This document shows positions 1-64,000 of a DNA stretch of 64,000 nucleotides, one piece after another. A program made the position numbers and the translations under genes. Position 1 is the first letter of the stretch. Each line of letters begins with the position of its first letter. The DNA comes from Deltaproteobacteria bacterium (GTDB lineage: Bacteria > Bdellovibrionota_F > JAHFAK01): contig JAHFAK010000001.1 in assembly GCA_023250585.1 (NCBI GenBank), positions 232 through 64,231 of the forward strand, written 5' to 3'. Under the pieces are notes generated by a model, which worked only from the letters and a program-made list of their open reading frames with translations, did not search any database and had not been told where the DNA came from.

Positions 1-279
1 TTCAGGAATAATTGCTGATTCTCCTTGCATTAGTGAGTATGTTTTATTTCTTTTCTTAACAATAATTTCAATATTTCCCTCTGCAACAAAGAGATCATGT
101 TCGTGATTAGTAAAAAAATTTTTTATTGTAGAATGTAGATTTAATTCAACTTTATAAACACTAAATGCTGGCCTCAGAATAACTAAACGTATCATTCGAG
201 AGTTCTTGCGGTTCAAATAAAACCCAATTAACAACCCTTCCTCTCTCATCCGAGATAGGAACATAAATCCATGCTTCAT
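1..279 (-). CDS. partial cyclic-nucleotide-binding (Crp-like effector domain) protein; N-terminal part only, gene continues past window start
   Basis: Open frame on minus strand from ATG at 279 to the window edge. Translation ...HEHDLFVAEGNIEIIVKKRNKTYSLMQGESA fits the cNMP-binding beta-roll pattern (D-LY-V-SG-V-V ... GE-A). Not in the ORF track because it is truncated at the edge. Confidence 0.35.
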   Translation of the reverse strand, partial: MKHGFMFLSRMREEGLLIGFYLNRKNSRMIRLVILRPAFSVYKVELNLHSTIKNFFTNHEHDLFVAEGNIEIIVKKRNKTYSLMQGESAIIPE

Positions 280-1025
280 TTTTAGTATGTTTATTTTTGT
301 AAGGAAACTCTGTTGAAAGCGTTTTTAAAAATACGAACGATTTGGAAATATCTCTCGTAAATCAATATCTGTACGCTTAACAACCGATGGATGATCAGGA
401 TGTATTGAATTCATCTAGTTTTCAGCAATACTAAGTAAATTCTTACTAGAACCTAGAAGAAGGTTATTTCCTTGTGCAGCCCATGGATAATACACAGGAA
501 TTGTTTTGGTAATAAGAGGTTCTAGTTGTCTTTTTACAAATCTCATTTAATGCCTTCTCTTAAAAAGTCTTGAGCATATCAAGCAATTGATTGAATGTTA
601 GATCCAGTAACAAGAATAGTCTTTTCAGGCTCATTCATAATTAACTCTTCATAATTCAATTCATTAAAGTTTACTGATTGATTCAATACATACGATAATT
701 GGGTCATACCTACTTAAAAGTAAAAAATATAGTATAAGTTGATGATGATCAATGAGAAATAAGTATATACAATGTGAGCGTATCTCAGAGACAAAATTGA
801 AAGAATAGTGAAGTATTTTAGTCAAGATCTTTCTGAGATGCAGATATCAAATTTAAGAGAATTAAGTCGTAATGCAGCCAATAAAATTCTCCGTGTTTTA
901 AGAAAACGTATTGCCTCTCTTTGTGAGCAAGAATCTCCCTTCAAAGGAGAAATCGAGGTTTATGAATCCTTTAAAATCAATATAGTCTAAACGGTTAAAT
1001 TTATATTTCGCATTATATTTTATGG

Positions 1026-3152
1026 TTGCATTTTATGTTATCCCGTTCTATAAAGAAAAGAATGAACCGTATTATCTTATTTTTCTTTGCATTATATTAT
1101 ACGCTTGGTTTTACTTCTCTTAGAGCGCAGGAGCACCAATTAGAATATCCAAAAAATTTTATTGTAAAACATCCTCCTTCTGATGAACCACAAAGTAACT
1201 CTCAAGAAGAGGTACGTAATTACTTAACTGCAAAAAATATACTCGAAATTGTAAAGCTCCCGAAAAGAAATGAAGAACGCGAAGAATTCAAAAAAAAATT
1301 ACTCGAATTATACCATAATGGCTTAATTGATTATCTTGTATTTGCAATTCACTATGCCGGTGATTCAAATTATAAAACAAAACTCAACGAACTCTTAATT
1401 AAGTATGAACAATTTGTCGAAACAGTTCGCCAAGAACTGAAACAAGAAGAATCACAATTGACATTTTCCGAGAAAGAAAAATACGTATTGCAAAACAATA
1501 ATACATTACCAAAGGCACAAGAGTATTTACAAAATCTAGAAACGGAAGATACTTCTTTATATCAAAAAGCTATTGAACTATCATTTAAGTCACTCTTTTA
1601 CGGTCAACGAATTTTCAAAGAATATTTTCAAGGAAAAATACTGAGTTACGACAAATTTGATTGTGATGAAATGTCAGTAATACTTCAAAAATTAATAAGT
1701 GAATTTAGGATAGGCTACAATAGTTACATTGCAAGTAATAAACACGTTTCGTTACGGCTTAATTCTTTTCCGCTCGTTATTGATAGTCACGATATGCGTA
1801 TACGATCACTCGTAGAATTTGCTACAAAGGCAGAATATAAATCGAAAGAAGTCGGTAGTTATTTTTTAAGAGATCATGAGAACCATTATCTTGGAGTATA
1901 TGAAGAAGGTGCTTACCCTAAAAAAATCAAAGGATACACACAAGAAGTGAATAGACCATATCGCGTAAGCAAGGATGAAATGCTCTTGGGACTTATACTT
2001 GATTTAGCAAATCAACAAAAACTTATCTCAGTGCAAATTGATCTTTACGAATTTATTCTGGAACTTAACCCTGACTATTTATTTGCTCATCATAATTATG
2101 CTAATTTACTTTTTAAAAACGGTAAAAATGTGGATGCAAAGAAACATTACGAAAGAGCACTAATGATTAATTCTTATTATGCTGATACGTATTACAATTA
2201 TGCTATTTTATTCTCCTCGGAAAGTAATTTTCAAACGGCAAGGCAGTATTTTGAAATTGCTCTATCAATCGATCCTAATAATGCAGAAGCTCACTATAGC
2301 TATGCAAATTTATTAAATAAATTGGACAAGAAAGAGGAAGCACAGAAGCATTACGAATATGCATTAGAAATTGATCCTCAAAATGCGAATGCTCATAACA
2401 ATTATGCGGTTTTTATGAATTCACAGGGAAATAGAGTAGCAGCACGGGTCCATTATCAAATGGCTTGGATGAATAACCCTAATCATGCAGAAGCTTTTTA
2501 CAATTATGCAAATTTTCTCTTGAAAGAAGAAGACTTTAAGGAAGCCCGATTATATTACACAATAGCACTCGAGATTAATCCTCATTTTGTAGAAGCTCAC
2601 TATAGTTATGCAGCTTCACTATATAAAGAAGGGAAGATTGAAGAAGCTAAAGTACATTACAAAAAAGTACTGGAGCTGAATCCTCTTTATGAAGATGTTT
2701 TATATAGTTATGCATTTTTACTTCAGAAGCTTGGAGATAAAAAAGGAGCGCAAGAATATTACGAAAAAGCTATAGAAAAAAATCCCAATGATGCCCCTTC
2801 TCATAATAATCTTGCAGTTTTACTCAATCAAGTAAGAGATAAAGAAAGGGCCCACATGCATTTCAAAAAGGCTCTTGAAATAGATCCTACAAACGTAGAA
2901 TATATTGGTAATTATGCGGTCAGTCTTGAAGGATTTGGAAATCAAGCAGAAGCGGGAGAATACTTTAGAGAAGCTCTAAGATTAGATGCAAATAACACTG
3001 TTATTAATTATCAATATGCTCAGCACTTGTTTGAATTAAAAAATTATGAAGATGCTCGTAAGCATTTAGATAAATACAGAGAACTCCTCCATAATCACAG
3101 TGATAATAATTTTAGAGAACTTGATGAACAATTGAAAAATAAAGGATTTTAG
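1026..3152 (+). CDS. TPR-repeat protein with N-terminal signal peptide (secreted or lipoprotein)
   Basis: N-terminus MHFMLSRSIKKRMNRIILFFFALYYTLGFTSLRAQ has basic and hydrophobic segments. The C-terminal half holds about 12 consecutive 34-aa TPR units with pattern A-A-YNYA-L---G----A---Y--AL-I-P-N. Confidence 0.85.
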   Translation: MHFMLSRSIKKRMNRIILFFFALYYTLGFTSLRAQEHQLEYPKNFIVKHPPSDEPQSNSQEEVRNYLTAKNILEIVKLPKRNEEREEFKKKLLELYHNGLIDYLVFAIHYAGDSNYKTKLNELLIKYEQFVETVRQELKQEESQLTFSEKEKYVLQNNNTLPKAQEYLQNLETEDTSLYQKAIELSFKSLFYGQRIFKEYFQGKILSYDKFDCDEMSVILQKLISEFRIGYNSYIASNKHVSLRLNSFPLVIDSHDMRIRSLVEFATKAEYKSKEVGSYFLRDHENHYLGVYEEGAYPKKIKGYTQEVNRPYRVSKDEMLLGLILDLANQQKLISVQIDLYEFILELNPDYLFAHHNYANLLFKNGKNVDAKKHYERALMINSYYADTYYNYAILFSSESNFQTARQYFEIALSIDPNNAEAHYSYANLLNKLDKKEEAQKHYEYALEIDPQNANAHNNYAVFMNSQGNRVAARVHYQMAWMNNPNHAEAFYNYANFLLKEEDFKEARLYYTIALEINPHFVEAHYSYAASLYKEGKIEEAKVHYKKVLELNPLYEDVLYSYAFLLQKLGDKKGAQEYYEKAIEKNPNDAPSHNNLAVLLNQVRDKERAHMHFKKALEIDPTNVEYIGNYAVSLEGFGNQAEAGEYFREALRLDANNTVINYQYAQHLFELKNYEDARKHLDKYRELLHNHSDNNFRELDEQLKNKGF

Positions 3153-3187
3153 GCAAGAAAATTGATAAGTCGAAATGTTTTGATTGA

Positions 3188-5104
3188 TTATGTAAACACT
3201 ATATCGAGTTTATTTACCATTAAAATATCTTTTGGAGTGTCCTTCTTAGATTCTGGTTTAGGCACGTAATTTACTAATGACATAAGGAATTCAATTGTCA
3301 TTCTCTCTTTACTATCATGAGCCTTTTCAATGACTATATCAATAGCCTGTTTTAAAACATCCCATTCAAATAATGTCGGGTCAGCTACCATTATTTCTTC
3401 ATACTTTGTTTTTCGATTCACTTCTTCACTATATAGTGATTCATTAATTTTCTCGCCCTCTCGTAAGCCAGTATAGTGTATTTCAATATCTTTATGTGGC
3501 TCTCTACCCATAAGGTATATGAGATTTTCTGCCATCTCTACAATCTTTACAGGGTTACCCATATCGAGAATAAATACTTCCCCTCCTTCACCAATAGATG
3601 CTGCCTGAAGAACTAATTGCACCGCTTCATTCGTCAGCATAAAATAACGAGTAATATCAGGGTGGGTGACCGTAACGGGGCCTCCGTTTTTAATCTGTTC
3701 AATAAATTTTGGAATAACACTTCCTGAACTACCCAGTACATTACCAAATCGGACTGCAACGAATTCCGTTTTTGAATATCTATTAAAGTTTTGTAAAAAA
3801 AGCTCGGCAACGCGTTTTGTTGCGCCCATAATATTTGCCGGCTTTACTGCCTTATCAGTTGAAATGAGTACAAATTTTTCAACGTTATATTTATCAGAAA
3901 TGAGGGCGACATTCTTTGTACCTTCAATATTATTAATAATAGCTTGGCGGGCATTGTCCTCAAGCATATGAACATGCTTGTATGCCGCTGCATGAAATAC
4001 AATATGTGGTTTAAAATCTCGAAAAATACTTTCAAGATAGTCTCGTGATACGATATCGCAGAGTACATACTCAATTCCATTACTATCACTGAATTCTTCT
4101 CGTAAATTGTAGAGACCAACTTCAGATTGATCGAGTGCAATAATCTGTGAAGGATTATGTCTTTTACATTGTCTTACCAGTTCACTACCGATAGATCCAC
4201 CAGCTCCGGTTATTACAATTTTTTTGTCACGTATCAATAGTTCTATAGCCTCCATATCGAGATTACGAGGAGATCTCTTCAAGAGATCAGAAATTTCTAA
4301 ATTTCGTATTTGTGGCTCGATTTCAAGAATCTTCGTAAAATCGGGAATCAGCCTGCACATAATTCCATGACGTCTACAATCTCTAACAATATCACGAAGT
4401 CTTTGGCTTTCCAATTTCGAGATAGCCACAACAAGTTCATCTATTGCATATTTTAAGACAAGTCCATTGAGATCATTCCATGTACCCAAAACGGGAATAT
4501 TATGAATAATATTCTTCCGTTTTCGTATATCATCATCAATGAAACCGACAGGAATATAGGAAACACGATCAGAATACCGTAATTGCCTGAGAGCCATAGC
4601 TCCCAAATTCCCAGCACCATAAACGAGGATTCTTTTTCCTTGCCGAGATTTTAATACATATTCTTGATAGAGTCGTATTGCGAATCGTGAACCACCTACT
4701 AAAAATTGAGTCAGTAATAAATCAATAATGAGAATACGAAATTCAAATGAAGTATTTACAAAATAAAAAATTGGGGCAACAATAATGCTACTCGCTGTCG
4801 TTGCTTTAATAATCGCAAGGACAAAATCAAAACTCGCATAGCGGAGTATAGCTCTATAAAGACCAAGGTTAATGAAAACTGCTATTTTGATAAGAACGAT
4901 AATCAAAAATGATAAAATTGTGTTATGACTAATATTCAGTGTTAAATCTTTACCTGAAAGTAGAGATGCACTAAATAAAGAAACAAATATAATAACACTG
5001 TCTATTATACTAAAAACTATTAAACGCTTGAATTTACTCTTTGGTTTAAATAGTTCTTCAAAAAATGATGCTCTAATCCTATTAAGAGTACTTTTATTAT
5101 TCAT
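3188..5104 (-). CDS. membrane-anchored UDP-N-acetylglucosamine 4,6-dehydratase (CapD/PglF/WbpM/FlaA1 family)
   Basis: Four N-terminal TM helices, then Rossmann motif RILVYGAGNLGAMALRQL, then a second Rossmann motif KKIVITGAGGSIGSELVRQ followed by GNVLGSSGSVIP, typical of the polysaccharide biosynthesis CapD family. Confidence 0.85.
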   Translation of the reverse strand: MNNKSTLNRIRASFFEELFKPKSKFKRLIVFSIIDSVIIFVSLFSASLLSGKDLTLNISHNTILSFLIIVLIKIAVFINLGLYRAILRYASFDFVLAIIKATTASSIIVAPIFYFVNTSFEFRILIIDLLLTQFLVGGSRFAIRLYQEYVLKSRQGKRILVYGAGNLGAMALRQLRYSDRVSYIPVGFIDDDIRKRKNIIHNIPVLGTWNDLNGLVLKYAIDELVVAISKLESQRLRDIVRDCRRHGIMCRLIPDFTKILEIEPQIRNLEISDLLKRSPRNLDMEAIELLIRDKKIVITGAGGSIGSELVRQCKRHNPSQIIALDQSEVGLYNLREEFSDSNGIEYVLCDIVSRDYLESIFRDFKPHIVFHAAAYKHVHMLEDNARQAIINNIEGTKNVALISDKYNVEKFVLISTDKAVKPANIMGATKRVAELFLQNFNRYSKTEFVAVRFGNVLGSSGSVIPKFIEQIKNGGPVTVTHPDITRYFMLTNEAVQLVLQAASIGEGGEVFILDMGNPVKIVEMAENLIYLMGREPHKDIEIHYTGLREGEKINESLYSEEVNRKTKYEEIMVADPTLFEWDVLKQAIDIVIEKAHDSKERMTIEFLMSLVNYVPKPESKKDTPKDILMVNKLDIVFT

Positions 5105-5113
5105 TGGTATAGC

Positions 5114-6859
5114 CTATATCGAAAAATCAATATACCCCTCTTCTTTCAGATAGTAAAGGATATGAGCAACAGCTTCATGAACATCTATAGTTGTTGTATC
5201 AAGAACAATTTCTGGTTGTTTTGGTATTTCAAAAGGATCACTTATTCCCGTAAAATCTTTCAGATCTCCAGAACGGGCACGTGCATAGAGCCCTTTACGA
5301 TCACGCTCTTCACAGATAGTAAGAGGCGTTGAAACGTACACTTCAATATAGGCTCCATAGTGAGAAATAAGTGCCCTATTTTCTTGTCTAATATGTTCAT
5401 GAGGGGCAATGGGAGCACAGAGCACAATACCACCGTTTTTAGTAATTTCACTTGCTACAAATCCAATCCGTCGAACATTGATTTCTCGATGCTCTTTGGA
5501 AAACCCAAGTTCATTAGACAGGTGTTTTCGAACAATATCCCCATCTAAGAGAGTTACATGTCTTCCGCCATTTTCCCGCAATTTTGCATAGAGTGCTTTT
5601 GCTATCGTTGATTTTCCTGAACCAGAAAGGCCCGTGAAAAAAAGAGTAAAACCCTGTTCTTTCTTGGGAACATAGACTTTTCGTAACTCTTCTATAACTT
5701 CAGGATAAGAAAACCATTCTGGTATCTCTTCTCCTCTTTTCAAAAGATTTCGAAATTCTGTTCCGGAAAGTGTAAGCATGGTAGAATTTTTGGGAACTGA
5801 ATTCTTCGGTACACAGCGGTCTAATTCTTTACAGTAAACCATCTCTTGGAAAGGTATAATCTTAATTCCAATTTCTTTCTCACATGTTTTAACGTATTCT
5901 TGGGCTTCATAAGGTTCGTAAAAGTGATCTCCATTTATTTTTTCCCCCGGTTCCGCATGATCACGCCCAACAATAAAATGAGTACACCCATAACTTTTAC
6001 GAATCAAAGCGTGCCATAGGGCTTCTCTTTTACCTGCCATACGTATTGCTAATGGAAGAACTCGTAATAATACTGTATCTTTTAAATATTTTTCTGATAT
6101 GATTCTATAACAACGAACACGAGTATGATAATCAATATCATCTGGTTTTGTTATTCCTACAACGGGATTGAGAAGGACATGTCCTTGTACTTCATCACAT
6201 GCACGGAGTATAACTTCAACATGAGCTCGATGGAAAGGATTACGTGTTTGGAATCCAATCACTCGATTCCATCCATATTTTTGTAATTCCTCTTTTACTT
6301 CTTGTGGAGTCTTTCGCAGATCTTGAATATCGTAATGTTTTGGAAGCTCAACACATTCTATTCTCCCACCGCAATAGTACTCTTGCGTCTGATTAAAAAG
6401 ATATGAAACTCCTGAATGCTCAAGGGACGTTGTTCCAAAAATACACTGAGCTTCTTTAAGTTTATCGGGTTTCCAAATATCCTCTATATGAAATACAGCA
6501 AGAGGAACTCCTTCTTCATCACAAAGGGCAACTTCACTCTTTGTTTTTAGAGAACGTACTGTATCAGATGATATATCAAAAACAATAGGTATAGGCCATA
6601 GAGCTCCGTTATCTAAACGAGCATTGGTCAAAACAGAATAATAATCCTTTTGAGAGAGATACCCTTCCAAGGGATTAAAACTTCCATTCATAAGCATCTC
6701 GAGATCACAGAGTTGCCTTGTATTTAAATGAATTTGTGGAAGTTTCTTCGCGTATGAGAGAAGTTCTTTTCTCGAAGTCATAGTATTTTTGAAAATTTGC
6801 GTTGGTTTTCTTTCAATGCTTTCGATCATTATTCCCCGAGTATTACGATAAATATCCAA
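5114..6859 (-). CDS. bifunctional sulfate adenylyltransferase (ATP sulfurylase) / adenylylsulfate kinase (PAPS synthesis)
   Basis: ATP-sulfurylase motifs FQTRNPFHRAHVE and GRDHAEPG. C-terminal APS-kinase P-loop FFTGLSGSGKSTIAKAL. N-terminal PUA-like region. Start may instead be the Met 10 codons downstream (MIESIERK). Confidence 0.9.
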   Translation of the reverse strand: MDIYRNTRGIMIESIERKPTQIFKNTMTSRKELLSYAKKLPQIHLNTRQLCDLEMLMNGSFNPLEGYLSQKDYYSVLTNARLDNGALWPIPIVFDISSDTVRSLKTKSEVALCDEEGVPLAVFHIEDIWKPDKLKEAQCIFGTTSLEHSGVSYLFNQTQEYYCGGRIECVELPKHYDIQDLRKTPQEVKEELQKYGWNRVIGFQTRNPFHRAHVEVILRACDEVQGHVLLNPVVGITKPDDIDYHTRVRCYRIISEKYLKDTVLLRVLPLAIRMAGKREALWHALIRKSYGCTHFIVGRDHAEPGEKINGDHFYEPYEAQEYVKTCEKEIGIKIIPFQEMVYCKELDRCVPKNSVPKNSTMLTLSGTEFRNLLKRGEEIPEWFSYPEVIEELRKVYVPKKEQGFTLFFTGLSGSGKSTIAKALYAKLRENGGRHVTLLDGDIVRKHLSNELGFSKEHREINVRRIGFVASEITKNGGIVLCAPIAPHEHIRQENRALISHYGAYIEVYVSTPLTICEERDRKGLYARARSGDLKDFTGISDPFEIPKQPEIVLDTTTIDVHEAVAHILYYLKEEGYIDFSI

Positions 6860-7679
6860 GGACGTAAATCACTTTGTGATGGGATACAACCTCTCCGTGT
6901 CTTATAGATTGTGGCTCATAATAGGGAGCCATCATATCATTAATCTCTGAAGGGAGCGGTGCAAGCTTCCCAAAGAAAATTCTTTTTAAAAACTCTTTAC
7001 CTTTCATAGTTTTGGGAACAAGATGAAATCGTACTGCTGTCTGTTTAATTAACGAAATAAGATATGCTTTGAGTGATCCAGTATCTACGGGGTATGCTGC
7101 CTTACTTTCTGCTTTAAAACCAAACTTTTCAAGGAGATCTACAAGCTCAGTCGCAGAAAAATACTTTTTACTAAAGGGACTAGGATTAAAATCTGGCCAT
7201 TCTTTATTTGCCGAGCAAATGATTAAAGTACCTCCTTTACGAAGTACGCGTTTTGCTTCCATTAAAAATTTTTTCGGCTGTTCAAAGTAATAAATTGCTT
7301 CATAAAGAATAAGCACATCAAAGGTATTGTTTTCAAAAGGTAAGTGATGCGCATCTATGCTAACTACCTGAATACTATCCCTGTCTTTATACTGTTTTTT
7401 TGCAATTTCTACATTGCAAGGATCAATATCTCCTCCAACTACTTTTTTTGCCTGTGTTGCCAGATATCCTAATCCCTGCCCAGTACCACATGCAACTTCA
7501 AGAACATCTTTATTCTGACAAAATCGAGCAGCAAAGCGATACCGGGTGTAAAGCATCGAAAGCTGCTGTTCTGATGCGCCAATACCCGGTGCTTCTGTTA
7601 TCGAGTTATAATTGGCGGATATATTACTTGTTTCCATAGAATGTATGTACCTTTTCACAAACGTACGTAACCTGATCAT
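6843..7679 (-). CDS. class I SAM-dependent methyltransferase
   Basis: Motif I VLEVACGTGQGLGYL, an acidic residue after beta-2 (GGDID), and a Methyltransf_11-like layout. Confidence 0.75.
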   Translation of the reverse strand: MIRLRTFVKRYIHSMETSNISANYNSITEAPGIGASEQQLSMLYTRYRFAARFCQNKDVLEVACGTGQGLGYLATQAKKVVGGDIDPCNVEIAKKQYKDRDSIQVVSIDAHHLPFENNTFDVLILYEAIYYFEQPKKFLMEAKRVLRKGGTLIICSANKEWPDFNPSPFSKKYFSATELVDLLEKFGFKAESKAAYPVDTGSLKAYLISLIKQTAVRFHLVPKTMKGKEFLKRIFFGKLAPLPSEINDMMAPYYEPQSIRHGEVVSHHKVIYVLGYLS

Positions 7680-8739
7680 TGGTCAATTCTGTGGTTAGGG
7701 GCAACATCAATACACGTTCAAACATTCGTTCAGTTCGTGGAAGTTTATAGTGAGTAAGGCCGAGTGTTTTAAATTGATGTACTCCCTTTCCTCCCCACGG
7801 GATCATAATTTCAATTCCATTACTGCGTAAATGTTCAACTAAGCCTAAGCGATTTTCGGCTTCGATTTCATAATTTTGGTACATATCAAAATGATCGCTT
7901 TCTTTCGAAGGATTTGGTGGAAGATGAACCTGTTTCAGACGAGAAAGATTATCATAATAGAGTTGTGCAATTTCTCTACGTCTTGTTACCCATTGAGGAA
8001 ATAATTTCAATTTCATATCTAATACCGCTGCTTGAACATTATCAAGGCGACAGTTATATGCCCATGCACTCACTTCTCCGGGAATCCCTCGACCATGATC
8101 GCGAAGCGAACGGACTTTTTGAGCAATCTCTTCGCTATTGGTTGTTAATGCTCCTGCATCTCCAAACGCACCAAGCGCCTTTGCAGGATAGAAACTAAAA
8201 CACCCAGCTACGCCAAAAGATCCTCCTCGCTTTCCTTTAAATTCTCCACCCAGAGCCTGAGCTGAATCTTCAATCACTATGAGATTATGTTTCTGTGCGA
8301 TTGCAAGAATCGTATCCATTGTACATACCCGTCCATTTAAATGAACAGGAATAATTGCTTTCGTTTTTGGAGTAATTGCTTTTTCAATGAGATCTACATT
8401 CATGGTATGATCATCACTAATATCAATTAAAACCGGCGTAGCACCTACCATATGAATTGCTTCAGCTGTTGCTACAAAAGTGTGAGAAACAGTAATAACT
8501 TCATCTCCTGTTTTAATACCTGCAGCTCGCATCGCTAGGTGGAGCGCATCGGTACAATTACTCAAACCAACTGCATATTTTGTTCCTACATATGCTGCAA
8601 GATTTTTTTCAAAATTTTCAAGTTGATGACGAAGCATGAGATCCCCATTTGAAAGACAGGCTTCGATCTCTTTCATCATTTCTTTACCCCATTTTTTATA
8701 TTGCTGTCGATAATCAACAAAACGTACGTTCCATTCCAT
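7624..8739 (-). CDS. DegT/DnrJ/EryC1/StrS-family PLP-dependent sugar aminotransferase
   Basis: NCTDALHLAM, DEVITVSHTFVATAEA, and the PLP-lysine region FSFYPAKALGAFGDAGA. Size 371 aa, typical of NDP-keto-sugar aminotransferases. Confidence 0.85.
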   Translation of the reverse strand: MEWNVRFVDYRQQYKKWGKEMMKEIEACLSNGDLMLRHQLENFEKNLAAYVGTKYAVGLSNCTDALHLAMRAAGIKTGDEVITVSHTFVATAEAIHMVGATPVLIDISDDHTMNVDLIEKAITPKTKAIIPVHLNGRVCTMDTILAIAQKHNLIVIEDSAQALGGEFKGKRGGSFGVAGCFSFYPAKALGAFGDAGALTTNSEEIAQKVRSLRDHGRGIPGEVSAWAYNCRLDNVQAAVLDMKLKLFPQWVTRRREIAQLYYDNLSRLKQVHLPPNPSKESDHFDMYQNYEIEAENRLGLVEHLRSNGIEIMIPWGGKGVHQFKTLGLTHYKLPRTERMFERVLMLPLTTELTNDQVTYVCEKVHTFYGNK

Positions 8740-8742
8740 GTT

Positions 8743-9717
8743 TTATCCCTCCTTATATTTCTTAACGTCTGCACCACTATTGATCATTGGTTTCTTATGA
8801 CCAATAATTTGTTTAATATCTTTTAACATTTTCTCTACAGTTAATCCTTGAATTTTACGCAAATAATCTTGATCTCCAACTATAGTAGTATAAACAGAAG
8901 GAAGTGCAAAACGTTTAAAATGAACTTTAGGAAGATTTGATTCTGCAAGCACTTCAGCAACAGCTCCACCGAGCCCTCCAATGATGCTATGCTCTTCAAT
9001 AGCAAAAATTGCTTCTGTTTCACGAGCTGCGCTTAGGATTGCTTCAGTATCAAGGGGCTTTAAGGTATGCATACTTAAGACTCGTGCATTGATATTATCA
9101 CGAAGAAGTCGTTCTCGAAGTTCGGCTACCAGTTTTAATATCCCTCCAGTCGAAATTAAGGTAATATCCGTTCCTTTGAAAAGCTCTAATGCTTTCCCTA
9201 ATGTAAATTCAATTTTTCCGTTATGAACGACAGGCTCTCCAGCTCTTCCCAATCGAAGATAGCAGGGCCCAGTTCTTTCGACGACGGCACGGGTAGCGTA
9301 TTCGGCTTCGATAGGATCGCCAGGAGCAACGACTGTCATCTCGGGAAGCGAACGCATAATTGCTAAATCCTCAATTGCATGATGAGTCATACCTAAGGAT
9401 CCATAGGCATACCCTCCCCCAACCGAGACAATTTTGACATTGGCTTTATGGTAACAAACATCATTTCGAATTTGCTCAAGGCACCGTATTGTTGGAAAAT
9501 TTCCAATTGAATAGGTAAAAACTGTTTTACCTGAAAGTGCGATTCCTGCTGCTATGCCTGTCATGTTCTGTTCAGCGACTCCTGGATTAAGGTACCTCTT
9601 AGAATATTTTTTAGCAAAAGGTTCAACGACTCCAAAACCAAGATCTCCAACGAGAAGATACACTTGTTCATTTTCTTCCGCTATTTTCATTAAGGCATCA
9701 AAAAAAGCGTTTCTCAT
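8743..9717 (-). CDS. transketolase, C-terminal (pyrimidine-binding) subunit
   Basis: GIAEQNMTGIAAGIALSGK and HHAIEDLAIMRSLP motifs of the transketolase Pyr and C-terminal domains. ATGA-type 4-nt overlap with the N-terminal subunit gene. Confidence 0.8.
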   Translation of the reverse strand: MRNAFFDALMKIAEENEQVYLLVGDLGFGVVEPFAKKYSKRYLNPGVAEQNMTGIAAGIALSGKTVFTYSIGNFPTIRCLEQIRNDVCYHKANVKIVSVGGGYAYGSLGMTHHAIEDLAIMRSLPEMTVVAPGDPIEAEYATRAVVERTGPCYLRLGRAGEPVVHNGKIEFTLGKALELFKGTDITLISTGGILKLVAELRERLLRDNINARVLSMHTLKPLDTEAILSAARETEAIFAIEEHSIIGGLGGAVAEVLAESNLPKVHFKRFALPSVYTTIVGDQDYLRKIQGLTVEKMLKDIKQIIGHKKPMINSGADVKKYKEG

Positions 9718-10562
9718 AGAGTATTTTCCAATTCTTTAAGTGCATTCGTAAACTCATCTCCTTGAGGAGAACGGTAATGCCACAAAAGTAAATTTTCCAT
9801 GAAACTTACCCCTTTACCTTTAATCGTATGAGCGATAATACAACTTGGTTTACCCAAGGTAAATGGAAGAGTATCAAAAGCTTCTTTAATTTCTTTAAAA
9901 TCATGCCCATTGATCTCGTGAACTCCCCATCCAAATGCTTTCCACTTGTCGGCAAAAGGATCAAGATTGAGAACTTCTTTAACGGTTCCTAAACTCTGAA
10001 TCTTGTTGTAATCAACGATTGCAATCAAATTATCGAGTTTATGATGGGGAGCAAAGAGCGCTGCTTCCCAAATTGATCCTTCATCACATTCTCCATCAGA
10101 AAGCATCGTAAAAATTCGATATGATTTATTATCGTGTTTCGCTGCTAAAGCCATGCCAGAAGCTATACTTAATCCATGACCAAGAGCACCCGTTGAGACC
10201 TCAACACCAGGAATACCAGAATGAGTAACATGCCCAGGTAGATGTGATCCATTTAAATAAAAATCATCGAGCCATTTTTTTGGAAAAAAGCCACGTTCAG
10301 CTAGAATTGCGTAGAGCCCTGCACATCCATGTCCCTTACTTAAAATAAAACGATCTCGATCGGGCCATTCGGGTTTATGAGGATCCACTCGAAGCGTATC
10401 AGTATAGAGGACTGCAAGAAGATCTGCCATTGAAAATGAGCTTCCAACATGAGCACTCTTTGCTCGTCCGATCATTTTCAAAACATCAATACGAATTTTT
10501 TTTGCTCTATGCTTATATTTTTCTTCTTCAGCATGTGAAAAAGTTATTCTTCTTTTGGACAT
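9714..10562 (-). CDS. transketolase, N-terminal (thiamine-diphosphate-binding) subunit
   Basis: GHGCAGLYAILAERGF, GALGHGLSIASGMA, and the TPP/Mg site SDGECDEGSIWEA. Confidence 0.8.
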   Translation of the reverse strand: MSKRRITFSHAEEEKYKHRAKKIRIDVLKMIGRAKSAHVGSSFSMADLLAVLYTDTLRVDPHKPEWPDRDRFILSKGHGCAGLYAILAERGFFPKKWLDDFYLNGSHLPGHVTHSGIPGVEVSTGALGHGLSIASGMALAAKHDNKSYRIFTMLSDGECDEGSIWEAALFAPHHKLDNLIAIVDYNKIQSLGTVKEVLNLDPFADKWKAFGWGVHEINGHDFKEIKEAFDTLPFTLGKPSCIIAHTIKGKGVSFMENLLLWHYRSPQGDEFTNALKELENTL

Positions 10563-11164
10563 GACGTTAGCCTACTATCGACAAGTATTCGAAAGGTACG
10601 ATAGATAACTTTAAAATAGTTGCTGATCGAGGGATTGTTCACATACACAAGGCCAAGATGAATTTTTTCTGGCCGAATTAATCGTTTATATGCCTCATGA
10701 GGATCTGCTGCTCCCTTTAGAATTTCGCCTTCATTATGAAATTTAATTGATGCATAGTCGGTAATACCTGGCCTAATTGCTAGAAGTTTTCTTTCTTCTT
10801 CATTATAAAGATCCACCTCTTGTTGAACCTCTGGCCTTGGACCAACAATACTCATATCACCTTTTAACACATTCAATAATTGCGCAAGTTCATCAAGTTT
10901 GTAATTCCGAATAAAATGACCTATTTTCGTAATGCGAGGATCATCATCTGATGTCGATGGCCCACCAATTTTATCAGCATTTATAACCATTGTACGAAAT
11001 TTAAAAATCTTAAATTTCTTTCCATTTTTGCCAACTCTAATACCTCTATAAAATGCAGGGCCTTCTGAAGTGAGTTTAATTCCAATAACAAGAGCTAACA
11101 ATAGTGGAAAACTAATAATAAGACCTGTTAAAGCAAAGATAATATCGAACAAACGTTTTATCAT
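10544..11164 (-). CDS. small bacterial sugar transferase (PglC/WbaP C-domain type undecaprenyl-phosphate sugar-1-phosphate transferase), initiating enzyme
   Basis: Single N-terminal TM (LFDIIFALTGLIISFPLLLALVIGI), then KIFKFRTM and MSIVGPRPE motifs of the Bac_transf family. 206 aa. Confidence 0.85.
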   Translation of the reverse strand: MIKRLFDIIFALTGLIISFPLLLALVIGIKLTSEGPAFYRGIRVGKNGKKFKIFKFRTMVINADKIGGPSTSDDDPRITKIGHFIRNYKLDELAQLLNVLKGDMSIVGPRPEVQQEVDLYNEEERKLLAIRPGITDYASIKFHNEGEILKGAADPHEAYKRLIRPEKIHLGLVYVNNPSISNYFKVIYRTFRILVDSRLTSCPKEE

Positions 11165-11319
11165 GGCCGTGATTTATATTACACTTAAGAAGAATGTGTA
11201 AAGAAAAAAGTATTTGGGGTCTATAATCTCAAAATTCTCGTTAAAAAACAATATATCAATAGTAAACGATCATAATTTATATTCTTGCAAAATCATAGCG
11301 AGTTACCTACTATTTCCTA
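11165..11319. promoter_or_regulatory. divergent AT-rich intergenic region between the minus-strand locus and the only internal plus-strand gene; likely carries promoter(s)
   Basis: 155-nt non-coding gap flanked by divergent start codons. No specific -35/-10 assignment attempted. Confidence 0.3.
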
Positions 11320-12615
11320 ATGTTTACTCGTTTTCTAACTCGTTTAAATTCATCTGTCATGCTCCTTACTTCAACAATATTCGTTATCACCCTTTGTATT
11401 TCATGGAAACATCTACCTATTACAATAGATAATTATGTACCAAACCAAGATCGAAAGTATTACGAAAAAATAGCTCTTGGAAAATATTCTGAAGTTATTA
11501 AACCATTTTCAAAACGCGTTTTGCATCCGATTGTAGCTCGCAGTATAAGCTCTCTTTCCTCGTTGTCACTGAACCAATCATTTTTTATTATTTCTATTAT
11601 TTCGCTGATCATATTTATTTCATTTATTCTATGGATAATTAAAAACGAATCGTCGTTTCCTTTAGCAATGACTATACCCCTCTTAGTCACACCGTATATG
11701 AGTCTTCTCTTTTATGATTATTATATGCACGATCTCTTTTTTTCTACCGTGCTTATTGCCTTTTTTGTTTTTTTTATCAAAAAACTTTGGCCGCTTATGT
11801 TCTTAAGTCTCTATGCACTCTTTCTCATTCGAGAGGCGACAATACTCTTAAGCTTAATACTTATTATTTCATGCATCATAAAAAAAGAACCCCGGATCCT
11901 TTTGGGTGTTATTATAGCCACGGGATTAGGTCTTGTTAGTTCTTCATATTTTGCTGGATTAGGACAAGAGAATCGACATGCCTTAGGAGAACTTATTTTC
12001 ATGATCTCAAAAATTATTCACAACACCTTTTCAAATTTTTTTGGTATTAATTTGTGGGTAAATACTTATAAAGATTGTCATCCTATTTTAGAAATTAACA
12101 TTGTCAGACATCCTGATTGGCTTTCATTTGGTAAAATCACTAATTTTGGCGTATGTGATTTTAATCTTCTCCAACCTCTTCATACTTTGATACGATATCT
12201 TTCGTCATTTGGCCTAATTCCTCTTCTTTTCTTTTATATTATTAAACGCGAAGGGAAAAAGATTATAGAACACAATGATCTATGGTTTATTTCCTGTTTA
12301 CTTTTTGGCTTAGTGAGCTTTGTGATCGGCCCATGCTTAGGGCCAGGAGGATATCGTCTGATGGGTTATGGATGGCCACTATTTTGGATAGTATGTCCTA
12401 TTCTCATGTCGCTTTTTATTCAAAGCGAACCAGCAACGCGAAATAAAATTGTTATAATCCATGTAGTGTTAACATGGATTCTTTCGATAATGGAAATACT
12501 TCTTCCAAAATCAGAATTATTATACCCTCTTACCTTCTCTTTTATTCTTATTCTTTATGTACTTGCGTTTAGTCAGCTAAAAAAGATGAGCTTTATTTTG
12601 AGTAATAACGAATAG
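11320..12615 (+). CDS. polytopic integral membrane protein of unknown function (at least 10 predicted TM helices)
   Basis: 431-aa ORF dominated by hydrophobic helices. It is the only plus-strand gene inside the locus and is convergent with the downstream epimerase gene. No catalytic motif recognised. Confidence 0.5.
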   Translation: MFTRFLTRLNSSVMLLTSTIFVITLCISWKHLPITIDNYVPNQDRKYYEKIALGKYSEVIKPFSKRVLHPIVARSISSLSSLSLNQSFFIISIISLIIFISFILWIIKNESSFPLAMTIPLLVTPYMSLLFYDYYMHDLFFSTVLIAFFVFFIKKLWPLMFLSLYALFLIREATILLSLILIISCIIKKEPRILLGVIIATGLGLVSSSYFAGLGQENRHALGELIFMISKIIHNTFSNFFGINLWVNTYKDCHPILEINIVRHPDWLSFGKITNFGVCDFNLLQPLHTLIRYLSSFGLIPLLFFYIIKREGKKIIEHNDLWFISCLLFGLVSFVIGPCLGPGGYRLMGYGWPLFWIVCPILMSLFIQSEPATRNKIVIIHVVLTWILSIMEILLPKSELLYPLTFSFILILYVLAFSQLKKMSFILSNNE

Positions 12616-13570
12616 CTCGATCAATACCTGCTTGAAAATCAATCGTATATTTGAATCCCATTTTATGTTGTTTTGCAGTATCACCTCCGCGTGCAAAAAC
12701 ACCTTCGGGCTTATCTGACATACCTATCACATCAGGTGAATAACCACAGAACTGTGCTGCTACTCGCGCAAAATCTTTAAAGCTTGTATAGACTCCAGTT
12801 GAGAGATTAAGAGCTTCGCCATTGTCTATTCGGTCCATGGTTTTCAAAATACCATCAACACAATCTTCAATATGAATAAAATCTCTCATTTGGTCGCCAG
12901 TACCCCAAACACGGAGAAGCTTCTCCCCTTTGTGTGCCATAGCTCTTTTACAAATACTTGGAAATGGATATGTATCATTTTGATCTTCTCCATAACCGGA
13001 AAAAGGTCGATAGGTAACTGACTTCAATCCATGTTTTTCATATGCAAGTCGTGCGCAATATTCATGAGTTAGTTTTGCCCAACCATATGACATATCAGGC
13101 ATACCGAGATCTTCAGTAAAATCAATCATATCTTCTTTTAATAATACATAATTATCGTGCTTTTGATATTTAATGGGATATGCAGCTGAAGAACTAAAAC
13201 AGATTGTTTTTTTCGGCTGCGTTTTGACTGCCCATTGCCAATATTCAGAATCGATTGATAAATCATCGGCAACAGCGAGCGGGTTATTTTCAATCATAAG
13301 CCGTCCACCAACCATAGCAGCTAAATGAAAACAATAATCAAAGTCATTATCTAAAATCTTTTTAAAATACGACCGACAATCTTCATAGTGAAATTCAAAA
13401 TTTTTATAATCACGTGGATCAAATAACGGCCATCCTTTTTTTGGATCAATTCCCCCTGTGTAAGGAGCGACATTATCAATGCAAATTACTTTATCTCCAA
13501 AATCAAGAAACCGTCTCACCACATGTCTACCAACAAAACCTGCTCCGCCGGTAACTAATATTTTACGCAT
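12593..13570 (-). CDS. NAD(P)-dependent nucleotide-sugar epimerase/dehydratase/reductase (extended SDR)
   Basis: Start refined to the internal Met (MRKILVTGGAGFVGRHVV), which gives an 8-nt overlap with the upstream gene. Catalytic YGWAKL (YxxxK) is present. Confidence 0.8.
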   Translation of the reverse strand: MRKILVTGGAGFVGRHVVRRFLDFGDKVICIDNVAPYTGGIDPKKGWPLFDPRDYKNFEFHYEDCRSYFKKILDNDFDYCFHLAAMVGGRLMIENNPLAVADDLSIDSEYWQWAVKTQPKKTICFSSSAAYPIKYQKHDNYVLLKEDMIDFTEDLGMPDMSYGWAKLTHEYCARLAYEKHGLKSVTYRPFSGYGEDQNDTYPFPSICKRAMAHKGEKLLRVWGTGDQMRDFIHIEDCVDGILKTMDRIDNGEALNLSTGVYTSFKDFARVAAQFCGYSPDVIGMSDKPEGVFARGGDTAKQHKMGFKYTIDFQAGIDRAIRYYSK

Positions 13571-14486
13571 TTCTAAAATGTCTCCTATAGAGTTCAAAAG
13601 CTGTGATTGATATTTCAGGAAGATACTTCTCAATACTTTCCGGATCTTTTTTCAAATCCTCTACAAGCTTTAAATTATTTTCGTATCCTAAATATTCTTT
13701 TTTCATATCAACAACTAGATCATGTTCATTACGTTCCTGATATACTGTTGGCGCTCCGTAAATAACCTTTGCTCCTTTTGCTTGAACATAATATGCCGCC
13801 CAAATATCATCCATACGGCCAATATGAGGAAACAAAAAGTAATCCTTGAGGAGGCTACTCCGTATAAAAGTATTCTGCGAATTAAAAGGTGAAAGCTGAT
13901 TACTTGTAAACGGAAATGGTTTTTTATCAAACTGACATTCTGGTCGATGTTCCATACGACAAATAGCATCGATATCGGGATCACCATTCCAGAAATCTGC
14001 TTGAACATCAGGTGTAATCGTTGTTGTCTCAACGTGTGAGTAATCTCTTCGAGGGATTAATTGCAAAGGATATCCTCTATGCCATAAATGGTTTTCATTG
14101 GTTACTCCAATAGGATCAAATGCAGGAAGGTCTGTTTTGTAATACGAAACTTTTAATGTCTTACCTACACTAACATTACTACCCCATGTGTCATAGGGAA
14201 TATTATCATCATCAATAACTGCAACGATATCAGCACCCATATCATGAGCCCACAGAAGACCAAAATTTCTGCGTTGTATACAATTCCACCCAATAGCATC
14301 TGATAACTTTTTATCATACTTTTCTTGCATCTCACACGATACGTATAACCCTCGATCGAGTTTATAGTTTGCAGGAGTTTTTTTATCACCAATTACCACA
14401 AGATCCCAATCCGTGAACGATTGAAATTTATGTAAAGCCTTAGTGATGGGATTAATCGTTGTTGTAACAATGACTTTCTTAGACAT
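13563..14486 (-). CDS. RGP / UDP-L-arabinopyranose mutase-like protein (GT75 family homologue)
   Basis: Blocks collinear with plant reversibly-glycosylated polypeptides: VIDDDNIP (RGP TIDDDCF), HRGYPLQLIPRR (RGP VRGYPFSLREG), GRMDDIWAAYYVQ (RGP GRYDDMWAGWCVK), DMKKEY (RGP NLKKEY). Confidence 0.6.
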   Translation of the reverse strand: MSKKVIVTTTINPITKALHKFQSFTDWDLVVIGDKKTPANYKLDRGLYVSCEMQEKYDKKLSDAIGWNCIQRRNFGLLWAHDMGADIVAVIDDDNIPYDTWGSNVSVGKTLKVSYYKTDLPAFDPIGVTNENHLWHRGYPLQLIPRRDYSHVETTTITPDVQADFWNGDPDIDAICRMEHRPECQFDKKPFPFTSNQLSPFNSQNTFIRSSLLKDYFLFPHIGRMDDIWAAYYVQAKGAKVIYGAPTVYQERNEHDLVVDMKKEYLGYENNLKLVEDLKKDPESIEKYLPEISITAFELYRRHFRNA

Positions 14487-14502
14487 GTATCACCTCATGA
14501 AT

Positions 14503-15261
14503 TTATAATGATTGTTTTAAAAATCGAGCTTTTGGCGAAAAACGAACCTTCAATCCAATTTTAAAATAGAGAAAATTTCTGAAGAAAGTATTCTGAGATT
14601 CTCCCTCAACTCTCGCCTTCCATACTGATGGAATTTCGATTACGGGAATATTCAAACGTAACGGTTTTATAAGCGTTTCAAATAAAAATGGATGGCGTAG
14701 CTCTTCCCAATGAATATTCTGAACCACGCTTGTTGGAAACAGACGATAACCATACGTCATATCAGAAAGTTTTGTTTTGTATATTAACGAAAAGAATTTT
14801 TGAAAAACAAAATTGAAAAACCATTTAAGCGAATTATAGCCTTCAAATGTTCCTCCCTTAAGCCAACGGGAAGCGGTAATAATTGAATGAGGATTACTCT
14901 TTGCATGATTAATAAAGTGAACTACATCTTCAGGGTTAGTTTCCAAATCACTAGCCATCATAATAACATGGCTTCCTTGAGATAGATCAAAGGCCTCTCG
15001 AATAGCACCACCTAAAAAAGGAAGTTTTTGATGATGAATTATATAACGTCTGGGATCACAAACTACATAAGATCTACAAATTTCAAGACTCTCTTTCGTT
15101 GTCTTTTGACAAACAATCATGACATATTCCTTCACTGCTACCGATGAACTCTCTTCTATAATTTCTATAGTTTTTTTTAAAGACAAAGTTTCATTAATAA
15201 CAGGAAGCAATACAGTTACTGATTCAAATTTTGTTGCTATCTTCATAGTATCTTCTCGCAT
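14503..15261 (-). CDS. GT2-family glycosyltransferase (polyprenyl-phosphate sugar synthase-like, DPM1/ArnC type)
   Basis: N-terminal VTVLLPVINETLSLKKTIEIIEE glycos_transf_2 signature. 252 aa, soluble. Start may be the Met 5 codons in (MKIATKF). Confidence 0.7.
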   Translation of the reverse strand: MREDTMKIATKFESVTVLLPVINETLSLKKTIEIIEESSSVAVKEYVMIVCQKTTKESLEICRSYVVCDPRRYIIHHQKLPFLGGAIREAFDLSQGSHVIMMASDLETNPEDVVHFINHAKSNPHSIITASRWLKGGTFEGYNSLKWFFNFVFQKFFSLIYKTKLSDMTYGYRLFPTSVVQNIHWEELRHPFLFETLIKPLRLNIPVIEIPSVWKARVEGESQNTFFRNFLYFKIGLKVRFSPKARFLKQSL

Positions 15262-15315
15262 ACTAAGGTGTATTCATCCAATCTCATGATATTTGTCAAT
15301 AATTTAATATATATA

Positions 15316-16302
15316 TTATGCTTCATTATGAATTTCTTGGGTTATAGTAGACGTTGAAACTTCTGATGACAATGCATGCCTCAGAAAAAACATTCCAGTT
15401 ATTCCTTTTAAAAGAAAATTTATCATTTGAGCTGACAGACTTATAAGAATAACCATTTCACTCGCAGATACTTGTCCACTTGAAATAACTTCCCCACTGA
15501 TCTTATCAGCAAAAAAGGTAACAGTAACAAGTTGAACAACTCCTAATCCTCCTGGTGTTAATGGAATAGTTCCCAACAACATAATAATCGGAAGATAGGT
15601 AAGAACTGTTATAAAAGAAATATGCACGCTAAAAGTCCACGCAAAAAAGAAGAATGATGTATTAATAATCATATGAAGTGGGAATCGAATAGAAAGAGTA
15701 TATCCATAATCAGAAAAGTTTCGATCACGAAATGCTGAAAAGATATGAAATCGAGATGTCCAATTAAATAGTCTATTTTTCATGAGAGGTTTTCCCAAGA
15801 AAGCTAAAAGAATAATTCCGATTGTCGTAATAACCCAAAGTATTCGCAGAGACTGAAGAAAATTAAATTTCTCACTACTCAAATCAGAAAAACAAGAGCC
15901 AAAGAATGCGAGACTCACAATCCAATATAAATCTATCAATACAATGAATGAAACGAGGCTCGTACTTTTTAAAAACGGAAGATTTTTTTCTCGTTTGAAA
16001 AACCACGCGAGTGCACCCTGTCCGGCTGCATAGTTCACAAGCATTACAAGGTATGAAGCTAAACGAGGAACAAAAAGCTCACGCGCTGAAGTAATACTCC
16101 CAACTCGAGAAAAGAAACGTGACAGTGCCCAGCAATCAAGCCACCATACTATTACAAAATACATTATTGAAAAGCCAAGAAAATATGGTAACTGAACATA
16201 GGAAAGTGCAACCCCTAAATTAGTAATAGGATATTTCTTAAATAAATAATAAAATATAATAAGAGCAATACCCCAAGGTAATAATCTTTTTAATAAGCCC
16301 AT
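15316..16302 (-). CDS. integral membrane protein, flippase-like / lysylphosphatidylglycerol-synthase-TM-like family (partner of the GT2 above)
   Basis: 328 aa with about 8 TM helices. Positioned immediately upstream of a DPM1-like GT2, as in lipid-linked sugar modification pairs. Confidence 0.4.
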   Translation of the reverse strand: MGLLKRLLPWGIALIIFYYLFKKYPITNLGVALSYVQLPYFLGFSIMYFVIVWWLDCWALSRFFSRVGSITSARELFVPRLASYLVMLVNYAAGQGALAWFFKREKNLPFLKSTSLVSFIVLIDLYWIVSLAFFGSCFSDLSSEKFNFLQSLRILWVITTIGIILLAFLGKPLMKNRLFNWTSRFHIFSAFRDRNFSDYGYTLSIRFPLHMIINTSFFFFAWTFSVHISFITVLTYLPIIMLLGTIPLTPGGLGVVQLVTVTFFADKISGEVISSGQVSASEMVILISLSAQMINFLLKGITGMFFLRHALSSEVSTSTITQEIHNEA

Positions 16303-16317
16303 ATATTTCCTCTCATT

Positions 16318-17205
16318 TTAGAGACTGCGATTTTTATCTTCCCCTTTCAAAAGAGAAAGTAAATATTCACCATACCCGCTTAAGGATTGGGTTGAGGCAA
16401 GTCGTTCGAGTTGTGTATCATCTATCCAACCTTCACGGAAAGCTATTTCTTCTATACAAGCAATTTTTAGTCCTTGTCTTTTCTCAATAGTGGCAATGAA
16501 ATTGCCTGCGTCAAGTAACGAATTGTACGTTCCTGTATCAAGCCATGCAATACCACGACCAAGTTTTTCTACATGAAGTTCACCTAATTTTAAATAGACA
16601 TTATTCACATCAGTGATTTCCAATTCACCTCTTTGCGATGGTTTAAGATCAGCTGCAATTTTCGTAACTTTATTATCATAGAAATATAATCCCGTGATTG
16701 CATAATTCGATTTCGCTTTTTTCGGTTTTTCTTCAATGCTTATTACGGCTCCCTTACTATCAAATTCAACTACACCGTATCGTTCAGGATCCTTTACCCA
16801 ATACCCAAATACTGTTCCTCCAGACTTTTGATTGACTGCACGACGAAGAGATTCAGTAAGACCATGACCAAAAAATATATTATCTCCTAATGCTAAAGTA
16901 CATGAGTCTTCTTTTAAAAAGTTTTTTCCAATAAGAAAACTCTGAGCTATTCCTTCTGGTCTTTCTTGAATAGCATAAGAAAAGTTAACACCCCATTGTG
17001 AACCATCATTTAAAAAATTGTGAAAGAGTGTTTGAGAATCCGGCGTTGTAATAATCAATATATCCTGAATTCCTGCAAGCATGAGCGTTGAAATTGGATA
17101 ATAAATCATGGGCTTATCATAAATAGGTAATAACTGTTTACTTATGCTTCGAGTAATCGGATAAAGCCGAGATCCTGACCCTCCAGCAAGAATAATTCCT
17201 TTCAT
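16318..17205 (-). CDS. rfbA: glucose-1-phosphate thymidylyltransferase
   Basis: [46 protein letters not shown] is nearly canonical RmlA. Confidence 0.95.
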
Positions 17206-18068
17206 GTACGATACCTCTTTTCTTGTAAATAATCAGTCAGCGCTTCTTGCCAAGAACGAATAGATCCAATCTGGGCAGTGAGTTTAGCATTATCTAATAC
17301 ACTATAGCGTGGTCGTATTGCTTTATGAGGATACGTAGTACTTGTAACAACGCTAAGATTTGCATCACTTTTAATGTGTGAAATTATTTCTTGTGCAAAA
17401 TTAAACCAGGTTGCATGCCCTGTATTTACAGCATTATACATTCCAGGCTGTATTTTATTTTCCAAAATTATCCATATCCATTGTGCCAAATCTTTGGTAG
17501 ATGTAGGCGACATGGTTATATCATTAACGACCTCTATTGGTTTTTTCTCTTTTGTTTTATTAATTATGCTTGCAACAAAATTTCCGCCTTTGCCACGAGA
17601 GCCGGCAATACCAAAAAGAGAAGCTGTTCGTAAAATAATATTCTCCGAATATTCAAGTGCAAACACTTCTCCCAATGCTTTTGAAGTTCCATATACGCTC
17701 AAAGGTATAGGTAAATCAGCCTCTATATATGGTGTAGATTTGTTACCCGAAAACACATAGTCGGAACTAATATGTATAAAAATATGTTTTTGTTTTTCAC
17801 AAACTCGAGCAAATTCACGAACTGCGTATGCATTTACAAGGTAGGCTTCATGAACATTACTTTCCGCATCATCAACTCGATTATATGCAGCACAATTGAT
17901 AAGCACATCGAAGGATTGTTCAATAAGCAAAGGATAAATTCTCGCTGTATCGGATAAATCGAGTTGAGAACGATTGATAGAAACTATATCGATTTTGTTA
18001 TGGAGAGGTTTTGTTCTCATAAGATCACTTCCGAGTTGTCCACGAGAACCAATAATTAATATTTTCAA
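17202..18068 (-). CDS. rfbD: dTDP-4-dehydrorhamnose reductase
   Basis: [16 protein letters not shown] start, YGTSKALGE catalytic region. 288 aa. Context between rfbB and rfbA. Confidence 0.85.
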
Positions 18069-19078
18069 CGGTAATTACCTCTCATTCTTTGACCGTACTG
18101 TCGGTTATAATACTCCTCGAAACTTTTTCCCGTCTTAATTGGATGCCACCAATCACGCCTTTCCGTATACCATGAAATCGTATCTTTAAGGGCACCCTGA
18201 AATGATGTTTCTGGCTTCCATCCAAGCTTTTGTATTTTCTTACAATTGAGTGCATACCGTTTATCATGGCCTGGACGATCCTCTATATAGTGTAAAAGTT
18301 CTTTTGGCTTTCCCATAATCGTTAAGATCTCTTCAAATAATGTTTTGTTTTCTATCGAACAGGTTCCTCCAATATTATAAATTTCTCCAGGAACACCTTT
18401 TTCAAGGAGTAAATTTATTGCCCGCACATGATCGACGACATAGAGCCAATCACGAACATTGGTTCCTGTCCCATACAACGGAAATGGTTTATCTTCTAAA
18501 GCATTGGTAATCAAAAGCGGTAAAGCTTTTTCAGGAAATTGATACGGACCAAAGTTATTTGAACATCTAGTGGTAATTACAGGAAGGTTATAAGTTACAA
18601 AATACGAACGAGCAAAAAGATCGGAAGATGCTTTGGAAGCAGAGTATGGACTATTTGGTTCGAGGCTATCTGTCTCAACTGACTCTCCTTCTTCAACTGA
18701 ACCATATACTTCATCAGTACTGATATGAATAAAAAGTTTTATTTTGTTCGAAAGTGCCGTTTTAAGTAAGGTATATGTTCCTGTTACATTTGTTTTTAAA
18801 AATGCTTCTGGATCGAGTACTGATCTATCAACATGTGTCTCTGCGGCAAAGTGCACAACATAGTCGCAGTCTTTCATTGCAGTACTCACAACGTGAAAAT
18901 CAACAATATCTCCCTTAATCCAAGTATAATAGGGACTTGTTTCGATATCTTTGAGATTTTCAGGATTTCCTGAATAGGTTTGTTTATCTAAATTTACTAC
19001 TGCAATATTTTTTTGTATGAGTGAACGAACGAAATGTGAACCAATAAACCCAAGTCCTCCAGTAACTAATACTTTCAT
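18065..19078 (-). CDS. rfbB: dTDP-glucose 4,6-dehydratase
   Basis: MKVLVTGGLGFIGSHFVR, HFAAETHVDRS, YSASKASSD (YxxxK), ISTDEVYG are canonical RmlB. Confidence 0.95.
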   Translation of the reverse strand: MKVLVTGGLGFIGSHFVRSLIQKNIAVVNLDKQTYSGNPENLKDIETSPYYTWIKGDIVDFHVVSTAMKDCDYVVHFAAETHVDRSVLDPEAFLKTNVTGTYTLLKTALSNKIKLFIHISTDEVYGSVEEGESVETDSLEPNSPYSASKASSDLFARSYFVTYNLPVITTRCSNNFGPYQFPEKALPLLITNALEDKPFPLYGTGTNVRDWLYVVDHVRAINLLLEKGVPGEIYNIGGTCSIENKTLFEEILTIMGKPKELLHYIEDRPGHDKRYALNCKKIQKLGWKPETSFQGALKDTISWYTERRDWWHPIKTGKSFEEYYNRQYGQRMRGNYR

Positions 19079-19638
19079 TACAGTAACTCCCGTGCAGCAA
19101 CAAGGTTAGGCCACCCGAGATCTTTTTCTGAAAGAATTGCTTCTTTTTCTGAAACAGGCCATATTATTCCTAATGACGAATCATTCCATAAAATTCCCTT
19201 GTCATGTTCTTTTGAATAATAGTTTGTTACTTTATAAACAACTTCCGTATTTGATTCAAGGGTACAAAATCCGTGTGCAAACCCAATTGGAACAAGTAAC
19301 TGATGCCATTCTGTAGGACTTAATTCTACAGCGACATGTTTACCAAAAGAAGGAGATGCTTTTCTTATATCAAGCACAACATCGAGTATACGTCCTCGAG
19401 TAACTCGCACAAGTTTAGCTATTTCATAAGGAGGCGTCTGAAAATGCAATCCGCGAATCGTCCCTCGTGCTTCGCTCAAAGAATGATTATCTTGAACAAA
19501 TTTTTCAGTAATTCCCGCCTTATGAAATGCCTTTTCATTATATGTTTCAGAAAAAAACCCTCGTGAATCATTAATTTTACGGGTAATAATTAATTTGATT
19601 TCTGGAATTTCGAGTGGAATTACGTCTATCTTATTCAT
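19078..19638 (-). CDS. rfbC: dTDP-4-dehydrorhamnose 3,5-epimerase
   Basis: 186-aa cupin with RGLHFQ and FSETYN motifs of RmlC. Confidence 0.9.
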   Translation of the reverse strand: MNKIDVIPLEIPEIKLIITRKINDSRGFFSETYNEKAFHKAGITEKFVQDNHSLSEARGTIRGLHFQTPPYEIAKLVRVTRGRILDVVLDIRKASPSFGKHVAVELSPTEWHQLLVPIGFAHGFCTLESNTEVVYKVTNYYSKEHDKGILWNDSSLGIIWPVSEKEAILSEKDLGWPNLVAARELL

Positions 19639-21098
19639 TCAAAAACTCTCTTCGTTAAGTCTAGCCAATCCTTATATGCACGCTTTCTACTAAATCCATT
19701 GCGAGTTATCCCGCGTAGCATAGTCACAATAAAAACATAACATAAAGAACCACAAATAAATGCAGGAACATAATGCATAGAAGATTTAATACTCATCATA
19801 ACAACACTCATACAAACACCCGCGCCAAGACCTCTCATTACATTTTTAAGAGCACGATTGATCGAGAAAGGGATAATGTGTGAAGAAAGATAAAGCCCCA
19901 CTCCAAAAAATAAACAGTAACTTATGAGACACGAAACGGCTATCCCAATAACCCCAAAAAAAGGAATGAAGATAACAGTCAAAATTATGTTGAGGATCAT
20001 CGTGATACCTAAGAGTATTGTATGTATAACCTGACGATTACATGCATCAAGAAGACGCCCAATTGGCTGACTTAAAAATAATGGGACAAGAGCAATAGCA
20101 AGTAGCTTCAGTGTAGAGATCGATTCATTATATTCATTACTGAACACTAGGTGAATAATTTCCTCTGAAAAAATTGAAATGACGAGTGAAAAATATACAC
20201 ATATAATGAGTATCAATTCAAAAAATAAATCAAATGTTCTCTCTAACTTTTCTTGAGCAGTATTATAAAATGAACTAAACAGTGGAAAGATTACAGCTTC
20301 TAAAGCACCTGGAATAAAACGAAGAACGCCTACAATACAAGAAGCTGCTCCAAATAATCCCACGATTCTATCACTAGTAAAATATTTCAGTATAAACGTA
20401 TCTGCATAGATCAATTGCCCAAAAAATACCGCAATCATAAAAGGAATCGCTATCTTGGTTAAGGAAAAAATAAGATTCTTTTGAAAAATAAATCTAGGAA
20501 AGATAGCAAGCTCTCGATACAACGTATGGAATGAATACATGAAATGATACAGTTGGTTTAGTAATAGTGCTAAAACTAAAATATAGAGTGATGGATACAG
20601 TAACAATGAAAGCCCTCCAATAACAAGGGTAATCATTTGGCCAATAATATGGGCTCGAGCCTCGAATTTCATTTTTTGATACACTCGTAGACAGCCATAA
20701 AAAGTATCCGCAAAAGATTCAAACGTTATTGTTGCCATAAGCATTATTAACCAATGTTTTGTCGCTACAGGATAGCCCAATATCGTAACAAGTACTAGCC
20801 CCGAGACAAACATTATTACGGTAAAAAGTATTTTTACCGTAATAATGTTTGAAAGATATATCTCTAATTTTTCAGGTGATTTTGAACCTTCACGAATTAA
20901 GGTACTGGAAAGCCCAAAATCATGAAGCGCCGTGATTATTACTGCAAATGAAATGAGCCAAAAATAAAATCCCGTAGTCCAAATATCAGCATATCGAATA
21001 ACCAGGATAAAATAAATAAAGGTAATTACTTTTCTTCCAAAATAAGCTCCCATCATGTTTGTTACGTTGCGGATAAGTTGTCCTGCTGAAACAGTCAT
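19635..21098 (-). CDS. Wzx-type polysaccharide/O-antigen flippase (MOP superfamily, PST family)
   Basis: 487 aa, about 12-14 TM helices. N-terminal region typical of Polysacc_synt proteins. Confidence 0.6.
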   Translation of the reverse strand: MTVSAGQLIRNVTNMMGAYFGRKVITFIYFILVIRYADIWTTGFYFWLISFAVIITALHDFGLSSTLIREGSKSPEKLEIYLSNIITVKILFTVIMFVSGLVLVTILGYPVATKHWLIMLMATITFESFADTFYGCLRVYQKMKFEARAHIIGQMITLVIGGLSLLLYPSLYILVLALLLNQLYHFMYSFHTLYRELAIFPRFIFQKNLIFSLTKIAIPFMIAVFFGQLIYADTFILKYFTSDRIVGLFGAASCIVGVLRFIPGALEAVIFPLFSSFYNTAQEKLERTFDLFFELILIICVYFSLVISIFSEEIIHLVFSNEYNESISTLKLLAIALVPLFLSQPIGRLLDACNRQVIHTILLGITMILNIILTVIFIPFFGVIGIAVSCLISYCLFFGVGLYLSSHIIPFSINRALKNVMRGLGAGVCMSVVMMSIKSSMHYVPAFICGSLCYVFIVTMLRGITRNGFSRKRAYKDWLDLTKRVFE

Positions 21099-21110
21099 AA
21101 GTATATTTTT

Positions 21111-22169
21111 CTAAATTTTAAGAGCAGCTTGTTTACGTGCATAATATTTCTGTTGTAACGCTTTCAGAAGGCCATAAACCGATCCTAAACCATAACTTAC
21201 ATGAAGCGAAAAAAATATACCCGGCATTAAAAAAAAGTAAAGAAGATTCCTCGTTGTTACTGCTCTTTTAAAAGAAAAATAGAGAGTGCAAAAACAGTAG
21301 AGTCCAAAAACAGACAAAAAAATAAAACAACACACATTACTTACTACCGAAAGAAGAATAAATAATACAAAAAATAATACAAAAAATACAGGAACGAGAT
21401 GACGAATGGAAAAATCTGCATTATCTGAACCTAGAGGAAATGTAACAAGAACTCCATTGTTAAAGTTATGGATTAAAAATTCTCGTAAGGTCCCACGAGC
21501 AAAATAAAAACTCTCTATTTTTGGCACAAGAATAATCTTTCCTCCTCGCATTCTAATCCGACTATTTAGCTCAAAATCTTCATTACATCGGCCATGCCAT
21601 TTTGGTAACTGTTCATTATACATTCCTATTTCATCAAATAATTTTTTTCTAAAACATCCAAAAGGAACCGTATCAACTGCTCGAGGGGTTTCATTGTTCC
21701 TTGCTGTTCTAAAACCTCGAGGGCCAACTCCAAAAGGATGAGCCAGAGCTATAGCAATTGACTGCGCGATCAAGGTATTCTTTACAGGAAAAGTCTTTAC
21801 AATTCCGCCCACATTATCTGCATTATACTTTTCGAGATTCGCAATACATTGTGGAATATATTCTTTTGGATAGACGGCGTGCGCATCAATCCGGATAATA
21901 ATATCACCTTGCGCTGCCTGTATTCCTTTATTAAGAGCAGCAGGGGTGAACTTCTTTGGATTGTCTAACAATTTAATGAAAGGATATTTTTTTTGATACT
22001 GTTTTACAATCTGTATTGTTCTATCTTCACTATGTCCATCGACGACAATGATTTCAATGAGATTAATTAGGTAATCGGTATCAATGAGCGAATCAAGACA
22101 TTTTCCAATAAAATATTCTTCATTCAAACAAGGAATAATAACAGAAACCTTTTGATGAGGTACACTCAT
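21111..22169 (-). CDS. GT2-family glycosyltransferase with C-terminal membrane anchor
   Basis: VSVIIPCLNEEYFIGKCLDSL, DxD-like IVVDGHSEDRT, and three C-terminal TM helices. Confidence 0.8.
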   Translation of the reverse strand: MSVPHQKVSVIIPCLNEEYFIGKCLDSLIDTDYLINLIEIIVVDGHSEDRTIQIVKQYQKKYPFIKLLDNPKKFTPAALNKGIQAAQGDIIIRIDAHAVYPKEYIPQCIANLEKYNADNVGGIVKTFPVKNTLIAQSIAIALAHPFGVGPRGFRTARNNETPRAVDTVPFGCFRKKLFDEIGMYNEQLPKWHGRCNEDFELNSRIRMRGGKIILVPKIESFYFARGTLREFLIHNFNNGVLVTFPLGSDNADFSIRHLVPVFFVLFFVLFILLSVVSNVCCFIFLSVFGLYCFCTLYFSFKRAVTTRNLLYFFLMPGIFFSLHVSYGLGSVYGLLKALQQKYYARKQAALKI

Positions 22170-22891
22170 AAATTCAAATAATGAACATTCCTTTCAGTAA
22201 ACGTAAGATCTTCGAGAGTATTGATCTCAAATAATGGTTTATTGGTAGCATCAAGAGAATAATAATCTATTTCTTTAATTGCTTCGTGTATTATGCCAAA
22301 ATAATGCTGATTTTTATCTCCATATTTTATACATTGTTTAATTTTATTCAGCAAAAATTGAGTACTATTTTTTGAAAATTTTGCAAAACCAAATGCCTTT
22401 GCAACACACTCTGATGAATATATATGTGCCATTTTTGTGATTCTATCTTTTGAAAGCGTTACATATTCCATCTTTCCGTTTGGGGTAAAATCTTTTTTAA
22501 TTGCAATTATATTTTCATGAGAACTTACAATAAGCTCTTGTAAAAGATCTGGAGCAAATACAATATCACAATTCAAATGAATATAACTTTCACCCTGTAT
22601 CCAATCACGTGCTAACCATACAGAGAAAGAACTATTACTCGTTGCAAACTCTCTATTCCAGATGTAGTGAATGTGGATCTGAGGAAATTCTTCCTGCATA
22701 AAATGCTGAATTAGTTCTCCATGATATCCAAGAACAATCGCAATATCTTTAATGTCATTTGCTATTACAGATCGTATTTGATAATCTAATATTGGTTTTC
22801 CACCAACAGGTGTTAGAGCTTTTGGCCGATCGGCTGTTATGTATTTTAATCGTGATCCCAGACCAGCAGCAAGGATAAGTGCTTTTGACAT
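22166..22891 (-). CDS. sugar-phosphate / phospho-alcohol nucleotidyltransferase (NTP_transferase family; LicC/IspD-like size)
   Basis: MSKALILAAGLGSRLKYITADRPKALTPVGGKPILDYQI, i.e. the G-x-G-x-R-L ... K nucleotide-binding signature. 241 aa. Confidence 0.7.
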   Translation of the reverse strand: MSKALILAAGLGSRLKYITADRPKALTPVGGKPILDYQIRSVIANDIKDIAIVLGYHGELIQHFMQEEFPQIHIHYIWNREFATSNSSFSVWLARDWIQGESYIHLNCDIVFAPDLLQELIVSSHENIIAIKKDFTPNGKMEYVTLSKDRITKMAHIYSSECVAKAFGFAKFSKNSTQFLLNKIKQCIKYGDKNQHYFGIIHEAIKEIDYYSLDATNKPLFEINTLEDLTFTERNVHYLNL

Positions 22892-22900
22892 ATTCTATTA

Positions 22901-24505
22901 TTAATTATGGCTTGTATTTGTATACGCAACGGTAGGAGGTTTTGTAACAGGAGATATTTCGGGCAGTTGTCTACGTCTAAAGATCATTCGATAAGCAGTA
23001 CGAAGTACTGATTCTATCCTCGTTTCATCAGGTCTTCCCATAATAATATTGTAGAGAGCTTTAAAAAATCTCCACGGACGTAAACTATAGCTCACAATAT
23101 AAAATGAGATCAGTCCAAAGAATTTATATCGATGGAGCGCTCTACTTGAAATATGTAGAGACCATGAAACTGTCTTTTTTACAGTAGATGTCGAAGCTAA
23201 GGACCAAAGATATTCATCGTTATACTCCGGAATACGTCCGGAGGTTCGTAATTGATGAAAAAGTTCAGAACCTGGATATGGAATAAATCCCGTAATAGTG
23301 ATATCCTGAACACCAATTACTGCTAATTCCCAAATAAACCATATAGTTTCCCATATCTCACTATGTTTTTCTTCAGGAAATCCTATAATGATGTTTGCTT
23401 TTACTACAATTCCGCTCCGAAGACTGCTTCTCATTGAACGCTTCATTTTTTTGAGATCAACGGCCTTTTTGATTCTTTTTAGCACTCTAGGTGATCCACT
23501 CTCGGGAGCATAATAAATCGTGCGACATCCTGTGCGGTAAAGAAGGTCCGCTACTTCTTCGTCAATTGCTTCACTACGAGTTCCATTGGGAAATTGATAG
23601 GTAATATCGAGTTTTCTTTCTAATATTGACTTACAATACTCTATTATCCAACTCCGCTTTGTTACCATAGTCAGATCACAGAATCCAAAATTTTGGACTC
23701 CATATAGTTTGTTGTAATGCTCCATTTCATCAAGAATCTTTCTAGGGTCTCTCGTTAAATACGTCGTAGTCCACATTTGAGGACTTGAACAAAAGGTACA
23801 TTGAAAAGGACACCCTCGTGTAGCAAGAAAAGGAAGACTCCGGCGACCCTGGACCCCATGGCCAAAACCATTATCTAAGTACGCTGAAAGCGGGAAAAGA
23901 TCCCATGATGGAGGAGGAATATCATCCACCTTTTGGATACGGAGTGCCCGTAAGTTACGATCAACAGAACCTTGTGTAGGAATATGCCGAACTGGATTTT
24001 TTTGAGAAAGAATTGCTCCCGTTTCAGGCACAGGCTTACCATTATCTAGCAAGGAAATAAGACTTAAAAATGAAAATTCTCCTTCACCAATTATGCAATA
24101 ATCTATCTCAGGATTTTCTTCAAGTGTTATCTGAGCGGTAGCGGTCACATGTTCACCTCCAACGACAATTGGTCGATCTGGAAAATTTTTACGAATTTTT
24201 TTGATGAGATCTCGAGCAATTGGCCATTCATGAGAAAACATACATGAGATTCCAAAATAATCAGTTTTTGGATTGAGCCGCTCCAAAACTTCATCGAGTG
24301 TAAGACCGTGAGCAAAATATTTTCCTTCATGAACAGGATAAATTTGAAAGATTGATTCTCCTACTGAATCAATTGCATCTACAATGTGATCTTCTTTTTG
24401 GAGACAGGCAGCAAGATATGCAAGACCTAGAGGTGGAACACAAGACCGCGAAGGAACAGCCCTTACTACAACCATTGGTGGTCGTATCAGTGTAATATAA
24501 CTCAT
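22901..24505 (-). CDS. B12-binding domain radical SAM enzyme (class B radical SAM family)
   Basis: N-terminal cobalamin-binding region RPPMVVVRAVPSRSCVPPLGLAYLAACL and radical-SAM cluster ATRGCPFQCTFCSSPQMW (CxxxCxxC). Confidence 0.85.
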   Translation of the reverse strand: MSYITLIRPPMVVVRAVPSRSCVPPLGLAYLAACLQKEDHIVDAIDSVGESIFQIYPVHEGKYFAHGLTLDEVLERLNPKTDYFGISCMFSHEWPIARDLIKKIRKNFPDRPIVVGGEHVTATAQITLEENPEIDYCIIGEGEFSFLSLISLLDNGKPVPETGAILSQKNPVRHIPTQGSVDRNLRALRIQKVDDIPPPSWDLFPLSAYLDNGFGHGVQGRRSLPFLATRGCPFQCTFCSSPQMWTTTYLTRDPRKILDEMEHYNKLYGVQNFGFCDLTMVTKRSWIIEYCKSILERKLDITYQFPNGTRSEAIDEEVADLLYRTGCRTIYYAPESGSPRVLKRIKKAVDLKKMKRSMRSSLRSGIVVKANIIIGFPEEKHSEIWETIWFIWELAVIGVQDITITGFIPYPGSELFHQLRTSGRIPEYNDEYLWSLASTSTVKKTVSWSLHISSRALHRYKFFGLISFYIVSYSLRPWRFFKALYNIIMGRPDETRIESVLRTAYRMIFRRRQLPEISPVTKPPTVAYTNTSHN

Positions 24506-24540
24506 ATACTATTATTGTATATACTCTTAAAAAATTCTTA

Positions 24541-25464
24541 TCAAGAAACTTGTTTTTGTAGAATCAAATGAAGTCCATCTTGTTTTCGCTTTGCTCTCTC
24601 TAGCGCAATATCAATAACATCTTTTGCCGAAAACGAATTCTTATGAACTGGAATATTAATTGGCTTATAGTAATATCCTAATGCTCCTAACCACTCCAAA
24701 AGATTTTTTGCACTAGTACCAAATCTTTCTAAACCTGGTGGCCAAAATTCCATAATAATGGTCGGACTGCTTTTTTGCAAAAGTCTTTTTGCTCCTTCTA
24801 ATACCAAACCTTCTGCTCCTTGAATATTCATCTTGAGTACATCCAATTTCATAGTACCAACATGCTGATCAAAATAATCGTCAAGTCTTACTGAGTTGAC
24901 TGAATATTCTCTATACTCGTTTTCATCTCTTTCATTATCTTTACCGTGACTTTTGAGGGATGAAGATAAATTTTCTCGAGAAAGAGAACCTGCAGAAGTA
25001 AAATTGTTGTTTGCATATAAAGTTTGATAACCATTCGAGTTAGAAACTGCCATTTCTAATAGTGAAACGTTTTTATGAGTATTCGCCTCAACATTTTTCT
25101 TGAGGATTGCAAAACACTGAGGATCTGGTTCAAATGCATATACATGTCCTGTTTTACCCACTTGTTCAGCAGCTATTAGAGTGAGATGACCTATATTGGC
25201 ACCGATATCCGCTACAAACATGCCTGGTGAAATAGTCTTACTAAAATAATCGGTTATTGGCTTCACATGATCACCAAAAACAAGCAGACGGCGAGAAACA
25301 CCTAAATCAGTTGGAATAAGAAAAATTCTTTGCCCATGAAATTCCACTGATGGATTTTTTCCCAAGGTACGAATAAATATTAGATATGCCGAACTATAGA
25401 ATGAAAGAAACCCCGGGATTTTACCTATTCCCATTTTTTTAAGAAAACGAAAAAAATTTCTCAT
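24541..25464 (-). CDS. FkbM-family SAM-dependent methyltransferase
   Basis: MFVADIGANIGHLTLIAAEQ...VYAFEP is the Methyltransf_21/FkbM motif. Confidence 0.7.
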   Translation of the reverse strand: MRNFFRFLKKMGIGKIPGFLSFYSSAYLIFIRTLGKNPSVEFHGQRIFLIPTDLGVSRRLLVFGDHVKPITDYFSKTISPGMFVADIGANIGHLTLIAAEQVGKTGHVYAFEPDPQCFAILKKNVEANTHKNVSLLEMAVSNSNGYQTLYANNNFTSAGSLSRENLSSSLKSHGKDNERDENEYREYSVNSVRLDDYFDQHVGTMKLDVLKMNIQGAEGLVLEGAKRLLQKSSPTIIMEFWPPGLERFGTSAKNLLEWLGALGYYYKPINIPVHKNSFSAKDVIDIALERAKRKQDGLHLILQKQVS

Positions 25465-26849
25465 ACTCCTCCTCTTTGTGTATGTACTTCAATCCATTCT
25501 CCATTTTCATGACACTTGAAAAAGGTAAGTGGCTTGATTGATTGACATAAACTTTTGCCTGTTGTTGAGTCAAATCGAAGGCCATGCCAAGGACATAGTA
25601 TTGTTGAATCTTTAATAATTCCAGTAGCAAGATCTGCTCCCTCGTGAGGACAGAAACGATTAAATGCCATAACTCGATCATCGTATCGAGCAACGCAAAT
25701 TGAATCACTTAAAGGTCTAGTCTCATTATGCACAAGATCGGTTGAACGGAATACTATAATTGAAGGATCATTCCCCGAACGCGTTTTGAGATACTGATTT
25801 TTGCTCAGAGGTATTTCTGTTGCAGGAGGAATTATGCCTCGTTTAAAACCTTTGCTTCGGGCTAAGAAAAAACGAGGGTGAGGAAATCTCTGAACTTTGG
25901 CTTTCATCCTATGATTATGCGAAAAAAATTTCACTCGCCGAAAATCGTAATAACAGAAGTTCTTATAGTAATCAGGTTTTTCAAACGTCATTCTCATGCT
26001 GATAATTAAACGTGTTTTATCTGTTTGATTAATAGTTGAAGCATGAATTTGGTCTGCCATGAATAATAAAACATCTCCAGGCTCTAAATTAAACGTAATT
26101 CCTCTACCTAAATGATAATGAGGATCTATCTCTTGTTTTTCATTACAGGCAAGCTGTTTGCCCCACATGGTTGGATAAAATGTCAAACCATTAAATTCAG
26201 AGACATGTCCAATGGCACACCAAAGATTTACAGTATTAAATGCATGAAAAAACCAGGAATCCTGATGAGGCCCGTGAAGGGTTACTTTACCACGACCAAT
26301 TGTTTTTGCTAAATGCCGGAGACTTACTAACTCACGAGACATAACATCATATGGATACATCATTCGTATATTTGGGCCTGTCTCTACATAAAACGGAGTT
26401 CTCCTTGCCAAAGTAAAAAAATTAAACCGTGCCATAATATTGAGGGCAAGCTCGGGAATTACTTTTTCGGTTTCCTCATAAAATTTGCTAAGGCTTTTGG
26501 CAGGTAAAACTTCATGAATTTTTTCTATACCGTGTTTTTTAACATAACTTACAGCGCCTTCATTACAAACGATCATGAGTGCTCGCAAGATTTCAGCAAC
26601 AACGGTATCGTGCATTGCAATATTTTGAAGACACCGGCGGATCACAACGATTTCACCATGTTTAATCCGCTCAATTATTTCTTGAGAAGAAATTAATTCC
26701 ATTGTATCGAAGTTATGTGACTCTAGTAAAACCACGCCTTGAAAATCACGAACATCCCAAGAAAAAACATTAATCTTTTTCAGAAAATAACGTCTCAAAT
26801 ATGCAGGCATTTGTTGTAAACTCATATTATCGTAAAAAAACCTTTTCAA
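25461..26849 (-). CDS. fusion protein: PhyH-like Fe(II)/2-oxoglutarate-type oxygenase domain + C-terminal Rieske [2Fe-2S] domain
   Basis: HGPHQDSWFF (HxD facial-triad motif) and distal IHASTINQTDKTRLIISMRM (H...N-S...R as in PhyH). C-terminal CPHEGADLATGIIKDSTILCPWH is an exact CxH-x16-CxxH Rieske site. Confidence 0.6.
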   Translation of the reverse strand: MKRFFYDNMSLQQMPAYLRRYFLKKINVFSWDVRDFQGVVLLESHNFDTMELISSQEIIERIKHGEIVVIRRCLQNIAMHDTVVAEILRALMIVCNEGAVSYVKKHGIEKIHEVLPAKSLSKFYEETEKVIPELALNIMARFNFFTLARRTPFYVETGPNIRMMYPYDVMSRELVSLRHLAKTIGRGKVTLHGPHQDSWFFHAFNTVNLWCAIGHVSEFNGLTFYPTMWGKQLACNEKQEIDPHYHLGRGITFNLEPGDVLLFMADQIHASTINQTDKTRLIISMRMTFEKPDYYKNFCYYDFRRVKFFSHNHRMKAKVQRFPHPRFFLARSKGFKRGIIPPATEIPLSKNQYLKTRSGNDPSIIVFRSTDLVHNETRPLSDSICVARYDDRVMAFNRFCPHEGADLATGIIKDSTILCPWHGLRFDSTTGKSLCQSIKPLTFFKCHENGEWIEVHTQRGGV

Positions 26850-28395
26850 AAGGATCTTTAAAAATTTTATTAAACAACTTACTGATAAGCGCCTTAAGAG
26901 ATGCCTCCATACGAGACTCTTCTTTTTTTCCCATCACAATATTAAACAGGGGTTTGAAAAATCTTTGTGGACGTCTCACAAAGCTCACTGAATAAAAAAG
27001 CAGAAGACCAAAAATACGATACAAAGCTAGCTCTCTATGAGAAATATCATCCGACCATGATACTGATTTTGAAATATTTGAGGTTGTTGCTAAAGACCAG
27101 AAATACTCATCATGGTATTCGGGTAAACGTCCTGTAGCTCTTAAGTGATCATAGATTTCAGTTCCTGGATATGGAATATATCCTGAGATAGTTGTTTCAT
27201 GTACTCCCAACCATGCTATTTCTACTAAAAACTTCATTGTCTGCCATACTTCTCTATGCGTTTCTCCAGGAAAACCTAATATAGTATTACTCTTGATTAC
27301 CATGCCTTTTTTAAGACATCCTTTCATTGATTTTTTCATAGAATGAAGGTTCACCTTCTTTTTTATTCTCGCAAGTACTGTAGGCGACCCACTTTCTGGG
27401 GCATAATTTAAATTACGGCACCCTGATGTATAAAGAAGTTCTGCAACTTCTTCATCAATCGCTTCTGACCGTGTACCACTAGGCAGTTGCCAGGTAAATT
27501 GGTGTTTTCTTTTAAGAATAAGATTGCAAAATTCTACAATCCAATTTTTCTTAACAATTGCCGTGAGGTCATAAAAACTAAAATTTTCTGCTTTATACCG
27601 ATCAAGATACAATTCCATTTCTGATAAAACTTTTTCAGGTTTTCGTGCAACCCATCGGGTACTCCACATTTGAGGACTAGAACAAAAAGTACATTGATAC
27701 GGGCATCCACGTGTGGCAAGCATCGGCATATTTCGACCACGATTAACGCCGTAACCAAAGTTGTGGTCAAGATATTCTTCTAATCGAATAAGATCCCATG
27801 CAGGTAGGGGTATATCATCAATATCATGTACTCGAAGATTAAAGAGATATTTATCAACGGGACCGGAGCGATGTGGCTTTATAGGATTTGATTTTGTAAT
27901 AACAGCAGGAAGCCCTTCTCCGTTTTCACCTAAAGATAAAGCGCCTACAAGTCGAGTAAAATGCAACTCCCCCTCTCCTAATACACATGCATCGACTTCT
28001 TGAAAATTTTTTAAAATCCATGAAGCAGTAGCCGTTACATGTTCTCCCCCACAAATGATAGGCTTATGAGGGAATCGAAGCTTTAACTTTTTAATGACCT
28101 GATACGCAAGAGGCCACTCTACGGAGAACATAGCTGAAACACCAATGATATCGAAATTATCATCAACCCTTTCAACAATTTCATCAGGGGTAAGACCATG
28201 AATAATATGACGCCCATTATTAATAGGTGTCATTTGAAATATTGATTCTCCAACTGCATCGATAATTTTAACCTCATGTCCTGCTTCTCGTAAACTTGAT
28301 GCAATATACCCAAGCCCAAGTGGTGGACACGTGGATCGAGACTGAACAAGTCTCACAACAATCATTGGAGGACGAATTAAGATAACTCGACTCAT
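26827..28395 (-). CDS. B12-binding domain radical SAM enzyme, paralogue of 22901..24505
   Basis: RPPMIVVRLVQSRSTCPPLGLGYIASSL and ATRGCPYQCTFCSSPQMW. Collinear with the other copy over its whole length. Confidence 0.85.
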   Translation of the reverse strand: MSRVILIRPPMIVVRLVQSRSTCPPLGLGYIASSLREAGHEVKIIDAVGESIFQMTPINNGRHIIHGLTPDEIVERVDDNFDIIGVSAMFSVEWPLAYQVIKKLKLRFPHKPIICGGEHVTATASWILKNFQEVDACVLGEGELHFTRLVGALSLGENGEGLPAVITKSNPIKPHRSGPVDKYLFNLRVHDIDDIPLPAWDLIRLEEYLDHNFGYGVNRGRNMPMLATRGCPYQCTFCSSPQMWSTRWVARKPEKVLSEMELYLDRYKAENFSFYDLTAIVKKNWIVEFCNLILKRKHQFTWQLPSGTRSEAIDEEVAELLYTSGCRNLNYAPESGSPTVLARIKKKVNLHSMKKSMKGCLKKGMVIKSNTILGFPGETHREVWQTMKFLVEIAWLGVHETTISGYIPYPGTEIYDHLRATGRLPEYHDEYFWSLATTSNISKSVSWSDDISHRELALYRIFGLLLFYSVSFVRRPQRFFKPLFNIVMGKKEESRMEASLKALISKLFNKIFKDPFEKVFLR

Positions 28396-29147
28396 TAGTC
28401 AGTTCTTCCTATATGATACCCGCCATCGACGGGTAATGTTACGCCCGTAATCCACGAAGAATCATCGGAAAGTAAAAAAAGTACTGCGCGAGCAATATCA
28501 TGTATTGAACCAAATCTTCCTAAAGCATGACTCTTTTTCAGTGCTTCATGTTCGTCATCTGATAATGCTGATAGATAATTTTCTACCAATGGAGTTTCTA
28601 CATACCCTGGGCAGACACAATTTGCTCTAATATTATGTTTAGCATAGTCAATAGCAATTGATTGAGTCAGCCCAACAAGACCCCATTTACTTGACATATA
28701 CGATGCACGTTCTTTCAGTGCACAAATTCCTGCAATAGATGAAATATTGACAATACTTCCCGCGCCTACCGAAATCATATGCTCAAGCGCTGCCTTAGAA
28801 CAATTAAACACTCCGGTGAGATTTGTCGCAATGGTTTTTTCCCAATCATCAAAACTGGTATTTCCAAGAACATTACGGGATGGGTTAATACCGGCGTTAT
28901 TCACAAGTCCAGTGACAGCATGCCCCTCTTTTTTAAGATGTTCAAAAAGTTTTGTAACATCTTCGGGAATGCTTATATCACATACATTGGTAATAAGTGA
29001 CGAAGATCTTTTGAGAGAAGCTAATTTTTCTTCTGTACGACCAATAGCATAAACAGTTGCTCCTTCATGTACAAGATCATAGGTAATTTGTTTTCCAATA
29101 CCTGAACCTGCACCGGTAACGACGATCGTTTTTTCTTTAAATCGCAT
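28395..29147 (-). CDS. short-chain dehydrogenase/reductase (classical SDR)
   Basis: TIVVTGAGSGIGK, NNAGIN, and the YMSSKWG catalytic YxxxK. Confidence 0.85.
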   Translation of the reverse strand: MRFKEKTIVVTGAGSGIGKQITYDLVHEGATVYAIGRTEEKLASLKRSSSLITNVCDISIPEDVTKLFEHLKKEGHAVTGLVNNAGINPSRNVLGNTSFDDWEKTIATNLTGVFNCSKAALEHMISVGAGSIVNISSIAGICALKERASYMSSKWGLVGLTQSIAIDYAKHNIRANCVCPGYVETPLVENYLSALSDDEHEALKKSHALGRFGSIHDIARAVLFLLSDDSSWITGVTLPVDGGYHIGRTD

Positions 29148-29149
29148 AA

Positions 29150-30274
29150 CTATACATCTTGTTTCAATTTATTCCAATGATCAATCCAAATATTATCATG
29201 AGTATCAAAAAAACGCGTTAGGAAATTTTTTACTCTATCTGGTTCTACCATATAAAAAGGTGAACCATTATTGTTATAGGGTAGTGCAATATCTTTAATA
29301 AGAACAAGACCTATTTTTTCGCTGGATGATTTTTTATCTCCTCGCATAAGCGCTGTTATAGCTTCTGCATCGATTCCTTGCTGAACTCGTCTATTAAGAG
29401 CTAAACGATTCATAAGTATAACAACATAATCTTTGAGTTCTGATGAAATTATACTCTGCTCTACACTAAAAGTAAGAGCCATCATGATACCAGCAGCGAT
29501 CGCATCTCCATGGCTTACCTCGTAATGAGAATATTTTTCAAGCGCATGGCCAAACGTATGCCCTAGATTGCTTGCTAATGGATCTTGTCGTCGTATCTTA
29601 ATTCTCACATTAATTGTTTCTCGTACAATTTCTATCATTACATCATCCGATGGTACTTCTTTATAGGCCATGAGAAGATCAAGAAGACGATGCGATCCGA
29701 GTAATCCATATTTAAATACCTCAGAAAATCCTTGTCTCATTTGATACGGTGAATTCGTATGAAGTAAGGTTACATTGTTGTATACAACACGAGGAAGATA
29801 GAGTGTGCCTAATAAATTTTTTGAGTACTCTGTATTAATACACGTTTTACCTGCAGTCGCTGCATCAGCTTGACCAATTAACGTCGTAGGAATCATCATA
29901 AGAGGAATGCCTCTCATATATACTGAAGCAAGAAATGAAATCGCATCAAGAATTGTTCCACCCCCAAGAGCAACAATTAAATCATCTCGCGAACATTTTA
30001 AATGAGCAAGATGATCAACTAAGAAAGCAAATGATCTAAGATCTTTTGATGCTTCTTCTGCTTTTAGAAATATAATCCCTTCTAAAGGAAAAAAATTGTG
30101 CAATTTTTTTTGTAAAGCGGGTAACCACGTATTTCTCAAAGCTTCGTCACAAAAGACAATCACTTTTCCGGGTTGTTTTGTAAGAATATTAAGCGTAAGT
30201 TCATCAAAGCTTTTTGTTTTATCAAGAATAAAACGCACTGTTTGTGTCTCAGTAACTGATTCTTCAAAAATCAT
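29150..30274 (-). CDS. 3-dehydroquinate-synthase-like sugar-phosphate cyclase superfamily enzyme
   Basis: GGGTILDAISFLASVYMRGIPLMMIPTTLIGQADAATAGKTCIN and HTFGHALE match the DHQS nucleotide and metal sites. Confidence 0.8.
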   Translation of the reverse strand: MIFEESVTETQTVRFILDKTKSFDELTLNILTKQPGKVIVFCDEALRNTWLPALQKKLHNFFPLEGIIFLKAEEASKDLRSFAFLVDHLAHLKCSRDDLIVALGGGTILDAISFLASVYMRGIPLMMIPTTLIGQADAATAGKTCINTEYSKNLLGTLYLPRVVYNNVTLLHTNSPYQMRQGFSEVFKYGLLGSHRLLDLLMAYKEVPSDDVMIEIVRETINVRIKIRRQDPLASNLGHTFGHALEKYSHYEVSHGDAIAAGIMMALTFSVEQSIISSELKDYVVILMNRLALNRRVQQGIDAEAITALMRGDKKSSSEKIGLVLIKDIALPYNNNGSPFYMVEPDRVKNFLTRFFDTHDNIWIDHWNKLKQDV

Positions 30275-30288
30275 ATTTTCTCATGATG

Positions 30289-30999
30289 CTATAAGAGAAA
30301 GAGTTTTTCTCTTTCTCTTTGTTGTTCTATTTCTTTGATTTTATTGACTCGTGTAACAAAAGCATCAAAATTGCCTTGTATAAGATTATGTTCGCCGAGT
30401 ATCGAAAAAAGACGAGGCATTGTACTCATGTATATAGGGTCCATTTTTAAAAAATCAGCAGCAAAGTGGTAGCCTAATTGTTGAGGTTCCATGCATGAAA
30501 AAAAATCTTTTAAAATTTTTTTTTCATGCTCACACGCAAGTGAAAGACGTACATCATAGTAAGAATCTACCCACGGTGGAGTAAAATCAACATAAGCCAG
30601 TTCGACTCCATTCCATACAAAGTTTTTAATGTGAGGATCAAAATTCAATCGAGCGTTTTGTGCTTTACGGAGAATACTAAAAATCCTGTCGAGAACTTTT
30701 TTTTCCGGGAGCAGATCATTAGGTGCTATTTTCCTCATATATTGTAAAATATTTGGACCTTTAAACTCACATATATAGATGAGACGTTCTTGATTTGCTT
30801 CTGATTTATATATTTCTGGTACGGGAATTCCAGCACTTGTTAGTTTTGTAACGTAGTGAATAATAGCTTTCTCAAGATCACACCAGTGAATTCCCAAGTG
30901 AACATTTAGGCGAGTTTCCTTACGGATACATTCACGACCTTCAAAATGTACTGTAGAAAATTTAGAATCTTGAACGCTATAACGATTTAATTCTTCCAT
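30289..30999 (-). CDS. hypothetical protein with weak protein-kinase-like / phosphotransferase fold features
   Basis: RLNFDPHIKNFVW resembles the HxD-x4-N catalytic loop, and AYVDFTPP a DFG-like metal loop, of APH/choline-kinase/Kdo-kinase enzymes. Weak. Confidence 0.3.
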   Translation of the reverse strand: MEELNRYSVQDSKFSTVHFEGRECIRKETRLNVHLGIHWCDLEKAIIHYVTKLTSAGIPVPEIYKSEANQERLIYICEFKGPNILQYMRKIAPNDLLPEKKVLDRIFSILRKAQNARLNFDPHIKNFVWNGVELAYVDFTPPWVDSYYDVRLSLACEHEKKILKDFFSCMEPQQLGYHFAADFLKMDPIYMSTMPRLFSILGEHNLIQGNFDAFVTRVNKIKEIEQQREREKLFLL

Positions 31000-32036
31000 T
31001 GCCCAATATATCTTACTAAATCAACAACACGTGATGAATATCCCCATTCGTTGTCATACCACAAAACCATTTTCAGATAATTGTGTTCATTCATATAAAT
31101 CCATCGGTGATCTATGACAGCTGAATAGCTTGATCCAGTAAAGTCTGTAGAAACAAGCGCTTCTTTATTATTAAAGAATATATTCCATTTCTGATTTTTT
31201 TCTTCCTCTTCAAATACTGATTGAATGGTATCAACATTGACTTTTTCCTCGAGCTCAACGGAAAGATCAGCAGAAGAAACAATCATTGTTGGAATACGAT
31301 ATGACATAGATAAAAATTTTCCCGTAAGGTTTTTAAGTACTTTACATGAAGCAGAAATTGCAGATGTTGTTTTTGGTATTAATGAATTCGTACTTCCTCT
31401 TCCTAACGCATAATGATCATGAATTTTCCCCGGCGTAGCATAAGAAATCGAAGGACCATCAAGGAGATTCTGATAATTTAACCATGGATGTAGGGTAGTC
31501 AAAAATCCATGTTTAATTCCAAATTTTTTATCGAGCACATGTGCTGTCGGTGAAAAAGCATTGGCATCGCAGATACTACTTGAAATAAGAAAATGACGTT
31601 CTGGCTTGAAATCATCATGATTAACTCCTAAGATAATTGCAATATCAACTTCATCTTCTTGAGGAGCATTCGTAACAATGCAATGACGAACTCCTTGTGT
31701 TTTCAGTTTCCGTGCATTGATAAGATTCTGCTTAACCCCAGAAGAATCAATGACAATATCAACTCCTTCTTTATTCCATGGAACATCAGAAATATTTTCA
31801 TGACGATACACGCGCAATTTTTTTTCGTTTCCTATAGTAATTGTATCTCCTGTTACTGCAATACTCTTCTCAAGACGTCCATATGTTGAATCATACTTAA
31901 TAAGATAAGCAATATTATTAATATCTGGGTTAATATCGTTGATACAAACAATATCAATATCAGGATGCTCAAGCGTAATACGTAATACCGCTCGCCCTAT
32001 TCTTCCTAGACCGTTAATACCTACTTTAAAACTCAT
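30987..32036 (-). CDS. glyceraldehyde-3-phosphate-dehydrogenase-family dehydrogenase (divergent)
   Basis: Start refined to the internal ATG (MSFKVGINGLGRIGRAV). C-terminal WYDNEWGYS GAPDH signature. Active-site region SSSICDANAFSP retains Cys but is atypical. Confidence 0.8.
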   Translation of the reverse strand: MSFKVGINGLGRIGRAVLRITLEHPDIDIVCINDINPDINNIAYLIKYDSTYGRLEKSIAVTGDTITIGNEKKLRVYRHENISDVPWNKEGVDIVIDSSGVKQNLINARKLKTQGVRHCIVTNAPQEDEVDIAIILGVNHDDFKPERHFLISSSICDANAFSPTAHVLDKKFGIKHGFLTTLHPWLNYQNLLDGPSISYATPGKIHDHYALGRGSTNSLIPKTTSAISASCKVLKNLTGKFLSMSYRIPTMIVSSADLSVELEEKVNVDTIQSVFEEEEKNQKWNIFFNNKEALVSTDFTGSSYSAVIDHRWIYMNEHNYLKMVLWYDNEWGYSSRVVDLVRYIGQWKN

Positions 32037-32062
32037 ATTAATTCCTTTCGTAAAGAGCATTA

Positions 32063-32764
32063 TTATTGTATATTCTTTGATCGAGGATAATTCAAGAAAC
32101 TCATGCTGAGCCACAGTATTGATGAAATTCCATAAAAAATAGTTACAACAAATGAAATAACTTTTAGATCCCACCCACAAACAATAGTGATTCCTAAAAA
32201 AAGAGGAAGTAAAGCTAACATAAACCGTACTGAAAGAAATGAATATTTGTTATAGTATAAATGAACAAATGTTCCTATAAAACCTTGAGAAGGCATTTCT
32301 TTTACTGCCAGTGGAACAAAAATGATGAGCACTCCGCTTGAAAAAGCTGCGAGTAGAATTAAGTAATAGCTCTCTGTATAAATCCCAAAAAGGACAATGA
32401 GCATCAACCGAGCAAGATTACAGCCCAAATCATCAAGAAGGTGCCCAAGCATACTACAACTGTTTGAAGCTTTAGCTATAGGACCATCAGCAAAATCAAC
32501 AAAGATAAGAAAATAAATGCAAAAGATTCCAATAATGGGAAGCAGAACTACTCCATTCATAGCTGTCACAAGAAAACAATATCCAATGAACACAAGAAAA
32601 ATTGCAGAAACATCAAGCACGTTGGCGGTTATCCCAATTTTGTAAGCAAAAAAAGCAAACTGCAGTGCAATCCATTTCACAAGATTAGTCGTAAAATCAA
32701 ATTGTTTTCTGTCAAAAACTGATCTTTCAGGAAACTGTTTAGCTGTAAATTGAGTAAATGTCAT
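32063..32764 (-). CDS. CDP-alcohol phosphatidyltransferase-family membrane enzyme
   Basis: DFADGPIAKASNSCSMLGHLLDDLGCNLAR contains the D-G-x2-A-R/K...G-x3-D-x3-D signature. 6 TM helices. Confidence 0.7.
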   Translation of the reverse strand: MTFTQFTAKQFPERSVFDRKQFDFTTNLVKWIALQFAFFAYKIGITANVLDVSAIFLVFIGYCFLVTAMNGVVLLPIIGIFCIYFLIFVDFADGPIAKASNSCSMLGHLLDDLGCNLARLMLIVLFGIYTESYYLILLAAFSSGVLIIFVPLAVKEMPSQGFIGTFVHLYYNKYSFLSVRFMLALLPLFLGITIVCGWDLKVISFVVTIFYGISSILWLSMSFLNYPRSKNIQ

Positions 32765-33993
32765 AATGTAGTTCCTTCCATGAGTTCAAGAAAACGATCT
32801 GCTGAAATTGACCATGAATAATGCTTTTCGGTAATCGAACGGATATCTTCTGCTCGCATAACATACCTTTCTCGATTTCGACAAAAATCCTCTATTTTAT
32901 TACCTATGCTTTGAGGATCACATCCATTAATAATCCACTCTTTGTTATAGCGCTTAAGAATTTCTGGAGTTGCCCCATTGTCAGTGCCAAGCACAACAAG
33001 TCCTGAGAGTAATGCTTCAACAGTTGCAAGACCAAATCCTTCAGCACCTTGCGTAGGAAGAATAAAAGCATCCGCAACTTGATAGTAATGAGCTAACTCT
33101 ATTTCAGAAATTCCACTGACAAGGCGGACAGAATCTTTTAGAGAAAGTGAGTCTATGTACTGACGAATTTTCGTTTCCATCACACCTCGTCCAACAATTA
33201 TTATAAAAAATGAAACTCCTTTTTTTTTGAGCCCTGCAAGGGCTTCGACAAGTTTATCAACTCCTGTCCGAGGTTTCAAACCACGTGCTGTTATAAAAAG
33301 AATCTGCTCTAACGGAAGATTAAGTTCCTTACGAAGTTTTATCTTTAATGCATTATTAGTAATCGGAGTATACAGTTTTTCATCTGCTCCACCTGGAACA
33401 ATTTTAATCTTATCTTTAACTCCATTTCGGCCAATTGAAATACAACGATCACGTGCATACTCACTGTGAACCAAAACAAGATCTGCTTTGCTAATAACTG
33501 AAATAGCAATGCGATCGAAAAAATGTCCAATAATCTGTACTACTGGATTTTTTGGATAATTATATAAAAGTTCCGAATAAACATCACTATGAAAATCATA
33601 TATAATTTTTGCACGAGGCCACCATCGTTTTGGATTAAAACCTATCATCCACCATGGATTATGAACCCACACAACATCTATATTTTCATACTGCGATGCC
33701 ATCTTCTTCTGAGCACTATAGGATTGTACTGCAGTAACAAGAGGCCATAACATATGAGTGAGATCGCCTCTTTTAGGAATAGAAACTCGGAAATAGTGCA
33801 TATTTTCGACTATTTCATATGAAGAATATTTATGACTGTATTTCCGGGTAAGTATAATAACTTCATGGTTTCGATATGCTAATTCTCGTGAAATATTGTA
33901 TACAAGCTTAGGTAAGCCGCTATGGCGATCAGGATAAATTCCGGGTGTAAGAACAAGTATCTTCATTCTAGTTATTTTTTTTATGCCCAACAA
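32761..33993 (-). CDS. GT4-family glycosyltransferase (GT-B, retaining)
   Basis: C-terminal PTQGAEGFGLATVEALLSGLVVLGTDNGATPEIL is the EX7E region of Glycos_transf_1. Confidence 0.85.
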   Translation of the reverse strand: MLGIKKITRMKILVLTPGIYPDRHSGLPKLVYNISRELAYRNHEVIILTRKYSHKYSSYEIVENMHYFRVSIPKRGDLTHMLWPLVTAVQSYSAQKKMASQYENIDVVWVHNPWWMIGFNPKRWWPRAKIIYDFHSDVYSELLYNYPKNPVVQIIGHFFDRIAISVISKADLVLVHSEYARDRCISIGRNGVKDKIKIVPGGADEKLYTPITNNALKIKLRKELNLPLEQILFITARGLKPRTGVDKLVEALAGLKKKGVSFFIIIVGRGVMETKIRQYIDSLSLKDSVRLVSGISEIELAHYYQVADAFILPTQGAEGFGLATVEALLSGLVVLGTDNGATPEILKRYNKEWIINGCDPQSIGNKIEDFCRNRERYVMRAEDIRSITEKHYSWSISADRFLELMEGTTL

Positions 33994-35665
33994 AACGGTA
34001 ACTCAATAAAAGTATGCTCACCCATAGTAATAAAATCAATGAGGAAACAGTGAACTTTGTCTCTACCAACCCACAACCGCCGATAGAATCAACGTTCGAG
34101 AATATTGAAAGTCTCTTTATAGAACAGTTGACTTTACAACTTCCTTTAGAACTATTGCCATTAGCCTCTCCATCATCACATTCTTCTTCTCCCGCTTCTA
34201 TAAAACCATCTCCACATATAGCTAACTTACAAGTATTCAAGCATGAATCAGTATTCTCTGCATTACCATCATCACATTCTTCTTCTCCCGCTTCTATAAA
34301 ACCATCTCCACATATAGCTAACTTACAAGTATTCAAGCATGAATCAGTATTCTCTGCATTACCATCATCACATTCTTCACCCACAGCGAGTTTTCCATCA
34401 CTACATCCAAGTTCTATAGCTCCAATATCACATCTGACGCTTTGATCCCCATCACCATCAATTGGCCTAATAAAACCACGCTGATCAAAAGAAGGACAAC
34501 TCACTGGATCTCCTTTATCAATTGCAGGACTTCCGGGCCGAATCACATGAGTATCGGTGGGCCCTCCATTGTTATCAAGCGAACCTAGTTTCACATCCAG
34601 TTCATAATTCGGATAATATCCATAGATATCAGTAGTATTTGAAGGTTTAGGAAGATCATAGGTATTAACACCATTTATCTTACATCCCATGGTTACTTTG
34701 ATGATGTTGTATCCCTCTGAAACAATTGGGCCTCGACAATCATGCGGCGGACTCCCCTGATCAGGACTTGCATCCTTATTCTCCGCTATAATCGTATTCT
34801 TTACTACTATAGTTAATACATCTGTTGGAAAATCACTTGTATAAATTCCCCACGTAAAATCACCTATGGCTATACCACCTGCATGACCACTATCATTTTT
34901 ATCGCTATCGGCAGTATTACTAGAAATTGTACTATTTACTATGGTTGTCTCAGCGTCTAAGGACATTGCCGCACCACTCTCGATTGTAGTATTTCCGCTA
35001 AACGTAGAACTTTCTACAATCATTATTCCCGAAGCATTCCATACTCCACCGCCATAGTCTGCTTTATTACCAGAAATAGTACTCCGATCTATATGTAATA
35101 TCCCATTATTCGTATTTAATATTCCTCCTCCTGTTCCTAGTCCCTCTGATATACCTGTTAAAGAATGAACTGCTACAGGAAAAGTTCCTGAAAGGGTACT
35201 ATTATTTTTGATAGTACAATAGAAAAGAGATAAATTTCCTTCATTGCGAACACCTGCTCCACCCTTATCAACATCCATTCCATTTTGGATTGTCACATCT
35301 CGAATTGTTACTGTTGCACCTGAAGCAACAAAGAAAATTCGTGGAGGAGTATTTCCTCCATCAATGAAAGTACTTCGTGTACCCGATCCCTGAAGTGTAA
35401 TATCTTTATTAATGGTGATCCCATTTTCAATATACGTCCCCTCAGCAATAATAACAACATCAGCATCCTGTGACGCTTCTATCGCTTCTTTAATTGAACA
35501 ATAGGGATTACCATGTATATCATTACAATGGGAATCATTTTTATTAACATTTCGTGTGATACCAGCCCACGTATGAGAAATAAACACTGGACTACTCATT
35601 AGAATTACCATAGCTGTAAGGGAAATATATTTTATTTGGTAGATCTTAATTTTTATACTCAACAT
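33968..35665 (-). CDS. secreted right-handed parallel beta-helix protein with three C-terminal cysteine-rich (Myxococcus-type CGDG...CDDGN) repeats and a C-terminal hydrophobic anchor
   Basis: Signal peptide MLSIKIKIYQIKYISLTAMVILMSSPVFISHTWAG. PbH1-like repeats (NNSTLSG, ISGNKADYGGGVWNASG, FSGNTTIESGAAM, ISSNTADSD). 3x CGDGFIEAGEEECDDGNAENTDSCLNTCKLAI. Ends ...LILLLWVSILLLSYRFVGHKKNN. Confidence 0.7.
   Translation of the reverse strand: MLSIKIKIYQIKYISLTAMVILMSSPVFISHTWAGITRNVNKNDSHCNDIHGNPYCSIKEAIEASQDADVVIIAEGTYIENGITINKDITLQGSGTRSTFIDGGNTPPRIFFVASGATVTIRDVTIQNGMDVDKGGAGVRNEGNLSLFYCTIKNNSTLSGTFPVAVHSLTGISEGLGTGGGILNTNNGILHIDRSTISGNKADYGGGVWNASGIMIVESSTFSGNTTIESGAAMSLDAETTIVNSTISSNTADSDKNDSGHAGGIAIGDFTWGIYTSDFPTDVLTIVVKNTIIAENKDASPDQGSPPHDCRGPIVSEGYNIIKVTMGCKINGVNTYDLPKPSNTTDIYGYYPNYELDVKLGSLDNNGGPTDTHVIRPGSPAIDKGDPVSCPSFDQRGFIRPIDGDGDQSVRCDIGAIELGCSDGKLAVGEECDDGNAENTDSCLNTCKLAICGDGFIEAGEEECDDGNAENTDSCLNTCKLAICGDGFIEAGEEECDDGEANGNSSKGSCKVNCSIKRLSIFSNVDSIGGCGLVETKFTVSSLILLLWVSILLLSYRFVGHKKNN
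34171..34400. repeat. tandem direct repeat, unit 96 bp: two perfect copies (34171-34266, 34267-34362) plus a diverged partial third copy; encodes the 32-aa cysteine-rich repeats of the beta-helix protein
   Basis: Identical 96-nt strings (catcatcacattcttcttctcccgcttctataaaaccatctccacatatagctaacttacaagtattcaagcatgaatcagtattctctgcattac) at 34171 and 34267. Confidence 0.9.
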
Positions 35666-35668
35666 TCT

Positions 35669-36262
35669 TTATACAAGAAAAGAAATTTCTTGAGCTATTC
35701 TATGAGTATCACGTTGACCAATGATACGATTATAAACTAAAGATACTTTCTTGGCAGTTTTTGTCTCAAGATCATAACTAAGACAACCAACAATTGGTTT
35801 ATAATAAACATGAAGCGTACAGGCACGACGATTGTTAATTGCAGGATTCTCTAATTGATGAATCCCGATCTCATCATCAATATAAGAAACGTCTCCCCTA
35901 TTATACGTTTCTTGAAGTAATGGTGTAAGGTCGCCTTTAAAGTCAATGGATTTTACATAAACATAATTTTTACTCTCTATAGTCCCTCGTAGAACAGTCA
36001 TACAACAATGCTGCCCTTCATGATCATGAATTGGTGTTTTTTGCCCTGGTTCCCAACATAGAATAAGTATTTCAAAAAATTCATTTTTAAAAATAAGATT
36101 CCGGGTATAATGAGATTGATGAAAATAATATAAATTTTCCAAGGAACATTCAAAAAGTTTATATTGATGCATGAGTTCTAAAATTCTTTCATTTTCTATA
36201 GCTAAGGATGGAGAGAATAATCGAGAAATTTTCTGAATAAATTCTCTCAGTTGAGTTAGCAT
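35669..36262 (-). CDS. cysteine-dioxygenase-type-I-like cupin (thiol dioxygenase family)
   Basis: ILILCWEPGQKTPIHDHEGQHCCMTVLRG closely parallels mammalian CDO [29 protein letters not shown] (the 3-His iron site HxH...H). Confidence 0.7.
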   Translation of the reverse strand: MLTQLREFIQKISRLFSPSLAIENERILELMHQYKLFECSLENLYYFHQSHYTRNLIFKNEFFEILILCWEPGQKTPIHDHEGQHCCMTVLRGTIESKNYVYVKSIDFKGDLTPLLQETYNRGDVSYIDDEIGIHQLENPAINNRRACTLHVYYKPIVGCLSYDLETKTAKKVSLVYNRIIGQRDTHRIAQEISFLV

Positions 36263-36373
36263 ACAATATTTTCTACAATATTATAGGAAAATTATTGTTC
36301 ATTTTTTATAGCTTTAATTAAAATATCATCAGCGAACAAAGAAATTTTTCTATAACCAAATCCGATCTCCTAG

Positions 36374-38353
36374 TTAATACATTCGGGGAAGAGCATTAAT
36401 AGTTTTTAGCACTTCTTTATGATTAACACGTATCACATCGAGATATTCTAATATAGACTCTTTGCGAGGATAATTTTCTACTTCTATAAGCTTTAATGCA
36501 TCTGACCGATCGATGTGATGTTCACGTATTTGATTTGAACGAAAACAATCATTTTCGCTAAAACCGCATATCGTTCTATACACATAGTTATAGAAAGCAG
36601 CGGTTCCATCACCTATACGCCATGTAGTACTTGTATCTTTCGCTATCTCCCAATTATATTCATTAATTAAGATATCATTTATAATTTTTTCATTCCATGG
36701 AACATATTTATATAAATAAACATGGTCTTGCCGAATAAAATAATAACAAAGATAAGCCCAAAAAGTATCGATGATAGAATTATTAAGATACCGAGGATTA
36801 AGAAGATATTGCTTCATATAGTAATAGAGAATCTTAATCTTATTAAAGTTAGAAATAGTTATATGTCGTCTACCTTGAGACAGATCTTTGACATATCCAA
36901 TATTATTAATTCCTGAAAAACCTGCTTTAAAGCCTACATGCTCTAAGAAATTTTGACAAAAGATTAAGAGCTGTATTCCCGTATCTTTTTTTATCTTGTT
37001 CGCATAATAGAAAAATTGTTTATCTCCTGCCATCAATAATGGGATCATTCCAAGAACTGGCTGATGAATCCAGGCATTAATATTTTTTCTGATATTATCC
37101 CTCTTTTTTTTGATATCGGCTGAAACAAGAATATGCTCAATACCAAGTTTTCCACAGACTCTAGCTTGATTTCGTCTGCCAATATCGGTAATTATCCCCC
37201 AATCATATGAATAGGCAATGGGATTCATACCAAATTCTTTTTTAATAAGATGCAGACCATAACTGCTGTCGCGTCCACCGCTAAAGGCAACAATGCAATC
37301 TGGATTACCGTTATTTTGGCGATGCTCATCTAAAATTTGAAGGAACTTGTCCTTTCCCTGTAATTTGATATTTTTGTAAGAATGACAGTAATTACAAACT
37401 CCTTTCTCATCAAAGCTAATGAAAGGCATAGTTTCTGTAAGTATACAGATGGAACAACGCTTTAAATGGTAATTTTGAGGATAAAGCCATAGATTTTCAT
37501 TATCATTGAACTCCGTATTTTCTACTGCATTTTTAAAAGCATTCCCATTCTTTTGAGAAAATATGCGAGATTGACATTTATTAGAGTTATCTAACAAAAA
37601 ATTCTCTCTATGAAGAGTATCAAGGTTCATGATAATTGCCTGATGAGCACCTACATGAAAAATTTCTAATTTATTTTCAAAAGATTTTAATATCCCACAA
37701 GACTTAATTCGTTTTAGCATTGAGTATTCAGATGCAAAAATGAAGATTTCTTGGTTTGAATCAGCCATATAATAGAGAGATCCATTATTCGTAGCTAGAA
37801 TTAAATTTTTGTTTATACTATCTATCAAAGCAGTAGAAACAGTGCCTTCTATTTCACTATACGTTAAACTAAGTGATTGCGCATAAGAATGATTTCTACA
37901 TAAATGAGAAAAAATTTTCAGAAAGATTTCTGTATCTATGGTGTGTTTTTTTTCTAAAAACGAGTATTTATCCCATAGCATATCATCATTGACAATAATT
38001 CCATTATGAATACAGTAAAAAGAATGTTCTTCAAGGGGTTGATTATTATCTTGATGGATACTGCTCCCATCCGTAACTAATCGTGTATGGCCAATAACGC
38101 AGCTTGGGTGTATATTATCTGTCTTTTTACTGCCTATATTAAATAATTCTTTAAACTCTCGACTCTTAATAAACACAGAGGCCTTTTCTCTAGATTTTTT
38201 AATTGTTACTTTATTATCTTTAAAGATTGCAATTCCGGCAGCATCTTTCCCGCGAGACTGAGAGTATTGAAACAACTTTTGAGTGGTTTCTTGGAAACTA
38301 TCACAAGGAATAATATCTGCTTCTCTTAGTGCTATACCAAATATACCACACAT
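36374..38353 (-). CDS. fusion: class-II (Ntn) glutamine amidotransferase domain + zinc-ribbon/PP-loop N-acetyl-sugar amidotransferase domain (WbuX/WbpG/PseA-like)
   Basis: N-terminal MCGIFGIA (Cys2 nucleophile), GHTRLVTDG, HNGIIVND as in AsnB/PurF. Mid-protein CSICILTETMPFISFDEKGVCNYC zinc ribbon followed by PP-loop IVAFSGGRDSS, as in TIGR03573-type amidotransferases. Confidence 0.75.
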   Translation of the reverse strand: MCGIFGIALREADIIPCDSFQETTQKLFQYSQSRGKDAAGIAIFKDNKVTIKKSREKASVFIKSREFKELFNIGSKKTDNIHPSCVIGHTRLVTDGSSIHQDNNQPLEEHSFYCIHNGIIVNDDMLWDKYSFLEKKHTIDTEIFLKIFSHLCRNHSYAQSLSLTYSEIEGTVSTALIDSINKNLILATNNGSLYYMADSNQEIFIFASEYSMLKRIKSCGILKSFENKLEIFHVGAHQAIIMNLDTLHRENFLLDNSNKCQSRIFSQKNGNAFKNAVENTEFNDNENLWLYPQNYHLKRCSICILTETMPFISFDEKGVCNYCHSYKNIKLQGKDKFLQILDEHRQNNGNPDCIVAFSGGRDSSYGLHLIKKEFGMNPIAYSYDWGIITDIGRRNQARVCGKLGIEHILVSADIKKKRDNIRKNINAWIHQPVLGMIPLLMAGDKQFFYYANKIKKDTGIQLLIFCQNFLEHVGFKAGFSGINNIGYVKDLSQGRRHITISNFNKIKILYYYMKQYLLNPRYLNNSIIDTFWAYLCYYFIRQDHVYLYKYVPWNEKIINDILINEYNWEIAKDTSTTWRIGDGTAAFYNYVYRTICGFSENDCFRSNQIREHHIDRSDALKLIEVENYPRKESILEYLDVIRVNHKEVLKTINALPRMY

Positions 38354-38373
38354 TCGTAACTACCTCCAATCAT

Positions 38374-39564
38374 CTATTTCCCATGAAAGTAGGTGACTTT
38401 TTTTCTCTTACCATCCCAATGAATATCGGGAATGAGAACCTCTTTCTTTGCTTCTATACGATCTCGATATTTAATAAGATCCTGTAACATGATATGAATC
38501 TCTGCTTCCATATCTTTTGTTGGTTGATAGCCTAGTTCTAGTAGCTTTTTATGATCGGGTTTATAGTAATGTTCTTCCGCTTCATACCGTGGATTTTCAA
38601 CATTCTTAACTTCTACTTTTAATCCCAGATCTCTTCCTACACTTTTTACTTTTAAGGCCAATTGTGTAATATCATATACTTCTTCAAACTGATTGAAGAC
38701 TCGATATTCTCCTTGTGCAGGAGGATTTTCAATAACAAGCGTTAAACACTGGATTGAATCTTTCAGAGGCAAGAAACCCCGTTTTTGATGACCCTTTCCA
38801 AATGGAGAAAGTGGTTGATCAACTACAGCTTGGCAACAGAAACGATTGATAGCTGTTCCAAAACACTGGTCAAAATCAAGTCTCGTCAGCAAACGATCAT
38901 CTTCGTTCATTTCAAGAATACGCGAACCATATACTATTCCTTGCATAATATCAGAAGAACGAAGTCCCCAAATACGACAGGCAAGCATGACATTATTGCT
39001 ATCATGTACTTTACTTTGATGGTACCAACTACCCGCTTGCCGAGGAAAAGGAAGATTTTCTTTTCGACCACGATATTCAATCTCAAAAAACCCTTCAGGA
39101 ATATCTATGTTTGGTGTGCCGTACTCCCCCATAGTTCCCAGCTTTATAAGATGACCTTGTGGTGTTATATTCTTCATAGCATAGAGGACATTAAGAGTAC
39201 CTACAATATTGTTTGTCTGCGTCCACGCAGCATGTTTAGCATCAATCATACTGTAAGGAGCAGATGGATTTTCGCCTAAATGGACAATGGCTTCAGGTTT
39301 GAAATCTCTGAATATCTGTTCCACAAAATCGTAATGAATAAGATCCCCCTTAGAAAAAAAGAGTTCCTTTTTAAAGTGATCCTCAAAAGCTTTCAGACGT
39401 TCTGGCATTTCGTGAATAGGGAGAGCAGAATGGGAATCCATTTCACTCACACATTCTCGACGTGAAAAATTATCTATTCCTCCTATGGTATAACCTTTCG
39501 AAGCAAGACGTAGTGCAAGAGACCAACCTAAATATCCATCAATACCTAAAATAAGAACTCTCAT
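38374..39564 (-). CDS. sqdB: UDP-sulfoquinovose synthase
   Basis: Collinear with plant SQD1 and cyanobacterial SqdB: MRVLILGIDGYLGWSLALRL (SQD1 VMVIGGDGYCGWATALHL), GENPSAPYSMID, KLGTMGEYGTPNIDIPEG, YHQSKVHDS, FGTAINRFCCQAVVDQPL, RVFNQF, NPRYEAEEHYY. Confidence 0.9.
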   Translation of the reverse strand: MRVLILGIDGYLGWSLALRLASKGYTIGGIDNFSRRECVSEMDSHSALPIHEMPERLKAFEDHFKKELFFSKGDLIHYDFVEQIFRDFKPEAIVHLGENPSAPYSMIDAKHAAWTQTNNIVGTLNVLYAMKNITPQGHLIKLGTMGEYGTPNIDIPEGFFEIEYRGRKENLPFPRQAGSWYHQSKVHDSNNVMLACRIWGLRSSDIMQGIVYGSRILEMNEDDRLLTRLDFDQCFGTAINRFCCQAVVDQPLSPFGKGHQKRGFLPLKDSIQCLTLVIENPPAQGEYRVFNQFEEVYDITQLALKVKSVGRDLGLKVEVKNVENPRYEAEEHYYKPDHKKLLELGYQPTKDMEAEIHIMLQDLIKYRDRIEAKKEVLIPDIHWDGKRKKVTYFHGK

Positions 39565-39576
39565 GAAAAACTCCTA

Positions 39577-40899
39577 TCACAATTGAACTTGATTACCTTT
39601 GGTTTTAAGAAAATGAGCTTGAAAATATCTCCATACATATGTCATCCCTGCCCCAGCATACAAAGCTAAAAATGGCTCCAAAGGAAGCCGTGCTCGCATA
39701 CTCGATCTTATCAATGTAAATATAAAAACGAGTGAGATACAATAACCCCATATGACTAAATGGCTCCTAAACATTTTTCGTGCTCTTATAAGCCCAACAA
39801 GAGCTAACAACAAAATAGGTCCATAGGTCACTATACTCATTACTTTAAAAGGTGATGCCGTAAAAGAACTTTCTGAAATAGTTTCTTCCGGATAAAACCT
39901 CCACAAATTTAGAAATCGTTCAAGACAAAGGACAAGGAATTGTAGAGGATGAGATCTAATAAAATCTGTTGACTTAGCAGTAAAAATTCTATTTTTTGCC
40001 AAATCATTTTCATCTTTTAGTTCTTCTTCTATTCTAGGTAAAATATTGTTAGTAAACTGTAGAAAGTTTTCCTTTCTATTAAATCCAGATGAAAATTCAT
40101 TATTATGCATATATAAAACTTTTCCTACATTGCTTTTTGTAGTCAAAAACTCCCCAAGAACAAAATAATTACGTATACCCCAGAGACATACCGTTGAATA
40201 AAAAATAAGCATAAATAGCACTGTTTTTGTTACCCTCTTTATTAATGACTCGTGTCTTAAGATATACATTACGATGAAGAAAGCAAGAATGATAAAAGGG
40301 CTTAAGATTGAAATTGTAAAATTGGCCAATCCAAAAAGTAATGCGGATAACCAAAGAAAAGACGGTTTCGTACATGCCAGTGAGAAGCTCAAAATTCCTA
40401 ACACCACAAGAAGAGTAAAAAATGTTTCTGGAAGAATAAGAACAGATGAAAAAATAAGAATAGGATAACAAGCAACAATAAACATAGCACATAGAGCACT
40501 CGTTTTTCCAAAAATATGGCGCGTTAGAAAATATACGCAAGGCATCATACTTGAATTAAGGCATGCTAGGATAATGCGTGTCCATAGAATATCTCCATCT
40601 CCTAAATGAAAATAAATTGAAAGTACATAGGGAAAAAATGGCATGATATTAGTTTTACTCCCCCACCCTTTACCTTCAAATAATCGAAGGGCTGCTGGGT
40701 AATAATCGTTTATTTCATCAGGCCATATAAAACGATCACCTGTAACAAAAACAGCAACAATTATACGAAGGGCACCTCCGATGAAACATATAAAAAGTGG
40801 AATAATCACACTATTTGAGTTATTTCCACCAACTCTTGATAATAGTTTTTCCAAAGTTAAATCCATAATTCCAATCAGTGCCTTTTTTTGTAATACCAT
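39577..40899 (-). CDS. GT-C fold membrane glycosyltransferase (ArnT/PMT-like, GT83/GT39-type)
   Basis: About 11 TM helices. First periplasmic-loop motif FIWPDEINDYYPAALRL (the DE motif of GT-C enzymes). Follows a membrane GT2. Start may be further downstream; 80-nt overlap with the upstream gene as drawn. Confidence 0.55.
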   Translation of the reverse strand: MVLQKKALIGIMDLTLEKLLSRVGGNNSNSVIIPLFICFIGGALRIIVAVFVTGDRFIWPDEINDYYPAALRLFEGKGWGSKTNIMPFFPYVLSIYFHLGDGDILWTRIILACLNSSMMPCVYFLTRHIFGKTSALCAMFIVACYPILIFSSVLILPETFFTLLVVLGILSFSLACTKPSFLWLSALLFGLANFTISILSPFIILAFFIVMYILRHESLIKRVTKTVLFMLIFYSTVCLWGIRNYFVLGEFLTTKSNVGKVLYMHNNEFSSGFNRKENFLQFTNNILPRIEEELKDENDLAKNRIFTAKSTDFIRSHPLQFLVLCLERFLNLWRFYPEETISESSFTASPFKVMSIVTYGPILLLALVGLIRARKMFRSHLVIWGYCISLVFIFTLIRSSMRARLPLEPFLALYAGAGMTYVWRYFQAHFLKTKGNQVQL

Positions 40900-41863
40900 A
40901 TTTTCTTGTATGAATTATTATAGAAACCTCTCCTATACGAAGGCCTTTTTTAGCAGACTCAAGTATTACCTCTGCAGATTGGAATTGATCTTCTTTTAGT
41001 TGAAGACACTTAAGAGCATTAACATTAAAAGCCTTGAGGCCGCTCGAACAATCAGTCAATCGTACATTGGCAAGAAAGTTAATAATTCTTGTAAAAAATC
41101 GAATCCCTATCTTTCTTAATGTACTCCCTCTATAAGCTCCCATCATTCGGGATCCAATCACGAGATCCTTTTCTCCGTTTATAATTGGAGCTACTAATTT
41201 TTCAATTTCAAGAGGAGAATGTTGAAGATCTGCATCCATGGTGACTCCAATAGGAATATTATAGTTAACTAAAACATCGTACCCTAGTCTCGATGCAGCT
41301 CCTTGTCCACGATTAATCTTATTTTTGACAACGACAGCTCCACTCTCACAACTCACTCCCGCAGTGTTATCAGTACTTCCATCATCAATGACAAGAATTC
41401 CTACTGATCTTCTTTGAATCGTGCGAGGTATCTTACTAAGGAGTTCTTGTAAGTTTGCTTCTTCATTGAATGCAGGAATGATAATGACAATTTCCTTATT
41501 AAAAAGTTCCTTGTCCAAAACATTCTTAGCTTCTTCATATCCCAAACGACGAAGGAGAAGATCAATTTGATGTCTCATATCATCAAACAATGATTTTGTA
41601 TAGAAGAAAAAAATCCATATGACAAAATTTGAAGCTATAAGCAAAGCTAATATTCGTCCTCTCTGATGCATTGCCAATTGCAACATTTCTGCAATTGCAT
41701 TGAGAATATTTGGGTTAGAACTTACTAAAAGGAGTGACACACTGAAACACGCGGAAAAAACAAAATTCATCCTTCTCCATTTAGGTCCTCTATAGAAAAT
41801 AAAACTTAAGACAAGACCTATTAGACCTAAACTAAAACCAAATATACGTAGACTTGAAAACAT
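40820..41863 (-). CDS. membrane-anchored GT2 glycosyltransferase (polyprenyl-phosphate sugar synthase, ArnC/DPM1/GtrB-like)
   Basis: Three N-terminal TM helices, then IVIIIPAFNEEANLQELLSKI and GILVIDDGSTDNT GT2 motifs. Confidence 0.75.
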   Translation of the reverse strand: MFSSLRIFGFSLGLIGLVLSFIFYRGPKWRRMNFVFSACFSVSLLLVSSNPNILNAIAEMLQLAMHQRGRILALLIASNFVIWIFFFYTKSLFDDMRHQIDLLLRRLGYEEAKNVLDKELFNKEIVIIIPAFNEEANLQELLSKIPRTIQRRSVGILVIDDGSTDNTAGVSCESGAVVVKNKINRGQGAASRLGYDVLVNYNIPIGVTMDADLQHSPLEIEKLVAPIINGEKDLVIGSRMMGAYRGSTLRKIGIRFFTRIINFLANVRLTDCSSGLKAFNVNALKCLQLKEDQFQSAEVILESAKKGLRIGEVSIIIHTRKYGITKKGTDWNYGFNFGKTIIKSWWK

Positions 41864-41869
41864 ATAATA

Positions 41870-42823
41870 TTATTGAGAAGTATAACTTTCTTTGAAATAG
41901 TCGAACGTTTTTTGTAGACCCTCTCGTAAATTAGTTCTTATACTAAATCCTAAATCTTTTTTAGCTTTTGTACTATCTGCATAATTTCTTACGACTTCCC
42001 ACTCTGATCTTTGCATATGAGCTATTTCTACTCGATATTTACCTTCTCTTTCAATAACCTGCTTGATGAGAATAACCAGATCTTTTATACTTGTTTCTCG
42101 ATTGGTACCAATATGAAAAATTTCTCCACATCCTTTCTTTTGAATTGCACAAAGAATAGCTTCACAAAGGTCATCAACAAATATAAAATCTCTTGTTTGT
42201 GAACCATCTCCGTAAATAATAATAGATTTTTTCTCAAGAACGTTTTTCATACATTTTGCCACGACACTATTTTTATGTAGGGAAAAGGGTCCATAGACAT
42301 TGCTAAATCGAAGAATAGTTGAAGGAATTCCAAAGCTTTTTGTGTAAGCTCGAGTATATCCCTCACACGAAAGCTTCCCCGCCCCATAAGGAGAAGTAGG
42401 TTTTGCTGCAAGCTCTTCATTATAGGGAGGATTAACCTCTCCCAAAGCAGCACCAGATGAGGCAAGAATAAAACTTGAGACTCGCGCCTCACGGGCCGCT
42501 TCAAGCATATTAAGAGTACCTCGAACATTTATTTCAAAATCTACTCGTGGATTATTAAGTGAAGGAGCAATTCCCGTCGAAGCAGCAAGATGAATAACAA
42601 CATTACAATCTGAACAAGCATTTTGACAACTCTTATAATCTAAAATATCTGCCTCGCGTACTTCTATAGATGGATCTATTTTCATTATTGTTTCTCGACG
42701 TCCGATACTAAGATTATCCAGGATACAAAGAGTAAGATTAGGTATTCTTTGACGAAGCATTATAATAAGATTTGTTCCAATAAATCCACACCCGCCAGTA
42801 ATAAGCCATCTTTGAGTTGTCAT
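41870..42823 (-). CDS. NAD-dependent nucleotide-sugar epimerase/dehydratase (extended SDR; UDP-GlcA decarboxylase or 4-epimerase type)
   Basis: WLITGGCGFIGTNLI, catalytic YGAGKLSCE (YxxxK). 317 aa. Confidence 0.85.
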   Translation of the reverse strand: MTTQRWLITGGCGFIGTNLIIMLRQRIPNLTLCILDNLSIGRRETIMKIDPSIEVREADILDYKSCQNACSDCNVVIHLAASTGIAPSLNNPRVDFEINVRGTLNMLEAAREARVSSFILASSGAALGEVNPPYNEELAAKPTSPYGAGKLSCEGYTRAYTKSFGIPSTILRFSNVYGPFSLHKNSVVAKCMKNVLEKKSIIIYGDGSQTRDFIFVDDLCEAILCAIQKKGCGEIFHIGTNRETSIKDLVILIKQVIEREGKYRVEIAHMQRSEWEVVRNYADSTKAKKDLGFSIRTNLREGLQKTFDYFKESYTSQ

Positions 42824-42877
42824 AAATTTTTATAATTGTTTCCTACAAGAAGTATGTTCGTGAATATTTAACTCATT

Positions 42878-44266
42878 CTAAATTTTAATTTGAACTAGAT
42901 CATATTCCTGATATTGAATAGAGTTAAGTTTTATGATCAATCCAGTAATTATAAAAGTACTTGGGGTGAGATAGAAGGTTCTTACAATGCCGGTCATGAC
43001 GAGCGCTAGGTAAATTCCTGTTAGAAACAACGGCAGATGATCAATGGTATCTTTTGGCTGACGAAAATAGGTTCGGAGCCCATACCCTATAGTAAAAATA
43101 ACAATTAAAATTTGAGTTAAGAAACCCCAGATTCCAGTATCACCAAGAAAGATAATAAAATTCGAGTGGGACCCATATTTAACCGGATACCGCTTATAGA
43201 CAAAATCATCAAAATTTTCCGAGCCTCTCCCAAAACCAAGATTGTCAAAACCATGTATCATCGCAAGTTTCATATGACTCGAAAAAAATTCAATCTGAAT
43301 AGATCTCATACTTTCAATAAATGGATTTACTCTTTTAATAAGATGGATTGGCGTCTTAATTGTTGTTGTCTCGCTTAATTTAATTTCTGATCTGTCAAAA
43401 AAAGATGAAGTATTGCTCACATAGAGGCCTATTATAATAAACAATACAATAAATGAAGTTTTATAAAAATTAAATACCAAAGGAAAAAACCGACGATCTT
43501 TCGAACGGTAGAAAATATAAATGAATGATAAGAACGCTCCAAGGCCGAGATATGAACTACGTGAAACCGAAAGCACTATCGTCACAAAGAATAGAGAAGT
43601 TATAAACATAAATTTTAGTGTTTTATATTTATATATACCATATATTGATAAACTGAAAGGAATAATCAACCATGGGCCAAAACCATCTCCAATGAACCCT
43701 GTCATATAGGCAAAGCCAGGGATAGAGAAAGCACCTGTTCCATATCCAAATGCTTTCATCCCAGATTGTCCCCGGAAGAGTTCTTTCAATGGAGGAAAAA
43801 TCATTTCATTAAAAAAATAATATCCAATAAGCTGAGTTAATCCCATAACACAATTGAAAATCCCTCCTAGAATAAAAAACTTAATTGCTTTTTCTACATG
43901 CTGTCTCGTCTTTAGAAAAAAAATCACGTAGAAAAAGCAAAGCATATTTTCGAGGAAATACCCTCCTGCACCACGTAAAGCATCTATAGGACTATCAGCA
44001 ACCACAGCTCCGAACATACAAATAAGAAAGAAAATAAAATAAAGAGCCCCTATTATACTAATCTGGGGTACTTGTTGACGAACACAAGCAATCAGAATTA
44101 CAATGGGTAAAGCAAGGATGACAAGAAGATTAATTGGTGTTAGTCCTACATTCCCAAGTTCAACGGCATAGACACCAAATCCAGAAAGAAAGATTATAAG
44201 ATAAATAAAGCTAGCTCCAGGATTTATTCGTACTATCGGTAATTTAAAGCTTGCTACTTTTTCCAT
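42878..44266 (-). CDS. O-antigen polymerase/ligase-like polytopic membrane protein (Wzy/WaaL superfamily)
   Basis: 462 aa, at least 10 TM helices, with a larger loop near the C-terminal third. Context in an O-antigen locus. No strong motif. Confidence 0.45.
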   Translation of the reverse strand: MEKVASFKLPIVRINPGASFIYLIIFLSGFGVYAVELGNVGLTPINLLVILALPIVILIACVRQQVPQISIIGALYFIFFLICMFGAVVADSPIDALRGAGGYFLENMLCFFYVIFFLKTRQHVEKAIKFFILGGIFNCVMGLTQLIGYYFFNEMIFPPLKELFRGQSGMKAFGYGTGAFSIPGFAYMTGFIGDGFGPWLIIPFSLSIYGIYKYKTLKFMFITSLFFVTIVLSVSRSSYLGLGAFLSFIYIFYRSKDRRFFPLVFNFYKTSFIVLFIIIGLYVSNTSSFFDRSEIKLSETTTIKTPIHLIKRVNPFIESMRSIQIEFFSSHMKLAMIHGFDNLGFGRGSENFDDFVYKRYPVKYGSHSNFIIFLGDTGIWGFLTQILIVIFTIGYGLRTYFRQPKDTIDHLPLFLTGIYLALVMTGIVRTFYLTPSTFIITGLIIKLNSIQYQEYDLVQIKI

Positions 44267-45168
44267 TGCAACCCCATTTTTCCCCGTAATCCATCAAAGA
44301 ATCCTAACCAACAGGTCCATCCATAATGAGGATATCCCTGAAAGGTTCTTATAACAAATTTCATTGGTAATTCTAACAACCCCATGTAAAAAACAGAAAA
44401 GATATAGTTCATTGTTGTTCCATATTTTCGCGCTAGGTAGAGTCTATTTCTTTGAATTAAGTATCCTTGAAACGTATTAAATTGTTGTGGAAGAGATTTG
44501 TGCCGTACACGACACCTGAGATCAACATAGGCTTTTAACCCTGCTGTACGTATTTGAAAACCAAGATCAATCTCTTCCCCATACATAAATAATTTTTCAT
44601 CTAACCGAATTCCCTTTTGCAAAGCTTTTTGAGAAAAAAGAATCAATGCTCCTTGCACATAATCTACCTCTAATACTTCATTGTCAGGCATATTATACGG
44701 AAGAGTTCTTTCCCAATGACCGCGAGCTTTTAAAAATGAAAATCCTTTCCCCCCTATAGTTCGTATTTCTTTTGTTTGATAATTCTCTTCTATAACTCCA
44801 ACCATTCCACAATTGGGCATCTTTTCGGCTGTTTCAACGAGGTGTTGAAGCATATCAGGGCCACAGATAAGATCATGATTACTAATTAAAACATAATTAA
44901 ATCCTTCACGAAGTCCACGATCAAAAGCCCAATTATTACCACCTGTATAACCATGATTTTGATTAAGGACAACAACTTCAAGATCAGGAAAGGTATTTTT
45001 GATAGTTTCTCCAACAGGATTTGGAGATGCATTATCAACAACTTGAAGATAAAAATTCTGATAACTCTGATTTCGAAAGCACTTTACTGCCTCGAGAGTG
45101 TCTTCAACGTTGTTATATGTTAGTATTGATACAAGAACTTTAGGGTCTGTTTTATATTCTCTTTTCAT
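44254..45168 (-). CDS. GT2-family glycosyltransferase (rhamnosyltransferase-like)
   Basis: LVSILTYNNVEDTLEAVKCF, VVDNASPN, and a later DLRCRVRH region typical of soluble GT2 O-antigen transferases. Confidence 0.8.
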   Translation of the reverse strand: MKREYKTDPKVLVSILTYNNVEDTLEAVKCFRNQSYQNFYLQVVDNASPNPVGETIKNTFPDLEVVVLNQNHGYTGGNNWAFDRGLREGFNYVLISNHDLICGPDMLQHLVETAEKMPNCGMVGVIEENYQTKEIRTIGGKGFSFLKARGHWERTLPYNMPDNEVLEVDYVQGALILFSQKALQKGIRLDEKLFMYGEEIDLGFQIRTAGLKAYVDLRCRVRHKSLPQQFNTFQGYLIQRNRLYLARKYGTTMNYIFSVFYMGLLELPMKFVIRTFQGYPHYGWTCWLGFFDGLRGKMGLQWKK

Positions 45169-45204
45169 AAGTTTGATATCTTCCCTAGATAATTTATATC
45201 AGGA

Positions 45205-47136
45205 CTAATTTCTTACTGAGAAATCTTTTACCTTGGGAAATATTTTCTCGCTGACGAAAAAATCAAAATTCTTGGAATGACGAGATATACATTGAATGAG
45301 CTTCTCTTTTAAATTAACATCAATTTTTGATCCGTTTAAATAAATAATGATTCGTTCATAAAATTCACCGCGAGCAATACCATGTCTTTCTTCCTGAAGA
45401 ATATGTATATTTTCAAGGTTAATCCTTGAAGTAGCACGTTCTCGAGAAGAAGCAAACAATATATATCCGCCTAATCGATCAATTATTTTCAGTTGATAAC
45501 TATCAAGATATACTAATTCAGCAATAGCATAATCTTTTTTATTTTGTACTCCATCAGCATCAAATAATGAAGAACCATGTCGGAATGAAACATCATTAAG
45601 ATGATATAAGGATGACAAAGTTGGGAGAAGGTCAATAGATGATTCAAGCAATTCATCGCACTCACCATTCTGAAGAGGAAACTCATTTGAATACAAAAGA
45701 AATGGAGTTCTAATTTCTTCATCAGATAAATTATTTCCTAAAGGATGAGTAAATGAATATCCATGATCCGAAGTAAGAATTACGCTTACATTTTCTCTTT
45801 TTTCAAGAAGACTGAAGACTTCTCCTAACTCTTGATCAACCTCTCGGAGCTTGTCGCGATAGCAATCATCAAGAAATGCAAAATCTTCAGCGTTTAAGTT
45901 GTTTTGAAATGACCTTTTAACGTAATGGTTGATGGTTTCCTGAAAAAGTAAATAGTTTTTTTGTTGTCTTCCCGAACTATGAAGGTAGGGAAAATGTGTA
46001 TCAAAAATATGAACAAATCCAAAAAAAGGAATATCAGAAAAATTCCTTAAATAGTTTTTTAGTTCCCTTAGCTCTAAATATACATTATTTGGTCCTTTTT
46101 CTCCTGGAGAATTATATTTTCCTTCAACAGTTTGGCTAAAACTAAAATGTTCAAACCCTCTATGATGCCCAAGTGCTTGATTACATCGACGATGAGAGAC
46201 AGAAGCATACGTATAAAATCCCTTATTACGGAAAAGCTCAGCAAGTGTAGGGATAGTTCGAGATAATGGAGAGCTATAACGATCGGGATCTACCACATTG
46301 TGATTAGAAGCATAACGAGATAAAGACATAGATGCAAACGTAGGTAAAGTCCAATTACTTTGTGCAAAACTATTTTTATAATAAATTCCTTTTTTAAAAA
46401 AATGATCAATTGCGGGAGTTTCAGTTCTCATGGGATTATAAATACCCAGATCGTTGGGTCTAAGAGCATCGAGAATAAAAACCAAGAGCATTTGTGGTAT
46501 CTGTTTTTTTTTACGAATTATAGGAGATGAAATACAAACGCGGCTATCATTATGATCAACTTTCCAGCTCATTGTAACTGCATCCTCTACATTAAAAGAA
46601 GAAGGAAATTTGAATTCAAAAAGATCCCAATGATTTTCAAGAGACGAAATTTTTTTATGAAGTATCATTTGTTTTTGCTCTTTTTGTTCAAGAAATACCT
46701 GTAATGACCCCTTCCGAGATGAGAGTTTTTGACAACCAATAAAAAGACGAATTGTTTCAATTTCTGATAGATGAACTGTCATTGGGAGATCGCCTTGTGC
46801 GGCATAAGCAGTAGAAAAACTATTCTTAAAAGTATGATCAATAGAATATTTTGCATACATATCAGGTGCTGACGGCAAAAAATCTGGAATCAGTAATATT
46901 TCTTCATTAAGAAACGATGAAAAATTTTTTCTCAAAGCCTGAAGTGTATATTTAAAAGTAGCATAACTAAGAAAATATAATGATCTTGTTTTATTAATTT
47001 TCACTCGTTCACTGGTTTTTATATCAAAGAAAGAAACCAATTCTCCATCTCCATAGCGAAGAATGCGAATAAACCTTAAGATTTGCTCACGGATTTTTTT
47101 TAGTTTTTTTTTCATAAACTTAAGAATAGCATCCAA
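45205..47136 (-). CDS. alkaline-phosphatase-superfamily protein, sulfatase-like fold with Thr in place of the formylglycine Cys
   Basis: MLLVFILDALRPNDLGIYNP...TPAIDHF matches the sulfatase N-terminal metal-site block. The expected C-x-P-x-R is SNWTLPTFA (Cys to Thr, Arg to Phe). About 280-aa N-terminal extension without TM helices. Confidence 0.55.
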   Translation of the reverse strand: MDAILKFMKKKLKKIREQILRFIRILRYGDGELVSFFDIKTSERVKINKTRSLYFLSYATFKYTLQALRKNFSSFLNEEILLIPDFLPSAPDMYAKYSIDHTFKNSFSTAYAAQGDLPMTVHLSEIETIRLFIGCQKLSSRKGSLQVFLEQKEQKQMILHKKISSLENHWDLFEFKFPSSFNVEDAVTMSWKVDHNDSRVCISSPIIRKKKQIPQMLLVFILDALRPNDLGIYNPMRTETPAIDHFFKKGIYYKNSFAQSNWTLPTFASMSLSRYASNHNVVDPDRYSSPLSRTIPTLAELFRNKGFYTYASVSHRRCNQALGHHRGFEHFSFSQTVEGKYNSPGEKGPNNVYLELRELKNYLRNFSDIPFFGFVHIFDTHFPYLHSSGRQQKNYLLFQETINHYVKRSFQNNLNAEDFAFLDDCYRDKLREVDQELGEVFSLLEKRENVSVILTSDHGYSFTHPLGNNLSDEEIRTPFLLYSNEFPLQNGECDELLESSIDLLPTLSSLYHLNDVSFRHGSSLFDADGVQNKKDYAIAELVYLDSYQLKIIDRLGGYILFASSRERATSRINLENIHILQEERHGIARGEFYERIIIYLNGSKIDVNLKEKLIQCISRHSKNFDFFVSEKIFPKVKDFSVRN

Positions 47137-47163
47137 ATAAGTGCTTCATGTTTCTATTCCATC

Positions 47164-48516
47164 TTAATGAGATACAGGCGATTTTCTGAAATGAAATACT
47201 TTGAAATAGTGAATTAGTTTATTCCATCCAAAAGTCCATAAAAACTTAAAGTCCTCCCTTTTTGGGATAAGAAATTCCTTGTATAATCCTGAACTAATTT
47301 TTTTATAAATTATAACAGTGATAACAGATGTTACAAGAAATGAAATTGATACTGCTAGTGCTCCTCCAATAATTCTGAAAGGAGGAATTAACATGAAGCA
47401 GAGTACTATTTGTAAAATGAGAGGAACTATTTGTATGTACATTGGAATCTCTGGTCTACCAATACCAAGAAAATATTGCCGTAAAAGACTTGAAGGACCA
47501 AAAAGAATAAGACCCGGCAAAATTATAAAAAAGGCATCAACACTTGGAAGGAAAGCACGTCCATATAAAATCAAAGTAGCGGGATATATTATCAACGCTA
47601 AAAAGATTCCAGCAATAATAAATGTAATAAAAGATAGTCTAAATACACGTTCCGTTATTTTCCGTGAATCGCAATTCATACCATTTAAGTTTGATACGTG
47701 AGGAAAAAGAATGGTACCAATTGCATTGCTAATGCGATTGAGATATTCCGCTTTTCCTTTTGCCATTGCAAAAAATCCTAATGCCGCAGGAACGAGTAAA
47801 ATAGCCGTCACCATGTTCGAAAAATAAATAGTCAAAAAACCAATCGCTTCAGAAAGGTAGATTTTCATACTATATCTCAGTAATTCTGGAAGGCGAGCAC
47901 AAGACGTTTTCCAACGCCAAGGAATTTTTCTATGTACAACACTTATTCCATAAATCAACGCAATCAAATTGGATACATGAAAAGCAATGGCAACTGACCA
48001 CAGATTCATATTAAAGACTACAAGAAGAACAATATTGACAATACCCTTACAAGAATCGTGGATAAGCATTAACCGATTATACGACTTTACATCTTCCTGT
48101 GAGAGAAAAATATACATATAATTTCTCAAAAGAAAACGAAAAGGTATATAAGCAAAAACAAAACTTATGAAAAATGATGATAAGGTAGTCTTGAAAAAAA
48201 ATTCTGAAAGTATCTCTTGACCCATAGAGAGTAATAAAAAAATGCCGACCCCAAGACCAAAACCAACGTAATTAATAAGACTCAAAAGCTCTGCTGGATC
48301 TATTGTTTTTTTACCTAAAAAATGTACTGCAGCAATCTCTAAACGTGGTCCGCCAAAAACTCGACAGTAATTGATGACAAGCTCAAACATTGCCCATAAC
48401 CCAAAACCAGAAGGTCCTAGCTTACGCGCAACAATTGCTCCAGTTACAATATGGATACCTGTAAAGAGAAGTTCGCGATTAAAGAGACTAAATGATTTAT
48501 CTGCAAGTGATGACAT
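47164..48516 (-). CDS. second Wzx-like polysaccharide flippase (MOP/PST family)
   Basis: 450 aa, about 12 TM helices. N-terminal LFTGIHIVTGAIVARKLGPSGFGLWAMF resembles Polysacc_synt family openings. Confidence 0.6.
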   Translation of the reverse strand: MSSLADKSFSLFNRELLFTGIHIVTGAIVARKLGPSGFGLWAMFELVINYCRVFGGPRLEIAAVHFLGKKTIDPAELLSLINYVGFGLGVGIFLLLSMGQEILSEFFFKTTLSSFFISFVFAYIPFRFLLRNYMYIFLSQEDVKSYNRLMLIHDSCKGIVNIVLLVVFNMNLWSVAIAFHVSNLIALIYGISVVHRKIPWRWKTSCARLPELLRYSMKIYLSEAIGFLTIYFSNMVTAILLVPAALGFFAMAKGKAEYLNRISNAIGTILFPHVSNLNGMNCDSRKITERVFRLSFITFIIAGIFLALIIYPATLILYGRAFLPSVDAFFIILPGLILFGPSSLLRQYFLGIGRPEIPMYIQIVPLILQIVLCFMLIPPFRIIGGALAVSISFLVTSVITVIIYKKISSGLYKEFLIPKREDFKFLWTFGWNKLIHYFKVFHFRKSPVSH

Positions 48517-48522
48517 ATAAAA

Positions 48523-49455
48523 TTATAATAAACCTCCAAGATATTTTATTAAACGTTTCATGAGTCCCGTATAATAATCTTTTCTAAAATTCATTTCACA
48601 TTTAAAAGCCAATAGCCAATTAAAACGATATGATTCCTCATAGCTTTTGACGTGTTTTCTTGTTACAAGATCAATATATCCTGATTCTCTTTTTTTAAGA
48701 TACCTAAAATTCTTTATCGTACAATCCCAAGGAGTAGCAAAATACCAAGCATTGGGAGAATATTGAATTGCAAAATGCTTTCTATCTAATTTATGGCAGA
48801 GTTCAAAAATACGATTAGTACCGACCGCATCAGCAAGTGCCGACGGAAAAGATTGATTACCAATATACAAATTGCATCCTTTTAATATACATGCGTGTTC
48901 ATAATTATCATATGGGCGATAATATTCTACCTGTACATCATCAAATTCTTTCCATTCATCTTCAAGACGCGAAACAAACACAATATTTTTCTTTCCAAGA
49001 ACATCGATAAGTTTTTTCCAATTAAAAAGTGGGTTTGGAATTCTTACTGTTTTCGAAGTTCTGCGATGAATGACTATCTTATCAGAAAATCTATGATCAG
49101 CAGGAACATCGATCCATCCATAAACAGGCTCATTCAATGTGAGCCTATGAGATCTACTCATTACATCGAGAAGTGTCGTACGATATAACGATTTACTTTT
49201 TCGAAATTGATCAAGATTAACATCAATAGGTTCCCCTTTATGAATATTGAAAGAACTAATATAATTTTGAGAACTCACAAGTTTTCCACATGACTCAAGA
49301 ACGCTTTCAAGAGGTTCTTCAAATTCGCCCTTAGTCACAAATACGTTACCCCCTCCCATTGCTTTCACGATATAGAGGGTCATAATGAGATCTCCCTTTT
49401 TACCGGAAGTGATAAAATTATATTTAGTAGGAAACATATTCTTTTTCTTCAACAA
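48523..49455 (-). CDS. GT9-like glycosyltransferase (heptosyltransferase family fold), putative
   Basis: N-terminal FITSGKKGDLIMTLYIVKAMGG (GT9 I-R-SLGD-I-PLL-AL-like). C-terminal NLYIGNQSFPSALADAVGTNRIFEL resembles the GT9 GNDSGPMHLAAALG-P-V-L motif. Confidence 0.45.
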   Translation of the reverse strand: MLKKKNMFPTKYNFITSGKKGDLIMTLYIVKAMGGGNVFVTKGEFEEPLESVLESCGKLVSSQNYISSFNIHKGEPIDVNLDQFRKSKSLYRTTLLDVMSRSHRLTLNEPVYGWIDVPADHRFSDKIVIHRRTSKTVRIPNPLFNWKKLIDVLGKKNIVFVSRLEDEWKEFDDVQVEYYRPYDNYEHACILKGCNLYIGNQSFPSALADAVGTNRIFELCHKLDRKHFAIQYSPNAWYFATPWDCTIKNFRYLKKRESGYIDLVTRKHVKSYEESYRFNWLLAFKCEMNFRKDYYTGLMKRLIKYLGGLL

Positions 49456-49831
49456 GCTCTGAACCTACCTGATCGTTAATTTTTCTTTTAATGCGAGCTC
49501 GTTCATCATTTGAGCGATATTCATCACGAGTTAGCTCAATAAATTCTTTGCCAAATTTTTTTTCAGCTTCTGCGCGACGCATAAAGTCTTCAATATCCCA
49601 CAATCGTTCATTTATTTTTTTTAATGCTATTTGTTCATTTGGATAAGAGATCTTATGCTCCTTTACAAGACTCATTAATATTTCATATTCATGGCGAACA
49701 TTATCTTTTTTATTTTTATCTTTCATTCTTTCGAGTTTGATTTCTAAAATTGTAATTTTGTCAATTAATTCACCAACGGAAACAGGAACCTTGATCATAG
49801 CTACTCCTTTTTTGATTGATAATCTTCCCAA
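49424..49831 (-). CDS. hypothetical charged/coiled-coil small protein
   Basis: 135-aa ORF, Lys/Glu-rich, no motif recognised. Position-based call only. Confidence 0.3.
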   Translation of the reverse strand: MGRLSIKKGVAMIKVPVSVGELIDKITILEIKLERMKDKNKKDNVRHEYEILMSLVKEHKISYPNEQIALKKINERLWDIEDFMRRAEAEKKFGKEFIELTRDEYRSNDERARIKRKINDQVGSELVEEKEYVSY

Positions 49832-50772
49832 TACCAGGAAACTGTTTTTTTTAAACCATCTATGAGAGAAGTTTTTGGTTTAAAACCAAGTTGTTGCAAT
49901 TTAAGCGTGTCAGGACATCGACGAGGTGTCGAACCTAAAAGCCGTTCCGAAGTAAGAACTTTTATAGTATACCCACAAACATCTGAAAGTTTTGCAATTA
50001 GATCTTTAATAGTAATTTCTTCCATAGTACCTATATGGTATATATCATTTTTGTTGGTACCAAGAGTACTCATAATAATAGCTTGTGCGGCATCTTCTAC
50101 GAAAATAAATGATCTCGTTTCCTCTCCGTTGCCTTGAATCGTGATTGTTATTTCTTCTGTAGTCATATTGCTGTGATGTGCTTCAACAATTTTTTTTACG
50201 AGCTCCGGAATTACATGCTCATATCCCATACACGGACCATAGACATTATGAGGACGAAAGATAACCCAGCGAGTATCTGAATTACGAAGATAGTTAATCG
50301 TCAAAAGCTCACTTGCAATTTTACCTCCACCATATGAAAAACGCGGATTTGTTACATCAGGAATTTTCATTTCAACTTCTTCAGTAGTCGGAATATGATC
50401 AGCTTTTTGATACACTTCAGAAGAAGATGCCAAAAAGAAATGAGGAACTTTATTCTTAAGACATGCTTTGAGAATATTATGGGTACCTATAATACCAATT
50501 TCTAAAATTTTGTCGGGAATAGTATAAAAATACTTTGTACCATTAATATATGCAAGATGATAAATCGCTTCAACACCGCAGGTAATCTCACAAAGACCTT
50601 CAAAATCAAGTACATCACCTGTCACTAACTTAATACGCTCATGACCATGAAGCATATCAAGATTACCGCGAGTATTGTTATCAAATGCTAAGACTTCATG
50701 TCCTTGTTCTGCTAAACTATACGTTAAGACACGGCCGATGAAGCCTCCTGCTCCTGTAACAAGTAGCTTCAC
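49801..50772 (-). CDS. NAD-dependent nucleotide-sugar epimerase/dehydratase (extended SDR)
   Basis: MKLLVTGAGGFIGRVL, YGGGKIASE (YxxxK). 323 aa. Confidence 0.85.
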   Translation of the reverse strand: MKLLVTGAGGFIGRVLTYSLAEQGHEVLAFDNNTRGNLDMLHGHERIKLVTGDVLDFEGLCEITCGVEAIYHLAYINGTKYFYTIPDKILEIGIIGTHNILKACLKNKVPHFFLASSSEVYQKADHIPTTEEVEMKIPDVTNPRFSYGGGKIASELLTINYLRNSDTRWVIFRPHNVYGPCMGYEHVIPELVKKIVEAHHSNMTTEEITITIQGNGEETRSFIFVEDAAQAIIMSTLGTNKNDIYHIGTMEEITIKDLIAKLSDVCGYTIKVLTSERLLGSTPRRCPDTLKLQQLGFKPKTSLIDGLKKTVSWYWEDYQSKKE

Positions 50773-52001
50773 ACACGTTCCTTTCTTAATACGACCTGGT
50801 TTTTACCAAGGCAATTCCAAATATCAATGACAAGGGCTTCTGGTTTAAGAGCTTTCCAAATGATATTACTGTTACTAAATTCCTTATGATTAACTGCTAC
50901 AAAAACAATATCCGTTCCTTGCAACGCTTCTGAAATATTTCGGTTAGCATATCGTTCGATCACCTGTGTTTTGAGATTTGGTTCACAAAGAACAATTTCA
51001 TGAGGAACTTTTCTCTCAATATAGCGAATAAGCTTTGGAACAAGACTATCACGTGTATCGTCTGAATCTCTCTTGAAGGTATACCCAAGAACTGCAACCT
51101 TTGCTCCTTTAATCTCAGCATGGCGAGCGGCAAGTTCTATAAGATGATAAGGCATAAATTCATTAATTTTCCATGAAGCAAGTAAAAGATCCGAACCCGG
51201 AGAAAGTTCGTTAATCATACCAAAGTCTTTACGAAGACATGTCCCCGCGGTAAGCCCTGGCCGATAAATAAAACCACGAGGATAATCTTCATTTGCAAGT
51301 CTTAAAATATCATAAATGTTTTGATCGAACTCATTTGCATAAATCGCAAATTGGTTTGCAACTGCAAATTCAATATACCTCGCAGAATTGTTGAAGAGCT
51401 TAACTAATTCAGCAGAAATATAGGTGGTTTTAAACATTTTAACATTAAAGGGAGCGAATATCTCTATTGCTTTTTCATAGCTTAATTCATCTTCACAGCC
51501 AATTATTTGAGGAAGCGTTTTCAATTCTGCCAAAGCTTTGTGCTCTGCCAAACGCTCTGGACAAAATGCAAGCGCTATATTTTTTCCTATACGAAATGAT
51601 GAATGTTCTTCCAAAAAACTTTTCACATATTCAGTTGTACGTGGAGCTACAGTAGAACGTAAAAAAATTGATTGTCCTTTCTGCATGTGAGGAATTAAAG
51701 ATTTTATGACTGCTTCAACGTTTGAAAGATCAGTTTCAATATGAGGCATTAAAGGAGTTCCCACTGTAATAAAGATATAATCGACATTTTTTATTATACT
51801 AATATCATCGGTAAATTGAATCCGTGAATGGGTTAAAAGATCTTGGCAGCCTGGTTCTTCAAAGGGCATAATACGATCTCTTAAAATTTTCAAAAGGGCT
51901 ATGTCTTTATCAATTCCCGTTACAGAAAATCCCAAGGACTCAAGAAAAAGCCCAAAAGGAAGACCCACCCTCCCCGTTCCAATGATTGCTATTTTTTTCA
52001 T
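50769..52001 (-). CDS. UDP-glucose / UDP-N-acetyl-hexosamine 6-dehydrogenase family enzyme
   Basis: MKKIAIIGTGRVGLPFGL Rossmann. Catalytic-Cys block GFIYRPGLTAGTCLRKD. 410 aa. Confidence 0.85.
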   Translation of the reverse strand: MKKIAIIGTGRVGLPFGLFLESLGFSVTGIDKDIALLKILRDRIMPFEEPGCQDLLTHSRIQFTDDISIIKNVDYIFITVGTPLMPHIETDLSNVEAVIKSLIPHMQKGQSIFLRSTVAPRTTEYVKSFLEEHSSFRIGKNIALAFCPERLAEHKALAELKTLPQIIGCEDELSYEKAIEIFAPFNVKMFKTTYISAELVKLFNNSARYIEFAVANQFAIYANEFDQNIYDILRLANEDYPRGFIYRPGLTAGTCLRKDFGMINELSPGSDLLLASWKINEFMPYHLIELAARHAEIKGAKVAVLGYTFKRDSDDTRDSLVPKLIRYIERKVPHEIVLCEPNLKTQVIERYANRNISEALQGTDIVFVAVNHKEFSNSNIIWKALKPEALVIDIWNCLGKNQVVLRKERV

Positions 52002-52010
52002 TTATTCTCC

Positions 52011-52997
52011 TTAATCTAAGGTATGTAAAGCAACTGACTGAACCATTAAAGTTACAAGTTCATCGAATTTTATTGTATGCTTCCATCCAAGCTTTCTATA
52101 TGCTTTATCTGCATTACCAATGAGTTGTGCTTGCCCAACAGAGGTGTAACTGGGTTCAAGCCGAATATAATTTTTCCAGCCTGTAATATTGACTGCTTGA
52201 AAAGCAAGTCGAAGAAAGTCTTCTACCGTGTGTGTAACTCCTGTTGAAAGAATATAATCATCTGGACTATCTGCTTGTGCCATAAGCCACATACCATAGG
52301 CATAATCTTTGGCATATCCCCAATCTTTTTGAGAATCCATATTGCCTAAAACGATTTCCTTTTTTTGTTTTTCTTTTATAAGCACTACTTGTTCTGCTAT
52401 TTTTTGCGTAACAAATGAAGACCCTCTCCGTGGAGATTCATGATTGTAAAGAATTACTGTTGAAAAATGCATATTTTCTGTGTCTCTATAAAAACGTGCA
52501 AGTTCTGCAGCAGCAATCTTTGATAAACCATACAAAGAATTACTTTGATATGGTGTGAGTTCGGTTTGTGGCGACTGAGACGTTCCATCAAACATAAGAC
52601 ATGACCCTGCCAAAACAAGACGAGTTTTTGGAGAGACTTCATTAATTCCATGAATCAAATGAGAAGCAGAACGAATATTATTCTCATATAAGGTACATGC
52701 GATTTTTTTCCGTTCTCCTTGTGATGTTGACGATGAATAATGAGTAGCGGCCAGATGGTAACATTCATCGGGTTTTAATTCAGCAAGTAATTTTACAACA
52801 TCTCTATATTCATTGAGATCAATCTCATGAGTATGAATCTTAATTTCTTTACCAAAAAGATATTGGGCAATCCGTTTGGTATTTTGCGATAAAGGCTTAC
52901 GAATAATGCCATGTACTTCATAGCCTTTGTTGTAAAGAATCTCTGTAAGATAACTTCCATCTTGACCAAAAATACCAGTTACTACTGCTTTTTTCAT
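52011..52997 (-). CDS. GDP-mannose 4,6-dehydratase-like NDP-hexose 4,6-dehydratase
   Basis: KKAVVTGIFGQDGSYLTEILYNKGYEVHGIIR closely matches the Gmd hallmark ITGxxGQDGSYLxExLLxKGYEVHG. Confidence 0.75.
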   Translation of the reverse strand: MKKAVVTGIFGQDGSYLTEILYNKGYEVHGIIRKPLSQNTKRIAQYLFGKEIKIHTHEIDLNEYRDVVKLLAELKPDECYHLAATHYSSSTSQGERKKIACTLYENNIRSASHLIHGINEVSPKTRLVLAGSCLMFDGTSQSPQTELTPYQSNSLYGLSKIAAAELARFYRDTENMHFSTVILYNHESPRRGSSFVTQKIAEQVVLIKEKQKKEIVLGNMDSQKDWGYAKDYAYGMWLMAQADSPDDYILSTGVTHTVEDFLRLAFQAVNITGWKNYIRLEPSYTSVGQAQLIGNADKAYRKLGWKHTIKFDELVTLMVQSVALHTLD

Positions 52998-52998
52998 T

Positions 52999-54279
52999 TT
53001 ATTTCTTTAGTATTGAACTATCGAGACAATGAACTTGAGGCATTGGAACAATAAACTTTCCACCTTCTTTAAGGAATTGAAATTCTCTCTTAATCATTTC
53101 ATCCATAAAGAAGTATGGCAGAACGAGAAAATAATCAGGTTTCTTCATACGAGCTTCTTCTTCTGAAATAATAGGAATGTTCGAACCAACCGTCCAGCAG
53201 CCAGCTTTATGAGAGTTACGATCAGCAGCGTATGGAATATCATGAACGGTTAAACTACAATACTGAAGTATAACATTTCCTTTACTTGAAGCACCATATA
53301 CAAAAGTTTTTTTACCTTTTTTATTTTCAGTTCTAATAAACGTTGTCAGTTTATCGCGAATTCGTTCCGAATTTTCACGGAATTTTTTATAGGGTTCTTC
53401 TTCGTCTAATTTTAGTTTTTTTTCTTCATTAAAAAAAGTATTGAGACGAACGTTTGCTTCCGCTGAAGGTTCAGAGCCCTCTTTTTTACGAAGATAAAAT
53501 CGGTAGCTACTACCATTTACTGTATTTTTTTCCATATCTACAATTTTTAATCCATGACGTTCAACAAGATAACGAAAAGGTCGGATATGATAGTATTCCA
53601 AATGTTCATGAAAAATTTGATCGAACATATTTTGTTCTAGCATCTCAGGAAGGTCAGCCATTTGAACCACCCACACTCCATCGGTATGCAAAATTGAAGC
53701 AATATCAGAAACAAAAGTATTCGGATCATCTAAATCATAAAACATTGCGATACTTGTAATAACTTTTGCTTTTTTTGTAGGACACGCCTTTTCAAATGAT
53801 CTTCTATTAAAAAAATCCACAACTCGTCTGAAATTTTCTTTCTCACCTCGTATATTTTCAACAGGATCAAATCCTATTCGATCGATAAAATTCTGTGTAT
53901 AACTATTTAAAAGTGTCCCATCGTTACAGCCAATATCAACTACCGTATCACCAGGAATAAGGTCCACAAAATGCCCCGCGCCCTCAATAACATCTTTGAG
54001 AGCATCACGCATCGTCTGATTTATACCCGAACGATACCAATATTCTCGGTAGATAAGATCTCCTGGAAACGTATGACGAAGCTGAACAAGCCCACACGCA
54101 TTCTTATTTTTTGCAGGATTACAGCGAACAACTTCAATTGGCACTGCTTGAGAAGGATAACGATCCTGATTCTCATGACTAACGGTGACTGAGGCTAACA
54201 GCTGACTTCCCAAGTTGATTACTGGAGTTAACTCTTTTGATCCGCAAATCCGACACGAATCAATTGCTTTAATATTCAT
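52999..54279 (-). CDS. NDP-hexose C-methyltransferase (TylCIII-like: Zn-ribbon + class I MT + C-terminal C-methyltransferase domain)
   Basis: N-terminal CRICGSKEL...zinc knuckle, MT motif VVDIGCNDGTLL, about 426 aa, as in sugar C3-methyltransferases. Confidence 0.65.
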   Translation of the reverse strand: MNIKAIDSCRICGSKELTPVINLGSQLLASVTVSHENQDRYPSQAVPIEVVRCNPAKNKNACGLVQLRHTFPGDLIYREYWYRSGINQTMRDALKDVIEGAGHFVDLIPGDTVVDIGCNDGTLLNSYTQNFIDRIGFDPVENIRGEKENFRRVVDFFNRRSFEKACPTKKAKVITSIAMFYDLDDPNTFVSDIASILHTDGVWVVQMADLPEMLEQNMFDQIFHEHLEYYHIRPFRYLVERHGLKIVDMEKNTVNGSSYRFYLRKKEGSEPSAEANVRLNTFFNEEKKLKLDEEEPYKKFRENSERIRDKLTTFIRTENKKGKKTFVYGASSKGNVILQYCSLTVHDIPYAADRNSHKAGCWTVGSNIPIISEEEARMKKPDYFLVLPYFFMDEMIKREFQFLKEGGKFIVPMPQVHCLDSSILKK

Positions 54280-55807
54280 AAACCTCCTTAATAAGTTTTG
54301 CTAATCGCACTGATGAACTCACATTTTGTACAAGCCCCGCATGACGGCAATAGAGAACTTGCTTATTTTTCAATTCAGTACGTATATTTTGATCTTCGAG
54401 CAATAAACGAATAGTAGGAATAAGTTTTTCTTTCTTTCTTACTGCCATCGCAGCCTCAAGAGTTGCATAATCCACAAGATCCTCTCTGTTTGTCAAATTA
54501 ATAAAGATTAGAGGTTTCTCAAGTAAAATTGTTTCTAAGCCTGCAGTAGAATGTAACGTAATAACAACATCGGCTGCATTTAAAATTTCTCTTAAAGTTT
54601 TCTTTTGATCAATTAATATTTGTTTATTCTGATTAAGAAAGGATTGATGGACAGAATGATCTTCTTCCGGATGAAATCGTACAAACAATTTTATATCCTG
54701 TATCTTTTTTGGCACTTCATATACCGCTTGAAGGACATTCAGATATTCTGTATGAGTAATATATGATTCTAAAGAACCAATGCCTTCTGGGGCCAAAGGA
54801 ATTGACAAAAAAACGACTAATGGAGTTTGATCAGAAAGACCTAGTTCTTGTCGTATTTTTTTGCGTCCTTCTTCATCATCTTGTTTATATTGATCAAAAC
54901 GTGGATTCCCCGTAACAAAAATTTTATCTTTGGAAATTCCATGCTTTTCGATGATTTCTGCTGACTGCGTGTCAAATGCTGCCACATAATCATGAGCTAG
55001 AAACCTCCATTCACTGTCAGCAGCACAAACACTTCCATACTGAAGACACAGAGAAGGAATTCCAAAAGAACGCCCAATGAGCGCAAAACTTTTTGCCTCA
55101 AAATCTGCGGGATCTGTTGTCACAATTATTGAAGGCTTTGTTTGGCTCAACATGATATCGGCAAGGAGAAGAGATCGTACACAATGGACTGCTTTTTTTC
55201 TAAACCATGCTTCAAAACCTGACCAAATACGTCCATTGAGTTGCAGACGCGCTTTTCGTTTCCAATAACTCATTAACTGCCGTGTTTCTTTTATTAGTCG
55301 TTTTATGTAGGTAACATCTCGAAGCGTAGTCCAATCACTATAATAAGCATTCTGATGAAGAACTTGAGCGTCTTTGGGTAAGGCTGCTTTACTTACGATA
55401 CCGATTTTTAATTTTTCAGATTTCAACAATTCACGGATTACGGGAGCTATACTTTCATGCTGCCGGCTAACGTTACAAACAAAAAGGATGTTAGTCTGTA
55501 ACGATGAATGCTTATGTTCTATACTTTTAGCTGCTAATGCTACTTCACGAATAAACCACATGAGATTGAACAAAAAATATTTTGAAGACGATTCTACATT
55601 CCTACCTAACGCTTCTTCTTTTAATACTTTTCGAAGATAATATATGACGAGAGAAGATGCCCCTGCTTCAAAGACCGTTGTTCCTTGAATATGAGGCGCA
55701 ACGGTATCATTTTTAATTGTATCAAGAAAAGTAAGCATTACATCCTCTGCTTTTCGAGAAAAATCAAACTCAGAAAGAGCATCTTTTATACTAGTCATTG
55801 TAGGCAT
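54269..55807 (-). CDS. hypothetical GT-B-like protein, possibly a CDP-alcohol glycerophosphotransferase (TagB/TagF-like) or capsule KpsC/KpsS-like transferase
   Basis: C-terminal half has KLFVRFHPEE (K-x-HP as in Glyphos_transf) and ITLHSTAGLETILLEKPLI. Weak. Confidence 0.35.
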   Translation of the reverse strand: MPTMTSIKDALSEFDFSRKAEDVMLTFLDTIKNDTVAPHIQGTTVFEAGASSLVIYYLRKVLKEEALGRNVESSSKYFLFNLMWFIREVALAAKSIEHKHSSLQTNILFVCNVSRQHESIAPVIRELLKSEKLKIGIVSKAALPKDAQVLHQNAYYSDWTTLRDVTYIKRLIKETRQLMSYWKRKARLQLNGRIWSGFEAWFRKKAVHCVRSLLLADIMLSQTKPSIIVTTDPADFEAKSFALIGRSFGIPSLCLQYGSVCAADSEWRFLAHDYVAAFDTQSAEIIEKHGISKDKIFVTGNPRFDQYKQDDEEGRKKIRQELGLSDQTPLVVFLSIPLAPEGIGSLESYITHTEYLNVLQAVYEVPKKIQDIKLFVRFHPEEDHSVHQSFLNQNKQILIDQKKTLREILNAADVVITLHSTAGLETILLEKPLIFINLTNREDLVDYATLEAAMAVRKKEKLIPTIRLLLEDQNIRTELKNKQVLYCRHAGLVQNVSSSVRLAKLIKEVYEY

Positions 55808-55812
55808 CTCAA

Positions 55813-57366
55813 TTATTGTTTAGGTAAATACAACTGAAGGCTTTTCATAAAATCACCAGTAGAAATTTCTTCTTTCAATTCATAATTGCGAGTAATTGAT
55901 TCCATCAAAGTTGGAATATAAGGAGCTATTACTTTTGACATGTTCTTTTGTGCAAAAAACCTTCCTTCTTCAAGAACAATGATGGAATATTTTTTAGCTT
56001 CAATATTATTTTTCAAAATTTTTTCGTTTGCCAAATGATGTGTTTCAACAAATGTTTCATCTAAGCTGGGTTTGAACGCATACATCTCCATATTAAGCCG
56101 TGGTTCATTAATTATTGTTTCATTTGCTAAAACTGGAGTAAATGAAAGCATAACTCCTCTTTGGTTGTGTGTATATGAATTAATTTTTGCCCCAACTTTT
56201 CTAATAATTGCAAGGTCAGATTGAAAATAATTAGTTTTTAAAAACTCTCCTGTTGAAGCAAGAGGCGCTCCTAAAAATAGTAAAAAAAACAATATAAAAA
56301 CATTTGGCGTCCGTGGTCCGGATTGATCCATTAATTTATTAATTAAAGCTAAACATAAAATCATGATAAATGGGAAAGTATAGAGTTTTGTTGGCGGATA
56401 ATCAGCTATAGTTTGATAATAAAATGAAAAACTGAGTAAAATCATTATAGAAACATAAGAAAATGCTACGGTATGCTCAGAAGATAATTTTTTTTCGTAA
56501 TTCTCTTTATTTTTTTTGTCTTTCAGCCAGGAAAAAGCGAGATATCCCATAGAAAAAAAGGCCAAAATATTATAAGGATACAAACTGTCAAACTCTTCGA
56601 ATCTTAGATTCAAGAAAGTACGTACTATCGATGAAAGGTTCTTGTTATCTATTTTTACTGAAGACTGATCAATATTAAATCGAATAGTATCGAAGAAAAT
56701 ATTTATATCTCCAAAAAAAATTGAATACTTAAAAATATAACAAAGCCCAATAAACGTTGCTGCAAAAATTGCGCCAAGAATGGCAAAATCCTTTCGAAAT
56801 TTAATACAAAGAATTATAACGAGACCGAGAATAAACATAGTCTGATAATCAACAAGATAACGATTTGAAATAAGGAAAAAATTAATCAGAAGAAACCAAA
56901 ATACTTTCCAATGTTTTTGCCAGGAGCTGAGAAGAACTAATAATGAAAGAGTTCTCAATAAAGCATTCAAAGAATATGTTGTATTTGTTAAAAAACTATA
57001 TAATCCCATCGGAATTAAAAATGAAGTATAACTGAGTATAATCGACTGAATATTGCTAAATAATTTATATACAACAAGAGCCTGAATATTGATGAGTAAA
57101 ATAAAAAATACTAATGAAATAATTCTTCCTGTTAAAAAAGAAGCCCCAAAAATTTTAAATAAAGTTCCATAGAGCTCAATATGTAATGGCAATCGATGAT
57201 AGAAAAAATCGATATAGGGATACATTCCTTTGGAAAATAGCAATGCTCCATGATAATACCAATTTTCATCGTTCCAAAATCGACAATGATAGATCCAGAA
57301 AAAACCAAACAATATAAAAAATAAATTAATCCCTAGAAAAAGAAAAACTTTTGACTGTTTTATCAT
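55813..57366 (-). CDS. large polytopic membrane protein of unknown function (possible GT-C/O-antigen polymerase-like)
   Basis: 517 aa, at least 11 TM helices, soluble C-terminal about 120-aa domain. No motif recognised. Confidence 0.4.
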   Translation of the reverse strand: MIKQSKVFLFLGINLFFILFGFFWIYHCRFWNDENWYYHGALLFSKGMYPYIDFFYHRLPLHIELYGTLFKIFGASFLTGRIISLVFFILLINIQALVVYKLFSNIQSIILSYTSFLIPMGLYSFLTNTTYSLNALLRTLSLLVLLSSWQKHWKVFWFLLINFFLISNRYLVDYQTMFILGLVIILCIKFRKDFAILGAIFAATFIGLCYIFKYSIFFGDINIFFDTIRFNIDQSSVKIDNKNLSSIVRTFLNLRFEEFDSLYPYNILAFFSMGYLAFSWLKDKKNKENYEKKLSSEHTVAFSYVSIMILLSFSFYYQTIADYPPTKLYTFPFIMILCLALINKLMDQSGPRTPNVFILFFLLFLGAPLASTGEFLKTNYFQSDLAIIRKVGAKINSYTHNQRGVMLSFTPVLANETIINEPRLNMEMYAFKPSLDETFVETHHLANEKILKNNIEAKKYSIIVLEEGRFFAQKNMSKVIAPYIPTLMESITRNYELKEEISTGDFMKSLQLYLPKQ

Positions 57367-57986
57367 AGAATAAATTGAATAGAAACGATTTGCGTTTCCA
57401 GATATTTTTCGGGCATTTCTTGAAAAATCTCAATGTTTGCAGATTCTTGTAATTCATGCTCAATCTTCTTAATTTCATCTTGTGCTAAATAAAGCAAAAG
57501 ACGCCCCGTTTTTTTAAGATATTGTGGAGATTGCTTAATAAATAAAAGAATCAATGAAAGCCTTTCTTGTCCAAAGAATAATTTTACAAATGGAATTGCC
57601 ATTCCCACGAGCAGCGGATGTCTTCTTACAAAACTACCTATATGATTTATAAAGGCATTATTCGGAATTCTTGGTGGATTGAAAACAATAAGATCATAAG
57701 TCGCTTTTACATGATCAAAGAGAGAAGAGTAATAGATATTCAAAGCTATACCATTTCTTTGAGCATTCTCTCTTGTATTTTTGAGAGCCTTTTCATTCAC
57801 ATCAACAGCATCTACATCAAAACCAAGCTTTGCAAGATAAATCGCAATATAGCCTGTGCCTGTCCCCATATCAAGAGCTTTCCCACGTGGAAACAGAGAA
57901 GCTGTTTTAGCTAACAGAAAAGTATCTTCTGCCGGTTGGCAGACTCCGGGAAATTCTATAATTTTAATTTCATCTTTGATCGACAT
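57363..57986 (-). CDS. class I SAM-dependent methyltransferase (small-domain / HemK-like, NPP motif)
   Basis: KALDMGTGTGYIAIYLAKLG (motif I) and LIVFNPPR (motif IV (D/N)PP) typical of N-methyltransferases. Confidence 0.65.
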   Translation of the reverse strand: MSIKDEIKIIEFPGVCQPAEDTFLLAKTASLFPRGKALDMGTGTGYIAIYLAKLGFDVDAVDVNEKALKNTRENAQRNGIALNIYYSSLFDHVKATYDLIVFNPPRIPNNAFINHIGSFVRRHPLLVGMAIPFVKLFFGQERLSLILLFIKQSPQYLKKTGRLLLYLAQDEIKKIEHELQESANIEIFQEMPEKYLETQIVSIQFIL

Positions 57987-57991
57987 ACATC

Positions 57992-58837
57992 TTAAATGAG
58001 CGTTACATTAAATTTTCGTACAACGTCTAATGTCTCCTTAGCCGTTATAGCGCGAAGTTCTTCCTCTCGCATGTCGGTCCAAAAATCATACTCTTTAAGA
58101 TCATTATCAACATATCCGGGATGGCAGACTATTTCAGAAACACCTTGAGGGATATTTTTTATATAATGATACAGCGCTTCTTTATAGTATCCCTTAGGAA
58201 CATAGCCCACACCAAAGACATGCCCCGCGTTATTCAAATTACTCATAGGACGCTGTAATGGAGATGCAATTTTAGAAAGAATCAACTGTTTCACAAATCC
58301 AATATATATTCCTTTTCGAAACAGAATTTGTTTTTTATAGAATGATCCTCTCCATAATCCTAAAGAAACACTTCGGATTCTACGGATTCCAAACCGCGAA
58401 GAAAGTCCCAAAAGCACTCGTCCAATTGCAGGATGAAAATGAATATGCCGATGTGAATCTATATGTTCTAGATTAATTCCGCTTTCAATCACTCTTTCAA
58501 TTTGTGCACTGAATTCCTTCTCAACTTCTCTTAATGAAATACGTCCTAAGAAAAGTCGAGACATAAAACGAGAAAGCGAATAAAAAGTATTATTCTTATC
58601 AAGAAGGCTTGAGATTTCTCTAGGAGAAGATAGAGAGCTCCCACACGTAATATTTAAATGAAGACCTACCGATAAATCAGGTTCCTTCTTGAGCAGTTGT
58701 ACACTTTTCTCAAAGCCTGGTATATTAGACATCAATGAAGTACTTCTCACAATTCCATTGCGAAAACATTCAATGATACCTGCGTTAATTCCCTCAGAAA
58801 TACCAAAATCATCTGCGTTTACAATGAGTTTTTTCAT
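57992..58837 (-). CDS. YdjC/ChbG-family carbohydrate deacetylase
   Basis: MKKLIVNADDFGISEGINAGIIECFRNGIVRSTSLM is nearly the family consensus. Downstream HLNIT and HID...H metal ligands. Confidence 0.75.
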   Translation of the reverse strand: MKKLIVNADDFGISEGINAGIIECFRNGIVRSTSLMSNIPGFEKSVQLLKKEPDLSVGLHLNITCGSSLSSPREISSLLDKNNTFYSLSRFMSRLFLGRISLREVEKEFSAQIERVIESGINLEHIDSHRHIHFHPAIGRVLLGLSSRFGIRRIRSVSLGLWRGSFYKKQILFRKGIYIGFVKQLILSKIASPLQRPMSNLNNAGHVFGVGYVPKGYYKEALYHYIKNIPQGVSEIVCHPGYVDNDLKEYDFWTDMREEELRAITAKETLDVVRKFNVTLI

Positions 58838-59580
58838 TTATAATAACCCTGATGATCGTTTCGTTTAACTTTCCAAAGATCTCGCAACATTCTGACTGTA
58901 TCTTGAAAAAAATTCACTGTTGATTTTTCATGAAAATAACGAAATCGTATGGGGACTTGATGAATAATAAATCCTAATTTTTTTGCAACGTACAAAGCTT
59001 CAACGTCGAAACTAAATCTCTCCAACGTTTGTTTTGTAAAAATAGCCTGTGCTGCTTCCTTTCGGAAACCTTTCAATCCCGCTTGTGTATCAAGCAATTC
59101 GGGTAAAAGCCACAGCCGCACTAATAGATTAAAAAAGCGGCCCATTAAATGTCTTGTATAGAGATAACGAAAGAAAACCGGACTGATTTCATAGCGAGAT
59201 TCCGGAAGTACACGGCATGCAATGGCAACATCTGCGCCCTTCTCTAACACCTCCAGAATTCTAAAAATTTGATCGGGCTGATATGCTAAATCTGAATCGT
59301 TAAAGACAAGATACCGTCCACGAGCTTCTCCAAATCCATGTCGAATTGCATATCCCTTACCACGATTTTTTCTGTTAGAAACAACTTTAATGTTTTGGTA
59401 CTTCTCTGTAATACGGTTCAATACAGAAAGAGAATTATCATAACTACCATCATCCACGAGAATCAATTCCCATGGATAATGCTGTTTTTCTAACTGTTCC
59501 ACTAATAAAGCAACATTTCCTTCAATAAACTCTGAAGCATTAAAAACTGGAACTACAACTGATAAGTGTATAGTACTCAT
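58834..59580 (-). CDS. GT2-family glycosyltransferase (small, DPM1/ArnC-like)
   Basis: LSVVVPVFNASEFIEGNVALL and LILVDDGSYDNS. Confidence 0.8.
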   Translation of the reverse strand: MSTIHLSVVVPVFNASEFIEGNVALLVEQLEKQHYPWELILVDDGSYDNSLSVLNRITEKYQNIKVVSNRKNRGKGYAIRHGFGEARGRYLVFNDSDLAYQPDQIFRILEVLEKGADVAIACRVLPESRYEISPVFFRYLYTRHLMGRFFNLLVRLWLLPELLDTQAGLKGFRKEAAQAIFTKQTLERFSFDVEALYVAKKLGFIIHQVPIRFRYFHEKSTVNFFQDTVRMLRDLWKVKRNDHQGYYK

Positions 59581-59590
59581 ACTAATCTAT

Positions 59591-60511
59591 CTAACTCCAA
59601 TCATGATCATTGTAAAAAGATCGAGAGATAGGCTCTACCTCACGTCGAATTCGGTCTATCTCAGCAGCAGTAAGTCTACTTTTCCAAATATCAACTGTTT
59701 TACGACTATCTCTTCTACTATTATCTTTTTTTCCATGAAATTCTACTACATTTAATGGAGAAGTATAAAGATTCATTATCTCTTCTGTTTTCTTTGTAAA
59801 TGATAGATTGAATTTCTCGTAAAGTTTTCTAAATTCCTCAATAGGTGCAGAGGCTAAATCCTCATGTCTAACAAAAATCCATTCAGGATGTTCCCTTGTA
59901 AGAATTTCAACCGTTCCATACAGAGCTTTCCATTGAAGAATTCCCATACCTATAATATCAGGTCTTTGAGGATGATTTTGAATTTCTTTCTCAAATCTAA
60001 ATAAATATCTTTTCATTAAATTTTTCTGATCAAGAAAATGATTAAAGTTAAATCCCCAATTAAGACGTTTTAAGCTACTTACGAAGGATGCTGGGTGTCT
60101 TATAACAACGATAACATGCGTATTAAATTTTTTAGCAAACCATTCGGTAGAAAAAAGACCAATAGGTTCGATAAAAATCTGCGGAAATCTAGAATTAAAC
60201 TGGCGAAACAGAGATCTAAATTTTCTTTTGGTTACACGTCCAAAATCTCGGAGTGATTCTATTTTGCTCAGGCTTTTAAAAAAATCATACTTCATATCCA
60301 CACACTTTTGGATATAGGGATAAAATTGCTTCTCGTTTTCCTGAGAGATATAGGTGTACATCCATGGAAAAGGTTGACATCCAATCTCTGAAGCAACATT
60401 AAAAATTTCCTCATCTCGCATAAGAAATTCTCCTGAGATAGAAAGCATTCTTCCAACCCAGCTTGAACCAGATCGATGTGATCCTGTAATGTAGATATGT
60501 TTTTTTATCAT
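59591..60511 (-). CDS. PAPS-dependent sulfotransferase, Stf0-like
   Basis: 5'-phosphosulfate-binding loop YITGSHRSGSSWVGRML (Mtb Stf0 ICSTQRSGSTWLCELL). 3'-phosphate-binding region VVIRHPASFVSSLKR. 306 aa. Confidence 0.75.
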   Translation of the reverse strand: MIKKHIYITGSHRSGSSWVGRMLSISGEFLMRDEEIFNVASEIGCQPFPWMYTYISQENEKQFYPYIQKCVDMKYDFFKSLSKIESLRDFGRVTKRKFRSLFRQFNSRFPQIFIEPIGLFSTEWFAKKFNTHVIVVIRHPASFVSSLKRLNWGFNFNHFLDQKNLMKRYLFRFEKEIQNHPQRPDIIGMGILQWKALYGTVEILTREHPEWIFVRHEDLASAPIEEFRKLYEKFNLSFTKKTEEIMNLYTSPLNVVEFHGKKDNSRRDSRKTVDIWKSRLTAAEIDRIRREVEPISRSFYNDHDWS

Positions 60512-60530
60512 TACAAAAAAGAGCCTTTGC

Positions 60531-62711
60531 TTATGCTACAAAAATTTCCTCTCCTCTCTCAATTTCCTCTAATAAAAAAGTTGATATCTCTTTTCTCATA
60601 AACCAATCAGGAAGCTCTTTTCCTGATTTGAGCATTTCACGCGCTTCACTGCCACTGATTAAACGCATATTTTTTTCATCATGATTACATTTTTCTACAT
60701 AGCGATTGCACTGCTGACAGTAAGAAATAGTGTCAAAAAATACAGGCGTTATTCCCAAATCCCCCATACTCTTAAATAGTTCTTGAGAAGCATGAGTACC
60801 ATAGAAATTACCAACGCCTGTATGATCTCTTCCCATAATAAAATGAGTACATCCAAAGTTTTTCCTACAAAGAGCAGTAAAAACAGCCTCACGTGGTCCC
60901 GCATATCGTGAATAGGTAGAAAATGCTCCGATCAATACTTTTTCTTTAGGGTAATAAGTATTAAGCAACTTCTCATAACTTTGTATAATAGCATGACTGA
61001 CAAAATCACCTTTCTTTTTGATACCTATTACTGGATGAACAAAAAGGCCATCGCATGAAGTACGTTCCAGCGCTAGAATTTGTAATGTTTCATGGGCTCT
61101 ATGAACAACATTTCTTGTATGGAAACCAACAACTCGGCTCCATCCTTTATGTTCAAAAAGGGCCCGCGTTTGCAAAGGAGTGAATTCATATTGTTTGTTC
61201 ATACGTGGAAGACGTTTTATCAATTCAACTTTTCCACCAATGAAATAATTGTCTTTTCCGAAGAGAGCTGCAACTCCTGGATGCGCTTTATCTTGTGTTC
61301 CAAACATCATTTGAGATAATTCCGTGAGGTCATAGGGGTAAATTTCCTCTATCTCAATCGTAGCAACAATATCCTGCGAGGATTGAAGAGCTAAACTCAC
61401 TATAGTTCCTTCATGAAATTTTGTTGCTTCTTCTTTACTCACTTGCAATAAAATAGGAAGAGGCCATGCAACCCCGTTAGAAAGTTTATAATCATGCAAA
61501 ACACTCGTAAGTTCTTCTCGATTCATAAAACCTTGTAATGGCGAAAAAGAACCAAGAGCAATTTGCTCTGCATCCATCAGTATTTTTTCGTCAACAATTA
61601 AGCGTGGGTACTGATTAAGCAGAGTTTTATCACACTCTTGAGCAATACGATACGTAAGTATTCCTCCATGTGGCTTGATCAAAAATCGAGAATGATCATC
61701 CAGAAGTTTTCCAAAGGAAACTTTTCGATTGGAGCTCTCAAATTCATTTATAAGAGAAACAACAACCGCTGCACAATCAACGGGATGTTGACCAATAGCA
61801 GTTTCAGCAGCGAGGACTAAACCGTCAGCTCCATCAAGTAAAGTATTGATAACATCGTTAACTTCTGCTCGTGTTGGTTTCCTCTTTTGTGTCATAGACT
61901 CTAATAAGTTTGTAGCTACATAAATCGGTTTACCAGCAGAATTTGCTCGTTGAATAAGAAGCTTCTGAAGAAAAGGAATTTTTTCGATGGGAACTTCGCG
62001 AGAGAGATCTCCTCTATCGATGAGGAGCGCGTCAGCAAGCGTCACAATAGCATCAACATTTTTTACACCCTGCCTGCTTTCAATTTTTGCAATAATTCTG
62101 GCCTGTGCACCAACGAGTTCTCTCATTTCCGAAACAGCTTCTTTACTCGATGCAAAGGAAAGAGCAAAATTGGTTATGCCATATTTTTTGGATAACGTCA
62201 TGACTTCTTTGTCTTTTTTAGAAAGAACAGGAAGCATAATATCTTGATCAACAGTAACTGCTTTATTACTTCCGACAATACCTCCGCAAAGCACTCGTGC
62301 TTTTAATGAACCACCATTTTTTTCAATGACCTGTAAAAAGAGAGAATTAAAATCAACATTAATGAGACTACCTATTTCTATTTTTTCTACTACAAATCCT
62401 GGAGTAAGTGAAATAGTATGTTCATCACAAATGATATTTTCACTTACAATATCAACTATATCTCCTTCTTTTAGATAAATTTCTCCGCCTTTTACACTTC
62501 TATTCCTAATTTGAGCTCCTTCGGTATCAATACATATTGGTTTTTTCGTGTATTGACCAATGGTCTGCATCATTTTTTCAGCTACATTGATATCAACATG
62601 TGAAAGATTAATACGAAAGAGATCTACTCCAAGCGCGTCTAAACGTTGAATAACAATTTTATCCAACGAAGCAGGCCCAATAGTTGCTAATATTTGAAGT
62701 TTTTTTATCAT
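60531..62711 (-). CDS. fusion protein: pyruvate-kinase catalytic (A+B) domain lacking the C-terminal allosteric domain + complete ATP sulfurylase (sulfate adenylyltransferase)
   Basis: Start refined to MIKKLQ (ATGA overlap with the upstream SDR). PK blocks: ATIGPAS, FRINLSH, IDTEGAQIR, IIAKIESRQG, LLIDRGDLSREVP, KPIYVATNLLESMTQKRKPTRAEVNDVINTLLDGADGLVLAAETAIGQHP. ATP sulfurylase blocks: FHTRNVVHRAHE, GRDHTGVG. Confidence 0.85.
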   Translation of the reverse strand: MIKKLQILATIGPASLDKIVIQRLDALGVDLFRINLSHVDINVAEKMMQTIGQYTKKPICIDTEGAQIRNRSVKGGEIYLKEGDIVDIVSENIICDEHTISLTPGFVVEKIEIGSLINVDFNSLFLQVIEKNGGSLKARVLCGGIVGSNKAVTVDQDIMLPVLSKKDKEVMTLSKKYGITNFALSFASSKEAVSEMRELVGAQARIIAKIESRQGVKNVDAIVTLADALLIDRGDLSREVPIEKIPFLQKLLIQRANSAGKPIYVATNLLESMTQKRKPTRAEVNDVINTLLDGADGLVLAAETAIGQHPVDCAAVVVSLINEFESSNRKVSFGKLLDDHSRFLIKPHGGILTYRIAQECDKTLLNQYPRLIVDEKILMDAEQIALGSFSPLQGFMNREELTSVLHDYKLSNGVAWPLPILLQVSKEEATKFHEGTIVSLALQSSQDIVATIEIEEIYPYDLTELSQMMFGTQDKAHPGVAALFGKDNYFIGGKVELIKRLPRMNKQYEFTPLQTRALFEHKGWSRVVGFHTRNVVHRAHETLQILALERTSCDGLFVHPVIGIKKKGDFVSHAIIQSYEKLLNTYYPKEKVLIGAFSTYSRYAGPREAVFTALCRKNFGCTHFIMGRDHTGVGNFYGTHASQELFKSMGDLGITPVFFDTISYCQQCNRYVEKCNHDEKNMRLISGSEAREMLKSGKELPDWFMRKEISTFLLEEIERGEEIFVA

Positions 62712-63490
62712 ATAATACTCCATCCTCCATCTACAACTAAATTATGTCCCGTAACATAGGCTGAGGCATCCGAAGCTAAGAAAATTGCTGCACCTACTAT
62801 TTCTTCTGCAGATGCCATTCGTTGTAACGGTGTTTTTTTAATATAATTTTTTACGAAACTTTGAGGTTGTGAATCAAAAATTCCACCAGGAGAAATTGCA
62901 TTTACTCTCACTCCATGGTTACCGTAATATGATGCTAAATATTTTGTAAATTGGATAACACCCCCTTTGATTGCGGCATACGCAGCTGGCATAGTCATAT
63001 CTGTTCCTTCATAGATTGAAAAATCAGGGGCAACAATTCCATAAATTGAAGCAATATTTATAATAGATCCTTTTTTTGCTTCTTTCATTATTTCGGTAAC
63101 TTTTTGGCAGCAGAGGCAATACCCATTTAAATGTTTATTGATATTCTCTTGCCACGAATTAAACGGAATTTTTTCAAATGATACTCCCCAATCTTTTGTC
63201 CGAGGATATGCATTATTTATCCATACATCAATTCGTCCTTCTTCTTTGAGAATTTGTGTTACTCCGTTAATAACAGATTTTTCATCGGCAATATCTAATA
63301 AAAGAAAGCGTGCAGTATAGCCATCTTTTTTTAATTCTTCACAAGCTCTTATCCCCTTTTCTTCATCGATCTCTGCGATGATCACTTGTGCTCCATACGA
63401 AGCAAATCCTCGGGCAAATGCTTTTCCCAAAAGGCCTCCCCCTCCAGTTATGACAGTTACCTTATGAGTTAAATCAAATAAATTTTTCAT
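62708..63490 (-). CDS. short-chain dehydrogenase/reductase (classical SDR)
   Basis: KVTVITGGGGLLGKAFA, NNAYP, YAAIKGG (YxxxK). Confidence 0.85.
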   Translation of the reverse strand: MKNLFDLTHKVTVITGGGGLLGKAFARGFASYGAQVIIAEIDEEKGIRACEELKKDGYTARFLLLDIADEKSVINGVTQILKEEGRIDVWINNAYPRTKDWGVSFEKIPFNSWQENINKHLNGYCLCCQKVTEIMKEAKKGSIINIASIYGIVAPDFSIYEGTDMTMPAAYAAIKGGVIQFTKYLASYYGNHGVRVNAISPGGIFDSQPQSFVKNYIKKTPLQRMASAEEIVGAAIFLASDASAYVTGHNLVVDGGWSII

Positions 63491-64000
63491 AGAGTTGTGT
63501 ATCCTTTCTCGATCAAAAATTCGACAAAGTGAAAATCAATCTCACGGTCTATATCAAAACCTGAAACATCCGGCATACAATACACAATTGAATTATCGGT
63601 GATGACCGATGTATTTTCTTTGAGAAAAAAATTCCGGGAATAAAAATAAATCGAGGCGTTCATATCATAAACTTTCGGAGCATCTTGCCTTCGATGAGTA
63701 GCATGCGTTAATGACTTTGAAAGATGCGCTCGTCCGTTTCGATCAAGTTCTACCATATTAAAATATGGATTTTTATGAGAAGGTACAACGCTAAATAAAT
63801 TTTCAGGTTTTTCTTTAAGAAATAACTGATAACAATTTTCCAAATCCTTTGTAGTTCTTAAAGGAGACGTAGCATCGAGATCAACGACTATATCGTACTT
63901 CTCATTAAATATTTTTTCGGATTCTAATACTGCATGATGAATGACGGCTAATTTATCCGCAGTATCACTTGCCAAATCTTTCGGACGCTCGAAAGGCACT
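63487..64000 (-). CDS. CMP-sugar (acylneuraminate/Kdo-type) cytidylyltransferase, C-terminal part; gene start lies beyond window end
   Basis: VVDLDATSPLRTTKDLENCYQLF and the later dimerisation region resemble the NeuA/KdsB CTP_transf_3 family. The N-terminal P-loop-like block is absent, so the ORF is truncated by the window. Confidence 0.55.
   Translation of the reverse strand, partial: VPFERPKDLASDTADKLAVIHHAVLESEKIFNEKYDIVVDLDATSPLRTTKDLENCYQLFLKEKPENLFSVVPSHKNPYFNMVELDRNGRAHLSKSLTHATHRRQDAPKVYDMNASIYFYSRNFFLKENTSVITDNSIVYCMPDVSGFDIDREIDFHFVEFLIEKGYTTL

What the first reader, a model, noticed from the sequence alone, without database searches (positions are those of the whole stretch)
60531..62711. 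Pyruvate-kinase catalytic domain fused in frame to a full ATP sulfurylase
The first ~330 residues carry every conserved pyruvate-kinase A/B-domain block, including the catalytic Lys, the Glu/Asp metal ligands and the KPTRAE-DV-N--LDG loop. The PK C-terminal allosteric domain is absent. The remaining ~390 residues are a complete ATP sulfurylase with HRAH and GRDH motifs. I do not recognise this architecture. Sulfate adenylylation is strongly endergonic and is normally pulled by APS kinase, pyrophosphatase or a GTPase. A fused PEP-dependent kinase domain could regenerate ATP at the active site, channel phosphoryl transfer, or the domain may have been recruited for a different PEP-dependent chemistry. 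The same locus also encodes a conventional ATP sulfurylase-APS kinase fusion (5114..6859), so the two are unlikely to be redundant.
Basis: seen in the sequence. Interest (0 to 1): 0.8.

Follow-up and report, generated by a model that had tools for sequence, protein, structure and literature searches.

The report
Pyruvate kinase fused to ATP sulfurylase
This gene really does join a regulatory-domain-less pyruvate kinase to a complete ATP sulfurylase, and it belongs to a widespread, undescribed family from uncultured bacteria that sits beside APS kinases and sulfotransferases, most likely a sulfate-activating enzyme with built-in PEP-driven ATP recycling.

Summary
On the minus strand, 60531..62711 encodes a 726-aa protein (730 aa from an upstream ATG). 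It contains a pyruvate-kinase A/B barrel without the C domain, then a PUA-like domain, then an ATP-sulfurylase catalytic domain. It is not an assembly artefact: more than 120 protein clusters and at least 549 metagenomic stretches show the same architecture, and the catalytic residues of both halves are near-invariant.

The PK half belongs to a distinct clade. The canonical catalytic residues are kept, but the surrounding active-site shell is altered (DTEGAQIR, IDRGDLSRE, ATNLLESM, LAAETA). The clade occurs alone, fused to ATPS, fused to APS kinase, or fused to both. Its neighbours are APS kinase (fused or adjacent in about 60% of well-flanked loci), sulfotransferases and sometimes CysQ–APSK fusions, all inside glycan clusters.

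Best reading: a PAPS-supply module in which the PK half uses PEP to convert the ADP released by APS kinase back into ATP. This is inferred, not shown. PK cannot pull the sulfurylase step itself, because that step releases PPi.

Unexplained features: an invariant HTRN/GRDHTG sulfate pocket, and stand-alone PK-clade genes that sit beside sulfotransferases with no ATPS or APSK nearby.

No paper describing this was found.

The parts
60531..62711 (-). CDS of the PK-ATP sulfurylase fusion (726 aa; an alternative upstream ATG at 62723 gives 730 aa; residue numbers below use the 730-aa frame)
   Evidence: ORF; start context GGAG-N6-ATG and ATGA overlap; three Pfam domains; more than 120 full-length homologue clusters
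61776..62705 (-). Pyruvate-kinase A/B domain (aa 7-316). Holds R37, N39, S41, H42, D66, T67, R73, K154, K213, E215, D239, T271 and E307. Clade-specific residues are E68, A70, Q71, D236, S241, R242, N272, L273, A305 and A306
   Evidence: PF00224 E 1.4e-69; alignments to 2e28, 6du6 and PykF; conservation
62229..62516 (-). PK B-domain (beta-barrel lid, about aa 70-165) inserted in the barrel, with the nucleotide-phosphate Lys154
   Evidence: All-beta segment in the AF2 model; aligned to the PK B domain
61680..61775 (-). Linker (aa 317-348) that replaces the PK C-terminal allosteric domain: last PK helix, then a lower-confidence stretch
   Evidence: No PK C-domain family among the Pfam matches; pLDDT 69-85 here against more than 90 on either side
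61212..61679 (-). PUA-like N-terminal domain of ATP sulfurylase (aa 349-504)
   Evidence: PF14306 E 8e-42; aligned to 8a8d and 1v47
60567..61193 (-). ATP-sulfurylase catalytic domain (aa 511-719)
   Evidence: PF01747 E 3e-78; NF003166 419 bits (cut-off 387) and TIGR00339 345 bits (cut-off 323)
61092..61121 (-). H535-T-R-N-V-V-H541-R-A-H544: the QxRN/HxxH block, with His in place of the sulfate-contacting Gln (invariant in the family)
   Evidence: role of Gln195 from PMC6607087
60816..60833 (-). G631-R-D-H-T-G636 motif (canonical GRDHAG; Thr replaces the Ala whose backbone lines the sulfate pocket)
60681..60719 (-). C669-x2-C672 ... C679-x-H681, aligned with the Cys/His cluster of the short Thermus/Methanothermococcus-type ATP sulfurylases (probable Zn site)
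   Evidence: Alignment to 8a8d and 1v47; at least 90% conserved. The Zn assignment is from recalled knowledge
59591..60511 (-). Sulfotransferase, 19 nt downstream in the same operon. It is the likely consumer of the PAPS and carries the PAPS 5'-PSB (GSHRSGSSW) and 3'-PB (R138...S146) motifs
   Evidence: PF13469/PF00685; gap; R138 and S146 near-invariant in 55 neighbour sulfotransferases. It is the only sulfotransferase in the window
5114..6859 (-). Conventional bifunctional Sat-CysC (FQTRN type). It holds the only APS-kinase domain in the window and is the presumed source of the ADP that the PK half would recycle
   Evidence: NF004040 843 bits; only APSK hit in the window; 35% identical to the fusion's ATPS half
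62708..63490 (-). PtmA-like SDR, translationally coupled upstream (ATGA overlap). Part of the nonulosonic-acid block (cytidylyltransferase, TauE, GFO_IDH_MocA, NeuB, PglD-like) that continues beyond the window

Best explanation
The gene encodes a genuine two-enzyme polypeptide: a pyruvate kinase without its allosteric C domain, fused to a short (Thermus/Methanothermococcus-type) ATP sulfurylase. It serves as the sulfate-activation unit of a glycan-sulfation operon.

Proposed mechanism:
(1) The sulfurylase half makes APS + PPi from ATP and sulfate.
(2) An APS kinase converts APS + ATP to PAPS + ADP. Here the only candidate is the CysC domain of the Sat-CysC gene at 5114..6859. In relatives it is the next gene or a third fused domain.
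(3) The PK half uses PEP to turn that ADP back into ATP on the spot.
Net: sulfate + ATP + PEP -> PAPS + PPi + pyruvate.
(4) The adjacent PAPS-dependent sulfotransferase sulfates the glycan.

Removing ADP keeps ATP saturating. It also prevents the dead-end APS-kinase/ADP/APS complex that throttles PAPS synthesis. Losing the allosteric C domain would free this PK from glycolytic regulation.

Shown: the architecture, its conservation, intact catalytic residues and the genomic association. Inferred: both activities, the ADP-recycling role and any physical coupling.
For: The architecture is real and conserved: at least 549 confirmed stretches; confident fold of both halves.

Catalytic residues of both halves are invariant across 121 and 48 sequences, which argues for two active enzymes.

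Unbiased neighbour clustering over 92 loci puts APS kinase first (47 loci). Of 51 loci with at least 5 kb downstream or an APS-kinase domain fused in, the HMM-based recount finds 21 with APSK at +1/+2, 6 with it fused in-frame (PK-ATPS-APSK, 916-940 aa), 3 at -1/-2, 3 elsewhere and 18 with none.

Rosetta-stone evidence: the same PK clade is fused directly to APS kinase without any ATPS (P0353, P0361, P0136). APS kinase is the only ADP-producing step in the pathway. Seven of 8 partner kinases pass NCBI's apsK equivalog-domain cut-off.

Sulfotransferases verified by Pfam lie within +/-3 genes in 25 of 39 well-flanked loci, and 36 of 39 have APSK and/or a sulfotransferase. CysQ-APSK fusions next to the gene in 3 loci show that these operons bundle by-product removal.

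Biochemical rationale: in vitro PAPS synthesis almost fails without a PK/PEP system because of the APS-kinase/ADP/APS dead-end complex (PMC9885120).

In the window the gene is translationally coupled into the operon, with a PAPS-type sulfotransferase 19 nt downstream.
Against: No enzymology exists for any member.

The window's own fusion has no APS kinase within 10 kb. The nearest is about 54 kb away in the same cluster, and 18 of 51 well-flanked loci show none.

All four stand-alone PK-clade genes examined sit beside one to three sulfotransferases but have no ATPS or APSK within 6-7 kb. That is odd for a mere ADP recycler.

The clade has fixed substitutions around the active site (rabbit numbering, from memory: K114E, P116A, E117Q, A292D, G297S, I298R, Q328N, M329L, S361A, G362A). 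The sulfurylase has an altered sulfate pocket (Q->H, A->T). Either change could signal different substrates.

Fusion to ATPS rather than to APSK is the commonest form, yet ATPS produces no ADP. Cells normally have ample housekeeping PK.
Confidence: 0.55

Rival explanations
1. The PK-like clade performs a different, sulfation-specific reaction rather than plain ADP -> ATP. Examples: PEP-dependent phosphorylation of another adenine nucleotide in the PAPS/PAP cycle, or a sulfuryl/phosphoryl transfer involving an enolpyruvate intermediate. The fusion would then channel an intermediate between the two halves.
For: The most constant partner of the clade is a sulfotransferase, even where ATPS and APSK are absent. 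Ten clade-fixed substitutions lie in motifs that line the PK active site, while the core catalytic residues are kept. The partner sulfurylase also has a non-canonical sulfate pocket (HTRN, GRDHTG). From memory only: PK can transfer a sulfuryl group from sulfoenolpyruvate to ADP in vitro (Peliska and O'Leary 1989; not retrievable here).
Against: All residues that bind PEP, Mg2+, K+ and the ADP phosphates are conserved, which is the simplest signature of ordinary PK chemistry. No candidate alternative substrate is suggested by the neighbourhoods. The idea that PK replaces APS kinase is contradicted by the frequent adjacent or fused bona fide APSK. Several substitutions (A292D, I298R) may simply reflect loss of the allosteric tetramer.
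Confidence: 0.2
2. The PK half is mainly regulatory or structural. It would be a PEP/ADP-sensing or oligomerising module that tunes the sulfurylase to energy status, as the APS-kinase-like domain does in fungal ATP sulfurylase, and would carry little flux.
For: There is precedent for a degenerate enzyme domain acting as an allosteric regulator of ATPS (Penicillium; cited in PMC13213808). The PK domain sits where other sulfurylases carry accessory domains. pTM 0.79 is at least compatible with a fixed inter-domain packing.
Against: Every catalytic residue (K213, E215, D239, T271, R37, R73, K154 and the K+ ligands) is invariant or nearly so over hundreds of sequences at 40-58% identity. In the fungal regulatory domain the kinase activity is lost (stated in PMC13213808). 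The clade also exists as a stand-alone protein and fused to APSK alone, so it is not tied to regulating ATPS.
Confidence: 0.15
3. The sulfurylase half activates an anion other than sulfate (selenate, thiosulfate, molybdate, a phosphorus oxyanion) or runs mainly in reverse. The operon would then make a non-sulfate modification.
For: Both sulfate-contacting positions are changed family-wide (Q195->H, A293->T). One related locus (L014) also carries phosphoramidate-pathway-like genes, and its APSK-like kinase falls below the apsK cut-off.
Against: The protein passes the NCBI sulfate-adenylyltransferase thresholds. Its partners are bona fide APS kinases, CysQ-like phosphatases and PAPS-type sulfotransferases with the 3'-phosphate-binding motif. 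Sulfate or sulfite-type permeases recur nearby.
Confidence: 0.07
4. Assembly or sequencing artefact: two separate genes were joined by a frameshift or a missed stop.
For: The window comes from a metagenome assembly. One related locus (L101) does contain a frameshift, which splits a fusion rather than joining two genes.
Against: The same continuous ORF occurs in over 120 protein clusters at 49-58% identity from independent projects and in 92 of 95 fetched loci. The junction region is itself conserved.
Confidence: 0.01

Closest known systems
Bifunctional PAPS synthase / Sat-CysC (ATP sulfurylase-APS kinase fusions, e.g. Aquifex aeolicus 2gks, human PAPSS, and the window's own gene at 5114..6859)
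   Same: Homologous ATP-sulfurylase module (PUA-like plus catalytic domain, HxxH, GRDH). Same pathway and the same logic of fusing consecutive or supporting steps of sulfate activation. Relatives of the finding add the APS-kinase domain as well (916-940 aa triple fusions).
   Different: The window protein has no APS-kinase domain. It carries an N-terminal pyruvate-kinase barrel not reported in the PAPS-synthase arrangements reviewed here. Its sulfurylase has HTRN/GRDHTG instead of QTRN/GRDHAG and is only 35% identical to the co-resident Sat-CysC.
Stramenopile trifunctional APS kinase-ATP sulfurylase-pyrophosphatase (Bradley et al. 2009, as cited in PMC13213808)
   Same: A sulfate-activating enzyme fused to an enzyme whose job is to remove a by-product (PPi there, ADP here) and so pull an unfavourable pathway. 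It is the closest conceptual analogue.
   Different: The accessory domain is unrelated (pyrophosphatase versus pyruvate kinase), the by-product differs, and it is eukaryotic. The analogy is functional, not a homology of the extra domain.
Canonical pyruvate kinase (PykF/PykA, PKM; PF00224 + PF02887)
   Same: Same A-domain TIM barrel and B-domain lid, 36-40% identity. All residues known to bind PEP, Mg2+, K+ and the nucleotide phosphates are kept.
   Different: No C-terminal allosteric domain. Scores below the full-length equivalog cut-off (271 against 306 bits). Carries a ten-position clade signature in the active-site shell. Its genomic context is sulfation, not glycolysis.
Short ATP sulfurylases of Methanothermococcus thermolithotrophicus (8a8d) and Thermus thermophilus (1v47)
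   Same: Best structural and sequence match to the C-terminal half (E 1e-100; TM 0.93; 42% identity). Same domain pair and the same Cys/His cluster.
   Different: Those enzymes are stand-alone, have QTRN and GRDHAG, and serve assimilation rather than glycan sulfation.
Engineered PAPS-generation cascades (ATPS + APSK + pyrophosphatase + PK/PEP ATP regeneration)
   Same: Same set of activities. PK/PEP is added to recycle ADP and avoid APS-kinase inhibition (PMC9885120).
   Different: Those are man-made mixtures of separate enzymes. Here nature appears to have fused the PK to the pathway enzymes.

Membership tests
Pyruvate kinase (EC 2.7.1.40; PF00224, TIGR01064) | A-domain (beta/alpha)8 barrel with inserted B-domain | tested here: met
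   PF00224 aa 7-316, E 1.4e-69; model superposes on PKM2 at about 2.5 A over about 345 columns
Pyruvate kinase (EC 2.7.1.40; PF00224, TIGR01064) | Catalytic Lys, Mg2+ ligands Glu/Asp, Thr proton donor, K+ ligands, phosphate-binding Arg/Lys (rabbit K269, E271, D295, T327, N74, S76, D112, T113, R72, R119, K206; numbering recalled) | tested here: met
   K213, E215, D239, T271, N39, S41, D66, T67, R37, R73 and K154 are aligned to solved PKs and invariant or at least 90% conserved
Pyruvate kinase (EC 2.7.1.40; PF00224, TIGR01064) | C-terminal allosteric domain (PF02887) | tested here: not met
   No PK C-domain family among the Pfam matches; PK alignments end at query aa 320-330
Pyruvate kinase (EC 2.7.1.40; PF00224, TIGR01064) | Score above the curated full-length equivalog cut-off | tested here: not met
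   TIGR01064 270.8 bits against cut-off 306.4; all other PK models are also below their cut-offs
Pyruvate kinase (EC 2.7.1.40; PF00224, TIGR01064) | Canonical active-site shell motifs DTKGPEIR, MVARGDLG, ATQMLESM, MLSGETA | tested here: not met
   Reads DTEGAQIR, LIDRGDLS, ATNLLESM, VLAAETA. The pattern is fixed in the clade and absent from canonical PKs
Pyruvate kinase (EC 2.7.1.40; PF00224, TIGR01064) | PEP + ADP -> pyruvate + ATP activity | not testable with these tools
   Needs an enzyme assay
ATP sulfurylase / sulfate adenylyltransferase (Sat; PF14306 + PF01747, TIGR00339) | PUA-like domain plus catalytic nucleotidyltransferase domain, above curated cut-offs | tested here: met
   PF14306 8e-42 and PF01747 3e-78; NF003166 419.3 against 387; TIGR00339 344.9 against 322.95; TM 0.93 to 8a8d
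ATP sulfurylase / sulfate adenylyltransferase (Sat; PF14306 + PF01747, TIGR00339) | HxxH and GRD(H) motifs | tested here: met
   H541-R-A-H544 and G631-R-D-H634 are invariant
ATP sulfurylase / sulfate adenylyltransferase (Sat; PF14306 + PF01747, TIGR00339) | QxRN motif with the sulfate-contacting Gln, and Ala in VGRDHAG | tested here: not met
   H535-TRN and GRDH-T635-G are invariant in the family. The PDB enzymes and the window's Sat-CysC have Q and A
ATP sulfurylase / sulfate adenylyltransferase (Sat; PF14306 + PF01747, TIGR00339) | ATP + sulfate -> APS + PPi activity | not testable with these tools
   Needs an enzyme assay. The context (APSK, CysQ, PAPS-type sulfotransferases) is consistent with it
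PAPS synthase (ATPS + APS kinase in one polypeptide) | APS-kinase domain (PF01583/TIGR00455) in the same chain | tested here: not met
   Absent from the window protein. Present in related triple fusions L006, L008, L009, L064, L083, L085, P0208, P0228
Sulfation-associated PK-like clade (defined here) | C-domain-less PK with the signature E68, Q71, D236, S241, N272, A305 (at least 5 of 6) | tested here: met
   The window protein scores 6/6. More than 95% of 340+ clade members score at least 5, and canonical PKs score 0
Sulfation-associated PK-like clade (defined here) | Genomic linkage to APS kinase and/or a sulfotransferase | tested here: met
   In the window, a sulfotransferase lies 19 nt downstream. 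Family-wide, 36 of 39 well-flanked loci show the linkage, as do 4 of 4 stand-alone contexts

The most novel reading that the evidence does not exclude
The C-domain-less PK clade may not be an ordinary pyruvate kinase. It could be a dedicated sulfation enzyme with new chemistry, for example PEP-driven recycling of a PAPS-cycle nucleotide or a sulfuryl-group transfer. It would work together with a sulfurylase whose sulfate pocket has been remodelled (HTRN/GRDHTG). That would explain why the clade stays glued to sulfotransferases even where no ATPS or APS kinase is nearby, and why both active sites carry family-fixed substitutions.
Probability: 0.17. Interest if true: 0.85.

Novelty: new variant of a known kind. 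Interest (0 to 1): 0.62.

Why it matters
Sulfate activation is energetically awkward. The known natural solutions are coupling to GTP hydrolysis (CysDN), fusion to APS kinase, or fusion to pyrophosphatase. A widespread family that bolts a deregulated pyruvate kinase onto the pathway would be a fourth solution. It would also be a rare natural case of an ATP-regeneration module fused to a biosynthetic enzyme.

It also defines a previously unnoticed PK clade devoted to sulfation rather than glycolysis. That clade is a useful annotation marker for sulfated-glycan clusters in uncultured Omnitrophota, Deltaproteobacteria, Terriglobales and others, which are currently labelled only 'pyruvate kinase' or 'sulfate adenylyltransferase'.

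There is a practical side. PAPS supply limits enzymatic synthesis of heparin and chondroitin sulfate. The natural PK-ATPS-APSK triple fusions could be single-polypeptide PAPS generators that run on sulfate + PEP with catalytic nucleotide.

Tried and rejected
1. Frameshift or assembly artefact: rejected. The continuous ORF recurs in over 120 clusters and 92 of 95 loci.

2. Pseudo-enzyme scaffold: rejected as the main reading, because all catalytic residues are invariant.

3. PK half as a PEP-dependent replacement for APS kinase: considered because the window and 18 of 51 loci lack a nearby APSK. Disfavoured because bona fide APSK is adjacent or fused in most loci, and PK-APSK fusions would then be redundant.

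4. 'PK + PUA_2 only' proteins (P0348 and others) as a separate architecture: in L101 this is a frameshifted full PK-ATPS (tblastn continues in another frame), so the class is probably artefactual.

5. A second sulfotransferase at 1026..3152: this was a phmmer hit through TPR repeats only, and Pfam shows TPR alone. Three TPR/Wzy_C proteins in the sulfotransferase set were the same kind of drift.

6. L010 (Woesearchaeota PK-only hit): a 520-aa ORF, about the length of a canonical PK; not examined further.

7. Foldseek against AFDB50: the library was unavailable.

8. Literature searches for the fusion, for a PK-containing PAPS synthase and for sulfoenolpyruvate chemistry found nothing relevant. 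Searches for a structural description of the PK nucleotide site were unproductive, so residue roles in PK are given from memory.

10. The organism's taxonomy could not be determined. The contig is from an ENA metagenome assembly, and its nearest homologues are only 58% identical.
Full report
**Observation**

A single uninterrupted ORF lies on the minus strand at 60531..62723 (730 aa). It is preceded by GGAG at a 6-nt spacing and overlaps the stop codon of the upstream SDR gene in an ATGA. The family consensus also begins there. The 726-aa database protein P0001 is 100% identical over the 99% of the query it covers.

Pfam gives three strong, non-overlapping domains:
- PK barrel PF00224, aa 7-316, E 1.4e-69
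- PUA_2 PF14306, aa 349-504, E 8e-42
- ATP-sulfurylase PF01747, aa 511-719, E 3e-78

No PK C-terminal domain family appears among the matches. NCBIfam places the C-terminal half above the curated sulfate-adenylyltransferase cut-offs (419 against 387, and 345 against 323). The N-terminal half falls below the full-length pyruvate-kinase cut-off (271 against 306), as expected for a truncated PK.

No PDB chain matches both halves. Separately, the halves align end to end with PKs (2e28, PykF, PKM) and with the short ATP sulfurylases 8a8d and 1v47. An AlphaFold model built on a 48-sequence family alignment has pLDDT 90 and pTM 0.79. Its halves superpose on 8a8d (TM 0.93, 2.1 A) and on PKM2 (about 2.5 A over about 345 columns). 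The gene at 5114..6859 is a canonical Sat-CysC (NF004040, 843 bits).

**Not an artefact, and not rare**

The word-index search returned more than 120 clusters of full-length homologues at 49-58% identity, all with the same three Pfam domains. They come from NCBI, JGI, ENA and Logan assemblies, and the only names they carry are 'sulfate adenylyltransferase', 'ATP sulfurylase' or 'pyruvate kinase'. A genome scan found the fusion in MAGs labelled Deltaproteobacteria, Bacteriovoracaceae, Gammaproteobacteria and others. Of the 95 loci held at that point, 92 carry a continuous fusion ORF.

**Catalytic integrity and clade-specific changes**

Across 121 sequences and a curated set of 48, the PK residues are invariant or at least 90% conserved. 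They correspond, by my recalled rabbit-muscle numbering, to R72, N74, S76, H77, D112, T113, R119, K206, K269, E271, D295, T327 and E363. The ATPS HxxH, GRDH and Cys/His cluster are equally conserved. This argues against a dead scaffold.

The active-site shell nevertheless differs from canonical PKs in a fixed way:

| Canonical PK | This clade |
|---|---|
| DTKGPEIR | DTEGAQIR |
| VARGDLGVE | IDRGDLSRE |
| ATQMLESM | ATNLLESM |
| LSGETA | LAAETA |

In the sulfurylase, the QxRN motif is invariably HTRN and GRDHAG is GRDHTG. The window's Sat-CysC and all PDB enzymes keep Q and A. Gln195 and the Ala293 backbone contact the sulfate of APS (PMC6607087). The two sulfurylases in the window are only 35% identical, so they are different lineages and not recent duplicates.

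**A distinct PK clade with several architectures**

An exhaustive phmmer search of 1.84 billion representatives with the PK half, and a second search seeded with a stand-alone member, show that the nearest relatives are not glycolytic PKs. They form a clade with these forms:
- Stand-alone barrels of about 325-360 aa, some on contigs over 1 Mb
- PK-PUA_2-ATPS, the window type
- PK-ATPS-APSK triple fusions of 905-940 aa (P0208, P0215, P0228; L006, L008, L009, L064, L083, L085)
- PK-APSK fusions of about 505-518 aa (P0353, P0361, P0136)
- PK-PUA_2-APSK (P0384)

A six-position signature (E68, Q71, D236, S241, N272, A305) is present at 5/6 or better in more than 95% of members of every architecture. 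Canonical PKs in the same hit lists score 0. Nearest-neighbour analysis shows the stand-alone and fused forms mostly forming their own subclades, with some interleaving. The apparent 'PK-PUA_2 only' class is probably artefactual, because in L101 the rest of the sulfurylase continues in another frame.

**Genomic context**

In the window the gene sits in a unidirectional glycan cluster of about 60 kb at 35% GC. Upstream lie PglD-like, NeuB, GFO_IDH_MocA, TauE, cytidylyltransferase and PtmA-like SDR genes, which together look like a nonulosonic-acid block. Downstream lie a sulfotransferase (19-nt gap), GT2, YdjC, methyltransferases, a flippase and more.

I called ORFs in 92 loci, clustered the six genes on each side by all-against-all BLASTP, and ranked the clusters. 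APS kinase is first: 47 loci, always on the same strand, mostly at +1. An HMM-based recount then classified the 51 loci that have at least 5 kb downstream or carry a fused APS-kinase domain:

| Position of APS kinase | Loci (of 51) |
|---|---|
| +1 or +2 | 21 |
| Fused in frame | 6 |
| -1 or -2 | 3 |
| Elsewhere in the locus | 3 |
| None found | 18 |

- **Partner kinases.** Seven of 8 pass NCBI's apsK equivalog-domain cut-off. These include both PK-APSK fusions and both triple fusions tested.
- **Sulfotransferases.** I collected them by transitive phmmer closure and checked them with Pfam: 44 of 55 hit Sulfotransfer_1 and 43 of 55 hit Sulfotransfer_3, and three were TPR drift. They lie within +/-3 genes in 25 of 39 loci that have at least 5 kb on both sides. 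In 36 of those 39 loci there is an APSK and/or a sulfotransferase.
- **PAPS dependence.** The sulfotransferase alignment keeps the 3'-phosphate-binding Arg...Ser pair, so these enzymes should need PAPS rather than APS.
- **PAP phosphatase.** Three loci carry CysQ-like phosphatase fused to APS kinase, in both orders.
- **Transporters.** TauE, Na_H_Exchanger and PQ-loop transporters recur.
- **Stand-alone clade members.** All four examined are flanked by one to three sulfotransferases. Two also have SulP/STAS or TauE permeases, and none has an ATPS or APSK within 6-7 kb.
- **PK-APSK fusions.** Both share a different context (flippase, CDP-OH_P_transf, GT2) without a recognisable sulfotransferase.

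**Mechanism**

The sulfurylase step releases PPi, so a pyruvate kinase cannot pull it directly. The only ADP-producing step in PAPS synthesis is APS kinase. APS kinase is exactly the enzyme that is most often adjacent to this PK clade, fused behind it, or fused to it without any ATPS.

APS kinase is known to stall in a dead-end enzyme/ADP/APS complex. In vitro, PAPS synthesis by PAPSS1 almost fails unless a PK/PEP system removes ADP (PMC9885120).

I therefore infer that the PK half recycles ADP to ATP with PEP within a PAPS-supply module that feeds the adjacent sulfotransferase. Net: sulfate + ATP + PEP -> PAPS + PPi + pyruvate. Losing the allosteric C domain would uncouple this PK from glycolytic control. 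In the window, the CysC domain of the Sat-CysC gene, about 54 kb downstream in the same cluster, is the only candidate APS kinase.

These steps are inferred. None has been tested biochemically.

**What does not fit**

- Fusion to ATPS, which makes no ADP, is the commonest form.
- A third of well-flanked loci, and all four stand-alone contexts, lack a nearby APS kinase.
- Both active sites carry family-fixed substitutions at substrate-lining positions.

These points keep a non-canonical, sulfation-specific chemistry alive as a rival (about 0.2). A purely regulatory role is less likely given the invariance of the catalytic residues and the existence of stand-alone forms (about 0.15). An alternative anion for the sulfurylase is possible but is poorly supported by the partner enzymes (about 0.07).

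**Comparison with known systems and novelty**

The protein is a member of the ATP-sulfurylase family by domain content and curated scores, with an atypical QxRN. It contains a PK-family catalytic domain but fails the full-length PK definition. It is not a PAPS synthase in the strict sense, because it has no APSK domain, although its relatives are.

The closest functional analogue is the stramenopile APSK-ATPS-pyrophosphatase, where another by-product remover is fused to the pathway. A 2026 paper that lists known sulfate-activation arrangements does not mention any PK fusion (PMC13213808). Five full-text searches found no description of it (and 51 for sulfoenolpyruvate).

I rate it a new variant of a known kind: a sulfate-activating multienzyme with a new accessory domain, together with a previously unrecognised sulfation-linked PK clade. 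It is common in environmental sequence data but uncharacterised.

**Verdict**

Interest 0.62.

Noticed in passing
window 3188..64000 (all large ORFs on the minus strand except 11320..12615): The whole window is one unidirectional glycan-biosynthesis supercluster of about 60 kb at 35% GC. It includes a PglF-like dehydratase, Sat-CysC, methyltransferases, DegT, Bac_transf, a UDP-sugar dehydrogenase, GDP-mannose-dehydratase-like genes, a C-methyltransferase, a flippase, several GT2s, YdjC and a nonulosonic-acid block. Only one sulfotransferase is present.
   Followed up: partly
window 8743..10562 (-): A split transketolase pair (Transketolase_N; Transket_pyr + Transketolase_C) sits between a DegT aminotransferase and the Bac_transf initiating transferase. 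This suggests a two-carbon branch or keto-sugar modification of the glycan.
   Followed up: no
L014 2828..10756 (GCA_964421245): Next to a PK-ATPS fusion lies a set resembling the Campylobacter O-methyl-phosphoramidate pathway (recalled from memory): an 801-aa PPDK_N/PEP-utilizers protein, a Peptidase_C26/GATase, an NTP_transferase, and an APS-kinase-like protein that falls below the apsK cut-off (120 against 138.7 bits). Three sulfotransferases are also present. The cluster may encode both phosphoramidate and sulfate decoration.
   Followed up: partly
L100 6001..7539 and L104 2248..3765: PK-APS kinase fusions without ATPS share a conserved context (Polysacc_synt flippase upstream; CDP-OH_P_transf and GT2 downstream; CTP_transf_3, 2-Hacid_dh and HAD nearby in L100). 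No recognisable sulfotransferase lies within 6 kb, so what the PAPS or kinase product is used for there is unclear.
   Followed up: partly
L065 7516..8850, L051 13054..14376, L033 10787..12157: CysQ-like (Inositol_P) phosphatase fused to APS kinase, in both domain orders, next to PK-ATPS genes. This joins PAPS synthesis and PAP disposal in one polypeptide.
   Followed up: yes
L001 7777..8514 (just beyond the window's right end; corresponds to about window 64198..64935); also L047 1485..2237, L087 13778..15046, L071 10268..10561, L101 8187..9293: Transporters recur next to the fusion: TauE/SafE-family permease, Na_H_Exchanger-family protein and a roughly 95-aa PQ-loop protein. They may import sulfate for the module. 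Stand-alone PK-clade loci have SulP/STAS or TauE instead.
   Followed up: partly
window 55813..57366 (-), 48523..49455 (-), 13563..14486 (-), 11320..12615 (+): Four sizeable ORFs in the cluster have no Pfam match. The only plus-strand one (431 aa) interrupts the otherwise unidirectional cluster. Large proteins (620-715 aa) with no or only marginal Pfam matches also recur beside the fusion in L012, L014 (weak LIC12162) and L100.
   Followed up: no
L101 7024..8176: A frameshift splits an otherwise intact PK-ATPS gene in a 1.27-Mb contig, so it is either an assembly error or a pseudogene. The database therefore lists it as 'PK + PUA_2' (P0348). Other 430-540-aa 'PK+PUA_2' entries may have the same cause.
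   Followed up: yes
window 1026..3152 (+): A 708-aa protein whose Pfam matches are TPR-type repeats only, divergent from the cluster at its left edge. It produced a spurious sulfotransferase hit through TPR-sulfotransferase fusions found in other loci.
   Followed up: yes
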